Assembly: GCA_029259175.1 (NCBI GenBank)
Contig: JAPDJH010000004.1
Span: 1-64,000, forward strand
Source: Hadesarchaea archaeon
Lineage (GTDB): Archaea; Hadarchaeota; Hadarchaeia; Hadarchaeales; Hadarchaeaceae
Reading direction: 5' to 3'
Length of the DNA stretch: 64,000 nt
Part shown: positions 1-64,000 of the stretch, piece by piece
How positions within the stretch are numbered: position 1 is the first letter of the stretch
Layout: every line of letters starts with the position of its first letter
Position numbers and translations under genes: made by a program
Notes under the pieces: generated by a model
Database searches by the model: none
The model's input: the letters and a program-made list of their open reading frames with translations, nothing else
Told to the model about the DNA's origin: nothing

Positions 1-238
1 AGCAACCGGAGGACGGTATAGAGGAGTTCCAGTAGTGCATCGTCGAGTTCGGCGTATGCCGCGTCCCTTGCGCGCCATCGTCTGTTGAAGCCGTGTTTGA
101 CCGTTTCTCGTACCCCCTCATGCCATCGCCTCCAGCCCAGCCTCCCAAGAAAATTTGGGGATTCAGAATTTTTCTACAAGCCCTTTTTACACACAACATT
201 TTTACCGCTCAGCGTGGACACCTGCCCTGGGAGCAGAC

Positions 239-823
239 ATGAGAAAAACACTTGAGAACTTGGTGAAGGCCTTCATTGGGGAGAGCCAAGCTCGCAACCG
301 TTATGCCTTCTACGCCAAAGTCGCAAAAAAGGAAGGCTACGAGCAAATTGCTGAAATTTTCAGAATGACAGCCGAGAACGAACGCGAACATGCGAGCACT
401 CTCTTCAAGCTCATCCAAGAGCTCAAGGAAAAATTTGGTGAGTCTCTCGAAGAAATCAAAGTGGAAACCGTGGCTCCAACGGTGCTTGGGACGACCGCTG
501 AAAATCTAAAAGCTGCAATCGCAGGGGAAAACTACGAACACACAACGATGTATCCTGAGTTCGCCAAGGTTGCTGAAGAAGAGGGGTTAAGGGAGATAGC
601 CGCGAGACTGAGGGCTATCGGGAAGGCGGAAGAGCACCATGAGGAACGCTACCAGAAGCTCCTCCACGAAGTCAAGGCTGGCACAGTGTTCAAAAAGAAC
701 CGCGAGGTCTACTGGGTTTGTCGCGAGTGTGGCTATGTGCACTACGGGAAAGAACCACCAGAGCGCTGCCCGTCCTGTGCCCATCCACGCAGCTATTTCC
801 AGCTCCTCTGCGAGGAGTACTAG
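239..823 (+). CDS. rbr: Rubrerythrin
   Basis: [12 protein letters not shown] / ENEREHA / EEHHEERY di-iron motifs plus C-terminal CRECG...CPSC rubredoxin domain; start taken at ATG 239 (MRKTLENL). Confidence 0.95.
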
Positions 824-862
824 AGTTATAACGCTCCGGGCATAACCCTATCGGGGAGGCTG

Positions 863-1999
863 ATGGTTCTCCACATTGGTGAGTGTGTACTGGGCGTCTT
901 TGCATTTGATGAAAAAGGAGAGCTAGTGGCATACGAGCGTTTTCCTCCCGACCCGGGCGAAGTCGCTGGCCGGCTGATGACAATCGAGATGGGGACACCA
1001 ACGCCCGAGCACCGCGTCCTCATTCACAAACTGATGGAGCGCGGGGAGAAGGACTTCGTGCTTGAGTCCTCCAAGTTGGTCGAACGACTGGCAACCGAGT
1101 TTTCGGATGCCCGTTTTGTCCATCAAATCCCCAATCGCGCGGGATCTATTCTGCGCGAAAAACTCGCCGATGTTGCGGAGAGAATCGGTGTGGCTTCGGT
1201 AGAGGATCTGCGCCGCGAAGTGAGTTTTCTGCTAACGCGCATCAAACTGAAGCGTGAAGCCGGACAGCGCGATCGTTTGATTATTCACGCGATTGATATG
1301 ATCGACGAATTAGATCGCTTTATTAACATCCTGACGATTCGAGTTCGTGAGTGGTACGGCCGCCATTTTCCTGAACTCGACCGGTTGGTCCCTGATCACG
1401 AGCTCTACCTCAAGTTTGTACACGAGCTCGGCTCGAGAGCGGATTTCACCGAAAACCGTGTGAAGGCGGTGGGGGATCTGCCAAAAGAGCGTGCCCGCCG
1501 GATTGCTGATGCAGCGAAATCTTCGGTGGGCGCGCCCATGGATGAACTCGACTTGAAAGCCATAAAGGAGTGTGTTGGGCAGATAAGATCCCTGCAGGAA
1601 CTTCGAGAACGACTTGTGGAATACGTGGACGGGCTAATGGCGCAGGTTGCTCCGAATCTCAAGACACTTGTTGGGGGCACGATCGGGGCCAGACTGATCT
1701 CTCTCGCAGGCGGGCTGGGCGAGCTCTCCCGGCTCCCGGCCAGCACTATTCAGGTTCTGGGCGCGGAGAAGGCCCTTTTCCGCGCCTTAAAGGGAAAAGC
1801 CAAGCCACCAAAACACGGTGTGATCTATCAGCACCCAGCTGTTCGTACAGCCCCTCGGCGCCTGCGTGGAAAAATAGCGCGCGCTCTCGCAGGCAAAATC
1901 GCCATAGCTGCACGCGTCGATTTCATGGCGGGCGAGTTCGTTGGGGAAAGGCTTTTAGCTGAGTTCAAATCCCGAGCTGCCGAAATCATGCAGCAATAA
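863..1999 (+). CDS. nop5: C/D box sRNP subunit Nop5 (Nop56/58)
   Basis: REWYGRHFPEL, PASTIQVLGAEKALF and KPPKHGVIYQ Nop-domain motifs; directly upstream of fibrillarin. Confidence 0.96.
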   Translation: MVLHIGECVLGVFAFDEKGELVAYERFPPDPGEVAGRLMTIEMGTPTPEHRVLIHKLMERGEKDFVLESSKLVERLATEFSDARFVHQIPNRAGSILREKLADVAERIGVASVEDLRREVSFLLTRIKLKREAGQRDRLIIHAIDMIDELDRFINILTIRVREWYGRHFPELDRLVPDHELYLKFVHELGSRADFTENRVKAVGDLPKERARRIADAAKSSVGAPMDELDLKAIKECVGQIRSLQELRERLVEYVDGLMAQVAPNLKTLVGGTIGARLISLAGGLGELSRLPASTIQVLGAEKALFRALKGKAKPPKHGVIYQHPAVRTAPRRLRGKIARALAGKIAIAARVDFMAGEFVGERLLAEFKSRAAEIMQQ

Positions 2000-2030
2000 G
2001 TTTTTTTCTTAAGACACGCTTTCATTTCTG

Positions 2031-2717
2031 ATGGTCGAACTCGTTCGCCACCCAGACTTTGACAATGTTTACTGGGCCGCCTTTGAAGGAAAAGGGAGGA
2101 AGCTTGTTACGAAGAGTTTGGCGCCGGGATTCAAGGTTTTTGTGGACGAGTGGACTTTCGAACATAAAGGGTCTGAATTCCGTATGTGGGATCCGTACCG
2201 AAGCAAATTGGCAGCTGCCATAATGAAGGGGCTGAAGCGCTTTCCGCTTCGCAGGGGGGACCGGGTTCTCTACTTGGGCGCTGCGAGCGGAACCACAGCG
2301 AGTTTCGTGAGCGATATCGTAGACGCCGAAGGAAAAGTTTTTTGCGTGGAGATTTCCAGCCGGCCGTTACGCGATTTGCTTCAAGTATGCAGCAAGCGCT
2401 CGAACATGCTCCCGATTCTAGCAGATGCAGGCGATCCCTGTGCTTATGCTCCCCTAGTGTCCTCGGCCGATGTGGTCTATCAGGACATCGCCCAGCCAGA
2501 TCAAGTCGACATCTTTCTAAAGAACGTAAGGATCTTCCTACGCGAAGGAGGGTACGGCGTTCTTGCCGTTAAGGCGCGCGCCATAGATGTGAGCAAGCGC
2601 CCCTGCGAGATTTTCAGCGAAGAACTGGAGCGGCTGCAGCGCGAACTCGATGTGTTGGACACGAAAATACTGGACCCGTATGAACGCGATCACGCAATGT
2701 TCATCGTCAGGAAGTGA
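2031..2717 (+). CDS. flpA: Fibrillarin-like rRNA/tRNA 2'-O-methyltransferase
   Basis: WDPYRSKLAAAI, VLYLGAASGTT, YQDIAQPDQ, LDPYERDH. Confidence 0.97.
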   Translation: MVELVRHPDFDNVYWAAFEGKGRKLVTKSLAPGFKVFVDEWTFEHKGSEFRMWDPYRSKLAAAIMKGLKRFPLRRGDRVLYLGAASGTTASFVSDIVDAEGKVFCVEISSRPLRDLLQVCSKRSNMLPILADAGDPCAYAPLVSSADVVYQDIAQPDQVDIFLKNVRIFLREGGYGVLAVKARAIDVSKRPCEIFSEELERLQRELDVLDTKILDPYERDHAMFIVRK

Positions 2718-2721
2718 GTGG

Positions 2722-3615
2722 TCAGCGCGTCGTGACTTCACAACCGTTTTCCGTTACGATCACGGTGTGCTCGGCTTGAGCGACTTTTCCCTTCCCACGC
2801 TCGGATAGCACATGATAGGGCCAGAGCGCCCCAGCACCGACGAGTTCGCGCAGGCTCAGTTCGAGCCGCAACTTGGACATACGCTTTGCCAGCCAGCGTT
2901 CAGCGAAGGGGAGAGTACGATAGAAGTTCTTGATGTCTCGGAGGAGCGCACGCGTCATGCGCAAGCGTGTGGGCGCGTCTCGCAGGTAACGAAAAATGAG
3001 GGTCTGCTGCAGATCGTCGACATAGCCTGCGCCGTCAGTTGCAAACGGTTCGATAGCGAGCACATCCCCCGGTTTGAGGATTTGTCCGGTCTTTTCAGCC
3101 ACATTGGGGATCGTTATGCCAGCGTGCAGGTCCCACGGTGCAAGACTGTGTCCCGTGAGATTACGGATGGGCTTGAAACCGAGCTGAGTGATGGTTTGTT
3201 CGACGGCTTTTCCGATTTCTCCCACGTCGATCCCCGGCCTCACAACTGAGATCGCTGCTTCGAGGGCTTTTTCCGCAGCTTCGACCAAGGGATTGGGCGA
3301 TCCGATCGATACTGAGAAAGCTGTGTCGGCAATATAACCGTCTATCTGGGCTCCGATATCCACCTTGACGAGATCACCCGTCTGAATGGTGCGCTCGTCG
3401 TTTAGAGGAGGAGAGTAGTGAGCGGCGATTTCGTTGACCGAGACGTTACAGGGAAAAGCGGGCTGGGCCCCTTTGGAGCGAATGAGTTCCTCAGCACGTT
3501 CAGCGATGTCTACCAGTTTGACCCCCTCTTTCACGTGTTTTTTGATCTCTTCCCTCACTTCGGCCAGAATTTTTCCTGCCTGTCGGTATTTCTGGAGTTC
3601 TTCCTCGCTGAGCAT
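2722..3615 (-). CDS. map: Methionine aminopeptidase type II
   Basis: AFPCN, AAHY, KVDIGAQIDGYIADTA, NLTGH, AIEPFAT, QAEHT; ATG 3615 has a GGAG RBS. Confidence 0.95.
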   Translation of the reverse strand: MLSEEELQKYRQAGKILAEVREEIKKHVKEGVKLVDIAERAEELIRSKGAQPAFPCNVSVNEIAAHYSPPLNDERTIQTGDLVKVDIGAQIDGYIADTAFSVSIGSPNPLVEAAEKALEAAISVVRPGIDVGEIGKAVEQTITQLGFKPIRNLTGHSLAPWDLHAGITIPNVAEKTGQILKPGDVLAIEPFATDGAGYVDDLQQTLIFRYLRDAPTRLRMTRALLRDIKNFYRTLPFAERWLAKRMSKLRLELSLRELVGAGALWPYHVLSERGKGKVAQAEHTVIVTENGCEVTTR

Positions 3616-3736
3616 CGGGATCTCCTGCAAAACTGTTAACTCAAGGTCTTAAAGATTGGGGCCACACATCACCCAGATGAAAATCTGCCCCCGGCGATTT
3701 CGAGACTTGAATAACGACAGATTTTTGGGAGACGTA

Positions 3737-4195
3737 CTATCTGACTTTGAAATAGCACACACGTAGCTTCGGATCGTGGACTTTGGGTTCGGGAATTTCG
3801 CGGGCTTTTTCCAGCGGAATGTTGTCGAGGCGCTTCCAGCCGTGCATCGCGGCGTTCGCCTTGAACCCGAAGTCAAGCTTGCGGAGCAGATAGTTCGTGT
3901 CGGCCTGGACCCTCCGGATCTTTTTAAGCGTGCACGCTATGTCTTCCTGCACTTGCTTGATTTCCCTCTGAACCCCCTTGATCTCCCGGAGAAGCTTGAG
4001 GGTCTGACGGTTTGAGTTTTGGATTATCCTTTGTGTTTGGCGGTTTGAGGATTCGATTAACTTCTGGGTCTGCAAGTTCAGCTTCTGGACGAGGCACTGC
4101 GTTTGTCGATTGGTCAGAACTATGGTCGGAACTAACGTTCCAATTAATGGTAGGGTAATCGTCAGCAGGGCGGTTAGGACCTCCATCACACCCAT
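3737..4195 (-). CDS. Hypothetical membrane-anchored coiled-coil protein with 11-aa N(R/L)QT repeats
   Basis: N-terminal hydrophobic helix followed by NRQTQ/NLQTQ/NRQTQ/NRQTL at 11-residue spacing. Confidence 0.65.
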   Translation of the reverse strand: MGVMEVLTALLTITLPLIGTLVPTIVLTNRQTQCLVQKLNLQTQKLIESSNRQTQRIIQNSNRQTLKLLREIKGVQREIKQVQEDIACTLKKIRRVQADTNYLLRKLDFGFKANAAMHGWKRLDNIPLEKAREIPEPKVHDPKLRVCYFKVR

Positions 4196-4245
4196 TTAAG
4201 TTCCGTCCTCCAGCTATTTCTCACTTTTCTCGCTGATCCTTTGCG

Positions 4246-4262
4246 TGAAGGTTGCTTATAAA
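4246..4262. promoter_or_regulatory. TATA-containing motif TGAAGGTTGCTTATAAA, identical to 27106-27122
   Basis: 17-bp exact duplicate, preceded by CTTTGCG in both places; contains TTATAAA. Confidence 0.6.
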
Positions 4263-4423
4263 AAACAAATTGTATTTAACAAAGCGAGCTTCTCCAACGG
4301 CGATTCCTAAAAGCTGTACCACACTTCCCGAACCACAAAGCAAGCAAAAATCCATGACCGCCGGAACACCGTCGGATACACTTTATGTAATGCTAAAAGA
4401 CGACATGACATTATAGGTAGTGG

Positions 4424-4837
4424 GTGCACGGCTTGAAAGACACTTTTCTCACTGATGCCCAGCGCCGGGTTCTCGAGCTCCGGGCTCAGGGCTACAGCCA
4501 AGCCCAGATCGCCCGGATGCTTCGGACCACCCGTGCCAACATCTCTATTTTGGAAAAGCGCGCGCGTGAAAAGATAGAGCGCGCAAGACGGACCGTCGAG
4601 TTCGCTAAGAAGCTGGAATCGAGGGCGGTCGTGGAAGTGAGACCAGGGGAGGACTTGCTGGGCATCCCCAAACGGGTTCTCCGCGCCGCCGACTCAGCTG
4701 GGATAAAGCTCGGCAAGTCCTACGTGGATTTGCTTGCCGAGATCAAAGAGAAAGCGGGCAGAAAGGTGGACGGCCGAAGGATACGCGAAAAGTTTGAGAT
4801 CGCAATTTCGGCGACAGGTGAGCTCATCGTCAGCTGA
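4424..4837 (+). CDS. tfx: Tfx-family DNA-binding protein
   Basis: TFLTDAQRRVLELRAQGYSQAQIARMLRTTRANISILEKRAREKIERAR HTH plus Tfx-like C-terminal domain. Confidence 0.88.
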   Translation: MHGLKDTFLTDAQRRVLELRAQGYSQAQIARMLRTTRANISILEKRAREKIERARRTVEFAKKLESRAVVEVRPGEDLLGIPKRVLRAADSAGIKLGKSYVDLLAEIKEKAGRKVDGRRIREKFEIAISATGELIVS

Positions 4838-7235
4838 GGAATTCCTCCAAGCCGCGTTGCCGGCTTCGCTGGAATCGCAGACTCTCGTCCGAGTAGCCGA
4901 GAACTTCCATTATTCGCATGACCGCTGGCAACACCTGGTGCTCCACGTAGTAATCGGGATCGTAGTTTCTGCCCTCTAGGAGTTCCACCGGTATTGCCCG
5001 ATCACTTATGCTGCCGCTCCCTCTAACCACCACATACCCTATGACCATTCCAGGCTCCACTTCTACGCCTCGCTCTCGCAGACGCTTTGCAGCTGCCACG
5101 TGGGGACCCACCGAGCGGTAGCTCTCGATCGGCATTTTCAGCTGGGTGTAGATGATCAAGTCGTTGAGATCCACTTCACCCTTTTGAATGCGGCGCGTTA
5201 CCGTGCGCACGATATCGGCTGCTTTTTCCTTGGATCCCTCTCTCAGAATGGCTTCGAGCACTGCCTGCTGTGTCCGCTTGGCGATCTGTGCCCAGTCACG
5301 TCTCACGAACTCCAAGCCCTTGACGGTGATTCGACCGTCCTCGTCGATCATCGCATAGCGCTTCTTGGTCACGTATACCGCGCGCGGATAGAACCCCTCC
5401 AGCTCGAGCTCGATGATTCCGGGCAGCCGGCGGTTTAGTTCTTCCATGAAGCGGATGGCGTCCTTCTTGCTTTTACCGTTGAGGGTACAGTGCAGCGAGT
5501 CCGTGTCCGAGTACACCACCCTCAGACCGAAGCGCTCGGCCTCTTGAATGCTTTGGCGGATGTAGTAGCGCCCGAAGCTTGTCACGCTTTCTGCCGCTTC
5601 GCGGGAGTACCACCGCGCCCGAGGGTAGCCGAGCACGCCATAGAAGCTGTTCGAGATCACTTTGAGAGCCCACTGCTGGGCGTTGAGCACGGTGTATTCA
5701 GGGGTGTCTCGCTTCATCTTTTTCAGCTCGCGCTTGAGCTGTGAGCGTGTTTCAATGAGCTTTTTCAGAACCCCTGGAATGAATCCCTTGCGCTTAGCAC
5801 AAATATGGTAATCCAGCTCGGGCACTCTGGTGCTCTCCGATGGTTCACAACACTTGCAGTTGATGGTGGATGGATCGATATTGTGAGTAACAATAATAGA
5901 CGGATACAGGGAGCGGAAGTCGAAGACCACCAAGTTTTCGTGCATACCGCGCTTTGGCTCCATCACGTAGGCTCCCGCATATGTCTCTTCCATTCGTTCC
6001 TCGTACTCACCTCCCACAGGACGGGCGGGAACGAGCTCCCCCCTGCGCTGGGCTTCGGCCACGAGCAGCCACTCCACCAGCTGTCCCGGGGTCATGCGCG
6101 TGACATCGAAGAGGGTCTGCCCAACGATTTTGCAGATTTGAATGAAGAGCGGGAGGAACTCTAGTCCCAGCTCCAGAGTGGCTTCCGCATCCGAGAGCGA
6201 GTACTCCAGCAGACGCTTCCAGAGTTCGCCCCCGCGTTCCCAAGCCTCGACGAACCGGGTGAATTCGAAATCAGGTTTTTCCTTTCCAAATACGTAGCGG
6301 TACACGTCTTCGAGGGTGTAATGGATGAGGCGAATGTTTCCAATGGTGGCAAGGAAATTGACTATCGCGTACACGTCGACATGGATTCGACCGCGTATCC
6401 GAGTGGCAGTGGCGAACCGTCGGCGCTTGGAGACTATTTCTGATTCGTCGCGTCCGAGCGCCAGTTTGAGCTTGAGGTGTTTTGCGCGATCCTTGAGATA
6501 GGGAAAGTCGAAGAAGTCGGTGTTGTACCCAAGCAAGATGTCCACGTCGCGTTCTTTAATGATCTCGATGAAGCGCTTAATCATTGTTCGTTCGTCTTCC
6601 ACCACCTCGACGAATTTGAGCGGGGGAGAGTCTTTCTTCCACGTGAGCACACGGCGGAAGCCGTCGTTTCCCGCGAGACTTATCATGAGCACCGGGTCTT
6701 GCTCTGGCCGCGGAGCGCCCGTGGGATTGTACACCTCGATGTCGAAGCTCATGACGCGGAGGTCTGGCAGGTCGAGCTCGACGGCCTTGGGGGGAGAGAG
6801 AACGGTTAGCTGCTTTTCGTCGATTTTTGTCTCCACCCCATCCATTGGTCTGAGCCCGTGTTCGATGAGGTACTGCTTGCTCACCGGGATGTCATATCCG
6901 TAAATTGCGTTCACACCGGGGAGATCGCGTATAGTTCTGCGAAGCGGCTGGAGGTGTTTGGGCTTTTCCAAAACCACTTTTACGGCGGGTGTGGGTTCAC
7001 CCAGACGGGTGCGCTCGACCACTTCCGTTTTGAGCGGTTTGATGAAGCCACCGTTGGAGGGGATTCGCAACTTCGATATGAGCTGAGCTAGTTTTTGAGG
7101 GTTGGGGCCCGTCACGAAGAAGTAATGCTCGAAGCGCGGGTCGTTGACCACCACTAGGTCTCGCGTTTTTCGGAGGTAGAGCCGGATCACGTTTTGTTCG
7201 TCCGAGTAGTCGATGTCGAACAGGACTCCCTTCAT
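4830..7235 (-). CDS. polB: Family B DNA polymerase (PolB3 type), no intein
   Basis: Exonuclease motifs FDIEV, YNTDFFDFPYL, YSLSDA; polymerase motifs DFRSLYPS, KVISNSFYG, YSDTDS, KKRY, KGLEFVRRDW; start MKGVLFD at 7235 (the ORF-track extension runs through an RNA-like region). Confidence 0.96.
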   Translation of the reverse strand: MKGVLFDIDYSDEQNVIRLYLRKTRDLVVVNDPRFEHYFFVTGPNPQKLAQLISKLRIPSNGGFIKPLKTEVVERTRLGEPTPAVKVVLEKPKHLQPLRRTIRDLPGVNAIYGYDIPVSKQYLIEHGLRPMDGVETKIDEKQLTVLSPPKAVELDLPDLRVMSFDIEVYNPTGAPRPEQDPVLMISLAGNDGFRRVLTWKKDSPPLKFVEVVEDERTMIKRFIEIIKERDVDILLGYNTDFFDFPYLKDRAKHLKLKLALGRDESEIVSKRRRFATATRIRGRIHVDVYAIVNFLATIGNIRLIHYTLEDVYRYVFGKEKPDFEFTRFVEAWERGGELWKRLLEYSLSDAEATLELGLEFLPLFIQICKIVGQTLFDVTRMTPGQLVEWLLVAEAQRRGELVPARPVGGEYEERMEETYAGAYVMEPKRGMHENLVVFDFRSLYPSIIVTHNIDPSTINCKCCEPSESTRVPELDYHICAKRKGFIPGVLKKLIETRSQLKRELKKMKRDTPEYTVLNAQQWALKVISNSFYGVLGYPRARWYSREAAESVTSFGRYYIRQSIQEAERFGLRVVYSDTDSLHCTLNGKSKKDAIRFMEELNRRLPGIIELELEGFYPRAVYVTKKRYAMIDEDGRITVKGLEFVRRDWAQIAKRTQQAVLEAILREGSKEKAADIVRTVTRRIQKGEVDLNDLIIYTQLKMPIESYRSVGPHVAAAKRLRERGVEVEPGMVIGYVVVRGSGSISDRAIPVELLEGRNYDPDYYVEHQVLPAVMRIMEVLGYSDESLRFQRSRQRGLEEFLS

Positions 7236-7270
7236 CGAATATCTCTTGGTTAATCCTGAATAAATGAGAA

Positions 7271-7466
7271 GCGGCGGAGGCGTTCCCCACCGTTCGTCGC
7301 AGGTTCTGGAGGTCGGGGAACGCCTGCGACTACGGGTGGGCCCAAGGCCCGCTAGGTGCCGCACCGCAGAGCGGCGCGACCCTCGTAGAGTGGCACCAAC
7401 GTGAGGAAGGCCGCCCCTGAAGTCGGGGTCTGGCACCAAGCCACTCCGTGGGCCCGCCTCCGCCAC
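7271..7466 (+). ncRNA. Candidate ~195-nt structured RNA, family unassigned
   Basis: Terminal helix GGCGGAGGCG (7273-7282) / CGCCTCCGCC (7455-7464), several internal stems, very GC-rich between AT-rich flanks, followed by a T-tract on +. Confidence 0.6.
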
Positions 7467-7470
7467 TAAT

Positions 7471-7492
7471 ACTTTTGTTTTTCTTTCTATTT
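7471..7492 (+). terminator. Archaeal-type oligo-T terminator candidate
   Basis: ACTTTTGTTTTTCTTTCTATTT immediately after the GC-rich closing stem. Confidence 0.45.
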
Positions 7493-7649
7493 ACAGCTTT
7501 CGGCTTAGTCGATTCCAAAAGGGTGATGGGGTGGCTGGTATGAGCTGCTCATCCAAGCGTTGGCCAACACCTGTCCCAGCCAGCTTGGCACCACCCCGAA
7601 ATCATATCTGGGGCCAATCTTCTTAAGAATGGGCGTTTACTGTTGTGCG

Positions 7650-8630
7650 ATGGAACTCCTTGCTTCCAATCACAGCAGCTATCCGCGGATAGGCGACAGC
7701 CCGGAACAGCAACGGCACCGTCAAGCGTATACGCGTTGGGAGCGTGGTGAGATTTCGGACGAGGAGTTCGAGCGGGTTCAGGATGAGGTTACCCGTGAAG
7801 TCATCGAAGAGCAGATCCGGGCGGGGCTGGATGTGGTCACAGACGGTCAGATCCGGTGGTACGATCCGGTGTCGCACCTTGCCCGAAAGGTTGAGGGCTG
7901 CGAGATAGATGGTTTGCTCCGTTTTTTCGACACCAACTTCTATTTCCGCCAGCCGGTGGTCACGCAAAGCTTGCGGAGACGTGAGCCGGTCCTGCGCCGC
8001 GAGTTCGAATTCGCCAGAAGTGTGAGCTCGCGTCCCGTCAAAGCGGTGATCACCGGTCCGTACACCATCGCGAAGCTGTCGATCGATCGCAGCTCCCGAG
8101 GATTCGACTTTCTGCTCCAGGAATGGACTCGGGTGGTGACCGAGGAGATCTCGGATCTGGTGAGTGCTGGTGCGCGGGTGATTCAAGTGGAGGAGCCGGC
8201 GATTCTCCGCAATCCCGGTGACTGGAATCTGTTCAAGCGCTCGGTGGAGCAGTTAGCGTCTGCCCGTGGAGAAGCCGATCTGTTGCTCGCCACCTACTTT
8301 GGTGATGCCACGCCCCTTTATCCAAGGTTCTGCAGGCTGCCAGTTCAAGGACTGGTGTTTGATCTGACTTATGCCCCCAAGTTGCCGAACACTATTGCCC
8401 GTTTGGGCTGTCCTCTAGATTTGGGCTTGGGAATCGTTGACGGGCGCAATACTCGGATGGAGCGGATCGATGAGCTTCTCCCGGTGCTGAGGACGATTCT
8501 TCCGACCATCGGGAGTTCTCGCGTGTACCTTGTGCCCTCCTGCGGGATAGGCGATTACCTTCCCCGCGCCACCGCGTTCGCAAAGCTGGAACTGTTGGCC
8601 GAGCTGAAACGCGAGGCCGAGCGCTTATAG
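7650..8630 (+). CDS. Cobalamin-independent methionine synthase, N-terminal-like subunit of split MetE
   Basis: SSYPRIG, QIRAGLDVVTDGQIRWYD, RFFDTNFYFRQP, TGPYT, VDGRN, PSCG; the HxC zinc ligands are replaced by ATYFG. Confidence 0.85.
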   Translation: MELLASNHSSYPRIGDSPEQQRHRQAYTRWERGEISDEEFERVQDEVTREVIEEQIRAGLDVVTDGQIRWYDPVSHLARKVEGCEIDGLLRFFDTNFYFRQPVVTQSLRRREPVLRREFEFARSVSSRPVKAVITGPYTIAKLSIDRSSRGFDFLLQEWTRVVTEEISDLVSAGARVIQVEEPAILRNPGDWNLFKRSVEQLASARGEADLLLATYFGDATPLYPRFCRLPVQGLVFDLTYAPKLPNTIARLGCPLDLGLGIVDGRNTRMERIDELLPVLRTILPTIGSSRVYLVPSCGIGDYLPRATAFAKLELLAELKREAERL

Positions 8631-8849
8631 AGGGTTGCGTCTCTTGCTCCGTTGCCACAACAGCACCGAAAGCGCGAAACAGAAAATTGCCGCTGAGTAC
8701 CCCACAGCCTCAACTCTACATTTGTCTGTTAATTCGTGACCGAGTTCCTCCCACACCCGTTCTGCCCCCACAGCAAACGTAATCCACCCAGCCCCAATCC
8801 ACGCTATCAGCGGCGCCAAGATCCGAAACAAGACTGCTCGCTCTCTCAT
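8625..8849 (-). CDS. Small 2-TM membrane protein
   Basis: MRERAVLFRILAPLIAW...; two hydrophobic helices; ATGA overlap with the stop of the upstream PrsW gene. Confidence 0.55.
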   Translation of the reverse strand: MRERAVLFRILAPLIAWIGAGWITFAVGAERVWEELGHELTDKCRVEAVGYSAAIFCFALSVLLWQRSKRRNPL

Positions 8850-9355
8850 GGTAGCCAGCCCCCAGCGACCGCAACCAGCAAGTTGTAGACGGAGTGTATG
8901 CTGATGGCCACAAGTAGAAACTTTAACAGCTCTTCGATTCGTCCGGTTTTCCTCCACCTCATTACCCCGAAAGCCGCAATCGAAGTTGCGGCCATGTGTA
9001 CAGGGAGGGAAAGTCCAGTGCGCAGTGCGAGTACTCCGAGCACCGCGTGGATACCGTGCGAGAGTGCTTCCGTCGCGTATATCGCGTTTTCCAGTAGGCC
9101 GAAGCCCAACCCGGCAACCGCACCGAGCACGATCCACTCTCTCGTCTTTATTCGAGCTCGTGTCAGCTTGAGCAGATAGAGTCCAGCCGGTTTGACGGAC
9201 TCTTCCACCACCGGAGCTATCACGGAGATCGCCAAGAAGAGGAAGAGGCCCCGGTTTTCGGCCGTGAGGGGCCAGATGAATCCGATGTACTGGAAGTTGT
9301 AGGATGCTGCCATGAGCCCGGCATAAGCCCCTAGTCCAAAAGCTACGAACCACAT
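8846..9355 (-). CDS. PrsW-family intramembrane glutamic/metalloprotease
   Basis: APVVEESVK, GLGFGLLEN, H..A, HSVYN motifs; multi-TM. Confidence 0.85.
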   Translation of the reverse strand: MWFVAFGLGAYAGLMAASYNFQYIGFIWPLTAENRGLFLFLAISVIAPVVEESVKPAGLYLLKLTRARIKTREWIVLGAVAGLGFGLLENAIYATEALSHGIHAVLGVLALRTGLSLPVHMAATSIAAFGVMRWRKTGRIEELLKFLLVAISIHSVYNLLVAVAGGWLP

Positions 9356-9412
9356 CCAGCGCTGCAGCCGTGACCCCTCCTCATATTTTTATCCGCGCGG
9401 GGTGTATAGAGG

Positions 9413-9988
9413 GTGATGGTGTCTGAAGATCGTGTTCTGTTTTACTTCGGTGTGGGTTTAGTAGTGGCTGGGATGGTTCTGCTCGTGGTTCACGTTCTCA
9501 CGCCTTCGACGGCGGAAAGTGAAACACGTTCGGAAAATTTTGAACGCGTGGTGGTCGTGAGCCCGCCCGAGTCGTGGGCGTCTCTGCGGCTGGACAATCT
9601 CGTGACGCCCCCTTTATTCTCGTTTTTGGAGGAAAACGTGCACCTGACCGGTCAGGCGAGAGAGGTGGACAACAAGCCCTTCGATTTTTTGATTCTGGCT
9701 GGAGACGAGTACCAGCTCTGGTTGGCGGGTAAGAGCTTTGACTCAATCGTCCACGGAGAGAACAAGTCCCTCCACTCCTTCGCCGTTTCGACCGATTACA
9801 AGCTTGATATGTGGTTCGTCTTCATCGGGGACAATATCGGGGTCAGACTCGAGGGCTCCATCAGCTGGACGGAGGTTATGAGTGTCTCCAGCTTCTTGCG
9901 CTCTCTTTCGAAGTTAGTCTACTTGATTTCTGGGATCGCCTGCGTCGGGAGCGGCTTTATTCTCGTGTGGCTCTTCAAAAAGAAATAA
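9413..9988 (+). CDS. Hypothetical membrane protein (N- and C-terminal TM, beta-rich middle)
   Basis: Two terminal hydrophobic helices; fills the intergenic space. Confidence 0.65.
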   Translation: MMVSEDRVLFYFGVGLVVAGMVLLVVHVLTPSTAESETRSENFERVVVVSPPESWASLRLDNLVTPPLFSFLEENVHLTGQAREVDNKPFDFLILAGDEYQLWLAGKSFDSIVHGENKSLHSFAVSTDYKLDMWFVFIGDNIGVRLEGSISWTEVMSVSSFLRSLSKLVYLISGIACVGSGFILVWLFKKK

Positions 9989-10015
9989 AAAAGGCTGGAG
10001 GAGGAAGAGCCGTCT

Positions 10016-10600
10016 TCAAGAAGAGAGCGTGGCAGAACCCGTGGAGGCGATGATGGCAGCGTAGAGTATTCCGGGAATCAGAACGGCGAGCAGAACAGCG
10101 GCCACCGCGCGGCCGGTCGAAATCTCGTGGAGTTCTCGAAGCCCTAAGATGGAAAGAATCAGCGCCCACAGACTCCCGATAAAGTTGACGAAGGGGATCC
10201 ACCCTAGCACATATCCAGGAGTTCCGCCGTAGGCGAGAGCCTTCACGGTTTGCCCGTATCCCTTCCGTCCGCCGCACACGTAGACCCACAGGTGTGTCCA
10301 TGCCCCGCCGATGATGAGCCCAATGATTCCGCCGATCACGGTCATCACGATGACCACGGGCACGAGTGCGTAGCCCCAACCGCTCAGAGTGTCCACGAAT
10401 TGGCCCAAGCCCGGAAGCTGCTCGTACATGCTGGCAAGCGCGCCTATTACCGCCGCAAGCACGATGCCCGCCAGAACTCCCAAGATAACGAACCACACTG
10501 CCGCGTACTTCAGTGCGTCGCCGAGCGAGTCCCCTTTGGAGCCCTGAAAGGTCTTGGTGGGATTAAGCAGGAGTCCTTTTGCCTTGTCTACAAAACCCAC
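10016..10600 (-). CDS. Yip1-domain membrane protein
   Basis: LLNPTKTF start, GG.KGY.QT.KALAYG.TP, GLRELHEISTGRA; five TM helices. Confidence 0.85.
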   Translation of the reverse strand: MGFVDKAKGLLLNPTKTFQGSKGDSLGDALKYAAVWFVILGVLAGIVLAAVIGALASMYEQLPGLGQFVDTLSGWGYALVPVVIVMTVIGGIIGLIIGGAWTHLWVYVCGGRKGYGQTVKALAYGGTPGYVLGWIPFVNFIGSLWALILSILGLRELHEISTGRAVAAVLLAVLIPGILYAAIIASTGSATLSS

Positions 10601-10676
10601 GCTTCCACCACACTTCTATTTCCTTCTTCCGATTTAAGATGGCGGGTCTCGTGAAGTTTTTACGCCGGGGGTTCAA

Positions 10677-11702
10677 ATGGGTGTGAAACTCATGTCGCGG
10701 ACCAAGTTGGAACAGCTCGGGATTAGACTTCCACTCCTCCCGACAACGGCTGTGGGGAGTTACCCCAAGCCCCCCTATCTGCTCGAAGCCAGGCGTAGGC
10801 TGCGCGCTGGCCGAATCGAACCAGCCGAGCTCCGGGAACTCGAGGAGCGAGCGACTCGCGAGTGGATCCAGCTCCAAGAGCAGATAGGGCTAGATGTGCT
10901 GGTGGACGGCGAGATGTACAGGGGGGACATGGCCACTTACTTTGCTGAGCATCTCTCCGGGTTCAAGATCAGCGGGCTGGTTCGGAGCTACGGGAATCGG
11001 TATTACCGGAAACCCATAATCGTGGGGGAGGTGGAATGGCAGGGGCCGATTACCGTCGAGTGGTGGCGCTTCGCGCAGAGTCTCACCGAGCGCCCCGTTA
11101 AAGGGATGATTACTGGGCCGTACACGATGATGGACTGGTCGTTCAACGAGTACTATCCGAGCCGGCGCGACGCTTGTCTTGCGCTTGCCCGTGCTTTGCG
11201 GAAGGAAGTGGAGGCTCTCGTGCGCGCGGGTGCCAAGATAATCCAGATAGACGAGCCCGCCATATCAGCGCGGCCGGAGGAACTGCCAGCTTTTGCTACG
11301 GAGGCGATGCGTATAATGACAAAAAACCTGAACGCCTATTTCATCACCCACATCTGTTACGGGGCTTTCGAATTCGTTTATCCGCAGATGTTGGAGCTCC
11401 CCGTTGACAATTTTGATTTGGAGATGTCCAACTCCCAGCTGGATTTGGTGGAGCTGTTCAAGGAGCACCCGTTCACCCGTGACATCTCCTTCGGGGTTGT
11501 CGATGTGCACTCTCACGTGGTGGAGCCCCCCGAGGTGGTGGAGAAGCGAATCCGCGCGGCCCTGCAGGTGTTGCGCCCCGAGCGCGTGTGGGTGGATCCG
11601 GATTGTGGTCTCAAGACGCGAACGCGCGAGGAGGCCGTCGGTAAGTTGCGCTCGATTGTTGAGGCGACTCGAAAGATTCGGAAGGAGATGGGAGATGGAT
11701 AG
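10677..11702 (+). CDS. metE: Methionine synthase catalytic (MetE C-terminal-like) subunit
   Basis: PTTAVGSYPKP, DGEMYRGDM, KGMITGPYT, IQIDEPA, HICYG and PDCGLKTR zinc ligands. Confidence 0.93.
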   Translation: MGVKLMSRTKLEQLGIRLPLLPTTAVGSYPKPPYLLEARRRLRAGRIEPAELRELEERATREWIQLQEQIGLDVLVDGEMYRGDMATYFAEHLSGFKISGLVRSYGNRYYRKPIIVGEVEWQGPITVEWWRFAQSLTERPVKGMITGPYTMMDWSFNEYYPSRRDACLALARALRKEVEALVRAGAKIIQIDEPAISARPEELPAFATEAMRIMTKNLNAYFITHICYGAFEFVYPQMLELPVDNFDLEMSNSQLDLVELFKEHPFTRDISFGVVDVHSHVVEPPEVVEKRIRAALQVLRPERVWVDPDCGLKTRTREEAVGKLRSIVEATRKIRKEMGDG

Positions 11703-13470
11703 GGCTCTGGCGGTCGGGGTGGTGTTGGTCTTTCTTGCGGCTTTTTTCAGCGCCTATTTCATAGCAGGAATAGTTCCGGAGGCTCCTTCCATTTTGGAGT
11801 TTGAAAAGCACGACGAGCTGGTTCTTCGCGTGGACAGCGAGGGCGACGCCTGCGGTGAAGTATCTTTTTACCTTCCCCCTTCGCCTTTCACGGACGTGTT
11901 CAAGCAAGTGGTGCTGCTCACCGGGATAGAGAGCTATGCGCAGAGCATTGAGGAGGAGCTTCGGAACTCCTTTGCGCTGCGCGGATTGGAGGTGGACAAT
12001 ATTTGGGCGGTGGTGAAGTTTAACGCGGGGATGCGGATCGATGCGACTCTGCGGGTCCACAGGGTTGCGAGATGGACGGGGGAGGGATGGAGAATCGATT
12101 TTGGATGGATAAATCCTGAAGATGCTGCGGAGGAGGAGCTCGGGGAGCAGAAGATCGAGCGATTACTGTATCGAAGTTTTGCTCGGGGTAGCGGATACGA
12201 GGACGCAAATTTCTGGCAGTTTTATACCACTTCGATACAGCTCCCCGCCGATGCGAGTGGCGTGGTACTCCTGAGCAGCACGGACTCGGAGTACGTGGAC
12301 TACGGTGGGGGGAGCTACCTGCAGAGCTCTCTCTCGCTTGAACAGGAAAATGAGGTATGGGTTCTGTCCGAGAACGGTGTACGCTTTGTTACCACCCAGA
12401 ACGAGTTCACGATAGAGCCAAGCGCGCTGGCGGACAATGTGGTTTCGCTGGCGCTGACGTTTTCAGCACCGATGCCAGAGAACTGGTCGTTTGTCGAGTC
12501 GGTGGAACAGGTCAGGCTTGATCTCAAGTTTGGGCGCGAGTTACGGGAGAAGTACCCGGTGGTGGAGAACGGATCGATTTACTGGTTGACCCCCGCCCAA
12601 ATACTCTACAACGCGGCCCGGTATCTGTTGGCAGAAAATGCTGCGCTGGAGTCGAAGGCAGTCGCATCTCCCGAGAACGAGTCGGGCGAGTGGGGAGCGG
12701 TGTGGCGATGGCTTTCCCGTGAGGAATACCGAGAGCTGGCGGAGCAAGTGGTTTTGAAAGTGGATGAGACGGGTAGGGCTCCTGGCACGGTGGATACTCC
12801 GGTTGGACACATGCGTTTTCGCGATGTGCTCTATCTCTTTTTACGCGTAGTGCATGAGGTCGCGGAGAACGGCGCCCAGCCGGAGAATGTGTTGGTGGCT
12901 CCTGTCCCCTCCGGTCAGCTCGAGTGGGGGGCGGTGAAGGTACCCGCTTCGTATGCTTATTTCTTACTTCCGGATTCGTACGTGATCACGGGAACGGAGC
13001 TCGTTGAAAACGTGTTGGCGAGTTTGCCCGACAACTTGGACAATCGGGCTTTGGCGGAGGAGATCGCAGACTGGACTAGCTCTGCGCTGAGCTATAGTCC
13101 CTCCTATTCGCCCCTAACGTCGGAGAAGGTGTTGAGTTCTAGGCGGGGGCAGTGTCGTGACTACACCAACGCCTATCTGGCGCTGGCGCGGACCGTTGGA
13201 CTGCCCTCGAGGCGCGTGATAGGGTGGGTTTACTCGAGCTGGGTGCCCCCCGCAGGGTGGGGGCATTCCTCCACGACCACTTCGGAAGGAAAGACGGTTG
13301 CGTTGCACGCTTGGGTCGAGGTCTACGTGCCGGACGAAGGATGGATTCCGCTTGATCCCCAGTACTCGGGGGCGCATGTGGGGGAGCTGCCGAATGCCCC
13401 CTACAGGGAGTTCCGCCAGAGCTGGGTCAACGCGCTGGCCGCGTACGAGGTGGCGAGGGGGCTGCTGTGA
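11695..13470 (+). CDS. Membrane-anchored/secreted transglutaminase-like protein with pseudomurein-binding-like repeat
   Basis: N-terminal TM (MDRALAVGVV...), LSREEYRELAEQVV..GRAP...MRFRDVLYLFLRV PMBR-like unit, C-terminal GQCRDY / HAWVEV / WIPLDP triad; ATG 11695. Confidence 0.8.
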   Translation: MDRALAVGVVLVFLAAFFSAYFIAGIVPEAPSILEFEKHDELVLRVDSEGDACGEVSFYLPPSPFTDVFKQVVLLTGIESYAQSIEEELRNSFALRGLEVDNIWAVVKFNAGMRIDATLRVHRVARWTGEGWRIDFGWINPEDAAEEELGEQKIERLLYRSFARGSGYEDANFWQFYTTSIQLPADASGVVLLSSTDSEYVDYGGGSYLQSSLSLEQENEVWVLSENGVRFVTTQNEFTIEPSALADNVVSLALTFSAPMPENWSFVESVEQVRLDLKFGRELREKYPVVENGSIYWLTPAQILYNAARYLLAENAALESKAVASPENESGEWGAVWRWLSREEYRELAEQVVLKVDETGRAPGTVDTPVGHMRFRDVLYLFLRVVHEVAENGAQPENVLVAPVPSGQLEWGAVKVPASYAYFLLPDSYVITGTELVENVLASLPDNLDNRALAEEIADWTSSALSYSPSYSPLTSEKVLSSRRGQCRDYTNAYLALARTVGLPSRRVIGWVYSSWVPPAGWGHSSTTTSEGKTVALHAWVEVYVPDEGWIPLDPQYSGAHVGELPNAPYREFRQSWVNALAAYEVARGLL

Positions 13471-13826
13471 AGCTGAAGCGCGAGCTCTTGGAGTTCCTGC
13501 TGGGAGCAGCGCGATCGGCTCATCCAAAAGAATTTGCCAGAGTGCTTAGGCGGAGAGGTGATACGATCGATGAGGTTTTGCTGGTTCCGGGGGCGGCGTC
13601 AGAGCGCTCCGCTTTGCTCCGAATCCACATGTTGCCCATAGATCCGTCAGTGGTGGGTACGGTTCACAGTCATCCGGGGCCCTCGGCCCTTCCGTCGGAT
13701 GAGGACTTGCGGTTTTTTGACAAGTTTGGAGCTGTGCACATCATAATTGCTTATCCGTACACTCAGGATTCCTGGGCGGCGTACAATCACCGGGGAGAGC
13801 GCGTAGAGCTCCAAGTGGTCGGCTGA
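13467..13826 (+). CDS. JAB1/MPN/Mov34 (JAMM) metallo-isopeptidase
   Basis: HPKE, GTVHSHPGPSALPSDED JAMM motif. Confidence 0.9.
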   Translation: MKLKRELLEFLLGAARSAHPKEFARVLRRRGDTIDEVLLVPGAASERSALLRIHMLPIDPSVVGTVHSHPGPSALPSDEDLRFFDKFGAVHIIIAYPYTQDSWAAYNHRGERVELQVVG

Positions 13827-13877
13827 AGGGCTGAACGCTTTTTTCCCTTTAAAACGGCCCCTGCGCAAAGCGAAAGC

Positions 13878-13981
13878 GAGGAATGAGTGGAGGGCAGGGG
13901 GATAATGGGTTTCTCATCCCCAGCCCAGCTTTGATAACACCTAAAAGAGGACTGAAAATTTACTTCCCACCTGAGTTCCTC
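13878..13981 (+). ncRNA. Candidate K-turn/C-D-like small RNA between convergent genes
   Basis: TTTAAAA at 13848-13854; terminal stem GAGGAAT/GTTCCTC; CTGA at 13952 and 13971; internal hairpin 13892-13926. Confidence 0.4.
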
Positions 13982-14007
13982 TCGAAGTTTCCGAAAACCG
14001 TCATTCT

Positions 14008-14217
14008 TCACTTCGTGAGAAGGTAAAGGACGAAAGAAAGCAGAGAAAGGATGAGGAGTAAGGGCGAGGTTATGAAATAGAAACCGTTTGAGCGGTACAT
14101 GTAGAGGATCCAGGAGGGAAGGTGGCCCACGTCGAAGTAGCGGACGAGCAGCGGGGCCGCCATGAGGGCCAGTCCGATCAGCACTAGGGCGAATCCCAGC
14201 AATGGGAGCGCATCCAT
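14008..14217 (-). CDS. Small membrane protein (DUF2905-like)
   Basis: Two TM helices with GHLP...NGFYFITSP loop. Confidence 0.6.
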   Translation of the reverse strand: MDALPLLGFALVLIGLALMAAPLLVRYFDVGHLPSWILYMYRSNGFYFITSPLLLILSLLSFVLYLLTK

Positions 14218-14228
14218 GACCGAGCCCC

Positions 14229-14912
14229 TCACAGGATCTGGTGCTCGTCCACGTGTCCGCCGCAGTACTTCCGGCCGTACAGGCTGATGCGCTCGATGGC
14301 GTGCTCCATGTTTTCGCGCGGGATTCCGGGGGCGTTCCAGAAGACCACCAAGACCGTTGAAGTGCCAAAAGTGATTTTTGGGACTTTCGAGTCGCCGATG
14401 GTGTACGCTGACACGATGCGCTGCTCGTCGCGCAGGATCACTTCGCCTGGTAGGGGGGCGAGCTTTCTGCCGTCGATCAAATCGAAGGGTTTCTCGTCAG
14501 GGCCTGCGAGGGTGGTCCGAACTCGGCCCTTGAGTCGCTGCACGTCGTAGACGCCGCCTGAGATCATCGACTCGACTGACGCCAGGAGGCAGGAGTCCAC
14601 CACGTTGTTTATGCGTGGGAACTTGCCCTCGAGGGCCCTCCGCAGCAGATACTCGGGGGCTGGTCGGTAGCTGGAGGGGTCGCGTCCGATTTGCTTGAAG
14701 AACGTCCGGTAGGCTTGGATCTCGGGGATTGCGCTTATCTCCGCGCCTTGGTGTTTTGACTGAAGCTCAGACACCACTTCGGCGATGCGGGCGTTCAGGG
14801 GCTCGACTTCTGGCTCCACCGTGACGCCGCTTATCAGCACGTAGCCGGCCAGAAATCCGGGGTAGCGCTCTCTGACTGCGGGATCGAGTTCCAGCGTGCT
14901 CATCACACTCAT
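14229..14912 (-). CDS. B3/B4 domain protein (PheRS-beta-like trans-editing factor)
   Basis: AYRTFFKQIGRDPSSYRPAPEYLLRR, PRINNVVD, GVYD, GEVILRD; start ATG 14912. Confidence 0.88.
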   Translation of the reverse strand: MSVMSTLELDPAVRERYPGFLAGYVLISGVTVEPEVEPLNARIAEVVSELQSKHQGAEISAIPEIQAYRTFFKQIGRDPSSYRPAPEYLLRRALEGKFPRINNVVDSCLLASVESMISGGVYDVQRLKGRVRTTLAGPDEKPFDLIDGRKLAPLPGEVILRDEQRIVSAYTIGDSKVPKITFGTSTVLVVFWNAPGIPRENMEHAIERISLYGRKYCGGHVDEHQIL

Positions 14913-15054
14913 ATCGCGGGTGCCGCTCTTAAGTGTTGGTATGGGGGTTGGGATTCCGCGCGCATGGGGCGCCAAAATCCGGAGGAAACTACGAACCTTC
15001 GGAGTTGTGTGTAAGGGACGCGGTGTGGGGTGCTGAAATGAAGAGCTGGTCCTA

Positions 15055-15345
15055 TCAACGGTGGACGCTCGCAACAGTTTGTGAGCGATGATGTCTAGAA
15101 CAATGTTGCTTGAGTGGTGTCTGACTACGAACCTTCGTAGTCCACTCTACGAGTTCGCGGGCGCGGTACACTCTCAGCTCACGGACTCCGAATTCCTTGA
15201 GCTTGGTTGCGAACTCTAGGGCGAGGCGCAGTTTGCGGAATTCGACGACTGACTGCTGAACGCGCTCGCCGCCGATCTCCTTCAGCTGGCGGTAATGCCA
15301 GCCGGAGAGGCCCCTTCCGCTTTTGTCGAAGATCACCAAGTACAC
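15055..15345 (-). CDS. Stand-alone Cas2-like (Cas2/VapD/PaaX-middle ferredoxin fold) small protein A
   Basis: YLVIFD first strand ending in Asp, GGERVQQSVVEF motif (Cas2 G..VQ.SVF), ~70-aa core. Confidence 0.7.
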   Translation of the reverse strand: MYLVIFDKSGRGLSGWHYRQLKEIGGERVQQSVVEFRKLRLALEFATKLKEFGVRELRVYRARELVEWTTKVRSQTPLKQHCSRHHRSQTVASVHR

Positions 15346-15371
15346 TCGAATCCGTTTCCCCTTGGGTGGTT

Positions 15372-15384
15372 GGTTACTTATAAA
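15372..15384. promoter_or_regulatory. GGTTACTTATAAA TATA motif between Cas2-like gene A and its repeat cluster
   Basis: 12/13 match to GGTTGCTTATAAA at 27110-27122 and 4250-4262. Confidence 0.55.
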
Positions 15385-15648
15385 GCGATAAATCGGTGAA
15401 CTACGAACCTTCGTAGTACAATCTAACCAGAATACGGAGATATGCAGTGCCTACTGCTCCCATGAGTGAAAGCCTGCTCTACGAACCTTCGTAGTGTTCT
15501 CGCCGCCGCCAGAACTACGAACCTTCGTAGTTGGATCTACCACCCTCGAAGCCCACACTATTCACACCCAGCTGCATGATGACTACGAACCTTCGTAGTC
15601 CCGCACAAACCCTAAAATTTTTCTCCCGGCGCGGCTGAAAACGAACTG

Positions 15649-16230
15649 ATGCGTCCCCTCCCGCGCGCCTTCTACGAGCGCCACCCCGCCCGCGTCGCCC
15701 GAGAATTGCTCGGCCACATCCTGCTGAGCCGGTCTGCGGGCATAACGACCTCCGGGCTCATCGTCGAAACAGAGGCCTACCTCGGCTGCAACGACCCCGC
15801 CTCGCGCGCCTCCTACAAGCGAACCCCCATGAACGAGATCATGTGGGGTCCCGGCGGACTCGCTTTTGTTTACATGGTCCACGGGAACAGGCTGTTCAAC
15901 ATCACGGCGAATCCCCCAGGCATCCCGGGCGCGGTCCTCATAAGAGCCGTGGAGCCGCTCGGAGGAATAGAAGCCATGAAATCGAGGCGACGGTGTGAAG
16001 ACCCCCGCTTGCTCACCTCTGGGCCCGGCCGATTGACCCAAGCGATGGGAATCGAAAAACGACACCACGGGAGCGACGTGACGGACCCAAAAAACGAAGT
16101 AGTGGTGGTCAGAGGCGCTGGAGGAAAGCTGGAAATAGCCTCGTCGCATCGTATCGGAGTCCGCGCCGACGCCGCTCGTCCGCTCAGGTTTTTCGTGAAA
16201 CACAACCCCTTCGTGTCCAAATCCAGATGA
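15649..16230 (+). CDS. mpg: DNA-3-methyladenine glycosylase (MPG/AAG)
   Basis: IVETEAYLG..DPAS, AFVYMVHG, AVLIRAVEP, SGPGRLTQAMGI, RIGV. Confidence 0.93.
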   Translation: MRPLPRAFYERHPARVARELLGHILLSRSAGITTSGLIVETEAYLGCNDPASRASYKRTPMNEIMWGPGGLAFVYMVHGNRLFNITANPPGIPGAVLIRAVEPLGGIEAMKSRRRCEDPRLLTSGPGRLTQAMGIEKRHHGSDVTDPKNEVVVVRGAGGKLEIASSHRIGVRADAARPLRFFVKHNPFVSKSR

Positions 16231-16666
16231 GAAACGAGGCACCGCCGGTCACAACGGGCAGCGCCCAATCGGTCGACTTGAGCAGCCCGAGCTGGAAGTC
16301 CCACACCCACACCACCGGAAACAGCAAAACCATCCCTCCAGCTGCGTGGACCAACAGGGAATCCAAGGCAAAGTGCGAGCAGACCCCCAGCATGATCCAG
16401 CACCAAGCACGAAAAGAATCTGTAAACCACAGAGCACCGACCCCCGCCACCAGAGCTGCTCCAACGAGAGTGTGGAGTGGGAGCACCAAATCGGCGACGT
16501 GGTAGCCCCACACGCGCCCTCCTAGGTACTGGAGCGCCGCGAGATCCGGGAAAACCGCCCCGAGCAGAACTAGCGCAATAACTCCGTTGCTCGGACGGCC
16601 AAATCTGAGCTGGAAGAGCTTGAGCGCGCACCACGGCACCAACACGTGAACTAAAAGATCTGGCAT
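16184..16666 (-). CDS. Membrane-bound metal-dependent hydrolase (YdjM-like)
   Basis: MPDLLVH, GAVFPD, LHT, SHFALD motifs. Confidence 0.8.
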   Translation of the reverse strand: MPDLLVHVLVPWCALKLFQLRFGRPSNGVIALVLLGAVFPDLAALQYLGGRVWGYHVADLVLPLHTLVGAALVAGVGALWFTDSFRAWCWIMLGVCSHFALDSLLVHAAGGMVLLFPVVWVWDFQLGLLKSTDWALPVVTGGASFLIWIWTRRGCVSRKT

Positions 16667-16667
16667 C

Positions 16668-17105
16668 TCACCCCTCCACCATGCGCCATCCGCGCGGTTT
16701 CCACGAGCGGAAAAACAGCAAAACCAAGAGGACTGCGCCTACCAGGGAGCGGGCAAACATCGCGTAAAAATCGGTTCTCGGATAAACGATCGCCTTCCGG
16801 GGCACCAAGGAATCATTTTCCTCGAGCGTGCCCAAAACTTCGACGAGATCCCCGATCGATGCTCGAACCTCACGAACCCGGATCGTCCCCGCCGAGGTGG
16901 AGAGCCACACTCCTCCTTCATCCCTCTCGGTAACCGTTCCATACACCAGCACCTCGGAGCCCACGTAGAGGGCCTTGCTTTCGGCGAGGTCGCGAACGGT
17001 CGGGTACGGAAAGTGGGAGTGGGCCGCCTCACCGCTGTACACGCACAGGAGGAAAAGCAGAGCGATCATCGCCGCAGCCGCCAGCGCCCGCCTCATAATC
17101 CCCAA
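16668..17105 (-). CDS. Hypothetical membrane protein with OB-fold-like domain
   Basis: TM - YVGSEVLVYGTV...GDLVEVLGTL - TM. Confidence 0.65.
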   Translation of the reverse strand: MGIMRRALAAAAMIALLFLLCVYSGEAAHSHFPYPTVRDLAESKALYVGSEVLVYGTVTERDEGGVWLSTSAGTIRVREVRASIGDLVEVLGTLEENDSLVPRKAIVYPRTDFYAMFARSLVGAVLLVLLFFRSWKPRGWRMVEG

Positions 17106-17135
17106 GAATTAAAGCAGGGATGCGTTTAATGAATT

Positions 17136-17414
17136 GTGATGAAGGCGAGGGCGCACGTGTGGATCAGCGGGCGGGTCCAGGGGGTCTTCTTCCGGTACCA
17201 CACGGAGCAGCTGGCCCGACGGCTCGGAGTCCGCGGATGGGTGCGCAACCTGCCGGACGGGCGTGTAGAAGCGGTGTTCGAGGGGACCAAAGACCGAGTG
17301 GACCAGATGATAGAATTCTGTCGCCGGGGCCCGCCAGCCGCTGTTGTCCGCCGTGTGGATGTGAAGTGGGAGACGCCTACGGATGAATTCCACGATTTTG
17401 AGATAAGGTGGTGA
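17136..17414 (+). CDS. acyP: Acylphosphatase
   Basis: [23 protein letters not shown]. Confidence 0.96.
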
Positions 17415-17433
17415 AACACTCAGCCGGAGGGAT

Positions 17434-17841
17434 TTGCTGACAGGGGCAGCTTCTGGAAAAATAAACTTGGATGGGACAGTAAGATTGCAACAAAAAGTGC
17501 TAGAAGGAGCAGAAATTTTCATACACTTGAAGGGGTACTCCAGAGCCCGAGTTACCCATCTCGATATCGAACATCCCGAACTCAAAATTCTGCCGCCAAA
17601 ACGCGGAAGATTTGCTACTCTTCAAAATGAGAAAAATGGATTAACGGTGAAAATCGGTGCCCAATGCCTAACACTAGAATGCTCTAGATTGAAGGACTTG
17701 CTCATCACATCTGAGAAAACGGTGGTGTGGGTGGGAGGAAAGACGGGTGGGCTTTACCTAGGATTTAAGCGCCCCTATGTGAAAAAGCTGGAGCTCCTAG
17801 CCGAAAAGCTGCTGAAGCTTGGAAGGCAGCTCGGCAAGTGA
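17434..17841 (+). CDS. Hypothetical protein
   Basis: 135-aa ORF filling the gap; HLKGY.RARVTHLDIEH and VGGK..GLYLGF look like conserved motifs. Confidence 0.6.
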   Translation: MLTGAASGKINLDGTVRLQQKVLEGAEIFIHLKGYSRARVTHLDIEHPELKILPPKRGRFATLQNEKNGLTVKIGAQCLTLECSRLKDLLITSEKTVVWVGGKTGGLYLGFKRPYVKKLELLAEKLLKLGRQLGK

Positions 17842-18444
17842 GCGAATCGTCCATCGCCCTGGGCTCTCTGCCTCCCTGTCCAGCAGGAGCGCGTGGGCCC
17901 TGGCCCGCCGCGGGATCTCGAAATCGTGAATCCGGTGGTCTCCCACGTGCAGCAACTCCGATGGCCGAACACCAAGCTCGACACACACCCGCGCGAAAAG
18001 CTCCGGGCGCTTCCCGACCACTCCGAAGTCCGAAACCGCTGAAAACGTGCGTCCAAAAAACCCATCCAGTCCGCTGCCCTTTATCCCGAGCTCCACGAAC
18101 TCCCGCGCTGCAGCCGAAACAACCACCAACCGGTATCGCTGCCCGAGCACGGGCAAAACCGACGGCACTTCGGGATACGGCCGGGCCAAATGCCTGTACC
18201 GCTCCAGCAACCCGCTCCAAGATCCCGACAGACCAAACCTGTCGAACCAGTACTGGGGCTTGTACCACTCGATCCGCTCCGGCCCGACCTCATCGTACGC
18301 CCGCTTGACCCTCTCCAAGGCCTCCTCAAAAGACACCTTCCACCGCTCCGAGCAGAGTTTTGGAATCCCCTCGAACCACACGGCGTCAGCAAAGTTCTTG
18401 ATCACCAGAGTGCCATCCATGTCAAACGAGAGGACCTTCAACAT
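17797..18444 (-). CDS. HAD-superfamily hydrolase
   Basis: FDMDGTL, KRP, HVGD...D motifs. Confidence 0.9.
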   Translation of the reverse strand: MLKVLSFDMDGTLVIKNFADAVWFEGIPKLCSERWKVSFEEALERVKRAYDEVGPERIEWYKPQYWFDRFGLSGSWSGLLERYRHLARPYPEVPSVLPVLGQRYRLVVVSAAAREFVELGIKGSGLDGFFGRTFSAVSDFGVVGKRPELFARVCVELGVRPSELLHVGDHRIHDFEIPRRARAHALLLDREAESPGRWTIRSLAELPSKLQQLFG

Positions 18445-18455
18445 GGTTCGGACCT

Positions 18456-18944
18456 TTAGAACTCCCGAGATATGTAGACCTGCCCCGAGCGAGCCACCTC
18501 TCTGAGGACCTCGGGGCCCAGCGAGCGCAGCAGGCGCTCGATCTGGTCGTGCTCGCCCGAAATCTCGGCAATTATCGCCCCCTCCCTCGAATCGATTATC
18601 TTGCCTCCGGCGCGCTCGATCTGTTCCACTATCCGCCAGTGCTGGTCAGGGGGGAGGGGATTCGTTTTTATCAGCGCCACCTCCCGAACCACGCTGTCCT
18701 CCGGCTCTATCACCTCAACGGCCTCGATCGGCTCGAGCTTCAACAAGATGTGCCGCAACAGCTCGGTGTGCTTGTCATCGGCTTTGAACATCAGGATTAT
18801 GCGAGCAAGTCCCGATGGCTCGATCCCCACCGTAATGGAATCGATGTTTATCTGTCTGCGTGTGAACACGCGCGTTATGCGCATCATCACGCCCGGAGCG
18901 TTCTGACAGAGGATCGAGAATATCCGATTCTTCACCTCCACCAC
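18456..18944 (-). CDS. ilvH: Acetolactate synthase small (regulatory) subunit
   Basis: NAPGVMMRITRVFTRRQINIDSITVG ACT domain, REVALIK, EVARSG. Confidence 0.93.
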   Translation of the reverse strand: MVEVKNRIFSILCQNAPGVMMRITRVFTRRQINIDSITVGIEPSGLARIILMFKADDKHTELLRHILLKLEPIEAVEVIEPEDSVVREVALIKTNPLPPDQHWRIVEQIERAGGKIIDSREGAIIAEISGEHDQIERLLRSLGPEVLREVARSGQVYISREF

Positions 18945-18945
18945 C

Positions 18946-20628
18946 TCACGTCAGGATCGGTTCGTCCAGCCTCCCGCCAGCTGGCACCATGGGCAGGACG
19001 TGTTCGTCCGGATCCACCACTATGTCCAGAACGGCCGGCTTACCGCTTTCCATCGCCTCCCGAAGCTTGGGACCTATCTCGCTTGGCTTTGACGCCCGAT
19101 CTCCCCACGCACCGTATGCCTGAGCAAGCTTGGCGAAGTCGGGTGTCTTCCCCAGATAGGTCTGCGATCTGCGCTTCCCGAAGAAAAGATCCTGCCACTG
19201 CTTGACCATGCCCAGATAGCTGTTGTTGAAGATGCACACAACAACCGGGATGTCGTTTTCGACCGCCGTGGCCAGCTCCTGCGAGTTCATCAGAAAGCTG
19301 CCATCGCCTGCGATGTCGATCACCGGATGATCTGGACAGGCAACCTTTGCCCCGATGGCCGCTGGAAAACCAAAGCCCATCGTGCCCAGACCGCCCGAGC
19401 TTATGAAGTGCCTGGGACGCCTGACCCGATAGAAGTGGGCGGCCCACATCTGACACTGCCCCACCTCCGTTGTTATGATGGCATCCGGGCCTGCAACCTC
19501 CATTATTTCCTTTATTGCGCGCTGGGGTTTGATCGGGACATCGTCGTAGTCCATCCGGGGAGCCAGATTGCGACGCAGGGAGTTCACGCGCTCCAGCCAC
19601 TCACTGGTTCTCCCCTTCCGCAGGTGCTGCTTCAGCGCTTCGATTATGGCTCGGAGAGCCCGCTTGGCATCCGCAACAATGGCGTGATCCACACGAACGT
19701 TCTTCCCGATCTCCGCGGCGTCTATGTCGATGTGGACCACCTTGGCGCGGGGGGCAAAATGGTGCACGTCTCCCGTGGCACGATCGCTGAATCGGACCCC
19801 CACCGCGAAGAGCAGATCGCATTCAGTGACTGCCAGATTGGCCACCATCCGGCCGTGCATTCCGAGCATGCCCAAGGCCAGCGGGTGATCCTCGGGTATT
19901 GCCCCCTTCCCCAGCAGCGAAGTGGTGACCGGGGCCTGCAAAAGCTCCGCCAGCTCGATCAGCTCGGGAGAGGCCCCCGACCATATCACGCCGCCGCCCG
20001 CATAGATCACCGGCTGCCGGGCGTGTACGAGCAACTCCACCGCGCGCGTCACTTCGGACGGGGTGGGATCCAGCTTGAGCGGCTTGCGGTACTCCACCTT
20101 GGCCGGGATTTCCAGCTCGGCTTTCGACAGCTGGACATCCTTCGGCAAATCTATGTGGACCGGGCCGGGACGACCGGTCGTAGCAATCGCGAAAGCCATT
20201 CGGAAGACCTCGGGCAGCTCCTCTATGCGGTGAACTATGAAGTTGTGCTTGGTGATGGGAAGCATCAGACTCAGCATGTCCGCTTCCTGAAAGGCGTCCG
20301 TGCCGATGGCCGTGGTGCTGACCTGCCCCGAGATCGCGATCACCGGAGAGCTATCCATGTAGGCGTTGAGAATGCCCGTCACGAGATTGGTCGCGCCGGG
20401 GCCCGACGTTGTCATGCACACGCCCGGGCGGCCGGACGCGCGGGCATAACCGTCTGCAGCGTGGGCGGCGGCCTGCTCGTGCCGGGTCAAAATGTGAGTG
20501 ATCTCCGTTTCGCCGTAGAGGGCATCGTAGGTGGAAATGATGGCCCCGCCTGGAATCCCGAACACGTGCTTGACCCCTTCAGCCTTCAAACACTCCCACA
20601 CGGCTTTGGCTCCAGTCATTTCGGCCAT
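18946..20628 (-). CDS. ilvB: Acetolactate synthase large subunit
   Basis: FGIPGG, RHEQAAAHAADGYARASG, SGGLGTMGFG, GDGSF...NN ThDP motif. Confidence 0.97.
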   Translation of the reverse strand: MAEMTGAKAVWECLKAEGVKHVFGIPGGAIISTYDALYGETEITHILTRHEQAAAHAADGYARASGRPGVCMTTSGPGATNLVTGILNAYMDSSPVIAISGQVSTTAIGTDAFQEADMLSLMLPITKHNFIVHRIEELPEVFRMAFAIATTGRPGPVHIDLPKDVQLSKAELEIPAKVEYRKPLKLDPTPSEVTRAVELLVHARQPVIYAGGGVIWSGASPELIELAELLQAPVTTSLLGKGAIPEDHPLALGMLGMHGRMVANLAVTECDLLFAVGVRFSDRATGDVHHFAPRAKVVHIDIDAAEIGKNVRVDHAIVADAKRALRAIIEALKQHLRKGRTSEWLERVNSLRRNLAPRMDYDDVPIKPQRAIKEIMEVAGPDAIITTEVGQCQMWAAHFYRVRRPRHFISSGGLGTMGFGFPAAIGAKVACPDHPVIDIAGDGSFLMNSQELATAVENDIPVVVCIFNNSYLGMVKQWQDLFFGKRRSQTYLGKTPDFAKLAQAYGAWGDRASKPSEIGPKLREAMESGKPAVLDIVVDPDEHVLPMVPAGGRLDEPILT

Positions 20629-20673
20629 GCGACCCCAAAAGGTATTGACAAGATGGTTAAAAAATGAGCGGAG

Positions 20674-21009
20674 TTAGATAACTGGCGGTTGCGGATATCC
20701 CGGAGCAAACCTCACCGGGGGCTTGAACGAGGGAGAAACGATCACGCCATTGGTCTGGATAAAGCCCCGCCCGAAGCGCAGGAAGGCGCCAGGGTTTTCC
20801 ACCACTTCGAACGGCCACAACAGAACTTCTCCCAAAACCTCGACTTCCAGATATTTTCGCCTGCTGCCCGGAGAGACCTCCATCCCTAATCTTTGGAGTA
20901 GCTCGCTGGACACCTGCTCGGACTCTGCATCGGTGTCAAACTCGGCCTCCACTTTCTTCCACTTGCCTGTCCCCGACTTTACCTTCACTTTCCACCTGAC
21001 GCGAGCCAT
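20674..21009 (-). CDS. Hypothetical protein, degenerate retropepsin-like fold
   Basis: AEFDTDA and FGRGFI resemble the ALxDTGA and LGRDFL motifs. Confidence 0.5.
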   Translation of the reverse strand: MARVRWKVKVKSGTGKWKKVEAEFDTDAESEQVSSELLQRLGMEVSPGSRRKYLEVEVLGEVLLWPFEVVENPGAFLRFGRGFIQTNGVIVSPSFKPPVRFAPGYPQPPVI

Positions 21010-21719
21010 CACGACCCCACTCTCGCGGAAAACGTGAACCGATACCGCCTGCGCCCGTCCTTGGTCTGCCCGACGAGCTTCCTGCTCTGTTTGATAGAGA
21101 GCCCATTCCTTCTCAAAAACGTTGCCAGCTTTCGAGCCAGTCTGAGGGAGCTGGTGTAGAGATCCCAGCCGTTTTTGACCCTATCCACTTTGACAACAAA
21201 ATCGCGCGAGGTCCGCTCGCTCTCGGCCTGCGCGAGCACGCGATCGAGCACTCTCCTCACGTCCCTCTCCCCCCGGAGCTGGATTATGGCCTCGTAGTGC
21301 CCGCCGTGGAGGAGAGAACAATCGGGACACGTCTGCTCCACCACTCTCAGCTCCACGGTCTTGCGCTCTTCAAATACTGGTGCTCCCGCCGAGTGCCTAG
21401 CAATGAGGGTGACGATTCCCCTCCTCAGATCGGGTATGACCTCGAGAGAGAAATGGGAGGAAGAAATGGATCTCGGTGTTTTCCCATCGATTGTGGGATT
21501 GAGCTTGACTTGGCGCGAAATCTCGCGGATCAGAGCCGCTCGGTCTCTTGACCACCGCCCCCCAGATCTCACAGCGCCACACACCCTGCACGCAGTCACA
21601 ACTATCCTCGAGGGAACTTCCAAAACCCGCAACCGCTGGGAAAGACAGCGGGGACACAATCCCTCCACCAAGCGAGCAGTTGCTTTCTCGACCGCGCCAC
21701 ATCCATAGCAGAACTTCAT
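21009..21719 (-). CDS. nmd3: NMD3-family protein
   Basis: Four CxxC pairs, CPDCS..GGHYEAIIQLR, GWDLY, KLVGQ. Confidence 0.88.
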   Translation of the reverse strand: MKFCYGCGAVEKATARLVEGLCPRCLSQRLRVLEVPSRIVVTACRVCGAVRSGGRWSRDRAALIREISRQVKLNPTIDGKTPRSISSSHFSLEVIPDLRRGIVTLIARHSAGAPVFEERKTVELRVVEQTCPDCSLLHGGHYEAIIQLRGERDVRRVLDRVLAQAESERTSRDFVVKVDRVKNGWDLYTSSLRLARKLATFLRRNGLSIKQSRKLVGQTKDGRRRYRFTFSARVGS

Positions 21720-21825
21720 GGCCCCAGAGAAAATCGGTGAACTGGAGTTTAAACCGTTGGTTTCGGTGCCAGGGGAGAGACGGTAGGATTAAAATCGAGC
21801 ATAACTCAATCATCACGGTGAAAAC

Positions 21826-23712
21826 TTGCGTCTGCTGCTGATCCATGCGGACTACTTGGAATTCGAAGTGAAACAGCCGACCGCAGTGGCTGAGGAGATC
21901 CCCAAGGAAAAACAGAAGGGGAGATTCGAAGAAGCCCTGGTGGTGTTCACGGCCGTCGAGGAGACGGATGAACAAAACGAAGACCAAGTGGTGCAACAAG
22001 CTGCTGCGGAAATAAAGAAACTCGTCGAACAAATCAAGGCCGAACGTGTGGTGCTGTATCCCTATGCCCACCTCAGCCCTTCGCTGGCTTCCCCGAGCGC
22101 TGCGGTGCGAGTCCTGGACAAGCTGCGTGAAGCCGTCCGCGATTTCGGTCTCGAGGTGTACCGCCTCCCCTTCGGATGGTATAAGGGATTCAAGCTCAGC
22201 TGTAAGGGGCATCCCCTGAGCGAGCTCTCCAAACACATCACCGGAGAGAGAGTCGAAGGAACAGCTGCCCTGCGAGAGGAAGAGCGAGTAAGCTCAACCT
22301 GGTACGTAATGGAGCCCGATGGAAGCATGCACGAACTGAAGCTGGAAGGGGAGGAAGTCAAGGGATACGATTTCACGGGGAAGGAAAACCTCAGGGTGTT
22401 CGCGCTTCACGAAATGGCTAGGCGGAGAGAGGCCGTGGGCGAGCCGCCCCACGTGGATCTCATGCGCAGACTCGAGCTGGTGGACTACGAGCCGGGGAGC
22501 GACTCCGGAAACTTCAAATTCTATCCAAAGGGGAGGTTGCTCAAACGCCTGCTCGAGCGATGGGTGGGGATGCGCGTGGCAGAGTACGGGGCGATGGAGG
22601 TGGAGACCCCCATCATGTACGATTACCACCACCCGGCGCTCAAGGACTATCTGGAGCGATTCCCCGCCAGACAGTACACGCTCAAGTCCGGCAAACGCAA
22701 GTTCTTCCTGCGCTTCTCCGCGTGCTTCGGTCAGTTCTTGCTTCTCTCGGCCTCTACCATTTCCTATCGCCAGCTCCCGCTCCGGATGTACGAGCTCACG
22801 CGGTACTCGTTCAGGCTCGAGCAGAGCGGGGAGCTCTCTGGTCTCCGGAGGTTGCGATCCTTCACCATGCCCGATATGCACACCCTGTGCCGGGACATCG
22901 AACAAGCGAAGGAGGAGTTCAGGCGTCAGTTCGAGCTCAGTATGCGCTGTCTGAGCGAGCTCGGATTTACTACCGATGACTACGAGACGGGGATACGGAT
23001 GACGCAAGAGTTCCTGGAAAACCATCGAGATTTCGTGGAGGGGCTCGTGCGACTCGTTGGAAAACCGGTTTTGTTGGAGGTGTGGAACCGCCGGTACGCC
23101 TACTTCGATCCAAAGTTCGAGTTCAACTTTGTGGACGCGATCGGGAAGGCCTCGGCGCTGTCCACGGTGCAGATGGATCACGAAAACGCCGATCGCTACG
23201 GCATATTCTACGTTGATGAGCACAACCAGCGCAGGCATCCAATCATTCTGCACTGTTCTCCGACGGGGAGCATCGAGCGCGTGGTTTACGCCATGCTCGA
23301 GCGTGCGTATAAGGAGCAGCAACGCGGAAGGGTTCCGGAGCTGCCACTGTGGCTCGCACCCACGCAAGTGCGCATAATCCCGCTGGCGGACCGGCATCTA
23401 GAGTTCTGCGAAAAGCTGGCGGACGAGCTCGAGCGCGCGCGGATCAGAGTGGACGTGGACGACCGCGCGGAAACGGTCGCGAAGAAGGTGCGCGAGGCCG
23501 AGCGGGAGTGGGTGCCGTACATAGTCGTGGTCGGAGATCAAGAAGTCCAGAGCGGTGTCCTCCAAGTCCGGGTGAGGAGCTCGCGAGACATCCGGAAGCT
23601 CGGCATAGACGGGTTGAAGCGCGAAATCCGGGAAAAGGTCGAGAATCTGCCGTACGAGCCCCTTTCTCTTCCACGCCGGTTATCCGCGCGTCCCGTGTTC
23701 GTGGAGGCGTGA
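21826..23712 (+). CDS. thrS: Threonyl-tRNA synthetase (archaeal type)
   Basis: MRLLLIH, YPYAHLS, FGWYK...CKGHPLSELS editing domain; RFSACFG; HCSPTGSIER. Confidence 0.97.
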   Translation: MRLLLIHADYLEFEVKQPTAVAEEIPKEKQKGRFEEALVVFTAVEETDEQNEDQVVQQAAAEIKKLVEQIKAERVVLYPYAHLSPSLASPSAAVRVLDKLREAVRDFGLEVYRLPFGWYKGFKLSCKGHPLSELSKHITGERVEGTAALREEERVSSTWYVMEPDGSMHELKLEGEEVKGYDFTGKENLRVFALHEMARRREAVGEPPHVDLMRRLELVDYEPGSDSGNFKFYPKGRLLKRLLERWVGMRVAEYGAMEVETPIMYDYHHPALKDYLERFPARQYTLKSGKRKFFLRFSACFGQFLLLSASTISYRQLPLRMYELTRYSFRLEQSGELSGLRRLRSFTMPDMHTLCRDIEQAKEEFRRQFELSMRCLSELGFTTDDYETGIRMTQEFLENHRDFVEGLVRLVGKPVLLEVWNRRYAYFDPKFEFNFVDAIGKASALSTVQMDHENADRYGIFYVDEHNQRRHPIILHCSPTGSIERVVYAMLERAYKEQQRGRVPELPLWLAPTQVRIIPLADRHLEFCEKLADELERARIRVDVDDRAETVAKKVREAEREWVPYIVVVGDQEVQSGVLQVRVRSSRDIRKLGIDGLKREIREKVENLPYEPLSLPRRLSARPVFVEA

Positions 23713-23713
23713 A

Positions 23714-24850
23714 ATGAAATCGCCGGCCTTGCGGGCCGTGGTGATGCTCGGAATCGTGAGCCTGCTGGGTGACATCATATACGAGGGATCCAGGGGGCTC
23801 ATTCCGGAATATCTGAGATTCCTCGGTGCCTCTGCACTCGTAGTCGGGACAGTGATGGGGGCGGGTGAGCTAGTAAGCTATGCCGTACGATTGGCGAGCG
23901 GGGTGCTGGCAGACACCACCAGGCGTTACTGGGGACTGACGTTCTTGGGCTACGGGTTGATCATAGGGATTCCGCTGCTGGCCCTCGCCCACAGCTGGCA
24001 GCTGGCGTTGGCGTTCATATTGGTGGAGAGGCTGGGGAAAGCCATACGAACCCCTGCCAGAGACGTTATTCTGGCTGCAGCATCGCGAGGGGTCGGAAAA
24101 GGAAAGGCATTCGGAATACACGAATTCATGGATCAGCTGGGAGCGGTGACTGGGCCTCTGATCGTTGCCGGGCTGGTGTGGGGGACCGGAAGCGATTTCT
24201 CGCTGGTCTTCGGAGCTCTGCTCGTGCCCTATCTGGTGATGCTGGCCTCGTTGATCAGAGCCAAGCGGAACATTGGAGAAATCGGATGGGAGAGAAAAGA
24301 AAGAAAAGCGAAAGTTGGTGCCGGAGCGTTTGTCACCTATACGGCGGCCGTGGGGCTCAACACGCTTGGTCTGATTCCGGCTGCACTCATCTTATACAAG
24401 ACAGCGGGAATGGTTGCTGCCGCTTGGATCGTTCCACTCGTCTATGCCCTCATCCAGATCGTTGATGCTCCCGTGGCGCTCCTGGCGGGGTACGCATACG
24501 ACCGGGTCGGGAGACGTATGCTCCTGCTCCCATTTGCGCTCGCCGTTGTGCCGTCTGTTCTAGTACTTGCCTCTGAAAGCATCGGGGTGATTCTGGTGGC
24601 GGCAATGGTGTTTGGTGCAGTGCTCGGGATGCAGGAGTCCATATATCGGGCGGCCGTGGCAGAGCTGGTACCGGCGGAGAAACGCGGGCGTGCTTACGGG
24701 GTGTTCCACACCGTGTATGGTGTGGCCCTGCTGGGAGCGGGAGCGATGTTTGGGTGGATGCTGGACGCGGGTGCCGGGCTGGCGGTCGGACTGCCCTATG
24801 TGTGCGGGGTTCAGATCACGGCGATTCTGTTGCTCGTTAGGACTCTATGA
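23714..24850 (+). CDS. MFS transporter
   Basis: SGVLADTT, ERLGKAIRTPARD, GYAYDRVGRR, RGRAYG; about 12 TM. Confidence 0.9.
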   Translation: MKSPALRAVVMLGIVSLLGDIIYEGSRGLIPEYLRFLGASALVVGTVMGAGELVSYAVRLASGVLADTTRRYWGLTFLGYGLIIGIPLLALAHSWQLALAFILVERLGKAIRTPARDVILAAASRGVGKGKAFGIHEFMDQLGAVTGPLIVAGLVWGTGSDFSLVFGALLVPYLVMLASLIRAKRNIGEIGWERKERKAKVGAGAFVTYTAAVGLNTLGLIPAALILYKTAGMVAAAWIVPLVYALIQIVDAPVALLAGYAYDRVGRRMLLLPFALAVVPSVLVLASESIGVILVAAMVFGAVLGMQESIYRAAVAELVPAEKRGRAYGVFHTVYGVALLGAGAMFGWMLDAGAGLAVGLPYVCGVQITAILLLVRTL

Positions 24851-25125
24851 CGTTTCTCTGACTTGACGTTCATCGGGAGCCCGCGCGAGATCGAGGCGGC
24901 CATGCGCTCCAGACGTGCCTGCTTGACCACCCTGCGCTTGAATGCCAAGTAGAACCCGAGCGAAGCTCCCAGCGAGATCATGACGACTACGGCGAAAACC
25001 GCTGAAAGCTCTGAGAGGCCGAGACCGGAGGGGATCACCGAGACCCACAGGACGGCGACCATCGCAGCGGAAACTGCTAGGGTTATCCCTACTATGGCTA
25101 GGAGTTCGGCCGTGCTTGCGCGCAC
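24811..25125 (-). CDS. Small 2-TM membrane protein
   Basis: Two hydrophobic helices; downstream of 25139-26221 on the same strand. Confidence 0.5.
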   Translation of the reverse strand: MRASTAELLAIVGITLAVSAAMVAVLWVSVIPSGLGLSELSAVFAVVVMISLGASLGFYLAFKRRVVKQARLERMAASISRGLPMNVKSEKRHRVLTSNRIAVI

Positions 25126-25138
25126 CTCGAGCCCCTCC

Positions 25139-26221
25139 TCAGTAGCGGCGGAGAACGATCTGTCGGGTCGCGGCGATGCTTATCAAAGCTGCAACTATGG
25201 CGGCGGCGAGCACCGTGAGCCACGGGATCACTTGTACCAGACCGATCGCTCCGAGCACTCCGATCTTCGGGTCGTGGACAATGCTGGTTCCGCGCTCATA
25301 GATCAAGTAGAGCTCCCGGTCGCCCTCCTCGACGTCATGGATGAGCTCGGTGGACAGAACCGGACGCTCAACACCATCTACGAGGGCCGTGTCCTTCCAA
25401 GAGAAGAAGCCGCCGAAACCACCGGACTTGATCTCGATCTCTGTTTCCCGTTCGAACTCCTTGGATTTCACCTCCTCCTCGATTTCGCGTTCGCTTTTCA
25501 GCTCGGTCTTCAGCGCGAGCTTAGAGTCAGTCCGAGTGTACGGGAAGTTGTTGATCTCCACGGTGATCTTGGCCTCGTTGGGAGTTATGTTTTCACCGTC
25601 GAGAGTCACCGGCTGGCCAGAAGAATAGAGAATCGCCTTGAAAACACCGTCCGTGGTCTGAACGGTGATCTTGTGCACTTGAACTCCGTTCACGTTTTCC
25701 ACAGTGTACTGCAGGGGTGCGAAGCTCGCATGTTTCAGGTCGTAGGTGTAGACGGCTTCTCCGGGATCGTATACGCCGTCGTTGTCGTTGTCGACGAATT
25801 CTACAATGGAGTCGAACTCGGCTTCAAATTCGAGTTCGATTTCACGCTCGATCTCCACGTTGTCCGCGAGCTCGAACTCCGTGGAGAACTCCAGCCGGAA
25901 CTCGACGCCCTCGTCCGTATCCACCCGCAGCTTGATCTCGTCTTCTATTCGACCGGGTTCGGTTTCGCTGTAATTCTTGGCTTTGATTTCAACGCGGTCC
26001 GTCTCGACTTTGATCTCGATTTCTCGCTCTTCCTTTTCGATATCGTGTTCTTCGTCGACCTCATGTTCGATGTCAGAAGTTTCCTTGGGAGCGGGTGTTT
26101 GGTTTTCAGCGATGTCGGGGAGTTCGTCGGGTTCCTCCTTGCCCAGCGTCGGGACGGGGGCGAACGCTGTTGTCAGGAGTACGGCGCACAGGACCCATGC
26201 GACCACTTTTGCCGTTTTCAT
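25139..26221 (-). CDS. Acidic secreted protein with C-terminal membrane anchor
   Basis: Signal peptide, Glu-rich segments, DNDNDGVYD Ca-binding-like loop, IVHDPKIG, C-terminal TM. Confidence 0.8.
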   Translation of the reverse strand: MKTAKVVAWVLCAVLLTTAFAPVPTLGKEEPDELPDIAENQTPAPKETSDIEHEVDEEHDIEKEEREIEIKVETDRVEIKAKNYSETEPGRIEDEIKLRVDTDEGVEFRLEFSTEFELADNVEIEREIELEFEAEFDSIVEFVDNDNDGVYDPGEAVYTYDLKHASFAPLQYTVENVNGVQVHKITVQTTDGVFKAILYSSGQPVTLDGENITPNEAKITVEINNFPYTRTDSKLALKTELKSEREIEEEVKSKEFERETEIEIKSGGFGGFFSWKDTALVDGVERPVLSTELIHDVEEGDRELYLIYERGTSIVHDPKIGVLGAIGLVQVIPWLTVLAAAIVAALISIAATRQIVLRRY

Positions 26222-26437
26222 TTTTTACCACCTCCGAGAGGCAAGTATGACCAAAAGGGAGATATAAAAAATCTCGGACAAATTTTCATCGAGCTGGCAA
26301 AATACAAGTGTTTATCGTTCAGATCTAGAAAAAGGGGCGAAAAATCGTTCAGAAACTTGCACGAAGTCAAAGGAGAGTGGAAAAACAACAAATCCCAAGA
26401 AATTTAAGAAATCGCGATATCAGGGTTTTAGGGACTC

Positions 26438-26878
26438 ATGAAGCTTGTCGAAGTGCTCTCAGTTATTCTGATAGCGCTCATAGTGGCCATTTTGAGCGGA
26501 GTGGTTCTGTTCGGTGTGCTGGGCATTGCGCCAGACATCGAGCCGAGCATGATCGCGTTTGCTATGCTAGTGATGATGGCGATCACCGTAGGATCAACCC
26601 TAGTCTTCTACGTGGCGTTCACACGGTACGCCGCAGAACGGGCGGTACGCGTAGCGATGCTGGCGCTGAGCGAGGACGAGCGAGCGGTGCTCCAGAAGCT
26701 CATGGAGTTCGGAGGTGAGGTTCGCCAGGAGGATCTGTGGCGAAAGCTACGGGATCGGTACTCCAAGTCTAAGCTGAGCGCGCTCGTCATCAACTTGGAG
26801 CGGAAACACGTGCTCACGCGGCAACGGTAGTATCGGACAAACTTGCTAAGGTTGACTCCTGAGTTTAGGAGGAAATGA
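26438..26878 (+). pseudogene. Membrane-anchored winged-HTH regulator interrupted by in-frame TAG at 26828-26830
   Basis: 2 TM + LSEDERAVL...VRQEDL...SKSKLSALVINLERK; the frame continues after TAG as YRTNLLRLTPEFRRK-TGA, completing the wing. Confidence 0.6.
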
Positions 26879-27085
26879 CAAAGGTTTGTCATCGGAACGC
26901 AGGGGCACCACGAGCGCCCGCCCTCCGTTAGAATTGACGAGTTCGGCGAGCGCGCGGCACTGCTCAGGATTCTCCAGCTTCCACACGGACTGCTGGATCT
27001 GCTCGGCTCTGCACTGGTGGAGCTTTCGATTGAGCCTCAGCGCATTGTTTGTCCCGCAGATATCGTACACCAGCAGGTACGGCAT
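26846..27085 (-). CDS. Stand-alone Cas2-like small protein B
   Basis: MPYLLVYDI (canonical Cas2 start), LNRKL, QIQQSVW; GGGAG upstream of the ATG. Confidence 0.75.
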   Translation of the reverse strand: MPYLLVYDICGTNNALRLNRKLHQCRAEQIQQSVWKLENPEQCRALAELVNSNGGRALVVPLRSDDKPLSFPPKLRSQP

Positions 27086-27300
27086 CTCCCACGATCGCTT
27101 TGCGCTGAAGGTTGCTTATAAAGGAACAATAGAGCGGATGCTGGAATGACAAAGGTTTGTCACTCACTAAGCCACACTCCCACGATAAAGGTTTGTCAAA
27201 GACCGGCTGTGACAAAGGTTTGTCATCCGCTAGAAAAGTCAAGCTCTCATGACAAAGGTTTGTCAAAGCTCAGACACCAGTTGCGACAAAGGTTTGTCAT
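26875..27300. repeat. Array B: six copies of 16-bp palindrome TGACAAAGGTTTGTCA
   Basis: Copies at 26876-26891, 27147-27162, 27183-27198 (CGATAAA variant), 27210-27225, 27250-27265, 27284-27299 (first base C); spacers 20, 11, 24, 18 bp. Confidence 0.95.
27106..27122. promoter_or_regulatory. TATA motif between Cas2-like gene B and its repeat cluster
   Basis: TGAAGGTTGCTTATAAA; 20 bp from the gene start on -, 24 bp from the first repeat on +. Confidence 0.6.
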
Positions 27301-27314
27301 CCGTCAACGGGCAG

Positions 27315-28496
27315 CTACTCTCTCCCCAGCAGCAGCCTCATAAACTCCGGCCCCTCCACAAATCCCAGCGACCCCTGCGCACCCGCCCGCTCACAAAACG
27401 CCAGCCCGTCTCCTCTCTCTCCCGGCCTGTAAATCACGAAAGGAATCGGATCCGATGTGTGAACTTTTTTCGAAACGGGCGTCGGGTGATCCGGCAGCAC
27501 CGCAATCGTGCACCCCTCGGCCCGCTCAACTATCGGACCCACCAATCTGCGATCGAACTCCTCGAGCACGCGCACCTTCCGCTCGGCACTCCCCTCGTGA
27601 CCCGCCTCGTCCGGCGCTTCAACGTGCACGTACACCAGATCATTTCTTTCCAGAGCCTTGAGCGCGTGATCGGCCTTCCCCTCGTAGTTGGTGTCGTAGT
27701 AGCCCGTGGCCCCGGGCACGTCAACGATTTCCATTCCCGCATAAACACCTATCCCCTTGATCAGCAGAACCGCGGAAATCATCGCCCCCTGGATTCCGTA
27801 CCGCCGCTCAAAGGGCTCGAGCCGCGGCCTTGGACCAGGACTCCACAACCATATCATGTTGGCCGGTCTCTTCCCTTCCTCCCTCCTGCGCCGGTTCACC
27901 GGGTGCTCCGAGAGCACGTCCCGCGACCGCAGCATCAGCTCGTTCAACCGCTTTCCGAGCCCACCCGCCTCTGGCGGTATGAGGTGTTCATCTATCGCCT
28001 CCCCCACTATGTTGTGCGGTGGCGTGCACCCAAGCGTAATCTCGGCACCGCGAACCACGAAGATATGTCTGTAGCTCACCCCGACAAAGAACTCTCCAAC
28101 CCCCAGCTTCGCAACCTCTCGGAGGAGCTCCCTGGCCTCTCCCGTGCTCACGTGCCCCGCCGAATAGTCCACCATCCGTCCGCCCTCCACCGTCACCAGA
28201 TTGCACCTGAAAGCCACATCGCGCTCGCCCAGCCGGACACCCATCGCCCCCGCCTCCAGCGGTCCGCGTCCCGTGTAGTACCGCCTCGGATCGTATCCCA
28301 GAATCGAGAGATTGGCAATCGAGGAATCCGGCTCCATCCCCTCCGGAATCGTTTTTAACATCCCCATTCTCCCATGCCCTGCAAGCCAATCCATATTGGG
28401 AGTGTCGGCGGCCTCGAGGGGTGTTCGGCCACCCAGCTCCTCAACCGGATAATCAGCCATTCCGTCCCCAACGATCACTACGTACTTCACCCGCAT
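27315..28496 (-). CDS. apgM: Cofactor-independent phosphoglycerate mutase (ApgM family)
   Basis: IVGDGMAD, TPLEAADTPNMD, GRGPLEA, HVEAPDEAGH, PDHPTP, HTSDPIP; start ATG 28496. Confidence 0.92.
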   Translation of the reverse strand: MRVKYVVIVGDGMADYPVEELGGRTPLEAADTPNMDWLAGHGRMGMLKTIPEGMEPDSSIANLSILGYDPRRYYTGRGPLEAGAMGVRLGERDVAFRCNLVTVEGGRMVDYSAGHVSTGEARELLREVAKLGVGEFFVGVSYRHIFVVRGAEITLGCTPPHNIVGEAIDEHLIPPEAGGLGKRLNELMLRSRDVLSEHPVNRRRREEGKRPANMIWLWSPGPRPRLEPFERRYGIQGAMISAVLLIKGIGVYAGMEIVDVPGATGYYDTNYEGKADHALKALERNDLVYVHVEAPDEAGHEGSAERKVRVLEEFDRRLVGPIVERAEGCTIAVLPDHPTPVSKKVHTSDPIPFVIYRPGERGDGLAFCERAGAQGSLGFVEGPEFMRLLLGRE

Positions 28497-29341
28497 CACC
28501 TGAAAACCAATATTTCTTCTTCGTAGCGCCTGCCCTCCCACACCGACCCGGGCGGCAGGCGTTCCACCCGCCGGTTGCTGAGCCGTTCCTCAAACATGCG
28601 ATTGACTTCGTCGAGCGGAATGGTGTCGTAAAGCCATTCCAGAGGCACACCTATGTTCACGGGACGCGCCGGAACCATGTGTCGAGTCGTCTTGTGAGCA
28701 AACACGTGGCCCGCGAGCGCCAGCTGCAACACCTCCTCTTTTTTCACGCACGGAACCATCAGCACCCCCGTCTCACCCACCCTTCGCTCAGCATCCTCCT
28801 CGTGCTCATAGCTGATCTCCGCACCCTCCTCGCGCAGCGCCAGCTCCAACCGCTTCACCCACGTATATGCCTCGAGCACATCGCCTTTCCGACCTCCCTG
28901 CACCATCAGACATCCTGAGACCGTGCGGTACGCCGCAATTATCTCTCTCCGCTCCAGCGCTTCCTTGGCCTCCGCTGGCGAAGACGACAGGACCTTTAGA
29001 CCCAACAGCCGAACTATCTCGACGAATTTCTCCTCGCCAATCCCCTTGACCACCCGATACCAGCACCCCACCTTTATCGCTGGGTGCCGGTAGTCCACCT
29101 CGCACACGGGCAGGCGCGTACACCCCAACTTCTCCAATGCGGCAACGCGGTGCATCCCGTCCAGCACCACCAGCGAGCGCTCATCCACGAGCACCGGATC
29201 CTTGACCGCATTGTTCTGCTTTATGTCCGCGATCAGCTGCTCGAGGAGCTCCGGAACTATCTCCTCGTGAATCAGCACGTCCCCTATCTCCAATATCCTC
29301 AGCTTTAGCGCAAGCCCAGCCGTCCTGAACTCGAAAACCAA
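28496..29341 (-). CDS. ParB/Srx-domain protein, SerK/SbnI-like kinase candidate
   Basis: IHEEIVPE, VLDGMHRVAAL, KTTRH; start uncertain (TTG 29341 chosen). Confidence 0.75.
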   Translation of the reverse strand: MVFEFRTAGLALKLRILEIGDVLIHEEIVPELLEQLIADIKQNNAVKDPVLVDERSLVVLDGMHRVAALEKLGCTRLPVCEVDYRHPAIKVGCWYRVVKGIGEEKFVEIVRLLGLKVLSSSPAEAKEALERREIIAAYRTVSGCLMVQGGRKGDVLEAYTWVKRLELALREEGAEISYEHEEDAERRVGETGVLMVPCVKKEEVLQLALAGHVFAHKTTRHMVPARPVNIGVPLEWLYDTIPLDEVNRMFEERLSNRRVERLPPGSVWEGRRYEEEILVFR

Positions 29342-29448
29342 ATGTACCAGCCGTAAGTATGTGGAATTGAAAGAAAAAAATGTTGCTCCACGGAGATTTT
29401 CGAATACGTTAAAAAAAAATTTAAGACCGCGAGTCCCCATAGGTAGAC

Positions 29449-29545
29449 TGGGAGAGGGTCAGTGCCCCCTAGAGGGGCAGTTGGCATGCACTCACCATTG
29501 CCCCGAGGGGCTCAGAGTGCCAACCGTTCATCATCCCCTCTCCCA
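29449..29545 (-). ncRNA. Box C/D sRNA
   Basis: On -: 10-bp terminal stem, box C ATGATGA (29528-29534), D' CTGA (29512-29515), C' ATGGTGA (29492-29498), D CTGA (29459-29462). Confidence 0.8.
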
Positions 29546-29594
29546 CGCCTCATCCACACGGCTCGGCGCGGTCTCTTACCGAGGACTCACGGCC

Positions 29595-30524
29595 TCAGTC
29601 CCTCACGCCCGCCTCCGTTATCCTGAACGTCGCACTCTCGGGCGGCAAACACGGGTGGTCGACCAACTTCGCGATCCGCAGGTTTTCTCTGGCCTTGCGC
29701 AGATAGATCCGGGCAGTCATAGCATGGCCGAGCACATGCCCTCCTATTGGCCTCGTCGGATCACCGAAAAGCACATCCGGCCGCGCCTGCACCTGATTGG
29801 TCACCAGCACCGCCACATCGTATAGCTCCGCCACCCGGTGAAGGGCTGCGAGGTGCTTGCCCAGCTTCTGCTGCCGCTCCGCAAGCATTCCGCGGCCGCA
29901 GTACTCTGCTCGGAAAAGAGCCGTCACCGAGTCCACCACCAACACCCGCGCTTTGTGCTTCTCCACCAGCCTGTCCGCCCGCTCCACCAGCAGCATCTGG
30001 TGGTCAGTCGTGTGCGCCCGAGCCACACAAATGCGCTCCAGAACCTCTCTAGGATCCAAGCCCAAGGCTGTGGCCATCTGCGCTACTCGCTCCGGCCGGA
30101 AGGTATTCTCCGTGTCCACGAAAATCGCTCCTCCTCCCAGTCCTCCCTGCTCCAGCGGTAGCTGAACGTTGACCACCACCTGATGTGCGAGCTGCGACTT
30201 CCCGCTCCCGAACTCGCCGAAAACTTCTGTAACACCGTCCGTCTCGATGCCCCCACCCAGCAACTTATCCAAATTGGAGCTGCCCGTGGTCACACGCCCC
30301 ACGCACTGGCGGCGCTCATAGAGGACGCTGGCAAGCTCATAATCCAGCTTGGCTGCCTCCCGCGCGGACTGGATGATGCGAATGGCCGTGTTAAACCCGA
30401 TCCCTGCAGAGCCCGCTAGCTCACTCGCGGTCACCGTCGCAAGCCTCAAGGGGGTATCAAATCCCGCTTCCCGAAGCTTCTCGGCAATTGCGGGACCAAC
30501 TCCATCCAACTCTTCCAAATCCAT
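29595..30524 (-). CDS. radA: DNA repair and recombination protein RadA
   Basis: N-terminal Hh[41 protein letters not shown]; start ATG 30524. Confidence 0.96.
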
Positions 30525-30644
30525 CAAAAACCACCTCCGCTTGCGTTTTTCGAGAAAGTGGTAAGCCATATCTTTAAACGTTTTCCGGGGAGAGGGGTCG
30601 GTGAAAGTAAATCGTTTTATCCGCTCAAAGCACACCCCTATGTG

Positions 30645-30860
30645 ATGGCAGAAAACGACAAATCTTTATCCGACTTGGCTCGCTTTCTCAACCAGCGCAT
30701 ACGCGTCACATCCAAGGACGGCCGAGAATTCAAGGGAGTGCTCATCAACTATGACGAGCACATGAACCTCGTGTTAAGCGACGTGGAGGCCCCGAACGGT
30801 AAAAAACACCAGCTCGTGATCATCAAAGGTGGAAACGTCTCAGATATCTCGTCTGCCTAA
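30645..30860 (+). CDS. Sm-like archaeal protein (LSm/SmAP)
   Basis: [21 protein letters not shown] Sm1 motif, IIKGGNV Sm2 motif. Confidence 0.92.
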
Positions 30861-31126
30861 ATGGACTTGAGAGCCTCCGTTGTGCGCACCGCTTCGTAGA
30901 CCTTTTTCCCATAGGGGGAAAGAACAAGTCCCGACTCGCTTTTTTCCACCAATCCACGTTCCACCAACATTTCAACGAAAGCCTTGACAGACCACCACTC
31001 CGGCGCTCCAAACTTTTGCTTCAAATCCCGGAACCACATGGGCTCGTGCTCAGCGATGAGCCGAAATGCTTTCCCCCATTCCTTTTCTCCCGACTTCAAC
31101 CAGTTGATGTCCTCCGGCACCCCCAT
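30857..31126 (-). CDS. Small winged-helix protein
   Basis: LVERGLVEK...LSPYGKKVY wHTH wing pattern. Confidence 0.7.
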   Translation of the reverse strand: MGVPEDINWLKSGEKEWGKAFRLIAEHEPMWFRDLKQKFGAPEWWSVKAFVEMLVERGLVEKSESGLVLSPYGKKVYEAVRTTEALKSI

Positions 31127-31208
31127 GTTCTCGAACCCAACTAGCCTCTGGTGCTAAAAATCGTTGTGCAGAGACACGTTTAAAAGAAACAATCTTAAGA
31201 AAAATGGG

Positions 31209-31484
31209 GTGAATGCTTTGCGCGAGTGGCTGATACTGGGCCTAGCAGCTCTGTTTTTAGTTGCCTTACCTGTGTGGGCAATCAACCAGAGTGGTGTCGT
31301 CAAGCTCGCCGGTCAGATCGTCCTGACCCTCGTGCTCCTCGTGGTGCTGGGGGCAACCGGGCTCTTCGGCTACATCTGCATCAAAGCCCAAGCGAAAAAG
31401 TGGGGCATCGGGCTGTGGATAATAGCTCTGCTGTCCATTCTAGCGATCTACTGGGTGTGGTTCGGACACCTTCCACTGCTGTGA
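31209..31484 (+). CDS. Small 3-TM membrane protein
   Basis: Three hydrophobic helices; start uncertain. Confidence 0.6.
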   Translation: MNALREWLILGLAALFLVALPVWAINQSGVVKLAGQIVLTLVLLVVLGATGLFGYICIKAQAKKWGIGLWIIALLSILAIYWVWFGHLPLL

Positions 31485-31485
31485 A

Positions 31486-31971
31486 CTACCGCATTATTCC
31501 CGGCACGATCTCGTAGAGCTTGTGGAAGAGTTCCTTCAACACTTCGCTGTGATCGTATATTTTTTCCTCACCCTCCAGAGTCTTGGTGGAATAGAGGATC
31601 TGGACGGGCATTATCCGGGAGAGCACTATCGCTACCGATCCCAGCACAAGACTCATCGCCTGTGTCCCACCGCTGTAGTTGATCATCACCCGGTCATCGG
31701 GCTTCAGATTTTCCAGGATTTGCCCTAGCGCATCCCCGATCGACTCTGGGTCAAATGGGTCGCATTTATAGATATGTAGCTTGGCCTTCACCCGCTTGGC
31801 AACGTTTTTGAGAACCTCGTGATTGCTGATCTTGTAGCCTTGCTCCACCGCAACATAGCGAAGCCCGTCCTCTCCCGCAACCACGTGACACACATCGGGC
31901 TTTTTCCTCAAAATAACGAGTTCAAGCGCCCGCGGGTGCAATCCCAAGGTGAGTATCGCGATCTTTCTCAT
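31486..31971 (-). CDS. Stand-alone CARF-domain protein
   Basis: ILTLGLHP first-strand loop and INYSGGTQAMSL CARF motif II; no HTH or nuclease domain. Confidence 0.75.
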   Translation of the reverse strand: MRKIAILTLGLHPRALELVILRKKPDVCHVVAGEDGLRYVAVEQGYKISNHEVLKNVAKRVKAKLHIYKCDPFDPESIGDALGQILENLKPDDRVMINYSGGTQAMSLVLGSVAIVLSRIMPVQILYSTKTLEGEEKIYDHSEVLKELFHKLYEIVPGIMR

Positions 31972-32222
31972 TTCTCCTTTCCCCACGTCTCCAAGTTGAG
32001 CTGCTTTGCTCGCTCTTGGAGCTTCATCAAAATATAGTTTCTGGCCTGCACAGCATCGGCTTCCCCCTCCAACGAGCGACTGATCTGTTGCAACCGCTTG
32101 GATGCAAAAAGCTCAAAAGCCATCTCAACATCGGCATCGGAGAGCGGCGCATCCTTCACCTTATCTACCAGCACCTCAGACGCTTTTTCAACTATCCAGT
32201 CCAATTGCGAGAAATCTCTCAC
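31968..32222 (-). CDS. Small helical hypothetical protein coupled to the CARF gene
   Basis: ATGA overlap with the CARF start; GTG 32222 chosen as start. Confidence 0.6.
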   Translation of the reverse strand: MRDFSQLDWIVEKASEVLVDKVKDAPLSDADVEMAFELFASKRLQQISRSLEGEADAVQARNYILMKLQERAKQLNLETWGKEK

Positions 32223-32267
32223 TGAAACCCCAACTCTTTTATTCGCCAGCTTAAAAATAACCTTGCT

Positions 32268-32789
32268 ATGGACGTGTTCGAAGCAATTCACGGCAGGCGA
32301 AGTATCCGAGCCTATACGAGCGATCCAGTCCCCGAAGAAGACCTGAAACGAATTCTAGAAGCAGCGATTGCTGCCCCAAGCGCAGGAAACCGGCAACCCT
32401 GGGAATTCGTCGTTGTGCGAGATCAAGAACAAAAACACAAGCTCGCCGATGCCGCCCTGGGCCAGTCCTTCATCGAAGAGGCCCCCGTAGCAATAGTGGT
32501 GTGCGCAAACTTTCCGCGAACAGTCAGGGTTTACGGTGAACGGGCCAGAAGGCTCTACTGCATCCAAGACACTGCAGCAGCAGTTCAAAACATCCACTTG
32601 GCCGCATATGCTCTGGGATACGGAACGTGCTGGGTGGGGGCTTTCGACGACGAGCGTGTGGCGGAAGTCATCGGATGCCCCAAAGACGTCAGACCGGTAG
32701 CCATAATCCCGATCGGAAAACCCGCCGAAAAGCCTTCCGCAACACCGCGCTTGCCTCTGAACAAAGTCGTCCATCGTGAGCGCTTCTAG
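32268..32789 (+). CDS. Nitroreductase family protein
   Basis: RRSIRAY, APSAGNRQPWEF, GYGTCWVGAF. Confidence 0.95.
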   Translation: MDVFEAIHGRRSIRAYTSDPVPEEDLKRILEAAIAAPSAGNRQPWEFVVVRDQEQKHKLADAALGQSFIEEAPVAIVVCANFPRTVRVYGERARRLYCIQDTAAAVQNIHLAAYALGYGTCWVGAFDDERVAEVIGCPKDVRPVAIIPIGKPAEKPSATPRLPLNKVVHRERF

Positions 32790-33664
32790 CCGGTGCGACG
32801 CGGGCCACCGCGGGCGAGCCGGGCAACAAAGAAGTTATCTTCCACCACGTCTGATAGGGCCCTCTTCACGGCCTGAAGCTTTTCCCTTCTCACCAACGCG
32901 AATACCGCGCGCCCCAGCATGACCTGGCTGGCCCCGATAGAACCAGCGCCCTCCATAACCCGAGCAATCGATCTGAGTTCTGAGTCAAACAATCCCAGCG
33001 ACTCGGCGAAGTTCCTCGAAGCCCGCAGAAAACTTTTCGTGGATGGGGACTTCCAAACCATTTCGAATGCTTGTCTGCCAGCCGAACGACACCGGCTCAC
33101 AAAATCTTCATCCGTGAGCAAACGCCGAGTTTTGAGTCCGCCCAAAACACACACGACGACTCGAATATCTGGTGAAACCTCGAGTCGCATCCAGCGACCA
33201 TAAGGGGGGGCTCCCGGTTCGAGCGTGAGAACCAAAGAGCCCAGCGCCTGAGCCGAGACATCACCCAAACCCGTCCTGCACACGACCTCTGCGCGGTGCG
33301 CGGTTCTTACCAACTGCTCCTCGGGCAGGGGCAAACCCAAGGCGTCGGCAATGGCAAATGCGGCTCCGAGTGCTCCAGCACCGCTTGCTCCCAGACCGGC
33401 ACCTACCGGGACTTCACACCTGTGCAAAACCTGGAGTGTTGCGTCTCGCGCAAGTGTTCGGACGACTTCTAAAGTCGTCGGCGCTTTTGCTGTCTTTCCA
33501 TTAATGGTCACGCGAATCCTCCCACTCGCTTTCGCCCTGACTTCCGTAACCACTCCAACATCTAGGCACGGCCCACAATTTCGAGACCCCGTGCGCATCG
33601 GGTCTTCGTGGAAAAATGGTTCAAAGAATCCGGAGATGTGTGCTGGAACCCACCACTCGACCAT
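32786..33664 (-). CDS. Pantoate kinase (GHMP family)
   Basis: PAHISGFF, PVGAGLGASGAGAL, AHRAEV...TGLGDV, SQVMLG; next to coaBC. Confidence 0.9.
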   Translation of the reverse strand: MVEWWVPAHISGFFEPFFHEDPMRTGSRNCGPCLDVGVVTEVRAKASGRIRVTINGKTAKAPTTLEVVRTLARDATLQVLHRCEVPVGAGLGASGAGALGAAFAIADALGLPLPEEQLVRTAHRAEVVCRTGLGDVSAQALGSLVLTLEPGAPPYGRWMRLEVSPDIRVVVCVLGGLKTRRLLTDEDFVSRCRSAGRQAFEMVWKSPSTKSFLRASRNFAESLGLFDSELRSIARVMEGAGSIGASQVMLGRAVFALVRREKLQAVKRALSDVVEDNFFVARLARGGPRRTG

Positions 33665-33755
33665 ACTAACGCCCGTGTTCTCTGGTATCACCGACTAATA
33701 AACCCGCTAGAAAACAGTTGTTCTACCATTCAATCTTCTTCCGGAAGTGCGCGCT

Positions 33756-34979
33756 CTAGCGGCGGTTTTTCAACATCTGTAAAGCCAAGTCCAAGACCTC
33801 GCGGGCTATCCGCTCCTTCGACCCGCTGAGCTTCTGTTGGAGGCCGTGCGTGAGCACCACCACTTCATTCGTGTCCGTTCCGAATCCGGCCCCCGGTCTG
33901 GCCACATCATTTGCCACCACAATGTCAAGCCGGTCGCCAAGGAGCTTCTGCCTCCCAACCTGCTCGAGCTCCTCATCGCTGACTCCGTGCTCCGCCTTGA
34001 ACCCGATCAAGCAAGCATTGGGGAGTCTTTCTTTGACCCTCGCGTCCACAATCCGTGGTGCGGGCTTGAGCTTGAGCACCGTTTCCCGATCGTGGCGAAG
34101 CTTGGTCGGAGCCGGAGACTCAACGACGAAATCCTGCGGCGCTGCTGCGCTGACCACGATGTCCGGCTCGTTTTCCAGCTCCCGGTCAAACGCTTCCTTC
34201 ATCTCTCGAGTGGTCGTAACACGGATCACTTTAACTCCAGGCGGCGGTGTTTCCGTCCCGGGACCGTAGATCAAACACACATCGGCACCGCGCAGGGCTG
34301 CAACTCGTGCAAATGCCATTCCCATCTTACCCGTACTCGGGTTGGTGATGTGTTTGATCGGATCTATGGGCTCAACGGTGGGGCCAGCCGTAACAAGCAC
34401 TTTCAGTCCACGCATATCGCGAGGGCCGAGCAGAGAGACCATCCTATCGACCACCCTTTCCACCGGTGGAAACTTGGCCTTGCCTTCCTCAACCGACGGT
34501 TCGACCACCTCTATCCCCATCGCTCTGAGCTTCTCGAGATTCTCCTTCACCCCCGGGTGCTGGTACATGGAGAGGTGCATCGCCGGAACTACCGCTACCG
34601 GCTTTTTCAGACCCAGGGCGACCGAGACCACAGAAGTGACCGGAGTATCATCAATGGCATGCGCGATCTTGCCCAGCGTGTTGGCCGTTGCTGGGGCCAC
34701 GACGACCGCATCAGCCCACTGGGCCAACTCCACATGCTCGATCCGCCCGGAAAGAGAAGTGATCACCTCGTTGCCGCTCGCCCAGTGAAAGAGTTGTGGC
34801 GTCACCAACTTGGCCCCCTCCTCTGACATCACCACTCTCACTTCTGCTCCGTGTCGCATCAGCTCACGAACCAGGTCAACAGAGCGGATTGCTGCTACGC
34901 TGCCGGTGACTCCGACCACTATTTTTCGGTCGCGCAGTTCGTCACCTTTGGAGCCCACGATATCCTTAGAGGGATGCAT
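33756..34979 (-). CDS. coaBC: Phosphopantothenoylcysteine decarboxylase/synthetase
   Basis: GVTGSVAA, APATANTLGK, PAMHLSM, TAGPT.EPIDP, N.STGKMG, GFKAE. Confidence 0.96.
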   Translation of the reverse strand: MHPSKDIVGSKGDELRDRKIVVGVTGSVAAIRSVDLVRELMRHGAEVRVVMSEEGAKLVTPQLFHWASGNEVITSLSGRIEHVELAQWADAVVVAPATANTLGKIAHAIDDTPVTSVVSVALGLKKPVAVVPAMHLSMYQHPGVKENLEKLRAMGIEVVEPSVEEGKAKFPPVERVVDRMVSLLGPRDMRGLKVLVTAGPTVEPIDPIKHITNPSTGKMGMAFARVAALRGADVCLIYGPGTETPPPGVKVIRVTTTREMKEAFDRELENEPDIVVSAAAPQDFVVESPAPTKLRHDRETVLKLKPAPRIVDARVKERLPNACLIGFKAEHGVSDEELEQVGRQKLLGDRLDIVVANDVARPGAGFGTDTNEVVVLTHGLQQKLSGSKERIAREVLDLALQMLKNRR

Positions 34980-35013
34980 CAAAACAACTCGCTCATAACT
35001 CCTCTAAAAACCA

Positions 35014-35487
35014 TCACTTTTTGAGAATCTTGCCGTGCTCGTCCATCTCACCGTAGCGGATGCGTATGGCCGAAATCGGAGTTCCATCTTCGGCGAGCAC
35101 CCACGGCACCTCCACCACATGGAGCGGTTTCAATCCTTTCTCTCGCCTGCGCCTATTGATCTCCTCCGCCCCTTTACGGGTCTCGGGACTCACCACGATT
35201 GCCTCTGCTTCCGGATCCTCTGTTGCTGGACCGAGGGGATCGTTGAGGATCACGAGTTCCGTGCGCTCGAGCGCTCCCAGCTCGTTCACAAAGCTCAAAA
35301 CCGAATGCACGCGAACGGCTAGCGGACGGATTCCGGCCGAGTCTTTCCTGAGCAGCTCCTGCATCTGATCCGAACAAACGCCCACAACCACCCGCTCGCC
35401 GATCTCGAACGCCCGCTTGAGCAAAGCCCTGTGCCCGTCATGGAAGTAGTCAAATGTTCCTCCAACCATCACTTTCCGATACTTCAC
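35014..35487 (-). CDS. coaD: Phosphopantetheine adenylyltransferase (archaeal type)
   Basis: VGGTFDYFHDGH, IVVSPET, ISAIRIR. Confidence 0.92.
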   Translation of the reverse strand: MKYRKVMVGGTFDYFHDGHRALLKRAFEIGERVVVGVCSDQMQELLRKDSAGIRPLAVRVHSVLSFVNELGALERTELVILNDPLGPATEDPEAEAIVVSPETRKGAEEINRRRREKGLKPLHVVEVPWVLAEDGTPISAIRIRYGEMDEHGKILKK

Positions 35488-36809
35488 CCTAGTGCCTCCC
35501 TCCACTCCCTGCGGAGCGGTCGGTGGGTGAACCGTTTCGCTCGCTCTCCCACGTAGTCAGCCACCACGTGTCCCCTTCCGACCACCACATACTTGGTGGT
35601 GGTGAGCCCTTCTAATCCCACTGGCCCGCGTGCGTGAATCTTGGTGGTGCTTATCCCGACTTCGGCGCCAAGCCCATAACGGTACCCGTCGCTAAAGCGT
35701 GTGGACGCGTTGACCATCACGCTGGAGGAGTCCACCCCCTCCACGAACTCCAGTGCGGCTTTCTTGCTTTCCGTCACTATCGCATCTGTGTGTCCAGAGC
35801 CGTATCGGTTTATGTGATCTACAGCTTCCTGCAACGAGTTCACCACACGAACCGACACCACCAAATCCAAATACTCCGTGCGCCAGTCCTCCTCGGTCGC
35901 TGGTTTTGCCCACGGGAGAATCCGCCTAGCGCGCGGGCACCCCCGGATCTCCACCCCGGCTTGCCGGTAAAGATCGCCCAGTTTAGAAAGAAAGCGATCG
36001 GCGAGCTTCGAGTGCACCAGAATCGTTTCCACCGCGTTGCACACCGCCGGGTACTGCACCTTGGCATCGTAGCATATGCTAACGGCTTTCGAGAGATCTG
36101 CGTGTTCATCCACATACACATGGCATATACCCTCCGCGTGCCCCAGCACCGGAATCCGCGTGTTCGCCTGCACGTACTGGATAAAGGCCTTGCTCCCGCG
36201 CGGAATCAGCAAATCCACGTATTGGTCGAGCTTTAAGAGCTCCCGCACCTCCTCCCGCGCTTCTATGAGCTGGATCCAGCCGCGCGGGATACCAACGGCC
36301 TCCGTTTCTCGCTTGATGAGCTCGAAAAACGCACGATTGGAGTGGACGGCCTCTCGGCCGCCCTTCATTATCACAGCGTTCCCGGATTTGAGACACAGCG
36401 AAGCGATCTGTGGCAGCACATCGGGGCGCGCTTCAAAAACGGTTCCGATCACCCCTATGGGGCACGTGACCTTGTAGACCTCCAGCCCCTTGTCCATTTC
36501 CATTGCGTAAACCGTCTTACCTAGCGGATCTGGCAAGCGCGCTACGCTGCGCACCATTTCAGCCACGGCACGCACTTTGGACGGACTGAGCTTCAGGCGC
36601 TGTAAGGTCGCGGCGGTGAGCTCCCCCCGCTCAACCATGCGCTCGCCTTCGCGCATGTCTTTTGCGTTGGCGCGGAGCAATTGGTCCTCAGACTGCTCGA
36701 CCGCTTTAGCCACGCGCAACAGCGCGCGGTTCCTTACTTTTAGCGGAGTCTTGGCCAGCCGCAAAGCCGCTTCTCGCGCGGCCTTTGCCTTTTCCACCAC
36801 TTCCGCCAT
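35484..36809 (-). CDS. proA: Gamma-glutamyl phosphate reductase
   Basis: FEARP, KSGNA..KGG, IPRGS, CNAVET, HINRYGSGHTD, NASTRFSDG, GPVGLEGL. Confidence 0.97.
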   Translation of the reverse strand: MAEVVEKAKAAREAALRLAKTPLKVRNRALLRVAKAVEQSEDQLLRANAKDMREGERMVERGELTAATLQRLKLSPSKVRAVAEMVRSVARLPDPLGKTVYAMEMDKGLEVYKVTCPIGVIGTVFEARPDVLPQIASLCLKSGNAVIMKGGREAVHSNRAFFELIKRETEAVGIPRGWIQLIEAREEVRELLKLDQYVDLLIPRGSKAFIQYVQANTRIPVLGHAEGICHVYVDEHADLSKAVSICYDAKVQYPAVCNAVETILVHSKLADRFLSKLGDLYRQAGVEIRGCPRARRILPWAKPATEEDWRTEYLDLVVSVRVVNSLQEAVDHINRYGSGHTDAIVTESKKAALEFVEGVDSSSVMVNASTRFSDGYRYGLGAEVGISTTKIHARGPVGLEGLTTTKYVVVGRGHVVADYVGERAKRFTHRPLRREWREALG

Positions 36810-37600
36810 CAGTCCACCCTCGGCAGGAAGAGTGTGCCCACTTCTTCCCCTTTCAAAATGGATTTCAGCACGTGGGGGTGCCGGCTGTGAGCGATCACAA
36901 CCGCGATCCCGGCCTCTGACGCCATGCGCGCGGCTTGAATCTTGGTAAACATTCCACCAAACTTTTTCGATGTCCTGAATGCCGTGCGCTCGAGCTGCGG
37001 CGTGACGCGCTCCACTAGAGAGAGACGCTTTCTTTCTCTTCCCCGTTTCACATAGACCCCGTCCACGTCGGAGAGCAACACCAACAAATCCGCTTTCGCT
37101 CCTTTGGCCACATAGGCCGAAAGCAAATCGTTGTCCCCTACCATTATCTCTTCAGTCGCCACCGTGTCGTTCTCGTTGATTATGGGCACCACGCCCCACC
37201 GGAGCAGAGTGGAGAGGGTGTTCTTGAAGTTTCTATATCGCGTAGCGTTTGTGAAGTCCTCCGCTGAAAGAAGCATCTGGGCCACCGGCTGTTTCCACCG
37301 ACTGAAAAAGCGCTCATACGTTTGCATGAGCAGACTCTGGCCCACAGCTGCAACCGCTTGAAGTTCCGAGAGTTTGCGAGGCCTCGAAACAATTCCCAAA
37401 CGCCCCATCCCGGCTCCTATTGCCCCGGACGTGACCACCAAAACCTCCCGCTTCAATCGCCGCACCTCCATGACATCGTTCACCAGCTTGGAGACCTTCT
37501 TGACATCGAGCTTTCCGTTAGTGGTAAGGCTCTTCGTTCCTATCTTCACGACCATACGTTTGACTGACTTCAAGCCGTCGCGATTCTGTAAGCACTTCAT
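36809..37600 (-). CDS. proB: Glutamate 5-kinase (no PUA domain)
   Basis: VVKIGT, TSGAIGAG, AAVGQ, PIINENDTV, GDND, GGMFTK. Confidence 0.95.
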   Translation of the reverse strand: MKCLQNRDGLKSVKRMVVKIGTKSLTTNGKLDVKKVSKLVNDVMEVRRLKREVLVVTSGAIGAGMGRLGIVSRPRKLSELQAVAAVGQSLLMQTYERFFSRWKQPVAQMLLSAEDFTNATRYRNFKNTLSTLLRWGVVPIINENDTVATEEIMVGDNDLLSAYVAKGAKADLLVLLSDVDGVYVKRGRERKRLSLVERVTPQLERTAFRTSKKFGGMFTKIQAARMASEAGIAVVIAHSRHPHVLKSILKGEEVGTLFLPRVD

Positions 37601-38787
37601 ATCTCGTCCACCTTCTCTAGCTGTTTCAAAACATTTTTCCTTATTTGGTCTGGCGAGGGCAATCGACCCACTATCTTACCCTTCCGGATAAGAGGTTTGA
37701 GCGCCTGAGTGGTCTTGTGCCCACACCGAGGACACGTGGGTGCTCTGGAACCTGCAGGCGTGAGCACAAAACACAAACAGCGTTCGCACCGCCAAACCCT
37801 TTTTCTACCGCTGAGCTTCCCGCGCTTGGCCTCTGGCCGGCCTTCGATCTCCACCAAATCCATTGCGAAGTCAACTGTAGGTGCGTTTGTTATGGACGTC
37901 CCAACACCAAAACCATCTGCCCCTGCGTTGCAGAGCTCGCGAATGTTTTGGTCGCTTATTCCTCCAGAAACGAAGATCTTGACTCTCGAGAAACCGCGCA
38001 GGTCGAGCTCCCATCGGACCTCGCGAACGATCTCAGCTAAGCTTCCCTTTCTTGATCCCGGTGTATCGAGTCTGACACCCGCAAGGCGGCGCCCAAGAGC
38101 CTCGGCTGCCATAAGGGCTTCGGCCTTCTCATCGAAACGGGTGTCCACCAAAGCTATTCGCGGAACGTCAGGCGGCATGATCTCGTCGAACGCCCGCCAG
38201 GCCTCGATCTGATTCCCGAAGCACAAAATCAGCGAGTGCGGCATAGTTCCCATGGGCTTTCGCTTTATGGTCTCTGCCCCGATAAGGCTCGAAACCCCAT
38301 CAAAACCACCGACATAGGAAGCACGGTCCAGCATCGGGGCCAGCGCCGGGTGAGCTCTCCGGATCCCGAAGGCCAGCAGCGTTTTGTCCCACGCCAGCTT
38401 TCTTATCCGAGCTGCCATCGTAGCCACGCCACTCGCCTGACACAACAGTCCAAGCAGAGGTGTCTCAAACTCGCAGTACTTCGCGTAGGGGCCTTCGATC
38501 ACAAGTACGGGGATCCGACGACCGCTGAAATCAAAGGGTCTGAAAATCGTGCCCTCCGGCATACAGTCCACATCCACTGGCAGACCTTCGAGCAAATGCG
38601 CGACCTCTTCCACTCCGCACAGAACCGCCCACGGCCACCCACGCGGAAGTGCTCCGCTCGTCACCTCTGCAAGTGCCCGGAGATTTTCCATTCCTTTGGC
38701 CTCTAAGACCTGTCTGGTCCGCACAAAGTAGACGTCGGTGGTTTTGCCGCTCTTGATATCAGCCTCGGACGCAACGTGAAACTTCAT
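37597..38787 (-). CDS. pncB: Nicotinate phosphoribosyltransferase
   Basis: TDVYF, FGIRR.HP, GTMPHS, LVDT, VRLDTPGSR, SGGI, FGVGT. Confidence 0.94.
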   Translation of the reverse strand: MKFHVASEADIKSGKTTDVYFVRTRQVLEAKGMENLRALAEVTSGALPRGWPWAVLCGVEEVAHLLEGLPVDVDCMPEGTIFRPFDFSGRRIPVLVIEGPYAKYCEFETPLLGLLCQASGVATMAARIRKLAWDKTLLAFGIRRAHPALAPMLDRASYVGGFDGVSSLIGAETIKRKPMGTMPHSLILCFGNQIEAWRAFDEIMPPDVPRIALVDTRFDEKAEALMAAEALGRRLAGVRLDTPGSRKGSLAEIVREVRWELDLRGFSRVKIFVSGGISDQNIRELCNAGADGFGVGTSITNAPTVDFAMDLVEIEGRPEAKRGKLSGRKRVWRCERCLCFVLTPAGSRAPTCPRCGHKTTQALKPLIRKGKIVGRLPSPDQIRKNVLKQLEKVDEI

Positions 38788-39326
38788 TGGGCTTCCCATT
38801 CCTGCATCAACTCCGTGGATTTTACTATTCTGGCTCCGTACAGTTGCTTCATTGTTTCAAGTGCTTGCCGATGGAGTTCGTCCTCTACAGCGGCCGTGCA
38901 GTCCTCTGGAACCGTTATCTCGTACCCTCGGAAGTGGGCGTCGGCGGCGGTGTGTTGAACACAGATGTTGGTAACCACACCCGTGAGAATCACCTCTCTT
39001 ATCCCTCGGTCCTGAAGAAATCCGTGCAATCCCGTTTCAAAGAACGCGCTATACGTGTGCTTCTTAAAAACGGCGTCTTCTGACTGAGGGCTCAGCTCGT
39101 CCACTATCTGCGCACCCTCGCTTCCTTCCATCGCGTGCTCCCCCCACACCCGGAGTTCCGGATCACCTGGTCTGTGGGCATCGCAGACATAGACCACGGG
39201 GTACCCCACGCGCCGGGCAGCTTCGAGCAACGCGCGTATGGTGGGGATTATCTGCCGGGCTCTCGGAGATCCGAACTTGCCCGTCACAAAATCCTTGATC
39301 ATGTCGATTACGAGAACGGCTTTCAT
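38784..39326 (-). CDS. pncA: Isochorismatase-family hydrolase, likely nicotinamidase
   Basis: VIDMIKDF, K.TYSAF, GVVTNICV; coupled to pncB. Confidence 0.85.
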   Translation of the reverse strand: MKAVLVIDMIKDFVTGKFGSPRARQIIPTIRALLEAARRVGYPVVYVCDAHRPGDPELRVWGEHAMEGSEGAQIVDELSPQSEDAVFKKHTYSAFFETGLHGFLQDRGIREVILTGVVTNICVQHTAADAHFRGYEITVPEDCTAAVEDELHRQALETMKQLYGARIVKSTELMQEWEAQ

Positions 39327-39388
39327 CCCGAACCCCATAATCATCAATTCTCACCACTAATAAACTCTCGTTAGTCTGGTGGATGGAA

Positions 39389-39928
39389 CTATTTCGTGCA
39401 CACGCAGAAAACGTCCTCGCTATCAGGAATATTTCCCGAGTCTTTGATTCGCAACTGTGCGCTGGTAGCTAAATTTCGAAGCGTGATGTGCGTATGCTTG
39501 CGTTTGAGAGATGTGAGCACCGCGAGCCCACCCTCTCTCAGCACGCGAGCAATCTCGTTTAGCACGCGCTCTGGAGAAGGCGCGTTCTGAATCACCGTTG
39601 CAGACACAACAACATCGAAACTTCCGTTGGTGAACGGAAGAGATTCGGCGTCGGCCAAAACGAGCCGTACCTCAGGTACGCGTTCGCGTGCAAGTCGGAT
39701 CATGCGCTCAGAAAAATCGATGCCTACCAACCTCGCGCTTAGTGGCCGAAGTAACTCCAGAAGAAGGCCTGATCCACAGCCAACATCCAAGACACTACCC
39801 ATTCGCCGCGGCAGATATCGGAGAATCCATCGGTGTTTGTACTTCTGAATGCTTTCATAGCGTCGATCATAAACCGATGCAGTCTCGTTGTAGAGCATCA
39901 TCAGCTCGCGTTTGCGCTCCACATCCAT
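39389..39928 (-). CDS. Class I SAM-dependent methyltransferase
   Basis: VLDVGCGSG, GIDFSERM, DAESLPF, SFDVV. Confidence 0.92.
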   Translation of the reverse strand: MDVERKRELMMLYNETASVYDRRYESIQKYKHRWILRYLPRRMGSVLDVGCGSGLLLELLRPLSARLVGIDFSERMIRLARERVPEVRLVLADAESLPFTNGSFDVVVSATVIQNAPSPERVLNEIARVLREGGLAVLTSLKRKHTHITLRNLATSAQLRIKDSGNIPDSEDVFCVCTK

Positions 39929-39973
39929 TCTTTTGGCGGGAGAGTTTTTAGACCCGAACTCCTACTAGCATTG

Positions 39974-41053
39974 ATGTGGTTGCGCCGCCGTGTGCTGAAG
40001 CTCAAAAAGAAAATGGAGCTGTTGGGATTGGACGCATTTGTCGTGGCAAAAAGCGGCTTCTACTTTTCGGGAACCACAGCATGCAAAATGGTTGTGATCC
40101 CATCGGACGGTGAGCCAATACTAATATGCAGTCGACTGGAACGGGAGCGCGCGGCGGCTGAGAGCTGGATAAAAGACGTTCGAGCGTTCTCGGCATGGAA
40201 AGCACCCTTGCGGAGCGGCGAGCGGGTGTACTTCATGAGGCCCCACGAACTGCTAGATTCCTGTTTGGAATCTATCGGAGCAAGATTCGTTGGATACGAA
40301 GGCCTTCCTTCTTCTACGGTGCGAGCCCTAAAAAAGACTGGCAAACGGAATTGCGTAGAGTTGTCCAAATGGGTTCAAGAGCTGAGAGCGATCAAAGATC
40401 CTAGTGAAATAAAACTGCTCCGAAAATCCGCGCAGATCGCCAGTAGAGGGATGCGCGCCGCTCTAGAGACCCTGCGCCCTGGCATAAGAGAGATCGATGT
40501 TGCCGCACAAGCAGAATATGAAATGCGAAAACGTGGAAGCACCGGAACTCCCTTTCCCACCATAGTCGCGTCCGGAAAAAACTCTGCACTGCCTCACGCC
40601 AGTGCTACCGAGAAAAAGATCAGAAGAGGAGAGCTCGTCGTAATCGACTTGGGCGCCACGTATAGGGGCTATGCCTCCGATTGTACCCGAACGTGGGGTG
40701 TGGGACTCTCTAAGAAACGGCTGCGGCTGGTAGAAATCGTTAAACGGGCACAGAAATCGGCTGTAGCTAGGCTCCGCGATGGAATGATGGTCAAAGAAAT
40801 CTGTGCCGCCGCGAATCAGGTGCTGAACCGAGCAGGCCTCCTTCGAGATTCGCTCCACGGACTCGGGCATGGTGTCGGAATAGAAATACACGAACTTCCC
40901 TCTCTCTATCCCGGATCTAAAGAAGTGTTGAAAAGCGGAATGGTGCTTACGGTAGAGCCCGGGGTGTATTGCCGGAACATCGGAGGTGCTCGTTGGGAAG
41001 ACATGTTTTTGATTAAAAAGAACGACGCCGAGCAACTCACGATGACTACTTAA
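39974..41053 (+). CDS. pepQ: Xaa-Pro dipeptidase/aminopeptidase (M24B)
   Basis: PHA, IDLGA..GYASDCTRT, HGLGHGVG.EIHE, VEPGVY, RWED. Confidence 0.92.
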   Translation: MWLRRRVLKLKKKMELLGLDAFVVAKSGFYFSGTTACKMVVIPSDGEPILICSRLERERAAAESWIKDVRAFSAWKAPLRSGERVYFMRPHELLDSCLESIGARFVGYEGLPSSTVRALKKTGKRNCVELSKWVQELRAIKDPSEIKLLRKSAQIASRGMRAALETLRPGIREIDVAAQAEYEMRKRGSTGTPFPTIVASGKNSALPHASATEKKIRRGELVVIDLGATYRGYASDCTRTWGVGLSKKRLRLVEIVKRAQKSAVARLRDGMMVKEICAAANQVLNRAGLLRDSLHGLGHGVGIEIHELPSLYPGSKEVLKSGMVLTVEPGVYCRNIGGARWEDMFLIKKNDAEQLTMTT

Positions 41054-41082
41054 GTCAGTGTACCATAGGGGCTGTGAGAAAA

Positions 41083-42513
41083 ATGGTTGGGCGATCACGC
41101 TGGCAAAACAATTTCAGCGAGTGGTTCAACGAGATAGTCCAAGTCGCGGAAATAATGGAGACCCGATATCCGGTCAAAGGACTCTACGTATGGTTGCCCT
41201 ACGGACTCAAACTGCGTAACCACGTGATTTCTGCGTTGAAGGAACTGCTCGAGCGAACCGGCCACCGAGAAGTCTTGTTTCCACTCCTGATTCCGGAAAA
41301 CCTGTTCAAAAAAGAAGCCGAGCACATCCGCGGATTCGAAGGACAGGTTTACTGGGTGACTCACGGCGGTCACGACCGATTGGACATCCGGCTGGCCCTC
41401 AGACCCACCTCCGAAACCGCAATGTACCCGATGTTCTCTCTCTGGATTCAATCCCACGCCGACCTGCCATTGAAAATCTACCAAGTGGTCAATGTGTTCC
41501 GTTATGAAACGAAAATGACCAAACCGCTCATCCGACTGCGCGAGGTCACCACCTTCAAGGAGGCACACACCGCCCACGCCACCGCCGAAGACGCCGAACG
41601 CCAGATCCGAGAAGCGATCCAGATCTACAAACAATTTTTCGACAGGCTCTGCATACCCTACATTATAACCAAGCGGCCCAGCTGGGACACTTTTGCCGGT
41701 GCTGTGTACTCCATTGCTTTCGACACGCTGGCACCAGACGGACGGACCCTCCAAATCGGAACCGTTCACAATTTGGGACAGAACTTCTCGAGGGTTTACG
41801 ACGTTCAGTACGAGCGCGTGGACGGCTCTTACGAGCACGTGTACCAGACGTGCTACGGAATTTCGGAGCGAGCTATCGCGGCCCTCATAATGGTGCACGG
41901 GGACGATATCGGGATGTGTCTGCCCCCAGAGTTCGCACCGATTCAGGTGGTCATCGTTCCGATCCCCTACAAGGACGTTCAAGCTCCAATCGAGCAAACG
42001 TGCACCGAAATATATGAAAGGCTCAAGCAAGCGGGTCTAAGGGTCGAGCTCGATCTCCGAGATCTGAGACCAGGAAACAAGTACTATTACTGGGAGCGTC
42101 GCGGAGTGCCACTCCGAATAGAACTCGGCCCTACCGACCACGCAAATCAGAGGGTGACTGCCGTGCGCAGGGACACTGGCGAACGAATCCACGTCCCGCT
42201 TGACCGGGTGGCGGAGCGAGTACCCCAATTATTGAGAGAGATCGAAACGAGCATGAGAAGGCGTGCGTGGGAAGAATTCCGGAAAAGAATAAAAACAATT
42301 GCCAGTGTGGACGAACTCCAAAACGCAATTCACAACCGAAACGTGGGCAGGGTTCCGTGGTGCGGCAATGAGAAGTGCGGCTTGGAAATCGAGGAAAGAG
42401 TAGAGGGAAGTGTGCTGGGCGAAGAACTCTTCACTGAAGCCCCGAAAAACCGTTCGTGTGTGGTGTGCTTCCAGCAAGCAAACAAATGGCTCGTGGTCGC
42501 GCGGACCTATTGA
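41083..42513 (+). CDS. proS: Prolyl-tRNA synthetase (archaeal type)
   Basis: LRPTSET, FRYETK, QIGTVH.LGQNFS, YGISER, C-terminal ARTY. Confidence 0.97.
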   Translation: MVGRSRWQNNFSEWFNEIVQVAEIMETRYPVKGLYVWLPYGLKLRNHVISALKELLERTGHREVLFPLLIPENLFKKEAEHIRGFEGQVYWVTHGGHDRLDIRLALRPTSETAMYPMFSLWIQSHADLPLKIYQVVNVFRYETKMTKPLIRLREVTTFKEAHTAHATAEDAERQIREAIQIYKQFFDRLCIPYIITKRPSWDTFAGAVYSIAFDTLAPDGRTLQIGTVHNLGQNFSRVYDVQYERVDGSYEHVYQTCYGISERAIAALIMVHGDDIGMCLPPEFAPIQVVIVPIPYKDVQAPIEQTCTEIYERLKQAGLRVELDLRDLRPGNKYYYWERRGVPLRIELGPTDHANQRVTAVRRDTGERIHVPLDRVAERVPQLLREIETSMRRRAWEEFRKRIKTIASVDELQNAIHNRNVGRVPWCGNEKCGLEIEERVEGSVLGEELFTEAPKNRSCVVCFQQANKWLVVARTY

Positions 42514-43391
42514 ATTTGCTTCATGGCTTCCAACACTTCTGTTTCTGACGGAAAGCCGACAGGCCCTCGGTACCGGATCTTGAGCCCCGCTGAGGCAGAT
42601 GCGAATCGAGCAGCGTCAACGGCATCGCGCGTGCTGAGATAGCGGCACAAAAACGCTGCACCAAACACGTCACCGGCACCCGTGACATCGAAAACGGGAA
42701 CCTCCAGCGTTTTTACTTCCACGACTCGATCATCGCACAAAATCAATACCGGATCCTTGCCGCGTGTGATTATCACTATCTGCGGTCCGGCCTTCCTGAA
42801 TTCCTCCATGGCTTTCTCAACATCCGCCCCGAGAATGTTTATTTCTTCCAGTCCGACTTTCACCACATCGCAGTGCTTCAAGTAGGGTGAAAGATCTCTC
42901 GGCTTCACTTCCACCTTTCCATCTGCTCCTATCTCGCGGAGCACACCCTGAGGGTCAAACATCACCACCCCGCCCTGAGCCTTCAAATGGGCTAAGAGTT
43001 CTGGCGAGACCTCACCCGCTATGGGTGAAACATAGAATCCGGACGCGTCCAGGTAATCGGCGGGGATGTCCTGCTGTGTGATGGGGGGTGCGATGTGGCG
43101 GCAGACTTGAGTGCGCCGCCCCTGTTCGTCGTAGGTGTTCTCAAAGGTCGTGGTGTGTTCGCCCACGACCACCATCCCTTTGGTGTCCAGCCCCAACTTG
43201 CTGTAAATAGGCGGGAAGAGTTCGACAAAGTCCCTGCCGACCTTGCTGACCAATCCAACGCTCCGGCGCAGGTTTACCGCCGCCAGCCCCGCATAAGTGG
43301 GGGCGCCGCCGAGCACATTCTCTATTGTGCCCCACGGGAAGCGGTTGTGGTCGACTGCCACATGGCCGATGACTATGAGATCAAACGCCAT
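42507..43391 (-). CDS. PfkB-family sugar kinase, possibly myo-inositol kinase
   Basis: GGAPTY, DVTGAGDVFGAAF; downstream of ino1. Confidence 0.88.
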   Translation of the reverse strand: MAFDLIVIGHVAVDHNRFPWGTIENVLGGAPTYAGLAAVNLRRSVGLVSKVGRDFVELFPPIYSKLGLDTKGMVVVGEHTTTFENTYDEQGRRTQVCRHIAPPITQQDIPADYLDASGFYVSPIAGEVSPELLAHLKAQGGVVMFDPQGVLREIGADGKVEVKPRDLSPYLKHCDVVKVGLEEINILGADVEKAMEEFRKAGPQIVIITRGKDPVLILCDDRVVEVKTLEVPVFDVTGAGDVFGAAFLCRYLSTRDAVDAARFASASAGLKIRYRGPVGFPSETEVLEAMKQIQ

Positions 43392-43392
43392 G

Positions 43393-44466
43393 TCACCGCT
43401 CTCGCTTGCCCTCTATAAACTCTTCCACCATCCGCCTCGCTTCCGTGTCTGGGATCTGAACCGGCGGATGCTTGAAGCAGTACGCTGAGATGCTCGTCAG
43501 CGGTCCGGCGATTTTTCGATCGAGTGCCAGCTTCACGGCACGTATGGCATCAATTACCACTCCGGCACTGTTGGGAGAGTCCTCGACCGATAACTTCACG
43601 TCTAGGTAGAGAGGAACATCTCCGAACTTTCGCCCCTTGATATAGATGTAGCAGATCTTGCGGTCGTTAAGGAAGGGCACGTAATCGCTGGGACCAATCC
43701 GCAACGGCACCTCATAGGGTATCTGGCTTGCCACTGCCTCCGTTTTGCTTATTCGCTTGGAGCTCAGGCGTTCTTCCTCAAGCATGTTGAGAAAATCGGT
43801 GTTGCCCCCAATGTTTAGCTGATAGCTCTCCTCCACCTGCACTCCGCGGTCTATGAGAAGTTTGGTTAGGGTACGATGCAAAATGGTGGCCCCCACTTGC
43901 GACTTTATGTCGTCCCCCGCACACGGCAGACCTGCATCTTCAAATCGCTTTGCCCACTCCTTGTCCGAAACTATGAACTCAGGAATACAGTTTACGAACG
44001 CACAACCGGCTTTGAGGGCTTGCTCGGCATAGAAGCGGGTGCCGTTATAGCTCCCGACCGGCAGGTAATTGATCAGGATCTCGGCTCCGCTGTCCTCGAG
44101 TACCTTGGCAACATCTACTGGTTTCTTGGTCGTGTCCACTTGAATGACGGGTTTGAGATACTTGCCGAGACCGTCCAAGACTGGAGCCTGTTGGACTTCA
44201 ACGTCCAGCTTTGGTACGTCGCTGAACTTGATCGTGCAGTTCGGCGGAGTGAAGATAGCCTCGGCCAAATCCTTGCCCACTTTGTTGGCGTCCACATCGA
44301 AGGCCGCCACGAATTCGATGTCCCGGATGTGGTATCCGCCGAAGTTTACGTGCATCAGGCCTGGAATGAACTGATCCTCGCGCGCGTCCTTGTAGTACTC
44401 CACCCCCTGAACCAGCGAGGACGCACAGTTCCCAACTCCAGCTATCGCTACTCTGATCTTTCCCAT
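43393..44466 (-). CDS. ino1: myo-Inositol-1-phosphate synthase
   Basis: [49 protein letters not shown]; start ATG 44466. Confidence 0.97.
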
Positions 44467-44570
44467 CGAAATCACCTTCCAATATCTAAAGTAATTCCTT
44501 ATGATAAAACACGCAGATATTTTTAAGGATTCGCCCCTTTCGTCAGATAGCCGAATTTGGTCCGGGTCCA

Positions 44571-44984
44571 TTACGCCGAGGGGGCAGTCATGGTCGCGGC
44601 CCACGCTTCAGCAGACGTTGGGCTTGCTGCTCCACCGACCGCCGATGCCCACATGTCTCCAGGATAGGTGCCGGTTCCAAATAGTGCACCAGACCAACTG
44701 TCTATCTCTGTAGAAGGCGTCACTGAAGGTGCTACGCTTGGCCCGGGTGCCGTGAGAACCCAAGCACCAATAGCAGCTATTCCAATGATGATCACAGCGG
44801 CCGCAACCCAAGGAAGCCTCTCACTCATCTTGCTCCTCCTCTCCCGCCTGATTTCTTCTTCTACTATTTTTTTCGGTGCCCGAACCCGCTTCGGAGTATA
44901 GTCCAGCCTTACCTTGCACCTCGGGCACTCGCGAGGGTTGGGCACCCGGGGCTTCCACTCATAACCGCAACGAGGGCACTTCAT
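44571..44984 (-). CDS. Zn-ribbon + single-TM hypothetical protein
   Basis: CPRCG...CPRC, central TM, Ser/Thr/Ala-rich tail. Confidence 0.65.
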
Positions 44985-45021
44985 CGGTACATCTTTTCAC
45001 TCTACCATAAAAAAATTTTTT

Positions 45022-45600
45022 CTATGCTAGCCTTCGCTTTGCCACCGCCAATCGATGGATGACGGTGATATGAGACAATGCTGCAACTATTACCAAAGCG
45101 TAACCTATCAAACCGATTAGGCCCCCAAAAGCCAAAATCAGCAGACGCTCGCCACGTTCGGCCACACCCACATCCAGTCTATCTGCGCCAGCCGCTTCAG
45201 CTCGCGCTCTCACATAACTCACAAGCAAGCTACCGGAAAGAGCGAGAAATCCCCACACCCAGCCGGACAATCCAAGAATCTCCGGTGGACCTCCCCACAC
45301 GATGCCCGCGATCACGAAGAAATCCACGTAGCGATCAACCGTGGAATCCAAAACCCCTCCAAAGCGTGTCACTTGGCCAGAAATTCGAGCTACAGCACCA
45401 TCTATGGCGTCTAGCCCTCCACACAAAAGCAGAAAAACTGCTCCCAATGCGTGATTTCCTTGGGCAAACAACAATGCGGAGATCGTCCCAGTTACTAGCC
45501 CTAGAAAGGTGAGCGAATCGGGAGAAATTCCGACTTTGGCCACCTTCTCGGCCACAGGGGTTGTGAGTTTTTCTGCTCGTTCACGTAACCGGCTCAGCAC
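45022..45600 (-). CDS. pgsA: CDP-alcohol phosphatidyltransferase (archaetidylinositol phosphate synthase-like)
   Basis: DAIDGAVAR...FGGVLDSTVDRYVD, SYVRARAE, ERGER; GTG 45600. Confidence 0.9.
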   Translation of the reverse strand: MLSRLRERAEKLTTPVAEKVAKVGISPDSLTFLGLVTGTISALLFAQGNHALGAVFLLLCGGLDAIDGAVARISGQVTRFGGVLDSTVDRYVDFFVIAGIVWGGPPEILGLSGWVWGFLALSGSLLVSYVRARAEAAGADRLDVGVAERGERLLILAFGGLIGLIGYALVIVAALSHITVIHRLAVAKRRLA

Positions 45601-45640
45601 GCCAATCCACAACTTCTTTTTTGACCACAACATAAGAGTT

Positions 45641-46483
45641 ATGGAGAGCATGATATGGCTGGGACCTGCAGGAGTTCCGGTGACTTCTAAAGACCGAAGC
45701 ACGGCTGGAGGCCTGCTACGGGTTAAAGAACTGGGGCTCAACGCCATGGAAGTGGAGTTCGTCAGAGGGGTTACTCTAAGTGTTGAAGCTGCGCGAGAAG
45801 TCGGCAAGATCGCGAAAAAGCTGAAAATCAAACTTTCGGTTCACTGTCCCTACTTCATCAACCTCTGCTCACCCGAGAAAAAGAAAGTGGAAGCTTCAAA
45901 AAAACGCATTATAGAATCTGCAAGGCGTGCTTCAGCCATGGGAGCTGATATCGTTGTCTTCCATCCGGGCTACTACGGAAAACTCTCTCCCGAAGAGGCG
46001 TACGAGTTGGTGAAGAGTGCTGATGAGGACATGGTTGATCGTCTGAGAGGCGAAGGTATTCGAAAGGTTAAGCTGGGACACGAGACCACAGGAAAACTCA
46101 GTGCTTTTGGGACTCTAGATGAAATTGTGCGATTGTGTCGGGAAGTTCCGCAAAGCGTTCCAGTTGTGGATTTTGCCCACATCTACGCGCGCCAAGGCGG
46201 AAAAATCGATTATGAAAAAATTTTTGAAAAGCTTAAGCCCTTGAAACTGAAACACCTGCACGCCCACTTCACGTCGATGGAGTGGACCCCTGCAAAAAAC
46301 GGAAAGGGGGGGAATGAGCGGCGACACCTGCCTCTGAAAGTCGGAAAACCTCCCTTCAAGCCCTTGGCACGAGAAATCCTGAAGCGAAAGATAAACATCA
46401 CTATAATCTCCGAATCTCCGGTGCTGGAGCTCGACTCTTTAGAGATGAAAAAGATTTTCGAAAAGCTAGGTTATCGGTTTTAG
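45641..46483 (+). CDS. nfo: Endonuclease IV-like TIM-barrel protein
   Basis: GPAGVP, HCPYFINL, VFHPG, ETTGK, DFAHIYAR, HAHF, ESP. Confidence 0.88.
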   Translation: MESMIWLGPAGVPVTSKDRSTAGGLLRVKELGLNAMEVEFVRGVTLSVEAAREVGKIAKKLKIKLSVHCPYFINLCSPEKKKVEASKKRIIESARRASAMGADIVVFHPGYYGKLSPEEAYELVKSADEDMVDRLRGEGIRKVKLGHETTGKLSAFGTLDEIVRLCREVPQSVPVVDFAHIYARQGGKIDYEKIFEKLKPLKLKHLHAHFTSMEWTPAKNGKGGNERRHLPLKVGKPPFKPLAREILKRKINITIISESPVLELDSLEMKKIFEKLGYRF

Positions 46484-47728
46484 TTTCTTGATCGCTTTCT
46501 CAACGCCCATCTGTTCTTGCTTCCCCGACTTCATATCCCGGAGCACCACACGCCCAGCCGCTCGCTCCGCCGGGCCTATGAGCACCACGTAAGATACGCC
46601 GAGCGCGTTCGCGTGGGCGAGGGATTTCGCGAGCTTTCGATCGGCGAGCTCTAATTCAGTGGAGATGCCTTGGCGTCGGAAGTCCAATGCTATTCTAAAG
46701 GCCTCTGGAACGTCTTCTCCCGTAACGGGGATCACCATCACTTTTGGTTCCGTGGAAAACGACAGAGATTTCGATTCTAGAACCAGCTTGGCCAAACGAT
46801 CGACGCCGAACCCCACGCCTGTGGCGGGGGTGGGGGGTCCGCCTAGCGTTTCAACGAGAGTATCATAACGTCCCCCGCCAGCGACCTGCACCCCCCGCAC
46901 GTAGATCTCAAAAACCACTCCGGTGTAGTAATCGAGCCCGCGCGCTATGCTCAAATCGACGCTGAACGGTATTTTCAAAGAGCGCAAGAAATTCAGGATT
47001 CGAGCAAAGTCCTGCAGAGAAGACCTGTCGACAAAAGTTGACGGAAGTTCCTCCAGGACATCCGGTGTGCCCTTGGTGGAAAACACCTTTTTGAGTTCTT
47101 GGGCTCTGTCACTGCTCATGCCCGCCCGCTTCAGTTCACGGTCAATGCGCTCTTCATCTTTAGAATCTACGGCGCGGAGGATTGGATCTTGGTCTCTTTC
47201 TTGAACTCCCGATGCCCTGAGGGCCCTGCGAAGGATGTCCACGTTGCCTATTCGTAGATCCCAAGAGGAGAACCCCAATTCCCTCATTGCTTCAGTAGCG
47301 GTAAGGATCACTTCAACATCGCACGCGGGGTTGCTGCTCCCTATCACTTCGGCCCCGGCTTGGTAGAACTGTCTCCACCGGAAGGCTTGGGGCTCCTCAT
47401 AGCGGAAGCAGTGCCCAAAGTAGCAGAGCTTGAGTGGTTTTGGTGCGGACTTGAGATGCTGAGCATAGAGCCGGATCACGGGCGCTGTGAGCTCCGGTCT
47501 CAGGGCCAGATCGCGGCCGGATTTGTCTCTGAACGCGTAGAGCTGTTTAACCACCTCGCTGCCGCTCTTGCGTGTAAACAAGTCCAAATGTTCAAACATG
47601 GGTGTCTCGACCTCCTGATATCCGAATCTTTGAAACACTGAAGCGAGAGTTTTGGTGACCCCGCGTATGCTATTCAGTTCCTCTCCCATGAGGTCCCGAG
47701 TTCCTCGAGGGGTCTGAAAATCAGTCAA
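46466..47728 (-). CDS. hisS: Histidyl-tRNA synthetase
   Basis: PRGTRD, LRPELTAP, FRYEEPQ, ARGLDYYTG, GGGRYD. Confidence 0.97.
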   Translation of the reverse strand: MTDFQTPRGTRDLMGEELNSIRGVTKTLASVFQRFGYQEVETPMFEHLDLFTRKSGSEVVKQLYAFRDKSGRDLALRPELTAPVIRLYAQHLKSAPKPLKLCYFGHCFRYEEPQAFRWRQFYQAGAEVIGSSNPACDVEVILTATEAMRELGFSSWDLRIGNVDILRRALRASGVQERDQDPILRAVDSKDEERIDRELKRAGMSSDRAQELKKVFSTKGTPDVLEELPSTFVDRSSLQDFARILNFLRSLKIPFSVDLSIARGLDYYTGVVFEIYVRGVQVAGGGRYDTLVETLGGPPTPATGVGFGVDRLAKLVLESKSLSFSTEPKVMVIPVTGEDVPEAFRIALDFRRQGISTELELADRKLAKSLAHANALGVSYVVLIGPAERAAGRVVLRDMKSGKQEQMGVEKAIKKLKPIT

Positions 47729-49938
47729 GTGATCACCGAATGATTTACTTTGTAAATCCTAACATATTGGTTCGAACTGGTAAAGACTTCATCCAAGAAA
47801 TCAATGCCCCCCACGTCACGGATGGCCACCGGCAGCTCACGGTTCGAGACCTCGGCGGAAACCCCCTCGACCAGTTTGGCTTGGGTCACCTGATTGTTAT
47901 TCACGAAGACCAGCAGGGTTTCGTCGATGGCGGGGGATGAGGGCGAATAGAACTGAGCAGAGTAGTCAAAGCGGCGGCCTCCGATCAAAGACGGGTTATA
48001 GAAGAGAAATGCAAATCCGTCCAGTTCTTGCTGGGAGCCTCCCGACTCCACGTACGCGCGGCCAGCATTCTGGTCGACTACCACTCGCTCACGGCCGGAA
48101 CCGAAGTTGAAAACCAGTTTGTTTCCTTCCTGCGTGATGCTAGTGGTGCTCCGGAGCTCCGGTGAACCCAAAAGGATCGGAACAGGTTCCCAGTACTGAT
48201 AGTACTTGTAGGCGTTGGAGATCTCGTCTATGGTGAACAAAATATAGTCGATGCACACACCATACTCATCGCGATAGGTCTTCAGGTACCATCGCAGCTC
48301 GTTCTCGGTTGAGTAGGGGAAGAACTGAATGTCTGGTCTGCGTCCGTTCACCGTGTACGCGCGCGCGCCCTCGTTGACCCCGTACATGTAAGCTCGGCCG
48401 TTTTTGACATAGTAAATGTAATCCGGCGGGCGAGGCGTGAAAGATGGGTTGTTCTCCCATGTCCCCTCTTGGGCTGTGACCTCAGTTCCGTCCACAACAG
48501 TCATGCGATCGGTCGCGCCAGTTAAGAGGTGGCCAAAAGACCATTGAATCGAGATAATATCGTTTTCAGATGTGTTGGTCTGAATCCAGTCGAAAGCCTC
48601 CATGAGAGCGGGATCAAGACCAATTCCGTGCCATTCAGTTGGAGGGGTGGTAACACGGGCAGCGGAGACCGCATTGTAAAAAAACGCGGCAGAGAAGAAG
48701 AGAACCACCACCAACACCAGCAAAGGGCGCTGAAAGCTTTTCAGCCATTCCCAGTTGGGATCGAAGCTCAGATCTCTGAGCCACCGAACAATGGTCGCTG
48801 CCCCCAGTCCAGCCATAACGGGGACGAAAGGCCACCACACACGCTCAAAACGGGCTTGTCCCTTGCCCGGCCATATGAGTGCCAATAAGACGATAAGGGT
48901 GGCCAGCAACAATAAATGGGGTCTCTGCCGCTTCCAGATACACAGAATCAAGGTCACTCCGACGAAGAGGAGAACAATGTTTGTGATTAATGGATCTCGG
49001 TAAAAAGATCCTATCACGTCGTTCAGAGAAGAAGGAGCCTGCATCTCCGACGCGTAACGGGGAAAGGCGATCCCCGCTCCCCCGCCGAGCGGAATTCCCA
49101 GATATCCGAGCATGGTGGTGGAAAAACCAATCCAAAAGTTAGGAGAAAGCCCTGTGAGCCCACAGTAGACAATCGTGGCTATCACCAAAACCGCGATACA
49201 CCCTAAGAGAAACTGAAAGTGGGTTTTAATCGCGTGATAGGCTGCACCATAGAGGTCGTCAAAGCGTTTCATCAACTTGCCTCCAAAAGCTAGTAAAAGC
49301 ACGAAAATTATCCCTAGCGCCAACGCAGCTGTGATATAGAGCGCCCCCGTCCAGCAGAAAAGGAACAATCCCATGAGAAGACCGGCCAGCAGGGTATCTC
49401 GCGCTAGCGTTTCTCGGTTGGTCTTGAACAAGCGGACTAATCCGTAGAAAGTCCACGAAGCGAACAGGGTTATGGTCGGCTCACGGTCAAATGCCCCGAT
49501 CTTGTGCCAATAGATAGTGGAGACCATGGTGGCCATAAAGAAGACCGCAAAAATGCCGGCCGCGCGCCCGCCGAGTTCTCGAGCCGTCAGATAGACAGGG
49601 ATGAGGGTCAAGCAAAAAAGAAAGGGACCGTAAAATCTAACTACATCCATTAAAGAAACGGAAGGCGACAGTGCATGAACTCCCCGATAAATCATCACGG
49701 CAAGCAGGGGTTGAAGCTGCTGAGGCTCGAACTTCCATCCATACGGGGCGTGCGACCAAGGATTGGTCTCTGCCAGCCCATTGGTTGAGTTGATTACCTT
49801 GGCCTCATCATATACCCAGCCACTGTCGGAGGTCGTGAGAGTGTCATAGCGCTCACCCGGTATAGACACTATTGAGAACGAGAGCCACATCATCGCAAGT
49901 AGATAGACAACTATTGCCCATTTCCAATATCTGCCCAT
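47725..49938 (-). CDS. aglB: STT3/AglB-like oligosaccharyltransferase with divergent WWDYG motif
   Basis: Multi-TM N-terminus with SDSG, APYG, FDRE, SEMQAP; soluble domain WIQTNT...ISIQWSFGH...R.TVVDG. Confidence 0.75.
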   Translation of the reverse strand: MGRYWKWAIVVYLLAMMWLSFSIVSIPGERYDTLTTSDSGWVYDEAKVINSTNGLAETNPWSHAPYGWKFEPQQLQPLLAVMIYRGVHALSPSVSLMDVVRFYGPFLFCLTLIPVYLTARELGGRAAGIFAVFFMATMVSTIYWHKIGAFDREPTITLFASWTFYGLVRLFKTNRETLARDTLLAGLLMGLFLFCWTGALYITAALALGIIFVLLLAFGGKLMKRFDDLYGAAYHAIKTHFQFLLGCIAVLVIATIVYCGLTGLSPNFWIGFSTTMLGYLGIPLGGGAGIAFPRYASEMQAPSSLNDVIGSFYRDPLITNIVLLFVGVTLILCIWKRQRPHLLLLATLIVLLALIWPGKGQARFERVWWPFVPVMAGLGAATIVRWLRDLSFDPNWEWLKSFQRPLLVLVVVLFFSAAFFYNAVSAARVTTPPTEWHGIGLDPALMEAFDWIQTNTSENDIISIQWSFGHLLTGATDRMTVVDGTEVTAQEGTWENNPSFTPRPPDYIYYVKNGRAYMYGVNEGARAYTVNGRRPDIQFFPYSTENELRWYLKTYRDEYGVCIDYILFTIDEISNAYKYYQYWEPVPILLGSPELRSTTSITQEGNKLVFNFGSGRERVVVDQNAGRAYVESGGSQQELDGFAFLFYNPSLIGGRRFDYSAQFYSPSSPAIDETLLVFVNNNQVTQAKLVEGVSAEVSNRELPVAIRDVGGIDFLDEVFTSSNQYVRIYKVNHSVIT

Positions 49939-49986
49939 GTATACCCTTTAAAATGAAGCGCAGAAGGTTTAAGAATGTGTAGAAGC

Positions 49987-50262
49987 CTACTTCTTTTTCT
50001 TCTTTTCCTCTTTGGGGCTCTCCGTAACTGGTGCCACTTCTTTCGTGGTTGCCATGATCCACCCGAGCCAGACGCCGAGCGCTGAAACCACCCATACACC
50101 TACCGCCACAGGAATAACGATGAACCAAGACGAAGTCGTCGCGTACTCGAAGAGACCAAAGTTAAGCCAACCGAGTTTTGCCAGCACGAAGCCCACGTAC
50201 AACGCGAACACGATGGCCCCGACAACACAGAGCACTGCACCAAGGGCTCTTGTCTTTCCCAA
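49987..50262 (-). CDS. Small 2-TM membrane protein with Lys-rich tail
   Basis: Two TM helices, WLGWIMATT, KKKKK end; upstream of aglB. Confidence 0.7.
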   Translation of the reverse strand: MGKTRALGAVLCVVGAIVFALYVGFVLAKLGWLNFGLFEYATTSSWFIVIPVAVGVWVVSALGVWLGWIMATTKEVAPVTESPKEEKKKKK

Positions 50263-50331
50263 ACACTCACCCCCTTATCTCTCACAAAACCGCTTAAAAA
50301 GATTTTTCTCGCCAGTTCACAATTAATTTGT

Positions 50332-50409
50332 GGGCCCGTAGCCTAGCCAGGATAGGGCGTCGGCCTTCTAAGCCGAAGGTCGTGGGTTCGAATCCCACCG
50401 GGCCCGCCA
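50332..50409 (+). tRNA. tRNA-Arg(TCT), CCA encoded, no intron
   Basis: Acceptor GGGCCCG/CGGGCCC-G-CCA, anticodon arm TCGGC-CTTCTAA-GCCGA, T-loop GGTTCGAATCC. Confidence 0.97.
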
Positions 50410-50566
50410 ACTAACTTATTTTTGCGATCCTCCTCTCTCAGTGGCCGAACAAAAACCAAGCCGCAAATTTTTACTGAAAATTCTCACGCTCTGCATTTTT
50501 CCACATGAGCCTGAGCCCCTCGCGCAAATAGTATGTCACAAGCCAAAATCACGCTGAACCCTGCTC

Positions 50567-51382
50567 TCACAGCACCCACGTCTTGATTAGTGTGTACAGA
50601 CCGAGTGCGATTACCAACACACCTAGACCTGTTTTTATCCTCCGCTCAGATCTAAATTTAGCGGTAATGCGTGGCCCTACCCATCCTCCTACTGTCGCTC
50701 CAACGAGCAGAGGCATGAGTAAGTTGCTACTCGGTATGCCCTTTGTGAGCACGTAAGTGGCAAATCCGGTAAGACAGATGGGTATCTCAGACGAGGTGGT
50801 CGCCCCAATGGTCTCCTTCGACCTCCTGCCAGCGATCAGCTGGCCGGTGGTGACCACTGGACCAAACCCTCCGCCCGAAATTCCCTTGTTGAACGCGCTC
50901 AGAACGCCTACCCCGAAGATCTTCTTCCAAGAGAAGCCGAATACACTCCTCGAGAGCAGTACAACTCCCATGACGATAACCAGCACGCCTATGTAGGTCT
51001 TGAGCGCGGTCTTCGGGATACTCACGGCCGTTAGGGCCCCCACACACGTTGCCAGCACGCCAGCCGCTGAGATAATAAAGACCACTTTCAAATCCCTGCT
51101 TAGACTTCGCTTAAAAGTCTCGATGTACCCCAGCTCTGCCAGCCTCTGCCTAATATTTTTCTCTACCCTGTACTCCACATGCCCGAGCTTGTGATGTTTC
51201 ACACTCGCAATGAACCCTCCAATTGCCTGTGAGAGCAAGATGGAGGGAATAACTGCAACCGGATTGTATCCCGCAGTTATGAGGGCTGGTGATAGAATGG
51301 TCCCGTAAAGCATTCCTAGGGACGAGTCAATGATTTCGCACCCGCACGCCAGCGCCGCCAACAAAAGAAGGCCCGAATCCAT
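50567..51382 (-). CDS. TauE/SafE family sulfite exporter
   Basis: DSSLGMLYG, KGISGGGFGP; multi-TM; start ATG 51382. Confidence 0.9.
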   Translation of the reverse strand: MDSGLLLLAALACGCEIIDSSLGMLYGTILSPALITAGYNPVAVIPSILLSQAIGGFIASVKHHKLGHVEYRVEKNIRQRLAELGYIETFKRSLSRDLKVVFIISAAGVLATCVGALTAVSIPKTALKTYIGVLVIVMGVVLLSRSVFGFSWKKIFGVGVLSAFNKGISGGGFGPVVTTGQLIAGRRSKETIGATTSSEIPICLTGFATYVLTKGIPSSNLLMPLLVGATVGGWVGPRITAKFRSERRIKTGLGVLVIALGLYTLIKTWVL

Positions 51383-51393
51383 TCTTTTACCCC

Positions 51394-52182
51394 TCAACTC
51401 TTGGTCCTTAGGAACTCTTTTTCCAGCACTCTGAAGACATCTTGAGGCTGCTCTATTTCCTCCTCCACGTTCACCGTGATGAGAACCGCTCGCTCGAGGT
51501 GGTCTCCCTTCAGCTCCCCGTAGGGAGTTCGCTTGGGGAGGGTCTGCACCTTGGCCTCGCCGAACGAGCAGAACCCGTGATCGGAAATCAAAATGAGCTT
51601 GTTGGTCTCGCTCGGCAGAAAGCCAGTATCCCACACGAGCTCCCCAATTTTCTCGTCTAGTTTTTTGTACCACTCTAGAACCACGGGTTCGCCCCAGTGG
51701 AAATGCTGAACTCTATCCAGCAGCGTGAACACCGAAATCAGAAGATCTGGCTTCCAAGTCAGCAGCTCCTTCGTTGTTTCGGTGACCCGCTCGAGTTCCT
51801 CCTCCCATTCCTTTTCGTTGCTGGGCAGGCCGAAACCCACCGGCCTGAAATCCACGTTGAAGGAGTAGGGCGGCACCACAAACGGGACGTTCAAAACTCG
51901 AACATCTATCTTGTCCTTCAAAATATCCCAGATGAACTTTACGGGGATATCTTCTCTTTTTACTATCTTGCCATCTTTTGTAAACTCCAAGTGTCCGTGC
52001 TCCTCAACGGTCTTTCCAGAAAACATCCCGCACCAGATCGCTGCAGAAATTGGTTTTTCTCTGAGCACGATTTCTTTTGCCTTCCCTGCTTGGATAAGCC
52101 TCGCAAAATTCTTCAAAACTTTTAGATTTGGGCGAATAACGTTCCAGCTTGCTCCGTCGATGCCTAAAACGAAAAACGTCAA
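51394..52182 (-). CDS. Alkaline phosphatase superfamily (nucleotide pyrophosphatase/phosphodiesterase-like) protein
   Basis: LGIDGA, ISAAIW...SG, DRVQH, SDHGF, GDH. Confidence 0.88.
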   Translation of the reverse strand: MTFFVLGIDGASWNVIRPNLKVLKNFARLIQAGKAKEIVLREKPISAAIWCGMFSGKTVEEHGHLEFTKDGKIVKREDIPVKFIWDILKDKIDVRVLNVPFVVPPYSFNVDFRPVGFGLPSNEKEWEEELERVTETTKELLTWKPDLLISVFTLLDRVQHFHWGEPVVLEWYKKLDEKIGELVWDTGFLPSETNKLILISDHGFCSFGEAKVQTLPKRTPYGELKGDHLERAVLITVNVEEEIEQPQDVFRVLEKEFLRTKS

Positions 52183-53405
52183 CTCGATACCTCCAAGGCC
52201 ACTCCTGCCCCGATATTTTTTCCATTTTTCATTATGACGAATCTACCAAGTTCTGGAATATCTGGATACCGCTCCACCACCATAGGTTCACGGAGAGATA
52301 GTACCATTAGTGCTGCTTCGTTTATGTCAACGACAGAGGGCTGTTTTTCAACAATCGCCCCGGTTTCTGTGTCGATTTTCTCAAGAATGTTCTGCACCCG
52401 CGCTGGCACGGCCGCAGTACCACACTTGACCACTATTGTTTCGTTCTTTCTCAGACGATCGAGCAGGAGAACCACTTCTCCTTTTATCTCTGTAACTTTT
52501 TTAGGTGGCGACTCCGCAAGACCGAACACTTCACCTCTCCGCGGAATTACGCTACTTATTACTCCCACGCACTCGCCTGGCTTGGCTTCGCTCCGCTCGC
52601 CTTCGTACACGCGGATTTGCTGAACTATTGCCGGTCTTCCCGAAGGCTCGAAAACCCCTTTCGCCCCTTTTCTCAGCACGCCGCTTTCCACTCGTCCAAC
52701 AACAATTTTTTCTCCATCCACCTCATACACGTCCTGCACAACAAATCTCAACGGTTTGTCCAATTCCCTGCTTTTTATCGGAATAGCATCCAGTGCCTCG
52801 ATCAGGGTCTTCTTCGCCCAAGGCATCTTAGTAGAGCGGCGGTAAACATTCTCTCCTTCTATGGCGGAGATCGGCACGAAACTTATCTTGTCCAAATCAA
52901 ACCCTAGGGAATCTAAAAATTCCTTCATCGCGTTGTGGATCCTTTCAAACGGTTCTTTTTGATATCTTACAGCATCCATCTTGTTTACGGCGACCACCAA
53001 GTGTTCGATTCCGAGTAGTTTGAGCAGAAACACGTGTCTGCGGGTCTGCTCCTCTATCCCTTCCTGCGCTGACACTATTACGATCGCCGCGTCTGCTTGA
53101 GAAGCACCAGTTAGCATGTTTTTGAGAAACTCTTTGTGACCTGGAGAGTCGATAATAGTGTAAAGACGATTCTTACCTTTGAAAAACACCCGTGTAGACT
53201 CTATGGTCATCTGTTCTTTTCGCTCTTCTTCGAGCGCATCTAGGAAATAAGCGAACTCGAATCTCCGTTTCAGCTCCTCAGCATATTTTTGAATCTCCTC
53301 TACACGATCGTCGGTGACACTCTCACCATCATATAGCAAGCGTCCTATAGTGGTGGATTTCCCGTGATCCACATGACCAACGAAAACCACGTTGACGCTC
53401 TCCAT
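52179..53405 (-). CDS. cysN: Sulfate adenylyltransferase large (GTPase) subunit
   Basis: GHVDHGKST, DSPGH, NKMD, ISA; downstream of cysD. Confidence 0.85.
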   Translation of the reverse strand: MESVNVVFVGHVDHGKSTTIGRLLYDGESVTDDRVEEIQKYAEELKRRFEFAYFLDALEEERKEQMTIESTRVFFKGKNRLYTIIDSPGHKEFLKNMLTGASQADAAIVIVSAQEGIEEQTRRHVFLLKLLGIEHLVVAVNKMDAVRYQKEPFERIHNAMKEFLDSLGFDLDKISFVPISAIEGENVYRRSTKMPWAKKTLIEALDAIPIKSRELDKPLRFVVQDVYEVDGEKIVVGRVESGVLRKGAKGVFEPSGRPAIVQQIRVYEGERSEAKPGECVGVISSVIPRRGEVFGLAESPPKKVTEIKGEVVLLLDRLRKNETIVVKCGTAAVPARVQNILEKIDTETGAIVEKQPSVVDINEAALMVLSLREPMVVERYPDIPELGRFVIMKNGKNIGAGVALEVSS

Positions 53406-53416
53406 TACCGTCCCGC

Positions 53417-54226
53417 CTACATGTATCCAAGCGCCCGGAGTTTCTGCATCATGAAAGCCTGTTCTTTATCCTGTGCTCGTCCGGCCCGCTCAGCGGTTTT
53501 GGTTCGCTCCAATTCCTCAATGATCTTGTCAATCGTGTCGGCGTTAGAATCGATTGGATTCGTGCATGGCATGCAACCCAAACTTCTGTATCTCTTCCCG
53601 TTTCGAGCAAAATACATGGGGTTAACAGGGATGCCCTCACGTTTTATGTAGCGCCAAATATCGATCTCCCGCCAGTGGAGCATCGGGTGCACACGTGTGT
53701 GGGTGGCCTCTTCTGAGGCCTTTTCATACTGATCCCACATCTCCAACGGTTGATCGCGATAGTCCCATCGGAAGTTGGCATCGCGGAGGCTGAAATACCT
53801 CTCCTTTGCCCGGATACCGTGCTCGTCTCTTCGGATTGCCAAAAGGAGGGCATCGAATCCGTGTTTTTTCATTGCTATCTGAAGAGCCTGCGTTTTGAGA
53901 GCAGTACAACAAGCAAGCTTTCCCTTTTCGGGACCCATTCCACTCTTCAACGCCTCTTCGTTCCGAGCAATTATCAAATTTAGCCCCCATTTTCTCACCC
54001 ACTTGTCCCTGAACTCGTACATCTCTGGAAACTTCCGCCCCGTGTCAATATGGATGACCGGAAATGGCACTTTTCCATAGAAAGCCTTGCGACACAGCCA
54101 GAGGAGAGTGGTAGAGTCCTTTCCCATACTCCAGAGCATGGCTGGTTTCTTGAACTGCGCTTTTGCTTCCCTAATGATGTAGATACTCTGATTCTCGAGC
54201 TGATCTAGATAATCCCCCACGCACAT
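53417..54226 (-). CDS. cysD: Sulfate adenylyltransferase small subunit
   Basis: LENQSIYIIRE, SMGKDS, RRDE...RAKER, YRSLGC.PCT, ERAGRAQD. Confidence 0.95.
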   Translation of the reverse strand: MCVGDYLDQLENQSIYIIREAKAQFKKPAMLWSMGKDSTTLLWLCRKAFYGKVPFPVIHIDTGRKFPEMYEFRDKWVRKWGLNLIIARNEEALKSGMGPEKGKLACCTALKTQALQIAMKKHGFDALLLAIRRDEHGIRAKERYFSLRDANFRWDYRDQPLEMWDQYEKASEEATHTRVHPMLHWREIDIWRYIKREGIPVNPMYFARNGKRYRSLGCMPCTNPIDSNADTIDKIIEELERTKTAERAGRAQDKEQAFMMQKLRALGYM

Positions 54227-54450
54227 CACCTCAGATATCCCAGCGCCCGCAAGCGGCGTCTGATTTTTTCTGCATCTTCTCTGGCAAACGGCATCTCACC
54301 GCTTTCATGAGCTTCCACAAGCACTTCCCGTAGCAGATATCCCACATAACTGGAAACCGAAGGGAATCCGGTATTCTCTATCTGCTTTTTTATTTTCTCG
54401 AACAGCTGCACCGGAATAGATACGGTTGTGAATTTTTTCCTTCTCGGCAT
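54226..54450 (-). CDS. Ribbon-helix-helix (CopG-like) regulator
   Basis: FTTVSIP..LFEKIKK.....GFPSVSSYV; ends RLRALGYLR. Confidence 0.85.
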   Translation of the reverse strand: MPRRKKFTTVSIPVQLFEKIKKQIENTGFPSVSSYVGYLLREVLVEAHESGEMPFAREDAEKIRRRLRALGYLR

Positions 54451-54505
54451 CTTCTCAATTTAATTATATGTGATTACACTATAAAAATTCTCCCCATCTG
54501 GGAAA

Positions 54506-54709
54506 CTAGCGTAAATACCCAAGGGCTCGTAGTCTTTCCTTTATTTTTTCTTCATCCGTCGCTTTTTTTTCTATAGTTTTTTCAATGATTCTCCGAACAT
54601 ATTCTTCTACTGAACGAATGCCCTCATTTCTAGCGCGCATCTTCAGCTCTTCATATAAAAATTTTGGAACCTTTATCGTTATTACCATAGTTTTGTTTTT
54701 TCGAAACAT
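54506..54709 (-). CDS. Second RHH (CopG-like) regulator
   Basis: ITIKVPKFLYEELK...GIRSVEEYV; ends RLRALGYLR. Confidence 0.75.
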   Translation of the reverse strand: MFRKNKTMVITIKVPKFLYEELKMRARNEGIRSVEEYVRRIIEKTIEKKATDEEKIKERLRALGYLR

Positions 54710-54782
54710 TTGATCCTACTCTTTCCACCGTTGAGGAAAATAAAAGCTTTTTCGTAGGCATGATGTTTAAATTAGGACGCTG

Positions 54783-56342
54783 ATGAGAGAAAGTTACGCA
54801 AAATACATAGTCAAAGGTGGTTCGGCTGTTTTCCTAGCGTTAATAATAAGCCAAATTTTAGCATTCGGGATTCGGGTATTTCTCGCTAGACCACTTCTTC
54901 AGCAAGACCTAAGCGCAGGAGTCCCAGAGGGATATCACTTTGGATTAGTATACGGAACTCTCGCATTTATTTCGCTTTTTCCCCTTTTCAGAAATATAGG
55001 CATACCAACTGCACTAATAAAATATGTTTCCCAGTACTTTACGCAAAGAAGATTCAAACAAATAAAATCATTGTTTTTCTCTGCTCTCACGCTTCAACTT
55101 TCATTGTCAATTTTAATAGCAATACTGATAATAGTTTTCGCCGAACAAGTCGCGTTTAATGTCTTCAAAAGCCCAGAAGCCACATTATTGATCCAAATAC
55201 TCGCGCTTTGGTTGATTGGAGACTCGGTCTTCACAGTGATATTAAGCTCATTTCAAGGCCTTAAAAACATGCTTACTTACTCCATTATTCGATGTTTACA
55301 TTCCTTTTTACTTCTGGCTCTCATGATAGCATTTGTAGGATTTTTAGACTTGGGCGCATTGGGTGCGATTATCGCATACACAGTCAATGTGATTTTTGTC
55401 TCAATATTTGGGATGTTCAAATTGTTCAAAAGTTATCCTAAAATCTTCAAAAAAATAAAACCTCAGATCTCCATGCACTCTGCCAAAATCTTAGTAAGTT
55501 TTGGTATTCCGGTCTTTTTGGGATCTATAGCCAGCATGATTCTAACCTCGATGGACACAATCATGATCGCCTTCTTTAGAACCCTGCCTGAAGTAGGACT
55601 CTACCAGGCAGCACAGCCCACGGCCAAATTTTTATGGTATTTTCCAATGACTTTGAGTGTTTTGACTTTACCAATGTTTTCCGAGATATGGGCACGCAGA
55701 GATAAAAAACTATTACAAAATGTTCTCTACATATTAACTCGCTTCTCCTTTTTTCTGATTATTCCTGCATGTTTTCTTTTCATCGCTTTTCCTGGCGAAA
55801 TTTTGCGAATATTGTTTGGTGAAGAATACGTGGCCGGTGCCACGGTACTCCAAATATTGGCTGTGGCCGCAATTATCTATACTGTGTATAGCATATTGGG
55901 TCAAACGATTATAGGAATTGGAAAACCTATTGTAGGCTCGATTACTGTTGCGATAATGGCAGTAATAAACTTGATTCTTAACATTTTGCTTATCCCTTCA
56001 TCGGGCATTGTTGGTGCTGCGCTTGCAAGTCTTTTTGCTTACATGATTGGTTTCATTTTCCTGTTTAACTATTTGCAAAAATTAATGAAATTCCAAATTT
56101 TGGACATTTCAATTTTCAAGATGGCCGTTGGCGGTGTTTTGACTCTTTTGATTATCTTTGTGCTGAAATCATTTCTAAATTTTCAACCATTAGTTGAAGC
56201 CGCTGTTTTATTGATTTTAGGTACCGCAATTTATCTTCTATGGACATTGAAAACCAATGCAATAACCCAAAGCGATCTCCTAATGATAAAAAATGTAGCA
56301 CCAATACCTAAATGGATACTGAAAATCGCCAAGCGCAAGTAG
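54783..56342 (+). CDS. Oligosaccharide flippase (Wzx/MOP family)
   Basis: About 14 TM, DTIMI...EVGLY.AA, FGEEY, LNILLIP..GIVGAALAS. Confidence 0.9.
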   Translation: MRESYAKYIVKGGSAVFLALIISQILAFGIRVFLARPLLQQDLSAGVPEGYHFGLVYGTLAFISLFPLFRNIGIPTALIKYVSQYFTQRRFKQIKSLFFSALTLQLSLSILIAILIIVFAEQVAFNVFKSPEATLLIQILALWLIGDSVFTVILSSFQGLKNMLTYSIIRCLHSFLLLALMIAFVGFLDLGALGAIIAYTVNVIFVSIFGMFKLFKSYPKIFKKIKPQISMHSAKILVSFGIPVFLGSIASMILTSMDTIMIAFFRTLPEVGLYQAAQPTAKFLWYFPMTLSVLTLPMFSEIWARRDKKLLQNVLYILTRFSFFLIIPACFLFIAFPGEILRILFGEEYVAGATVLQILAVAAIIYTVYSILGQTIIGIGKPIVGSITVAIMAVINLILNILLIPSSGIVGAALASLFAYMIGFIFLFNYLQKLMKFQILDISIFKMAVGGVLTLLIIFVLKSFLNFQPLVEAAVLLILGTAIYLLWTLKTNAITQSDLLMIKNVAPIPKWILKIAKRK

Positions 56343-56376
56343 TTTTTAGTATCTTATCGAAAATGATGGTGGAATC

Positions 56377-57258
56377 ATGAGAATATGTATCGTGGGTGGG
56401 GGCACCGTAGGAAGCGCGGTTGGTATGGGACTTGCAAAATTGGGACACGAAATAGTGTTTTATGATGTCGAAGAGCAAAAAACACGAGAGCTTAATAAAA
56501 AAGGATTTAGAGCTACCACAAACTTTGAAGAAGCTATTCAGAACACAAATATGTCGTTCATATGTGTTCCCACCCCCACTATCCGGGGAAAAATTTGTCT
56601 ATCTCACGTTAAGGACTCTATCAAAAAAATCGCCAATTTTCTGAAACATCATGATAAGTATTACCTCGTCGTCATTAAGAGCACAGTACTTCCAATGACA
56701 ACGGAAAAGGTTATAATTCCGCTCATAGAGAAGATTTCGAAAAAGAAAGTTGGTAAAGATTTTGGTGTGTGCGTAAATCCAGAATTTCTAACAGAGTCTC
56801 ACAAAAGTTGGACTAAAAACAGGCGTTTTGCAAGGGATTTTTTCAGCGAAGACAGGATAGTTATCGGTGAATCCGATAAAAAAGCGGGAAACGTTCTCGT
56901 ACGACTGTATAAACCACTGCGAATCCCTATCATTAGAACCGATTTGCGAACGGCAGAGACTATAAAATATGCTTGTAACTGTGCGCTAGCCTGCAGGATC
57001 TCCTATTGGAACGAAATATATTATGTGTGCAAAAACATTGGCGTAGACTCTCATTTTGTGGCTCGTGTAGCAGCCATGGACGAAAGAATAGGCGTCTATG
57101 GAACCGTGCATGGTAAGGCCTTCGGTGGAAAATGTTTGCCAAAAGATTTGAAAGCCTTTATAGCATTTTGTAAAGAGATCGGTTATAGACCACGACTCTT
57201 AGAGGCTGTCGACTTAATCAATGAAAAAATCAGAAAAGAAGAGGGGATAAGAGAGTGA
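56377..57258 (+). CDS. UDP-glucose/GDP-mannose dehydrogenase family (lacks C-terminal domain)
   Basis: GGGTVG, ICVPTP, KSTV, NPEFL, AETIKY..N, FGGKCLPKD. Confidence 0.88.
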   Translation: MRICIVGGGTVGSAVGMGLAKLGHEIVFYDVEEQKTRELNKKGFRATTNFEEAIQNTNMSFICVPTPTIRGKICLSHVKDSIKKIANFLKHHDKYYLVVIKSTVLPMTTEKVIIPLIEKISKKKVGKDFGVCVNPEFLTESHKSWTKNRRFARDFFSEDRIVIGESDKKAGNVLVRLYKPLRIPIIRTDLRTAETIKYACNCALACRISYWNEIYYVCKNIGVDSHFVARVAAMDERIGVYGTVHGKAFGGKCLPKDLKAFIAFCKEIGYRPRLLEAVDLINEKIRKEEGIRE

Positions 57259-58013
57259 TCAAAAAAGGTATTGTCCTTGCGGCTGGGAAAGGCTCCAGAT
57301 TATTTCCCCTAACGCTCGCAATTCCGAAGGAGATGATTCGAGTTGGTGTCAAGCCCGCGATCGAACATGCCATAAATGTTCTAAAAGCCGGAGGAGTTTC
57401 CGACATTCTAATAATCGTCGGAAGAAACAAAGAAGCCATTTTCAACTATCTAGGCTCTGGAAAAAGACTGGGTGTTCAAATCTCTTATCGCATTCAAGAG
57501 GAGCTACTGGGAACCGCCGATGCCACTTACTACGGAAAGGACTTCGTCCAAAATGAAGATTTTGCTTTGATTTATGGAGACAATTATCTCAAACCATACA
57601 ACGTTATGAAAGAAGTTGTCAAAGTTCACGAAGAAAGCAACGCAGATGCTACGCTCGTATTATCCTTAGTGAAAGATCCAAGGCAACATGGGATCGTTAA
57701 AATTGACAAAGAAGGGTGGATAACACGTATGATCGAAAAACCCACTCTTAGTGAAGCCAGACCTTTTCGACACAATAGAAAATATCTCAGCATAGCTGGA
57801 CTAATGATCCTTAAACCAATTATTTTTAGATACATAAAGAAAACAAAACCTGGCAAGAATGGGGAAATATGGCTCACCGACACTCTCGAACTCATGAGAA
57901 GAGATGGAAAACGTGTTCGAGGATTTATTTTTAATGGTGAACGATACGATATCGGAACCTTGGAATCTTTAATAGAAGCAGATAAACTCGAATACAAAAA
58001 TTTCAAGAAATGA
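57255..58013 (+). CDS. Sugar-phosphate nucleotidyltransferase (GalU/RmlA-like)
   Basis: LAAGKGSRLFPLT..PKEM, GD, IEKP, GEIWLTD, DIGT. Confidence 0.92.
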   Translation: MIKKGIVLAAGKGSRLFPLTLAIPKEMIRVGVKPAIEHAINVLKAGGVSDILIIVGRNKEAIFNYLGSGKRLGVQISYRIQEELLGTADATYYGKDFVQNEDFALIYGDNYLKPYNVMKEVVKVHEESNADATLVLSLVKDPRQHGIVKIDKEGWITRMIEKPTLSEARPFRHNRKYLSIAGLMILKPIIFRYIKKTKPGKNGEIWLTDTLELMRRDGKRVRGFIFNGERYDIGTLESLIEADKLEYKNFKK

Positions 58014-59223
58014 ACTGCCTCACAATATTAAAAGGAAAACGAAACCTGTTTTTAAACCACCAGGGGAGGGCAGAATAGCTTGAATATGCCATCCTAGTTA
58101 AAAGAACTCTGAATTCGGAAGGGTTGAATTCCAATTGATATCTCTTTACTGCGGAATTATCTAGTTCTACTCCCAACCCTCCGGCCGTTGGAAGTTTTAG
58201 ACATCCGCGAGTGAGGCCTATTGGTTTTTTGATAATATCATATCCTCGAATGTTAAACAGCCCAATTTCCTCGCTGGGGTATTGGATCTCTCTAAGCGAA
58301 GCAACCAAATGCATATAAGCGGAAACACCAACACCGCTCATCACCGCCCCGCCAATCACATATTCAAGACCCAAATCTAGAGCTTTTTCAATCAATTTTC
58401 TAGTCACGGAAAGACATCCAAACTTCGGAGGATGGAAATTCACAACATCTGCAACTTTTTTTGTTGCTATTAGGTCAATGTCCGACGGTTTCCACACGCT
58501 TTCATCGACCATTATCTTGATATTAGTCATTTTTCGAAGTTTTCGAAGACCATCCCAGTCACGCCATCTTATTGGTTGCTCAGCAATGATTATTCCATGC
58601 TCTTCGAGTTTTCTGAGAGTCTTTGCAGCTTTTTCAGCTTTTTCATAGGCCTGATTGGCATCTATCCTAAGCGCGATGCGGGGGCCCACCGCTTCTCGGA
58701 TTTGTTTTACGATTTTACAATCAATGTCCTCATTGCCTGTTACTTTTATTTTGAGATGGGTGATGCCTTGGGATGTCCAATACTTGGCAAATCTAACCAT
58801 TTCGGAAATCGGTGCCAGATATACCGTTCCTGTTGCAGGTATTTTTTTTCTGTAAATTTTGCCCAATTCTTTGGCCATTACAAATCCACTAGCTTTGCTT
58901 AGAGCGTCTAAAATTGCTGTTTCAAAAGCCAGCAAGATTCCATAATCGACTATTCGATTTTGAACCAAACGTTCTTGAATTTTGGACAAAGCTTCCAAAG
59001 CATCCGGAAGTTTTTGACCTTGTATGGTCTTGGCTATCTTTATCCCCAACGCGTGAGAATTGTAAGCGTGAGTGTAGAACGGCGTACCTTCTCCCACCCC
59101 CTCCGTCTCAGTGGTCCGTATTTTTACAAGAATGTGATTTCGGTATTTTTCTGTCCCCCACGGTAACCTAATATCGAGAGGGAACCTCAAGAGATAGATT
59201 TCAGAACGGAGGATTTTTGCCAT
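58003..59223 (-). CDS. Enolase-superfamily (muconate lactonizing/dipeptide epimerase-like) enzyme
   Basis: GVGEG, HLKIK, DANQ, EQP, DES, K.G. Confidence 0.88.
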   Translation of the reverse strand: MAKILRSEIYLLRFPLDIRLPWGTEKYRNHILVKIRTTETEGVGEGTPFYTHAYNSHALGIKIAKTIQGQKLPDALEALSKIQERLVQNRIVDYGILLAFETAILDALSKASGFVMAKELGKIYRKKIPATGTVYLAPISEMVRFAKYWTSQGITHLKIKVTGNEDIDCKIVKQIREAVGPRIALRIDANQAYEKAEKAAKTLRKLEEHGIIIAEQPIRWRDWDGLRKLRKMTNIKIMVDESVWKPSDIDLIATKKVADVVNFHPPKFGCLSVTRKLIEKALDLGLEYVIGGAVMSGVGVSAYMHLVASLREIQYPSEEIGLFNIRGYDIIKKPIGLTRGCLKLPTAGGLGVELDNSAVKRYQLEFNPSEFRVLLTRMAYSSYSALPWWFKNRFRFPFNIVRQFIS

Positions 59224-59247
59224 CAAACATTCATGGCAAAAAGTGTT

Positions 59248-61056
59248 TTAGCCCTTTTCGATCCAAGCCTCATGCCAAAGTGTAAGACCCAACAGGACCC
59301 ATAACTTCTCAAGATTAAGAACGGGATTACTCATTAATCGTCTCACATATTTTCTATTGAAATATTTTCCGAGATCCGTTTTCCACAATTTATCATCGAT
59401 TGTTTCGAAGAGTGATTTCAAGAACCGCTCATCTCGAGTGATGTGAGATCCGAACCCTATCTTTTTTTTGTAAAGCGTGGTCGGCGGCAAAAGATCTAAC
59501 ATGCTCTTCTTGAATAGGTATTTGCCTGCCGGTCCCTTCGCATTCATGCGAGGCGGGATACAAAGAGCATAGGTAATGAATTCCATATCTAGATATGGAT
59601 AGCGTACTTCGATACCTGGCAGAGCCACATACTCGCCAAGTCTAAATAATTTCTCGGGAAGTCTCCCCTTAAATTCCACTAGTGAAACAATGTGGTAAAA
59701 GTCGTTAAACCCCATCCCAAACACATTGGGGGTGTCGAAAAACGAAAACGAACTCCTGAATTGAAGATCAAACATTTTCCTTTTTTCCCATTCACAAAAA
59801 ACTACTGACCAAAACGGTATTCCGTGTCTACTTCTTAGAAGATCTGGTAGAAGCTCAGAAATGATGCTTCGCCTGACACCCCCAACCAGATTGGTGGCAA
59901 AATTGACCAAACTTTTTGGAAAGACCTTCAGAGATCCCGCCAATTGGTGGGCCACAAATAACCAGCGGTAAATAGGATATCCACAAAAAAGTTCGTCCGG
60001 TCCTAAACCATTTAACCAAAGGTTAATTTTCCTCTTTCTCATTTCTCTGAAGATGTGGTGCATAAAAACAGCCACGGCATGAGATATGGGTTCGGGACTG
60101 CTCTCCACCATGTCGGACAAGTAAGCTCGCACGTCTTCGTGAGAAATGACAGACTCGTAATGTTGGGTGCCAAACTTTTCCGCTACTTGCTTTGCATCCG
60201 AGAATTCGTTATAAACACTTCCTTCCATGCTTGTCGCAAATGTGTAAATTGGTCTGTCACATAATTGGGACGCGAAAGCTACTAGGGCTGCAGAGTCTAT
60301 CCCTCCACTAAGAGGAATCCCTATTCTAGCTTCTCGATCAATTCTCTTTTCAATGATACGTGGAAGCATTTCTCTGATTTTCTTCACGGTCTTCTCTTCA
60401 CTCTCGTTATAATTGATTTGGATGTCTAGCATTTCCCAATATTTCTTCTCTCGGACTGAACCTTTTTCACAGATAAGCACCGTTCCAAATTTCAATTTTT
60501 TCATCCCTTGGTAAAGCGTAAGCGGAGGAGGGACAAATCTCAAAGTGAGATAATGGTATACTGCTTCCGTGTTTACTTGTGGTTTTATTACGTCAGCATT
60601 TAAAAGTACTTCAAGTCTAGAAGAAAAAACAAGCTGATCATCCACCGGAACATAGTAAAGTGGGGATTCCCCAATCTTGTCTCGTGAGAGAAGCAGTCTC
60701 TCCCTTTTAGAATCCCAAACTGCTAGTGAAAAGGGGCCGTTTAACATCCCTATAAACTTAGTGTCGTATTTCAGATAGAGATATGCCGCGAGCTCTGCAT
60801 CGCTTGTGATTTCATTTTTTTTAGAAAGTTGTTGTTTTAACCAATCAAAATTATAAATTCTTCCGGAAAAGGCGACCACGATGGATTTATCGTTGTTGTA
60901 GCCAACTACCGGTCCTTCTGATTTAAAATCTCTGGTTCCCAGCAAAATTACTTTGTTGTCAACATAAGAATCTGAAGGACGGCCGATGGCTTTTTTTAAT
61001 TTGCTTAAATATTGCTCGGCATTAGGTCCACATGCTCCAGCTATAAGACCCATCAT
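59248..61056 (-). CDS. Asparagine synthase-like ATP-dependent amide ligase
   Basis: GRIYN, SDAE, RDKIG..PLYY, LSGGIDS, G.GPDELF.GY, RYPYLD, KKIGF; no N-terminal catalytic Cys. Confidence 0.88.
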   Translation of the reverse strand: MMGLIAGACGPNAEQYLSKLKKAIGRPSDSYVDNKVILLGTRDFKSEGPVVGYNNDKSIVVAFSGRIYNFDWLKQQLSKKNEITSDAELAAYLYLKYDTKFIGMLNGPFSLAVWDSKRERLLLSRDKIGESPLYYVPVDDQLVFSSRLEVLLNADVIKPQVNTEAVYHYLTLRFVPPPLTLYQGMKKLKFGTVLICEKGSVREKKYWEMLDIQINYNESEEKTVKKIREMLPRIIEKRIDREARIGIPLSGGIDSAALVAFASQLCDRPIYTFATSMEGSVYNEFSDAKQVAEKFGTQHYESVISHEDVRAYLSDMVESSPEPISHAVAVFMHHIFREMRKRKINLWLNGLGPDELFCGYPIYRWLFVAHQLAGSLKVFPKSLVNFATNLVGGVRRSIISELLPDLLRSRHGIPFWSVVFCEWEKRKMFDLQFRSSFSFFDTPNVFGMGFNDFYHIVSLVEFKGRLPEKLFRLGEYVALPGIEVRYPYLDMEFITYALCIPPRMNAKGPAGKYLFKKSMLDLLPPTTLYKKKIGFGSHITRDERFLKSLFETIDDKLWKTDLGKYFNRKYVRRLMSNPVLNLEKLWVLLGLTLWHEAWIEKG

Positions 61057-61112
61057 TTCACAATCATTTCATTCAATTTTAAACCTTCTAGCGTTGACAT
61101 TCAAGCGATAAC

Positions 61113-62096
61113 ATGGGGTCTCCGCTAGTCTCAGTGATAATGCCGGTCTACAACGCTAGCAAATATCTCCCAGAGGCCATTGAGGGAATTCTCAACCAAA
61201 GCTTTTCGGATTTTGAATTCATCATAATAGATGATGGATCTTCTGATGATAGTCCTAAAATTATCAGGAAATATGTAAAACGGGACAAGCGAATAAAGGT
61301 TCTGACCAACAAAGAGAACAGAGGTTCTGTAAAATGTAGAAACATGGGGTTAAAATTGGCTCGTGGAAAATATGTCGCTGTTGAAGATGCAGATGATGTC
61401 TCTCTTCCAAATAGGTTGGAAGTTCAGGTACAATATCTAGAAGATAATCCCCAAGTTGTCCTGTTAGGGACTTCATATCATATCATAGATGAAACCGGAG
61501 AAATATTGACAACTGTCGAAGTTCCAACCAAAGATAAAGTACTGAGAAGGATATTGCTCAAGAATAATCCTATCGACCATGGTTCCATAATGTTTAGAAG
61601 GAAGGAAATATGTAGAATAGGAGGATATCGAGAAGAGTTTGTATATGCCCACGATTATGATTTGATTTTGAGAGCACTAGAAATCGGAGAAATCCACAAC
61701 CTTTCTTCAATTCATCACAAGTGGAGATTTAGAAAAGAATCCATCTCCGCTAAAAAATTTGCTCTCCAAACTGCCTTCAGCAGATTAGCTCGAAAACTAG
61801 CTCTCGAACGTTTGAACTACGGACGTGAAATAAGTCCTCTAAAACCCGAGCCTATGAGGTTCCAAATCGATCCTGAAATTCAGTTTCAGCTTAGAGTGTG
61901 TAAAATGCTCGTATGGGGCGGTAAGTTCAAAAGGGCCAGAAAAGAAGCTTTAGTACTAATGAACAATCCTGCCATTTCGTCTTGGATCCGAATCTATCTT
62001 TCGGCGCTCTATCTCTGGACTCATATGGGAAAGATAGCGTACCCTCTTCAAAGAAAAATCATTAGTACTCTTCTAAATCAAGGAATCATACTCTAA
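61113..62096 (+). CDS. Glycosyltransferase family 2
   Basis: VSVIMPVYN, IIDDGSSD, DADD, HDY. Confidence 0.95.
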   Translation: MGSPLVSVIMPVYNASKYLPEAIEGILNQSFSDFEFIIIDDGSSDDSPKIIRKYVKRDKRIKVLTNKENRGSVKCRNMGLKLARGKYVAVEDADDVSLPNRLEVQVQYLEDNPQVVLLGTSYHIIDETGEILTTVEVPTKDKVLRRILLKNNPIDHGSIMFRRKEICRIGGYREEFVYAHDYDLILRALEIGEIHNLSSIHHKWRFRKESISAKKFALQTAFSRLARKLALERLNYGREISPLKPEPMRFQIDPEIQFQLRVCKMLVWGGKFKRARKEALVLMNNPAISSWIRIYLSALYLWTHMGKIAYPLQRKIISTLLNQGIIL

Positions 62097-63244
62097 CATC
62101 TTTTTAGAACACCGAGAAGAATTTTGTGGATTTTTTTCGAGTTATTCTCCGCATTGAAATTCCTTTGTGCATATTTGTAAGCTTTTTCAACAATTCGTCT
62201 GAGCTTCTTAGGATTTCGTAATACTTGAAGTATTTTGGTGGCCAGTTCCCTATGATCGCCGGGAGTATATAAAAAACCAGTTTTCCCATCATGCACGAGC
62301 TCTGGTGTGGCTCCCGATCGAGCGCCAATCACCGGAAGTCTACTAAGCATTGCTTCGATGGTAACTAGACCAAACGCTTCAGACCGAGAACATACTAAAA
62401 ACACATCGGCCTGAGTTCTAATTGAGGATAAATCTGGGACTCTGGAGAAAAACACCACCTCATTCTTAACTCCTACTCTCTCAACTAGATCCTCCAGTTC
62501 CTTTTTATATGGAGATCCATTACCAACAATCCAGAGCTCTGCTTTCAATCCAACTTTCTTCAGTTCTAAAATCGCCCGTATGGCATCTGAATGCCCTTTA
62601 TTAGGATGAAGTCGTCCAACCATCAACAGGATGATTTTTTTCCGCGATTTTTTTCTTCTTTGCTTCAGATTAGCCTCCACACCATCATAGACCACGTGCA
62701 CCTTACTTTTTGGGAAAAACCTGCCAAATTTCTTCCTCACAGCTTTTGAAACTACGATAACTTCGCATGACATTCGATCTACCAACTTCATCGTTCTACG
62801 GAGACCTAAATCAAAGTGGAGTCCGAAATCTTCCTCAATGAATTCTCGGATATGCCACACGTGAGGTTTGCCGACTAAAATTGCTGCTACCCCTCCAACA
62901 GGCGACACCAACGCATTAGAATAAATAAGGTCTACATCTAGCTCTCTCGCTTTAGAAGCTATTAATACAGAGAAAAGTCCTATGTTTAAAACTTTCAGGA
63001 TTTTTACTATCATGTCGAAAAATGGATTTCTCTTTGGGCTGGCCCACCACGCTGGAAGCAATTTTCGTGTAAGTACAACATAGTGTATTCTTGCCCTTTT
63101 CAAATCGTTTTCGAAATTTCCACGATTAGGTAAAACAACATAGCAATCGACCCCAAGCTTACGCAAACCTTTAATCAGGCTCAAAAGAGCCACGTTTGAG
63201 CCGTCATATCTACTACTAGAAAACGTCACAAATAAGACTTTCAT
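62093..63244 (-). CDS. Glycosyltransferase family 4
   Basis: VGRLHPNKG, SRSEAFGLVTIEAM, G..PE. Confidence 0.95.
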   Translation of the reverse strand: MKVLFVTFSSSRYDGSNVALLSLIKGLRKLGVDCYVVLPNRGNFENDLKRARIHYVVLTRKLLPAWWASPKRNPFFDMIVKILKVLNIGLFSVLIASKARELDVDLIYSNALVSPVGGVAAILVGKPHVWHIREFIEEDFGLHFDLGLRRTMKLVDRMSCEVIVVSKAVRKKFGRFFPKSKVHVVYDGVEANLKQRRKKSRKKIILLMVGRLHPNKGHSDAIRAILELKKVGLKAELWIVGNGSPYKKELEDLVERVGVKNEVVFFSRVPDLSSIRTQADVFLVCSRSEAFGLVTIEAMLSRLPVIGARSGATPELVHDGKTGFLYTPGDHRELATKILQVLRNPKKLRRIVEKAYKYAQRNFNAENNSKKIHKILLGVLKRC

Positions 63245-63255
63245 TTTCTGTTCAC

Positions 63256-64000
63256 CTATTCTACCTCAAACCAAGGTACTTCCAGAAGCGCTGGATGAGA
63301 ATAATCAAAAATGTGTCCGTAAAATCCATCTTCTCCTAAAAGCTCTCCGTGATCAGAGGTTATCACCGTTTTTCCAGGCAATTTTTTCACAAGTTTTGCG
63401 ATGTGTTTTAACACATTTTCTACTTCTCGGCGATATATTTCACGCAGTCCCTCTTGCCCATATTTTTTCGCAATTATTTCGATATACTGAAAATCCGCCA
63501 AACCTAGTTTTTTTCTAATTTTTATTGTAGTCACAGGGCCTAACACTCTACTCGCCAATCTGCCGAGCAACGCACGTAATTTAGTTATGCTTTGATAGGA
63601 TAAATCTTTCTTGAGCGAAGAATTCCAAGCGGGGGGGATGTAACCTAGAGTTAGATATGGCGTGTGGGGCTGCAAGTAATGCGCTATTATTTTTTTTCCA
63701 GGAAATTCCTTTTTCACTTGCAACACAGCCTCGTTCATAACTAATGGTGGAACCGTGTTATACTTCCGATCCCATCCATAATCCCACACGTCGATTATTT
63801 TGTAAAAATGCCCCACGGCATTGAATGCATCTTTGCTTCCCGCCGCGATCCCTTTAGAGTTAACATAAGGATGAGCCGAAACATAAACAACATTGGTCAA
63901 TCTTTTGTTGCCGAACAAAGCCTTAAGCCAGCCTTGGGTGTCCGAAGCTGGGGAGAGAACTTTCTTCAGCTTGCCACGCAAATATTTCTTATAGACAATT
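63256..64000 (-). CDS. Sulfatase/AlkP-superfamily protein, 5' end outside the window
   Basis: SPASDT..W, HYLQPH.PY, ITSDHGELLGEDG..GH, VPW. Confidence 0.8.
   Translation of the reverse strand, partial: IVYKKYLRGKLKKVLSPASDTQGWLKALFGNKRLTNVVYVSAHPYVNSKGIAAGSKDAFNAVGHFYKIIDVWDYGWDRKYNTVPPLVMNEAVLQVKKEFPGKKIIAHYLQPHTPYLTLGYIPPAWNSSLKKDLSYQSITKLRALLGRLASRVLGPVTTIKIRKKLGLADFQYIEIIAKKYGQEGLREIYRREVENVLKHIAKLVKKLPGKTVITSDHGELLGEDGFYGHIFDYSHPALLEVPWFEVE

Follow-up and report, generated by a model that had tools for sequence, protein, structure and literature searches.

The six 18-bp palindromes lying between positions 14988 and 15599 of the window (the whole stretch of 64,000 nucleotides of Hadesarchaea DNA analysed here) form a real array that is under selection, and this array is part of a recurrent module whose only gene encodes a stand-alone protein of the Cas2 superfamily. 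Our preferred reading, which we hold to be probable though by no means secure, is that the array would provide the cognate duplex-DNA binding sites of a 67-residue protein whose gene it encloses, with the protein acting as a dimer. The features of the segment are as follows:

14229..14918, minus strand: B3/4-domain gene, a neighbour of the array
14988..15005, plus strand: palindrome copy 1, ACTACGAACCTTCGGAGT, one mismatch (T at position 15 replaced by G), ~70 nt ahead of the point where the B3/4 gene starts
15124..15141, plus strand: palindrome copy 2, exact, beginning 3 nt past the last conserved codon of the small gene, in the unconserved tail of its ORF
15145..15345, minus strand: small Cas2/VapD-superfamily gene, conserved 67-residue core, GTG start at 15345
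15377..15384, minus strand: TTTATAAG, an octamer that by eye resembles a TATA box, 15 nt past copy 3 and 31 nt ahead of the GTG start
15400..15417, plus strand: palindrome copy 3, exact, preceding the small gene and its TATA-like box
15478..15495, plus strand: palindrome copy 4, TCTACGAACCTTCGTAGT, one mismatch (T for A at position 1)
15514..15531, plus strand: palindrome copy 5, exact
15582..15599, plus strand: palindrome copy 6, exact, 13 nt before the A/T-rich stretch 15613–15622 that precedes the glycosylase gene
15649..16230, plus strand: 3-methyladenine DNA glycosylase gene, a neighbour of the array, divergent from the small gene

The first point to note is that the array is not a product of chance. 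In a motif scan, ACTACGAACCTTCGTAGT had six copies on the + strand of the window, four exact and two with one mismatch, where 0.04 matches are expected, and the observed count was reached in none of 100 shuffles (0/100). The CC centre lies on the + strand in all six copies, and all were assigned to that orientation because reading them from the minus strand always costs two to three mismatches. The six same-orientation palindromes with a CC core described in the initial annotation are thus borne out, and its spacers of 60, 18 and 50 nt are correct; the complete series, in order, is 118, 258, 60, 18 and 50 nt. Paired flanking bases had also been noted, A/T at 14987/15006 and 15513/15532 and G/C at 15123/15142 and 15581/15600, and were read as co-variation. 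The pairs are indeed there, but the segments 15122–15143 and 15580–15601 are identical 22-mers, and 15398–15425 and 15512–15539 are 89% alike over 28 nt. The flank pairs are therefore not independent, and reflect duplicated copies, not compensatory change. Local duplication likewise explains the common orientation of the copies within an array. Two things absent from the initial annotation are the small gene that the array encloses and the further arrays elsewhere in the genome.

The 16-mer itself was not found in the 40 relatives searched, and a looser palindrome pattern occurs zero to two times per genome in 60 relatives. Copies of the window's palindrome with partial flank are present at two other places in the genome; a single palindrome copy lies at C1:31305, upstream of an ornithine-cyclodeaminase-like gene (named from its translation only), and a degenerate palindrome pair lies between cas1 and cas4, at C1:216515–216598.

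The ORF of the small gene, on the minus strand, is open to 15055 (96 aa) and passes through palindrome copy 2. An exhaustive phmmer search with the small protein returned 10 proteins at E ≤ 0.001, itself included, and a word-index protein search returned its own cluster only. Eight of the phmmer matches, 70–100 residues long, were aligned; since most homologues match residues 1–67, its limits were set at 15145–15345 and the tail was taken to be unconserved. The TTTATAAG octamer is a putative TATA box or promoter element, and in both modules of the window (the second is described below) it lies 29–31 nt before the start codon, with the nearest palindrome a further 15–24 nt upstream. The B3/4 and glycosylase genes are divergent and 62 bp apart in a genome of the same genus (G001) and are 730 bp apart here, so the gene-plus-array segment is extra DNA in this lineage. 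No second gene was read in the 730-bp segment, only short out-of-frame ORFs of 43–58 aa. Close relatives of the small gene were not found in phage records or viral contigs.

From its sequence, the small protein is a stand-alone member of the Cas2/VapD superfamily. Aligned by hhalign, 18 family members matched 12 true Cas2 proteins, taken from related genomes, with a probability of 96.4% and an E-value of 1.4e-9 over 51 columns. Residues D7, Q30 and S32 are invariant in all 18 aligned family members; the equivalent Asp is invariant in 12/12 of the Cas2 proteins, where the corresponding Q-x-S is also found. The conserved Asp is catalytic in Cas2 and VapD, so the small protein may also act as a nuclease. 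Searched against the PDB, the family profile A4 matched the Cas2 structures 3exc (E 2.4e-5) and 2ivy (E 4.1e-4), and the narrow profile A1 gave no Cas2 match. The protein of the present module (module A) has no match in Pfam or NCBIfam; that of the second module in the window (module B) scores 19.6 bits against Pfam CRISPR_Cas2, below the cut-off of 23.8, and two sister proteins in the genome fall just below the Pfam cut-offs for CRISPR_Cas2 and the Cas2-like PaaX_M domain.

In the Atlas, homologue P0005 took the place of the window's own protein. In the structural comparison, the model has a pLDDT of 92, and the order of its elements matches the Cas2/VapD fold. VapD chains make up seven of the top eight Foldseek PDB rows, the first being titled ‘VapD D7N mutant’, and the remaining row is 1zpw (TT1823), which we take to be a Cas2; named Cas2 entries appear from rank 11. 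The E-values of the top rows are 2.7e-3 and weaker, and TMq is 0.55–0.66. Because VIA-align places generic ferredoxin-like folds (Z up to 7.9) above VapD (Z 6.2), shape alone is not diagnostic, and the Cas2 assignment rests mainly on the sequence profiles. The window's protein shares with Cas2 and VapD the invariant Asp that ends strand 1, the Q-x-S on strand 2 and, as far as the model goes, the order of the fold. It differs in having an extra loop before helix 1, and this loop together with the first helix (residues ~8–24 of the model) is the variable segment of the family. The gene also differs in that it stands by itself: neither cas1 nor a CRISPR array is adjacent, and no partner of the VapX type was read there. 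A Pfam scan gave no cas1 match in the eight flanking ORFs or in the small ORF, and a CRISPR-associated Cas2 adaptation module was rejected, there being no cas1 or CRISPR array next to the gene. Toxin–antitoxin systems of the VapXD type (type II) have an adjacent small antitoxin gene; in the window's segment no such gene was read besides the short out-of-frame ORFs. One distant subfamily has a conserved upstream gene of ~115 aa, which has no Pfam match.

The association of gene and palindromes recurs across related genomes. At all 12 close-homologue loci (six Hadarchaeota/Hadesarchaea genome loci and six metagenome loci, several of them near-duplicates), CTACG-N6-CGTAG stands beside the gene; the array, of one to seven copies, usually lies 2–23 nt past the gene end, and at some of these loci one palindrome copy lies 17 nt before the start. 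A narrow profile has a match in 14 of 65 genomes of the order and a broad profile in 34 of 66 genomes of the phylum, with 0–5 matched stretches each, a count in which one broken gene may appear twice. Palindromes of 14–18 bp, each locus having its own, flank the majority of these homologues. Two or more like palindromes lie beside the gene at 13 of 17 loci from the order and a fourteenth locus has a degenerate set, the other three being a contig-end fragment, a gene fragment and a pseudogene. Among 20 more distant loci, palindrome pairs were found at 12, typically ~32 nt before and 13–65 nt after the conserved part, and were not found at eight. As a control, the same palindrome test was applied to 1500 random 1.8-kb windows of this genome; 33 were positive, many of them being arrays described here. 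Apart from the small gene, no gene is shared by all the modules examined.

The palindromes change with the protein. There are ~20 different palindromes across the family, and close protein relatives carry similar ones:

LSGWHY proteins: CTACG arms
PGRFY proteins: GACGTATAT[AG]CGTC
IPR[KS]FY proteins: TTGCGCA(GG/CG)TGCGCAA
a large group of family members: TGTCnnAnnTnnGACA variants

This co-variation is partly expected from the shared descent of linked DNA. The placement of the sites varies too. In some subfamilies the palindromes lie solely 3′ of the gene, and in others they occupy a 30-nt operon gap that separates the ribosome-binding site from a conserved gene upstream. In the PGRFY group they bracket the TATA-like element, lying ~19 nt upstream of it and also between the element and the start codon. 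A usual place of archaeal repressor sites is between the TATA box and the start codon.

Within the genome to which the window belongs, like arrays occur at nine places at least, and the modules and arrays include the following:

26846-27085, minus strand: gene of module B, the second module of the window (26.8–27.3 kb), with the same TTTATAAG box
module B palindromes: TGACAAAGGTTTGTCA in six copies, five of them upstream of the gene and the sixth at its 3′ end
contig C16: family gene with seven copies of TGTCCCATATGGGACA
contig C7: pseudogene (stop at a Trp codon and a frameshift), followed by CTACGA-TAAA-TCGTAG copies
contig C8: family member without an array
contigs C1 and C14: orphan arrays with a TAAA core

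Array B has a higher-order repeat of 67–74 bp, and in one relative the array contains three perfect 31-bp tandem units. The TAAA-core arrays of C1 and C14 align as units, and in the alignment 78 of 80 palindrome columns are identical, against 75 of 125 spacer columns. The palindromes themselves are therefore under selection, and they are clearly a recognised element. The TAAA-core arrays stay conserved although the adjacent gene on C7 is a pseudogene. Arrays of this type lie between presumed shikimate-pathway genes and beside a presumed aldehyde:ferredoxin oxidoreductase gene (all named from translations only). An amino-acid-metabolism regulon was considered and became less likely, as the TAAA-core arrays there are homologous copies, spacers included, and the adjacent family gene is a pseudogene. 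Elsewhere in the same genome, an HTH_23 gene is likewise bracketed by six copies of an 18-bp palindrome.

The symmetry of the palindromes bears on whether they are read as duplex DNA or as folded strands. Of 32 loci searched by script, 25 gave a repeated 16-mer. In 24 of these 25 the two outer bases of the 4-nt centre complement each other, where chance would give one quarter, so that the symmetry in these loci is 7+7 around a 2-nt centre; the whole 4-nt centre is self-complementary in 11 of the 25 (chance, one sixteenth). Since a hairpin cannot pair inner bases that are conserved, two-fold recognition of duplex DNA is favoured. Imperfect copies, albeit a noisy set, have no wobble bias, with 27 G.T against 25 A.C on the sense strand. 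The initial annotation had preferred a hairpin to an operator read as sequence; with the flanks explained as duplicated copies, the 7+7 symmetry and the lack of wobble bias, that preference is not supported.

The array is also spanned by DNA contigs of two other samples (in one case only from 15066 onward), which differ from the window by single-base changes only, at 15186 (Val54 to Ile) and at 15460 (in a spacer). No indel, circle junction or repeat-to-repeat deletion was found across the array in these contigs, and no joints or deletions at the array were found in contigs of four runs. Spacer content is thus fixed in the two other samples, which argues against CRISPR-like or cassette turnover; the spacer gain or loss and repeat-to-repeat deletion that the initial annotation had suggested looking for did not appear in DNA contigs from other samples. 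Its likening of the palindromes to serine-recombinase crossover sites also failed to find support, there being no recombinase in the eight flanking ORFs (Pfam) and no rearrangement in the contigs.

Elsewhere the module does appear to move. One other genome has four to five copies of a unit containing the gene and four palindromes. Of the two complete copies, one (L031) is 479 bp long, with 13-bp inverted ends and 8-bp direct repeats CCTTATTT/CCTTATTT (8/8 identical), and the other (L032) is 452 bp long, with 13-bp inverted ends and 8-bp direct repeats GGCTTCAG/GGTTTCAG (7/8 identical). Both therefore have the terminal inverted repeats and target-site duplication of MITE-like elements, and units of this kind carry what looks like the signature of a transposon moved in trans. 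Inspection by eye revealed neither inverted ends nor a target duplication around the module in the window. Pseudogenes of the family occur on C7 and, with stops, in other genomes. Judged from these comparisons, the module is patchily distributed, grows by local duplication and is sometimes mobile.

The strongest competitor to duplex recognition, although we consider it unlikely, is that the palindromes are RNA hairpins, the Cas2/VapD-like protein binding or cutting stem–loops that flank its own coding region, either as autoregulation of its mRNA or with the repeat transcript serving as decoy or antitoxin in the manner of type III toxin–antitoxin systems. In the PDB rows, relatives in the Cas2/VapD superfamily are labelled as ribonucleases, and the family retains the conserved Asp. 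At many loci the stop codon is overlapped or directly adjoined by the first palindrome, and a further palindrome lies 17–32 nt before the start codon, beside a Shine–Dalgarno-like GGTG; the subfamilies with sites solely after the gene, or in the 30-nt gap before the ribosome-binding site, would also suit an RNA element. Each of the six copies can fold, as single-stranded DNA, into a 6–8 bp stem with a 4-nt loop (−4.3 to −6.8 kcal/mol). Contigs from two RNA libraries of one sample cover 14987–15780 and 15271–15583, and the ends at 14987 and 15583 are palindrome edges; the body of the B3/4 gene (14413–14980) has no cover in either RNA run and is spanned by a DNA contig. These RNA-library contigs are a weak hint at most, because they are strand-blind, of low depth, from one sample, and may include DNA. 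Against RNA hairpins, a strong TATA-like box has four sites upstream of it in module A and five in module B, all of them hence outside the predicted mRNA; the symmetry enters the would-be loop in 24/25 loci without the wobble pairing bias of an RNA stem; the orientation of the centre relative to the gene is opposite in the two modules, with AGGT on the sense strand in module A and ACCT in module B; and Rfam gave no known RNA family at E up to 1. It is more doubtful still that the Cas2-like protein is a nuclease for which the palindromes serve as cis sites of DNA cutting or strand exchange, gene and sites together being a selfish mobile cassette loosely like REP/RAYT or the hairpin ends of IS200-type elements. 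This would account for the patchy distribution (34/66 genomes, 0–5 matched stretches), the pseudogenes on C7 and in other genomes, the homology of the orphan arrays, spacers included, the dispersal of single copies with flank to other loci, the insertion here relative to G001, and the gene-containing units of 452–479 bp with 13-bp inverted ends and 8-bp direct repeats in one genome. However, the ends of the units in that genome lie ~65–85 nt outside the palindromes, so that their movement is explained, without any part for the small protein, by a trans-acting transposase that uses the inverted ends. The alignments also contain no HUH motif and no universally conserved tyrosine, the array in the DNA contigs of the two other samples is free of indels, circle junctions and deletions, and the window's module has no inverted ends or target duplication recognisable by eye.

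Two further explanations take the small protein out of the role of binder. That the palindromes are operators of another, unlinked regulator, with the small gene a regulated passenger, we regard as very improbable. The persistence of TAAA-core arrays without an intact adjacent gene would fit such a regulator, and the similar arrangement around the HTH gene in the same genome implies that other binders of such arrays exist; but each of the ~20 palindromes lies beside a family member, close proteins having similar palindromes, the small gene alone is common to all the modules examined, and it is the only gene aligned and read in the 452–479 bp units. The least credible explanation, to which we attach almost no weight, is that we are dealing with a CRISPR array in degenerate or miniature form, or else with an origin of replication and its origin-recognition boxes. 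In favour of this are the unique spacers and short palindromic repeats next to a Cas2 relative, the near-uniqueness of the cluster within the genome, and a local maximum of the cumulative GC skew near 15 kb. Set against this, the repeat measures only 18 bp and spacer length varies between 18 and 258 nt, the spacers are invariant in two other samples and no cas1 is nearby, a true CRISPR-cas locus with another repeat is found on C1, both Orc1/Cdc6 genes are on contig C4, and like arrays are present at nine loci or more.

The comparison with CRISPR can be made directly, since the genome has a true CRISPR array at C1:214332–215654, with a period of 69–76 and a repeat unrelated to ACTACGAACCTTCGTAGT, and its csa1, cas1, cas4 and cas2 genes are on the same contig. 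The initial annotation's view that the window's array is no canonical CRISPR is supported by the 18-bp repeat, the spacers of 18–258 nt and the unrelated repeat of the real array. Both have clustered short palindromic repeats and unique spacers, but in the window the repeat is too short, the spacing is irregular, there is no spacer turnover and no cas operon is adjacent; assignment as a CRISPR-like array, characterised by a repeat of ~23 nt or more, a near-constant period and spacer turnover, was rejected. A replication origin was likewise rejected, both Cdc6_C matches being on C4 and like arrays being common in the genome. REP/BIME clusters with RAYT resemble the module in that intergenic palindrome clusters flank the gene of the presumed acting protein, orphan clusters also occurring. 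They differ in that the window's protein is not an HUH tyrosine transposase, and in that there are tens of copies, not hundreds, with one orientation per array; REP/RAYT was rejected because the protein, of 67 residues, has a Cas2-like profile, and alignment A4 shows neither an HUH motif nor any tyrosine that the subfamilies have in common. In ToxIN, too, the gene of a ribonuclease-family protein is accompanied by short repeats in an array. The units of ToxI are identical, stand in tandem and precede the toxin in one transcript, whereas here only a palindrome of 16–18 nt is conserved, the spacing is irregular and many copies would lie upstream of the promoter; with irregular, unique spacers and a TATA-like box between array and gene, the arrangement does not fit a ToxIN-like type III system.

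Parallels also exist among DNA-binding proteins. The Lrp-type Ss-LrpB is an autoregulated archaeal transcription factor with several palindromic boxes at its own promoter. As there, a small gene has multiple palindromes of 15–18 bp around its TATA box and few sites elsewhere; the differences are the Cas2 fold in place of a helix–turn–helix, sites that also bracket the 3′ end of the gene, arrays that are duplicated as units, and a module that is patchy or mobile. The DNA-binding domains of papillomavirus E2 and EBNA1, in eukaryotic viral systems, bind arrays of palindromic sites. By analogy, a small ferredoxin-like domain would here bind clustered palindromes of 12–18 bp as a dimer, although no homology to E2 or EBNA1 was shown and dimer and binding are, in our case, inferred. 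We know of no Cas2-fold protein that is a sequence-specific DNA binder. In those parts of the literature that were available to the search, no description was found of stand-alone Cas2-like genes with palindrome arrays, nor, with PMC11980593 included, of a Cas2 or VapD tied to its own short palindromes; the words ‘archaea’, ‘solo’ and ‘DNA-binding’ are absent from PMC11980593.

Recognition of duplex DNA by the small protein could work as follows. The protein would act as a two-fold dimer, each subunit reading one arm of 6–7 bp, and the likely reading surface would be the variable loop and first helix (residues ~8–24). Four sites lie upstream of the gene's own TATA-like box and one at its 3′ end, and the outermost two adjoin the predicted promoters of the B3/4 and glycosylase genes. 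Because of these positions, occupancy of the sites would be expected to act back on the small gene itself and might influence the genes on either side. Gene and sites would thus form a self-contained unit, apparently inserted in this lineage between genes that lie next to each other in a relative. Regulation is accordingly a prediction, as are binding and dimerisation, which draw indirect support from co-variation, site conservation and duplex-type symmetry.

A broader and quite speculative possibility, which we rate as rather unlikely, is that stand-alone Cas2 homologues have as their targets short palindromic repeats, which they recognise and may even cut and which proliferate into irregular arrays; this would represent a living Cas2–repeat partnership outside CRISPR. 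This might be a parallel invention or a relative of an ancestral stage, and it may be a selfish, specificity-diversifying element with ~20 protein/site pairs. An ancestral stage of toxin plus repeat has been proposed for the origin of CRISPR adaptation. Binding of the palindromes by the small protein, if true, would in itself mean that Cas2 relatives and clustered short palindromic repeats can partner outside CRISPR, and such a partnership would bear on how the adaptation module and the repeats came together.

For the poorly known phylum Hadarchaeota, the finding explains a set of unannotated intergenic arrays, together with genes of ~70 residues left blank by gene callers and Pfam. If the predicted binding is true, the Cas2 fold would gain an undescribed function, sequence-specific recognition of duplex DNA, and the ~20 natural protein/site pairs would allow its recognition code to be read by comparison alone.

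The window holds a second module, array B, in which a Cas2-like open reading frame is accompanied by its own palindrome. The product scores 19.6 bits against the Pfam CRISPR_Cas2 model, which is under the cut-off. A box common to both modules of the window, TTTATAAG, lies 29 nt upstream of the ATG of this reading frame.

Window 26846-27299: array B, second module
Window 26846-27085, minus strand: Cas2-like ORF of array B, 79 aa
Window 26876, 27147, 27183, 27210, 27250 and 27284: the six copies of the array B palindrome, TGACAAAGGTTTGTCA

Further arrays of 16-bp palindromes are present elsewhere in the same genome (G000), on six contigs, and range from an array with a Cas2-like reading frame at its middle to orphan arrays, each of which has its palindrome in common with a gene-bearing module.

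C16:6084-6924: palindrome array with a Cas2-like ORF at its middle
C7:6771-7086: palindrome array with a pseudogene
C1:41363-41570: orphan array, palindrome common to a gene-bearing module
C14:4048-4326: orphan array, palindrome common to a gene-bearing module
C2:168904-169142: orphan array, palindrome common to a gene-bearing module
C9:43129-43454: palindrome array at the contig end
C3:183136-183873: a separate case, with six copies of CTACACACCCCTGTGTAG, an 18-bp palindrome, around an HTH_23 gene (109 aa)

The C3 locus is like the Cas2-like modules in architecture, although the protein at C3 has an ordinary DNA-binding fold. The HTH_23 gene and its CTACACACCCCTGTGTAG copies are situated upstream of a putative ribonucleotide reductase gene, as read from the translation only.

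Among the homologous loci of other genomes, four aligned copies of one transposon-like unit, each containing the small gene, were found in a single assembly (L031-L034). Two of the four are complete, measuring 452 bp and 479 bp; they contain four palindromes each and have inverted ends of 13 bp and target duplications of 8 bp. The other two are cut off by contig ends. In one subfamily (L086, L087, L090, L092-L096 and L099), a conserved gene of ∼115 aa lies immediately upstream of the Cas2-like gene, and the 30-nt gap between the two holds a palindrome. The upstream protein, for which a Pfam search gave no match, mostly ends in ...KGG[KR]PVA. Its G000 homologue (C15:2300-2617) is followed by a different reading frame and has no palindromes. 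Five separate stretches of a 750-residue protein, P0010, match the small protein of array A (E = 3.7e-5), and P0010 may be a repeat protein made from part of that protein's fold.

Left of window position 14223, contigs from all four sequencing runs diverge from the window, and the 30 letters that they carry there instead are identical from run to run. At the 3' end of the B3/4 gene, the neighbour of array A, the window is therefore structurally unlike the other samples. Between 54700 and 64000, where G+C falls from ∼0.55 to ∼0.40, the genes for a polysaccharide flippase, UDP-glucose dehydrogenase, sugar nucleotidyltransferase, asparagine synthase and glycosyltransferases constitute a surface-glycan gene island.

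The array A palindrome recurs in degenerate form in the only CRISPR-cas locus of G000, ∼0.9 kb from the CRISPR array.

C1:216515-216598 (L080 2516-2599): both degenerate array A palindromes, between cas1 and cas4

Their position between these two genes may be a coincidence, or may reflect a link to the adaptation genes.

Follow-up and report, generated by a model that had tools for sequence, protein, structure and literature searches.

Two small genes in a 64,000-nucleotide stretch of an archaeal genome (the window) are each surrounded by copies of a 16-bp palindrome. What kind of system do such gene-palindrome pairs represent? The initial annotation took them to be diverged Cas2-like protein-repeat pairs of an undescribed system. 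Our analysis supports this inference on three points: the fold, the palindromes around homologues elsewhere and the link between palindrome and gene. We also found that the phenomenon is wider than was reported there. The tiny Cas2-shaped gene and its co-changing private 16-letter palindrome look like an undescribed duplicating module of protein plus recognition site, and this module looks unrelated to the real CRISPR system of the cell.

The features of the two loci are collected in Table 1. Both palindrome families were found where they had been reported (+ strand, family A CTACGAACCTTCGTAG, family B TGACAAAGGTTTGTCA), and the chance expectation is about zero (0.02 and 0.00 matches in shuffles, respectively). 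Proteins A and B are homologous, and the layout described for both loci was confirmed: a small minus-strand gene, a TATA-like box, upstream palindromes and one palindrome inside the 3' end. A sixth, degenerate A copy downstream of gene A adds to the earlier account and forms the outer end of module A. The conserved core of gene A covers about residues 1-68 and its tail is not conserved; the palindrome in this tail corresponds in position to the one that relatives have at the stop codon. The TATA-like box of gene A is followed by a family-wide 5' leader motif (CCACCCAAG...), and relatives have similar boxes and leaders. The upstream array of family A has gene A on one side and the divergent mpg gene on the other, and that of family B ends 16 nt from the apgM stop.

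Table 1. Features of modules A and B in the window.
Feature	Position	Strand	Remarks
Degenerate family-A palindrome CTACGAACCTTCGGAG	14989..15004	.	1 mismatch; 51 nt past gene A stop
Gene A, 96-aa mini-Cas2-fold protein (predicted)	15055-15345	-	GTG start; family profile E 8.9e-19
Family-A palindrome within gene A ORF tail	15125..15140	.	exact; just past conserved domain
Gene A TATA-like box TTTATAAG	15377..15384	-	~37-39 nt ahead of start
Upstream array, four family-A palindromes	15401..15598	.	15401, 15479, 15515, 15583, all exact; unique spacers
Stretch of 2.46 kb, MFS-type gene to apgM	24851..27314	.	module B + three other small genes
Gene B, 79-aa mini-Cas2-fold protein (predicted)	26846-27085	-	ATG start; family profile E 4.2e-23
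Family-B palindrome within gene B ORF tail	26876..26891	.	exact; just past conserved domain
Gene B TATA-like box TTTATAAG	27115..27122	-	~37-39 nt ahead of start
Upstream array, five family-B palindromes	27147..27299	.	27147, 27210, 27250 exact; 27284 one mismatch; 27183 two mismatches

Two points qualify the earlier account of the palindromes. The six differences between A and B do form three symmetric pairs (positions 1/16, 2/15 and 5/12). However, that alignment used the gene orientation for A but the anti-gene orientation for B; with both in gene orientation, the central dinucleotide also differs (GG versus CC). Neither family is wholly confined to its own locus: C1 has A-like sites with one mismatch each (C1:31306 and C1:216516), and C2 has an exact family-B site (C2:200704).

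Both modules differ between related genomes. G001, of the same genus, has no module A between the B3/4 gene and mpg. The 2.46-kb stretch with module B is missing in G002 and G003, also of this genus, where the flanking genes are 16-20 bp apart, and a partial deletion variant of it (24834->26629/26633) was found in DNA from two other studies. A strain variant without two family-A repeat units (joint 15399->15514) was seen on one contig of DNA run X8 at depth 2.5. An RNA-library contig covers gene A and its array (14987-15780), which is not proof of transcription.

The core of the protein family spans about 68 aa, and Pfam has no separate model for this family. The structure model of B predicts a Cas2 fold, and its best matches among solved structures are Cas2 proteins. 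The four Foldseek matches of B at E <= 0.001 are all Cas2 (3exc, 2ivy, 5h1o A and B), in agreement with the fold first proposed. Cas2 is in the majority among the next 20 matches, and VapD 6zi1 has rank 39. The N-terminal signature of the family combines Q-x-S-V in strand 2 with an Asp that closes strand 1. Of 65 members, at least 90% keep this Asp, which is at the metal-binding position of Cas2; D-to-N, D-to-Y and D-to-S variants were seen. Cas2 models match only about the first 40 residues, with scores near or below the cut-offs (19.6 bits for B against 23.8; 22 of 65 members at E <= 0.01). The PaaX middle domain (PF20803) and the ChrB N-terminal domain (PF20229) gave weak matches in 14 and 8 of the 65 members, with a best E of ~2e-6. 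Five weak family matches are long ORFs (388-479 aa) without palindromes, which may be a larger regulator type carrying a Cas2-like domain.

It had been stated correctly that the window contains neither cas1 nor Y1. The canonical CRISPR locus of this genome, with cas1, cas2 and a 19-repeat array, is on another contig. Its Cas2 scores 63.4 bits against the Cas2 model, and its 37-nt repeat, regularly spaced at 69-76, is unrelated to the palindromes. No Y1 transposase was found in the 91%-complete assembly.

The family is present in 36 of 66 genomes of the archaeal phylum, and 10 of the 54 matches in the phylum have in-frame stops. Homologues elsewhere carry such palindromes, as the inference of the initial annotation requires: 30 of 43 family loci (26 genomes) have their own flanking 7-2-7 palindrome, a private quasi-palindrome present around the gene in at least two and mostly 3-9 copies. 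Under a raw criterion of at least three copies, the count was 29 of 43 versus 2 of 150 random 1220-bp windows. No clear array exists at 13 loci, including an intact-looking copy on C8 of this genome. Sites recur at -4..-27 or -65..-104 and at +201..+265, a stop-codon site is nearly universal, and spacings range from 16 to more than 100 bp. In A and B the TATA-like box separates the gene from all of its upstream sites; other subfamilies have a site that overlaps the start codon or one that follows the TATA box and precedes the domain, and in several both flanking palindromes are within the predicted transcript.

Protein and palindrome distances were correlated (Mantel r = 0.615, n = 30, 0 of 5000 permutations reaching this value; related loci are treated as independent), and palindromes are specific to protein clades. 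The pair of protein and site TGTCCTAWWTAGGACA is kept across genera (G006, G007, G014, G017), and so is the pair with TGGCGAACGTTCGCCA (G004, G016, G028). The palindromes are not scattered over genomes irrespective of the genes: a given palindrome was absent from every genome without the cognate gene. The module neighbourhoods examined have no gene in common other than the Cas2-like one. Eight loci have a conserved gene, X (~107 aa), ahead of the Cas2-like gene, with a palindrome in the intercistronic gap; X has no match in Pfam, PADLOC or PHROG. There is no partner gene beside A or B.

The genome also carries further modules and gene-less arrays (C1:41363-41569, C14:4048-4326, C2:168904-169157). 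The gene-less arrays share homologous spacers with gene-linked arrays and are paralogues of them. The one on C14 sits in a convergent, terminator-side spacer, and G002 and G005 have no F4 array in their orthologous ADHS-aroA spacer. Each palindrome family has 6-16 copies per genome. Array paralogues are 75-93% identical, so their dispersal is old, and neither a target-site signature nor identical recent copies were seen. Between the paralogous C1 and C14 arrays, 78 of 80 palindrome columns are identical versus 75 of 125 spacer columns, which indicates that the sites are under selection. An unrelated small HTH_23 gene of this genome is arranged in the same way, around a palindrome family of its own (F7; five upstream and one at the 3' end).

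We analyzed symmetry in 144 palindrome copies from 30 loci, again counting related loci as independent. The centre dinucleotide is self-complementary in 82 copies versus 25% expected, and positions 7/10 are A/T in 139. Mismatches on the sense strand are G.U in 53 cases and A.C in 45, without an excess of G.U. The half-sites vary independently, and the non-complementary TGTCTCAAATAGGACA recurs in four genera. A 2-nt centre cannot form a hairpin loop. These features favour duplex dyads over hairpins; symmetry through the centre together with independently varying half-sites argues for duplex recognition and against HUH-type single-stranded hairpins. Four families (A, F4, F6 and F7) terminate in ...GTAG, which here is part of the palindrome.

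The explanation that we tentatively place first, with limited confidence, is that a dimeric Cas2-fold protein recognises dsDNA dyad sites around its own gene and regulates itself, within a duplicating accessory module. The fold, the family, the gene-palindrome linkage, the co-variation, the paralogy of arrays with their spacers and the presence/absence differences among related genomes are findings of this analysis, whereas we infer dimeric dsDNA binding, autoregulation and the driver of spread. The ~68-residue core, with its ferredoxin-like fold, would act as a homodimer and recognise its own 16-bp site on dsDNA, made of two inverted 7-bp half-sites around a 2-bp centre, with A7 and T10 in nearly all members. 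The 7-2-7 geometry is typical of dimers. At least one site lies at or upstream of the promoter or start and at least one directly at or after the stop, and their occupancy would throttle or insulate the protein's own transcription. Promoter, gene and sites form a unit of accessory DNA, and site arrays alone are accessory as well; such units and arrays are copied to new intergenic places, their specificity diverges along with the protein, and many have been lost or pseudogenised. Among the mechanisms first suggested (REP-like, type III TA-like or operator array), the evidence leans to operator-like dyad recognition on dsDNA in a duplicating module. However, we know of no role of the Cas2 fold as a sequence-specific DNA reader, and the conserved strand-1 Asp is more in keeping with an enzyme than with a pure binder, its variants notwithstanding. 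Up to 9 near-identical sites, a gene-less array in a terminator-side spacer and arrays not conserved in orthologous spacers are unusual for operators, and the 13 loci without a clear array also weigh against this explanation.

It is rather unlikely that the protein is instead a metal-dependent nuclease or nickase that cuts its cognate palindrome and copies or moves palindromes, arrays and its own gene, as in a REP/RAYT-like element. This could account for palindromes on both gene flanks, several paralogues per genome with private repeat classes, gene-less intergenic clusters, paralogy that extends to the spacers, presence/absence differences between relatives and the strain variant without two repeat units. 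The Asp at the Cas2 catalytic position and the GTAG ends also fit, and no Y1 transposase is available for the job instead. However, copies are few compared with REPs, GTAG is not an unpaired tag here, the site symmetry points to duplex recognition, and the old dispersal without target-site signature or identical recent copies also speaks against it. An action on RNA seems less probable still. The protein would be a VapD/Cas2-type endoribonuclease, possibly a toxin, and the palindromes would form hairpins, either in the mRNA of the protein itself or in transcripts of the arrays, with the role of a type III-like RNA antitoxin or of sites for processing or stability; in one subfamily gene X would be the protein antitoxin, the order of the two genes being that of vapX-vapD. 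The VapD homology and fold match, the intercistronic palindrome behind X, the palindromes inside predicted transcripts, the RNA-library contig (with the reservation above) and TA-like traits (numerous paralogues, patchy occurrence and common pseudogenes) are consistent with this. It conflicts with the lack of G.U bias over A.C, the non-complementary arms kept across genera, a centre too often self-complementary to be a loop, the location of the A and B arrays upstream of the genes' own TATA-like boxes, the missing partner of A and B, and a gene X without matches. ToxI consists of tandem units of constant length, unlike the irregularly spaced copies here.

The gene-less arrays, the link of F7 to an HTH gene and the 13 loci without clear arrays could also mean that the palindromes are structural DNA elements, or sites of another host factor, and simply tend to adjoin Cas2-like genes. 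We consider this very unlikely, as palindromes are clade-specific and their distances correlate with those of the proteins, palindromes are missing where the cognate gene is, and the neighbourhoods examined share no other gene. A CRISPR-like adaptive array, with acquired sequences as spacers and a mini-Cas2 handling uptake without Cas1, is already disfavoured and scarcely credible. It would suit the Cas2 fold and the unique spacers, but the repeats have 16 bp and irregular spacing, paralogous copies inherit the spacers together with the array, Cas1 is not adjacent, and the real CRISPR repeat is of a different length, sequence and regularity.

Among known systems, Cas2 (PF09827) shares with the family the small size, the strand-1 Asp and Q-x-S-V. 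However, the family core is shorter and only partly matched by the model, its genes are flanked by private palindromes rather than by cas1 or a CRISPR array, and the same genome has a separate canonical Cas2, Cas1 and CRISPR. According to PMC3150331, Cas2 shares ancestry with VapD and probably arose from TA toxins. Like VapD-VapX, the family consists of small Cas2-superfamily proteins, is multi-copy, patchy and often degraded, and in one subfamily is preceded by a short conserved gene. In contrast, A and B have no partner, X matches no known family, and the palindromes bracket the Cas2-like cistron instead of marking only the operon promoter. In PaaX (PF20803) and ChrB (PF20229), weakly matched by the family, the Cas2-like domain is part of a larger transcription regulator with a separate DNA-binding domain, whereas here it stands alone.

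RAYT transposases have been proposed to copy or move REPs. REP-RAYT units are single small genes with cognate flanking palindromes and an own repeat class per paralogue; gene-less clusters occur in intergenic DNA with presence/absence differences between relatives, REPs number tens to thousands, GTAG is an unpaired tag, and GTAG REPs are reported there from bacterial phyla only (PMC3733652). The modules resemble these REPtrons/REPINs in cognate flanking palindromes, private repeat classes, gene-less clusters and presence/absence differences. They differ in the Cas2 fold instead of the HUH/Y1 transposase fold, with no Y1 domain in this genome, in few copies, in sites fully dyad-symmetric including the centre, and in the archaeal host. 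Small autoregulated dimeric DNA-binding proteins with site arrays include ParR/parC, omega, TA antitoxins and archaeal Lrp-type regulators. To our knowledge, none of these uses the Cas2 fold. The stop-codon site and the arrays far from genes, unconserved in orthologous spacers, also set the modules apart from them, but the short gene with several dyad sites around its own promoter is common to both, and the HTH gene of this genome shows the same layout as the Cas2-like modules.

We scanned the window with two 16-bp palindromes and recovered both families at the positions given in the initial annotation, which had proposed two paralogous modules, each a Cas2-like gene with its own palindromes, as a candidate undescribed system. 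Shuffled sequences gave 0.02 expected matches for family A and 0.00 for family B. In both modules a TTTATAAG box lies 37-39 nt ahead of the start of the gene. Upstream of this box there are four palindromes in module A and five in module B, separated by unique spacers, and one palindrome is contained in the 3' part of each ORF. The degenerate family-A copy lies 51 nt beyond the stop of gene A. Dyad-symmetric sites are present at or near the gene's own promoter, which is a feature expected of a dimeric autoregulator. An Rfam search of window positions 13000-29000 gave no match. The two palindromes had been said to differ by three compensatory pairs; the arithmetic is right, but orientations were mixed. 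Because family A was taken in gene orientation and family B in the opposite one, it was missed that the central dinucleotide differs too when the orientation is common.

Coordinates of palindrome families, genes and arrays in the window and elsewhere in the genome G000 (C-numbers, contigs; L-numbers, extracted loci)
Feature	Location	Strand	Remarks
Family A palindrome, CTACGAACCTTCGTAG	window 15125, 15401, 15479, 15515, 15583 (exact); 14989 (one mismatch)	+	
Family B palindrome, TGACAAAGGTTTGTCA	window 26876, 27147, 27210, 27250 (exact); 27284 (one mismatch); 27183 (two mismatches)	+	
Gene A ORF	window 15055-15345	minus	96 aa
Gene B ORF	window 26846-27085	minus	79 aa
F3 palindrome, TGTCCCATATGGGACA			16 copies
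F4 palindrome, CTACGATAAATCGTAG			16 copies; three arrays hold 14, the other 2 (solitary, two mismatches) being excluded
F6 palindrome, CTAGACACGTGTCTAG			6 copies
F7 palindrome, CTACACACCCCTGTGTAG			6 copies
Family gene	C16:6501-6689		within largest F3 array; profile search
Family gene	C7, about 6860-7149		interrupted by in-frame TAG; F4 copies at 3' end and downstream
Family gene	C8:40580-40858		no palindromes evident; profile search
Decayed family remnant	C15, after gene X		profile search
Gene-less F4/F3 arrays	C1:41363-41569, C14:4048-4326, C2:168904-169157, C2:187630-187781		
Gene X (partner gene)	L029:1739-2062	minus	7 more loci; G000 copy C15:2300-2617 (L157)
CRISPR-Cas locus	C1:214330-220160 (L014:9327-15160)		37-nt repeat x 19, Cas1, Cas2

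Proteins A and B share 26% identity across 77 residues (E = 1e-5). In Pfam, B gave a sub-threshold match to Cas2 (PF09827; 19.6 bits against a gathering cut-off of 23.8) and A gave no match at all, and neither protein had a match in NCBIfam. The canonical Cas2 of G000, on contig C1, scores 63.4 bits. A structure model was made for B (pLDDT 80, element order E-H-E-E-H-E), while A was placed in the family via alignment and profile (E = 8.9e-19). When the B model was compared with the PDB using Foldseek, all four matches with E <= 0.001 were Cas2, as were most of the following 20. Cas2 structures among the matches were 3exc, 2ivy, 5h1o, 1zpw and 2i0x, and VapD ranked 39. The Cas2-like fold claimed earlier is thus confirmed for B at the fold level by the structure model and Foldseek.

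Word-indexed searches returned three relatives of B and one of A; when 1.84 billion representatives were searched exhaustively with a profile, 77 proteins reached E <= 0.001. Because most members are 66-75 aa long and match profile positions 1-65, the conserved core is about 68 residues, and the palindrome-containing C-terminal tails of A and B are consequently not conserved. Conservation reaches at least 90% across 65 aligned members at D8 (end of strand 1), R20, L22, A27 and S33. Q31, S33 and V34 are invariant in a five-sequence alignment, and the Cas2 hallmarks, a strand-1 Asp and a Q-x-S-V motif in strand 2, are present. Scanned singly, the 65 members matched Cas2 (22), PaaX_M (14) and ChrB_N (8), every match being weak, and matches to PADLOC Cas2 models were confined to the first ~40 residues. 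The A/B family forms a separate mini-family within the Cas2 superfamily and has no dedicated curated model. A homodimer prediction for the 68-aa core scored 0.16 against a mark of 0.42 and counts on neither side. A scan of viral contigs with one protein (P0007) gave a single 17-residue match, which was disregarded. In a metagenome relative of B (P0002), the N-terminal 54 residues are B-like and the remainder resembles the C-terminus of the convergent neighbour of B (window 26438-26830). This chimaeric pattern suggests a rearrangement at the junction of the two genes in another strain.

There were 43 family-profile matches in the related genomes, spread over 26 of 41, and across the phylum 36 of 66 genomes were matched (E <= 1e-5). 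For each of the 43 loci, the best recurring 16-mer quasi-palindrome was sought within 500 bp on either side. At 30 of them a private palindrome was present in two or more copies (usually 3-9), which shows that homologous genes carry flanking palindromes elsewhere, as the initial annotation had anticipated. Three loci (L037, L038 and L041, with 2-3 hits each) were set aside by judgement as chance, because their words are GC-rich, poorly palindromic and inside or far from long ORFs. The other 10 have at most one palindrome, and L030, L031 and L040 among them show imperfect or half sites by eye. On the raw criterion of at least three copies, 29 of the 43 loci were positive; in a control of 150 random 1220-bp G000 windows outside known arrays, two had at least three copies and 11 had exactly two. 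The sites recur at -4 to -27 or -65 to -104 from the profile match, with one more at +201 to +265, at or just after the stop codon; at several loci the palindrome starts with the TGA stop or comes immediately after it. A promoter box and 5' leader are common across the family (TTTATAAG, then CCaCcCAAAg, then GGCGGG, then the start codon), and this recurrence suggests that promoter, gene and sites are passed on as one unit.

Protein distance was correlated with palindrome distance over the 30 loci (Mantel r = 0.615), so that the expectation of a separate palindrome for each protein clade also held. None of 5000 permutations reached this value, a count that is not a probability because the loci are related to each other. 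The palindrome TGTCCTAWWTAGGACA accompanies near-identical proteins in G006, G007, G014 and G017; TGGCGAACGTTCGCCA was found in G004, G016 and G028, TTGCGAACGTTCGCAA in G015, and TGTCACA(C/G)CTGTGACA in G005 (twice) and G014. Protein-palindrome pairs recur across different genera. The word TGTCACACCTGTGACA has 15 copies in G005 and 12 in G014 (strand-counted, at most one mismatch) and zero in G000, G001 and G006, genomes without that protein type. A complementary presence test of palindrome against protein type gave the same picture. The protein-palindrome linkage is real and co-evolving, and the protein very probably recognises its cognate palindrome.

Further modules were sought in the G000 assembly (1.31 Mb, 23 contigs, 91% complete, with the window on contig C2) by an unbiased count of palindromes with two 7-bp half-sites around a 2-bp centre (7-2-7) and of locally clustered 12-mers. 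Copies were counted within two mismatches, or three for F7. The layout around F7, an 18-bp palindrome, is like that of A and B: five copies lie upstream of a 98-aa HTH_23 gene (C3:183165-183461, minus strand; region C3:183136-183873, L017:1637-2374) and one at its 3' end just past the stop. This gene adjoins a ribonucleotide reductase gene. F6 lies in two paralogous copies of a 112-aa ORF (C5:1-600 and C9:42950-43489; L003 and L004), both at contig ends and 80% identical over 549 bp, with the palindrome in the N- and C-terminal coding parts. Despite the similar layout, this ORF (C5:44-382) was not counted as a family member (profile comparison, E = 0.1). An AT-rich palindrome, TGTTATAAATATAACA, has six scattered copies that are not arrayed (C2:97596, C6:64084, C6:71108, C6:73048, C8:27762 and C8:27797). 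A solitary A-type site at C1:31306 (L016:1307-1322), of the same sequence as the degenerate copy at window 14989, precedes an AbrB/SpoVT-like gene by ~125 bp; a weak tyrosine-recombinase match is 2.8 kb away. The TFB gene (C2:198953-201415, L010) contains a LAGLIDADG-type intein, and an exact family-B 16-mer (C2:200704) follows just after it. Relatives without B have 2-mismatch versions of this 16-mer, which encodes the HDKGLS motif of TFB, a motif that we take to be conserved. For these reasons it was rejected as a target of B and is probably a coding coincidence.

The modules occupy gaps that are short in related genomes. A B3/4-domain gene and mpg are divergent and ~62 bp apart in G001, of the same genus; the distance in G000 is 727 bp, taken up by module A. 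Similarly, an MFS-type gene and apgM are separated by 16-20 bp in G002 and G003, both of the same genus, and by 2.46 kb, containing module B, in G000. The F4 array in the ADHS-aroA spacer is missing from the orthologous spacers in G002 and G005, and a regulon role for this array upstream of aromatic amino-acid genes was therefore dropped. Profile matches number five in G000, two in G001, one fragment in G002 and none in G003, and 10 of 54 matches across the phylum have in-frame stops. The arrays of G000 are paralogous, spacers included: C14 and C1 match over 219 bp at 75%, C1 and C7 over 60 bp at 93%, and C16 and C2:168.8k over 86 bp at 91%. When the C1 and C14 arrays are compared, 78 of 80 palindrome columns are identical versus 75 of 125 spacer columns, and thus the spacers drift around conserved sites. 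Three remote sites in G005 and G014 each consist of two palindromes without a gene, and their flanks are homologous.

Assembled contigs from sequencing runs showed variation in module A and beside module B. One DNA contig (run X8, depth 2.5) omits 114 bp (window 15399-15514) and thereby two units, each a palindrome with its spacer, of the A array; 18 letters are shared at the joint. In DNA contigs from two other studies, 24834 is joined to 26629 or 26633, omitting ~1.8 kb with two small genes for membrane or secreted proteins and the 5' portion of a gene for a TM+wHTH protein (DUF7343). The 24834-26633 gap is a strain-level deletion polymorphism next to module B. All runs are assembled contigs, which give no reading of RNA starts, ends or strand. 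The bins without cover at 25231-26224 carry no weight. RNA-library contigs end at palindromes (14987 and 15583), and these ends were attributed to assembly breaks at repeats. Near-identical DNA was found in runs labelled hydrothermal-vent and marine-sediment metagenomes, and the ThrRS of the organism, an uncultured archaeon, has at most 59% identity to any named record.

Pairing statistics were compiled from 144 palindrome copies at 30 loci, the copies not being independent. Watson-Crick pairs made up 873 of 1008 arm pairs. Among the mismatches, G.U in the sense RNA (53) and the opposite type, A.C (45), showed no strand bias. Self-complementary centre dinucleotides occur in 82 of the 144 copies (25% expected), and a centre of 2 nt is too short for a hairpin loop; positions 7/10 are A/T in 139. 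The half-sites vary independently (TGAYAYA; TGTCYYA), and the non-complementary TGTCTCAAATAGGACA combination is maintained in four genera. Because of these pairing statistics, the centre and the independent half-sites, we infer that the sites would be double-stranded DNA recognised by a symmetric dimer.

A conserved gene of ~107 aa, X (MxLIHYQTLE...LTWVxYDEGNGG...), precedes the Cas2-like gene in eight loci of one subfamily, with a family-type promoter upstream of X and a palindrome in the intercistronic gap. In G000, what follows X is an internally deleted, decayed mini-Cas2 remnant. Searches of Pfam, PADLOC, PHROGs and the protein atlas returned nothing for X.

The reading we favour, though tentatively and with slightly less than even confidence, is that the Cas2-fold protein would bind its cognate duplex sites and autoregulate, within a duplicating accessory module. 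A bolder reading, to which we give a small chance, is that a minimal Cas2-fold enzyme specifically recognises its own 16-bp palindromes, cuts or joins them, and so spreads the repeat-spacer arrays and itself without Cas1 or a transposase, as a new class of self-contained element. If so, the self-propagating module would be an archaeal functional analogue of REP-RAYT on a Cas2 scaffold and an extant representative of a repeat-associated Cas2 ancestor, of the kind that could have supplied Cas2 to the CRISPR adaptation module. An origin of Cas2 from VapD-like toxins has been proposed from sequence similarity alone (PMC3150331), and what Cas2 does biochemically outside CRISPR has long been unclear. 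In this family a minimal Cas2-fold protein stands by itself and co-evolves with a 16-bp nucleic-acid partner, and ~20 natural specificity variants exist for comparison. If the protein binds duplex DNA, it would be a new scaffold for reading DNA whose specificity code is ready-made; if it cuts or moves DNA, archaea would have a small mobile element of a new type. In the open-access papers searched on Cas2-like palindromes in archaea, archaeal REP/RAYT and non-CRISPR Cas2 homologues, we found no description of such a module.

Gene-less arrays do occur, yet where gene and palindromes stand together they co-vary, and we consider it very unlikely that the gene is a passenger. An RNA-level or toxin-antitoxin mechanism is improbable. 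In the two-gene VapD/VapX operon a small antitoxin is paired with a Cas2-fold toxin, and X, by analogy, keeps a VapX-VapD-like reading alive for the X subfamily; A and B have no partner gene. In ToxIN, direct RNA repeats of constant length stand in tandem immediately ahead of the toxin gene and are co-transcribed with it. Unlike these type III repeats, the present ones are palindromic (16 bp), are separated by unique spacers that vary in length, and lie upstream of the TATA-like box in A and B and downstream of the gene in other subfamilies. A CRISPR-like array deserves almost no credence. The family does share with CRISPR Cas2 (PF09827) the fold, the strand-1 Asp and the Q-x-S-V motif, but B falls below the Pfam cut-off, A has no hit, and neither gene is beside cas1 or a CRISPR array. 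Neither cas1 nor the CRISPR array is within the window, both being on C1, where cas1 (C1:216916-217788, E = 5.6e-82) sits in a 505-aa ORF, possibly a fusion. The CRISPR repeat, with spacings of 69-76, is unrelated to the palindromes, which are irregularly spaced, unlike a constant-period array. Modules A and B are not the CRISPR system of the cell. A family-A-like site (C1:216516, one mismatch) and a degenerate second copy were seen in the interval that separates the CRISPR array from the 3' end of cas1.

A nuclease resembling that of REP/RAYT is a less likely rival to duplex binding with autoregulation; here too a gene is bracketed by cognate palindromes that also occur dispersed. The comparison with REP-RAYT draws on PMC3733652. 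The REP-RAYT gene is an HUH/Y1 (IS200-like) tyrosine transposase, whereas the present one has a Cas2 fold; no Y1/IS200-type transposase domain (PF01797) was found in the 91% complete G000 assembly, and the only places with tyrosine recombinase domains are C1:119k, C2:147k and C1:28k. REP sequences have a high copy number and an unpaired GTAG tag, while each family here has 6-16 copies and GTAG, where present, is paired inside the palindrome. Finally, the REP-RAYT substrate is a single-strand hairpin, whereas the pair statistics of the present sites favour a duplex.

Follow-up and report, generated by a model that had tools for sequence, protein, structure and literature searches.

CRISPR arrays are built of direct repeats longer than 20 bp, separated by unique spacers of near-constant length, and the ToxI component of type III toxin-antitoxin systems is a perfect tandem RNA repeat, co-transcribed with its toxin from one promoter. 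Arrays of palindromes are bound by dimeric ferredoxin-like DNA binders such as papillomavirus E2 and EBNA1 at oriP, and omega and ParR are small binders of plasmid centromeres or operators. Some Cas2 proteins are single-stranded RNA endoribonucleases; outside CRISPR adaptation, we know of the Cas2 family only as a relative of the VapD toxin and as a domain of PaaX- or ChrB-type regulators, and we know of no Cas2 protein that binds DNA in a sequence-specific manner. In bacteria, REP palindromes occur together with a REP-associated tyrosine transposase, forming the REPIN/RAYT system, according to two papers (PMC3116915, PMC3337134).

The locus considered here lies in a window of 64,000 nucleotides, the whole stretch of DNA that was analysed, on contig C2 of the genome of an uncultured member of the Hadarchaeota. 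This locus, Array B, is a cassette of 424 bases. Its small Cas2-like gene has six copies of a 16-base palindrome of its own, TGACAAAGGTTTGTCA, around it: one where the gene ends, at its 3' side, and the other five upstream of its promoter. All six copies listed by the initial annotation were found: four are exact (copy 1, 26876-26891; copy 2, 27147-27162; copy 4, 27210-27225; copy 5, 27250-27265), one has a single mismatch (copy 6, 27284-27299) and one has two (copy 3, 27183-27198), copy 1 being the downstream boundary of the cassette. The gaps it gave between copies 2 and 6 (20, 11, 24 and 18 nt) were measured at the same values, copy 2 does start 24 nt after the TTATAAA at 27117-27123, and 15 nt separate the end of copy 6 from the stop codon (27315-27317) of the next gene, apgM, as had been said; with these spacings, the six copies span the gap between the two neighbouring genes that the module was reported to fill. 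A scan with TGACAAAGGTTTGTCA gave 11 strand-wise matches against 0.49 expected, and 11 matches were reached in none of 100 shuffles.

The two neighbours are convergent. On the plus strand, outside the cassette, a gene for a membrane-anchored winged helix-turn-helix (wHTH) protein (DUF7343-like) occupies 26438-26878, and apgM (27315-28541, minus strand), encoding a 2,3-bisphosphoglycerate-independent phosphoglycerate mutase (PF10143, 1.1e-54; PF01676, 4.2e-46), is on the same strand as the Cas2-like gene. Under translation table 11, the wHTH ORF stops at an in-frame TAG (26828-26830), from which the frame continues for 15 codons to a TGA (26876-26878). In relatives, nine of nine homologues read past the TAG position with Tyr or His and end where the TGA lies, which identifies the latter as the normal stop of the family; since it coincides with the first three bases of copy 1, the homologues agree with the earlier proposal that the leftmost copy sits on an ancestral stop codon. 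Given Tyr or His in all nine homologues, and no PylS over cut-off in the genome, the TAG is a nonsense change or an assembly error, and a pyrrolysine reading was rejected on the same grounds.

Comparison with relatives indicates that a larger segment is particular to this genome. In G002, G003 and G004, apgM and an MFS gene are directly convergent. The MFS homologue of this genome has its end at 24850, which makes the segment 24851-27314, from the MFS gene to apgM and containing orf104, orf360, the wHTH gene and the cassette, extra here. apgM is 62-65% identical within the genus, and the window has no close relative. No empty site, with the wHTH gene directly adjoining apgM, was found among the relatives' loci, and no member of the Cas2-like family was found at nine loci of wHTH homologues and five apgM loci. 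The matches recorded at wHTH and apgM loci came solely from a chimeric protein (P0002), via its wHTH-like tail. A metagenome scan with the wHTH protein gave one contig, which ends inside the gene, and a locus search with another protein (P0010) gave no relative; with the broad alignments of A1 and A4, such a search met no sufficiently conserved stretch.

The Cas2-like gene (26846-27085, minus strand) encodes 79 amino acids, and its product belongs to the Cas2 superfamily by profile, Pfam and fold. The conserved domain covers residues 1 to about 65 (26891-27085), and the tail (residues 62-79) is predicted to be disordered and reads through palindrome copy 1, located inside this 3' end of the ORF. 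Against Pfam PF09827 (CRISPR_Cas2), the window protein itself has a weak match, with E 0.001 and 19.6 bits, below the cut-off of 23.8; among 25 family members, PF09827 is matched by 20 (counted at E up to 0.1, the best being 6.8e-6), PaaX_M by 13 and ChrB_N by 9. A profile of the 25 members finds Cas2 chains in the PDB (3exc at 6.3e-5, 2i8e/2ivy at about 2e-4, 7kft at 7e-4), and of five members scanned with PADLOC, four are recognised by its Cas2 models, at 6e-6 to 3e-3, the one unmatched being the protein of Array A, a sister cassette described below. An AF2 model displays strands at residues 3-8, 28-31, 34-37 and 56-61 and helices at 12-24 and 40-52, and the top Foldseek matches of this model are Cas2 proteins (3exc at TM 0.65, 2ivy, 5h1o, 2i0x and others): all four matches with E of 0.001 or less are Cas2 chains, as are most of the next ranks, VapD coming at rank 23. 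Strand 1 ends in an Asp (Asp8) that is common to at least 90% of the 25 aligned members, and that presumably corresponds to the Cas2 metal site.

Relative to all 24 other aligned members, the window protein has two residues missing from helix 1. Profile searches of Pfam, NCBIfam and the PDB linked it to no DNA-binding family, HTH and RHH included. For the two Cas2-like ORFs of the window, NCBIfam has no family and PHROGs no match, with one marginal PHROGs match (E 0.099) among five family members scanned, and homodimer prediction from the family alignment gave a median score of 0.27 against a mark of 0.42, a value that speaks neither for a dimer nor against one. A language-model lead points to candidate relatives beyond Hadarchaeota, namely small proteins from archaea in three clusters of 75 to 170, with a top score of 0.92.

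In which direction is this locus transcribed? The initial annotation had inferred a divergent promoter on the plus strand, from which an RNA of the five upstream copies would be made, as from a leader into an array. On the minus strand, the same box reads TTTATAA (27123 to 27117), followed by GCAACCTTCAGCGCAAAG, so that the candidate promoter of the Cas2-like gene extends over 27086-27123, with 31 nt between the TATA and the ATG at 27085. The box carries an orientation-specific downstream motif, GCAACCTYCA..CAAAG, of which the genome has 12 oriented instances, nine of them followed at 27-36 nt by the start of an ORF of at least 79 aa. Among these ORFs are ordinary genes that have no palindromes around them; since the same oriented motif precedes such genes, the box at 27117-27123 would be the usual promoter of this lineage. 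As ORF 26846-27085 is on apgM's strand, the box can serve it, and the promoter, as judged from its motif, is directed to the minus-strand Cas2-like gene and away from the array, contrary to the plus-strand assignment. Array A has the same promoter layout, with 32 nt from TATA to start. A conserved promoter was rejected as proof of homology between cassettes, because the identical motif drives ordinary genes. A terminator role for the palindromes was also rejected: archaeal termination requires T-runs, and the copies are not followed by any. Two further features of the cassettes do not fit the analogy with a leader and its array: the TATA and the palindrome closest to it are not a constant distance apart (about 6 to 27 nt, counted by hand), and some cassettes have most of their palindrome copies downstream of the gene.

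Are the palindromes then sites in DNA or hairpins in RNA? In an RNA-level system, which would come close to the proposal of the initial annotation, the array would be transcribed, and its palindrome hairpins bound or cut by the Cas2-like protein acting as an RNase, the array being a source of processed small RNAs, or an RNA antitoxin or decoy like those of type III toxin-antitoxin pairs, with TFB and hypE mRNAs as targets. Several observations would suit such a system, which we nevertheless regard as improbable: the best structural matches, 3exc and 2ivy, are Sulfolobus Cas2 proteins by title, and we take them to be single-stranded RNA endoribonucleases by activity; the conserved Asp is kept; read-through from apgM would yield a minus-strand RNA in which five copies are fully complementary to TFB mRNA over 16 nt; and the array folds better than its shuffles (z -2.4 and -3.3). 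However, these z-scores are explained by the repeated palindromes alone, Rfam has no match for the array, the apparent promoter stands between array and gene and faces away from the former, and cassettes differ freely in how many palindrome copies lie to either side of the gene. The arm pairs of the palindromes, tallied over 50 copies from 10 cassettes (350 pairs), are Watson-Crick in 305 cases and imperfect in 45, the latter splitting into 24 mismatches and 21 wobbles on the sense strand, and 27 mismatches and 18 wobbles on the antisense strand. As non-wobble mismatches are common on both strands, the half-sites drift independently, and the compensation typical of RNA is not seen, which favours, at the level of sequence, a symmetric protein on duplex DNA over a hairpin RNA.

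The array of five upstream copies (27147-27299, no strand) was built by tandem duplication of a two-copy unit, copies 3-4 and copies 5-6 being identical at 54 of 67 positions, with a 7-nt indel. The spacers are thus paralogous and not acquired sequences, as those of a repeat-spacer array would be; Tandem Repeats Finder reported nothing at Array B. The proposal of an inserted cassette with a transcribed repeat-spacer RNA is supported as regards the discrete cassette, and is not supported as regards the leader and the transcribed array.

Array B belongs to a family of palindrome-bounded Cas2-like cassettes that seems not to have been described before. The genome has five palindrome types of the same build (7-nt arms and a 2-nt centre). 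The sister cassette in the window, Array A (14988-15599, minus strand), has a different palindrome, ACTACGAACCTTCGTAGT, starting at 14988, 15124, 15400, 15478, 15514 and 15582, and a Cas2-like ORF (15055-15345, minus strand, GTG start) that matches the family profile at E 1.7e-18, the TATA (15378-15384, minus strand) standing at the distance from the start given above. A third Cas2-like gene (C16:6489-6683) lies among copies of TGTCCCATATGGGACA. The sole Cas1 match of the genome is on another contig (C1:216916-217788), near a canonical Cas2 (C1:219944-220159), and a true CRISPR array with a 37-nt repeat lies near these canonical cas1 and cas2 genes, at C1:~214331.

Beyond this genome, profile search finds the family in 32 of 66 Hadarchaeota genomes, with 0 to 4 copies each, and within the window's genus in just one of the three other genomes searched. 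At 19 of 26 loci (18 if the imperfect motif of L107 is left out), a locus-specific 7+2+7 palindrome is present in at least three copies within 450 bp of the gene, and 16 of these 19 have copies on both sides of it; seven loci have no palindrome array, one of them at a contig end. In several cassettes the ATG lies within a palindrome (..GTATGTCATAC, read as Met-Ser-Tyr), the start codon being covered in L008, L010 and L013, and the TGA that ends the gene in homologous cassettes is formed by the first three bases of a palindrome. The genes flanking the cassettes are ordinary housekeeping genes, and differ from locus to locus. Although they come from different families, G000_A2 and G031 have both the protein type and the CTACG..CGTAG palindrome in common. 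Over 20 cassettes, protein identity and palindrome identity are correlated (r = 0.68, a value reached in 0 of 5000 Mantel permutations, among genomes that are kin). This shows, from comparison of sequences, that gene and palindrome remain paired and change together; as the genomes are related, plain co-inheritance would be expected to give such a correlation, which is not proof of binding.

In one subgroup of cassettes, a further gene, ORF-X (107 aa), lies upstream. It matched nothing in Pfam and nothing meaningful in the PDB, and might itself be the true partner; the syntenic position of this subgroup makes it look vertical rather than mobile. The cassette layout is not tied to Cas2, since an HTH gene (C3:183165-183461) is surrounded in the same way by a 22-bp palindrome. 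In a literature search covering titles and abstracts, none described such a cassette.

Evidence for recent copying comes from G005, the one metagenome-assembled genome from which this duplication is known. Its contigs C44 and C10 each carry a cassette; over 336 bp, the two differ by three mismatches (99.1% identity), and their flanks are unrelated. The matching stretch sets in 2 nt outside the outer left palindrome and stops with the final base of the right one, and no target duplication was seen. Between G014 and G005, which are of different genera, 80% identity is confined to the same span. The cassette is thus shown to be a discrete unit that was duplicated to an unrelated locus and ends at its palindromes, and with homologous cassettes in unrelated contexts, the view of Array B as a compact unit bounded by palindromes is supported. 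Arrays also occur without the gene: those of type A1, at three loci of this genome, are 75-93% identical, spacers included, and relatives have extra palindrome arrays and single copies too. With related cassettes elsewhere, one of them recently copied, Array B resembles a very small mobile element, and not a CRISPR-like RNA array.

Could the palindromes simply be operators of a host transcription factor encoded elsewhere, the Cas2-like gene being merely one of the genes it regulates, and the arrays and single sites at other promoters being further members of an ordinary regulon? Arrays and sites are indeed often in promoter regions, for example at the divergent promoters of aro genes (C1:41363-41569) or upstream of glyA in G013; the palindrome of type A4 is also found upstream of an HTH gene (C2:187163-187483), and two genera have the same palindrome type inside neighbouring lipS-like genes. 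Such a regulon would hardly predict several palindrome types per genome, each linked only to the small gene of its cassette, nor arrays between convergent gene ends (here, on C14 and on G007:C16), nor the duplicated unit of G005 that ends at palindromes, and we consider it unlikely.

Some palindromes lie inside conserved genes. For the 16-mer of Array B (type A3), the sole other copy in the 1.3-Mb genome is within the TFB gene, where it encodes His-Asp-Lys-Gly-Leu-Ser and starts 8 nt past the end of an intein. In a comparison of 29 TFB sequences, the perfect 16-mer was present in that of this genome only, which differs from the others there by synonymous changes; TFB has 19 nt in common with array copy 5, and the TFB allele of G004 is matched without a difference by 19 nt of array copy 3. 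An origin of the array from the homing site of the TFB intein was considered, and neither logic nor evidence was found for it. The A4 palindrome in hypE has 20 nt in common with one array copy, and the residue encoded there is Cys, in contrast to the Ala of all 19 relatives. In this instance an array seems to have been copied into the gene, as far as such alignments can indicate, and both the hypE and the TFB site could instead reflect selection for binding sites rather than conversion. Of the single or paired palindrome sites inspected across genomes, 6 of 15 are inside genes, by our own reading of the frames.

These sites also bear on whether the cassette is an inactive, decaying relic, its copies in TFB and hypE being coincidence or the result of ordinary mutation. 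The deletion of two residues in helix 1 and the read-through tail of the window protein, the premature TAG of the neighbouring wHTH gene, and the degenerate copies 3 and 6 all agree with decay, and the window's own copy of the cassette may be decaying, given its helix 1 deletion and a stop beyond the palindrome. Against a mere relic, four of the six palindrome copies are exact and the ORF is open, a 96%-identical relative of the protein (P0001), with the same tail and a full helix 1, is present in another sample, and the chance that a random 7+2+7 palindrome recurs exactly in this genome is low (p = 6.25e-4), yet two of the five palindrome types of this genome have a copy inside a gene. A relic is, in our judgement, very unlikely.

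Taken together, these observations are best explained, with a confidence slightly above even, by a small selfish cassette specific to Hadarchaeota, whose Cas2-like protein recognises its own palindromes. The latter would be sites in double-stranded DNA, read by a symmetric dimer of this protein. Self-recognition would probably serve autoregulation, one palindrome being placed over the start codon in several relatives, and the same recognition might explain how the cassette, arrays that lack the gene and single palindromes have spread. Near-matching sites, as in hypE and TFB, would be rewritten into perfect copies, possibly after cleavage by a nuclease using the conserved Asp, followed by short-patch templated repair.

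A stronger version would make the cassette autonomous, a mobile element only 336 to about 425 bp long with a Cas2-family nuclease as its sole protein; this seems rather unlikely to us. The nuclease would cut its own 16-bp palindrome: cuts at the two flanking palindromes would free the unit, and cuts at other copies or near-matches would let the unit, or single palindromes, join or be copied in. If true, this version would account for the irregular gaps, the gene-less arrays, the single copies and the overwritten hypE and TFB sites. It would also provide a link between Cas2 and palindromic repeats that is independent of Cas1, and bear on the origin of the CRISPR repeat and adaptation module; we know of no smaller self-mobilising element.

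Returning to the favoured reading of a selfish cassette that recognises its own palindromes, its interest is that a stand-alone gene of the Cas2 family travels with its own clustered palindromes, with evidence of recent copying and with palindromes inside genes. If the protein reads or cuts these palindromes, the cassettes would represent a new kind of archaeal gene-plus-palindrome element, a possible source of compact, sequence-specific modules for DNA binding or cutting, and a testable case of a linkage between Cas2 and palindromic repeats before, or apart from, Cas1.

How does such a cassette compare with known systems? As in type III toxin-antitoxin (ToxIN) loci, a small nuclease-like gene is immediately preceded by a repeat array; unlike them, Array B has a promoter between array and gene, irregular spacing, and copies after the gene as well. 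An autoregulated transcription factor would likewise have palindromes at its own promoter, here 6-27 nt upstream of the TATA, whereas no recognised DNA-binding domain was matched in the cassette protein. With E2, EBNA1, omega and ParR, the proposal has in common a small dimer that reads arrayed short sites beside its own gene, and the combination of autoregulation with the maintenance of a selfish replicon; in contrast, the cassette has no partner ATPase or replication origin, its DNA binding is putative, and the likeness is one without a match in sequence or fold.

The likeness to CRISPR arrays with Cas1-Cas2 is that a Cas2-family protein adjoins clustered short palindromic repeats separated by short non-repeat gaps. 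Array B differs in its 16-bp repeats and irregular, paralogous gaps of 11-24 nt, has no cas1 nearby, and has no leader promoter into the array, the predicted promoter facing the gene instead; a normal CRISPR-Cas locus is present elsewhere in this genome.

In contrast to REPIN/RAYT, as described in the two papers cited above, the cassette protein has a Cas2 fold and is not an HUH/Y1 (IS200/IS605-like) transposase: no HxH motif was seen in the family alignment, and profile and fold matches are of the Cas2 type only. Copy numbers also differ, with about 7 to 16 palindromes per palindrome type here against hundreds, and the hosts are archaea. In both cases, a gene that is usually single-copy is flanked by cognate short palindromes, gene-less palindromes occur elsewhere in the genome, several gene-palindrome pairs may coexist in one genome, and inheritance is largely vertical, with spread within the genome. 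Distinct from REPIN/RAYT, the gene has here been copied together with its palindromes, as in G005, and palindromes are also found inside coding genes.

The Cas2-like cassette is the last component of a 2.46-kb segment (window 24851-27314) flanked by MFS and apgM. The segment also contains a small ORF for a membrane protein, a gene for an acidic protein of 360 aa (secreted or anchored) and the wHTH gene; in three other Hadarchaeota genomes (G002, G003 and G004), MFS and apgM are convergent without this intervening segment. The membrane-anchored wHTH gene carries an in-frame TAG at window 26828-26830, where 9/9 homologues have Tyr or His, and reading it as a stop leaves a protein devoid of its final 15 codons, which belong to the winged helix. 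No PylS above the cut-off was found in the genome carrying this interrupted gene. Parts of the same two proteins, encoded on opposite strands in the window, are fused in P0002, a 78-aa protein from a different sample, in which the N-terminal ~47 residues come from the Cas2-like protein and the C-terminal tail from the wHTH protein. Both junction points carry the 9-nt inverted repeat GCGCGCTCG, and P0002 may represent either an inversion or an assembly chimera.

A second Cas2-like cassette, Array A of the initial annotation, occupies window 14988-15599 with the palindrome ACTACGAACCTTCGTAGT, of which an 18-mer variant, ACTACGAACCTTCGGAGT, recurs exactly at G000:C1:31305 in the same genome, where the flanking genes resemble ornithine cyclodeaminase on one side and vapB on the other. 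In one subgroup of cassettes (G000:C15:2297-2617; loci L016-L018 and L090-L105), the Cas2-like gene is immediately preceded on its 5' side by ORF-X (107 aa), which matched no family in Pfam or PDB; on G000:C15, a strongly diverged small ORF beginning FYLLIVEDD lies downstream of ORF-X.

Both the layout and the promoter type of the Cas2-like cassettes are found at a gene encoding a 98-aa HTH protein (G000:C3:183134-183875), with one copy of the 22-bp palindrome AACTACACACCCCTGTGTAGTT located 3' of the stop and four upstream. Separately, a complete canonical promoter motif, TTTATAAGCAACCTTCACGCAAAGG, occurs at window 4222-4262 (minus strand) with only a 12-codon frame downstream, and is a possible promoter for a small RNA or a very short protein. 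Arrays of CTACGATAAATCGTAG are gene-less at three loci of the genome (G000:C1:41363-41569, C14:4048-4326 and C7:6771-6875), and their mutual homology extends to the spacers; one of them lies between the promoters of two divergently oriented aromatic amino-acid genes. A search of the G000 assembly (91% complete) revealed no small gene cognate to these arrays.

Palindromes are also found inside conserved genes. The Array B palindrome recurs outside the window (G000:C2:200704-200719; L005:1501-1516) in a TFB gene with a large intein, within the intein-downstream flank ACGATCCAYGAYAAAGGTTTGTC, which is common to the intein-bearing TFB alleles of G000, G014 and G015 and looks as if it had been co-converted together with the intein. 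The hypE product reads SDVCPIWDIV versus SD(V/I)AP in 19/19 relatives, and the Cys codon belongs to an A4 palindrome free of mismatches (G000:C9:2487-2502; L112:688-703). In genomes from two different genera (G048:C160, G051:C30 and G062:C18; L143, L145 and L146), perfect copies of TGTCCTAAATAGGACA lie within two adjacent lipS-like genes of the radical-SAM type, which are orthologues of G000:C6:61468-63242.
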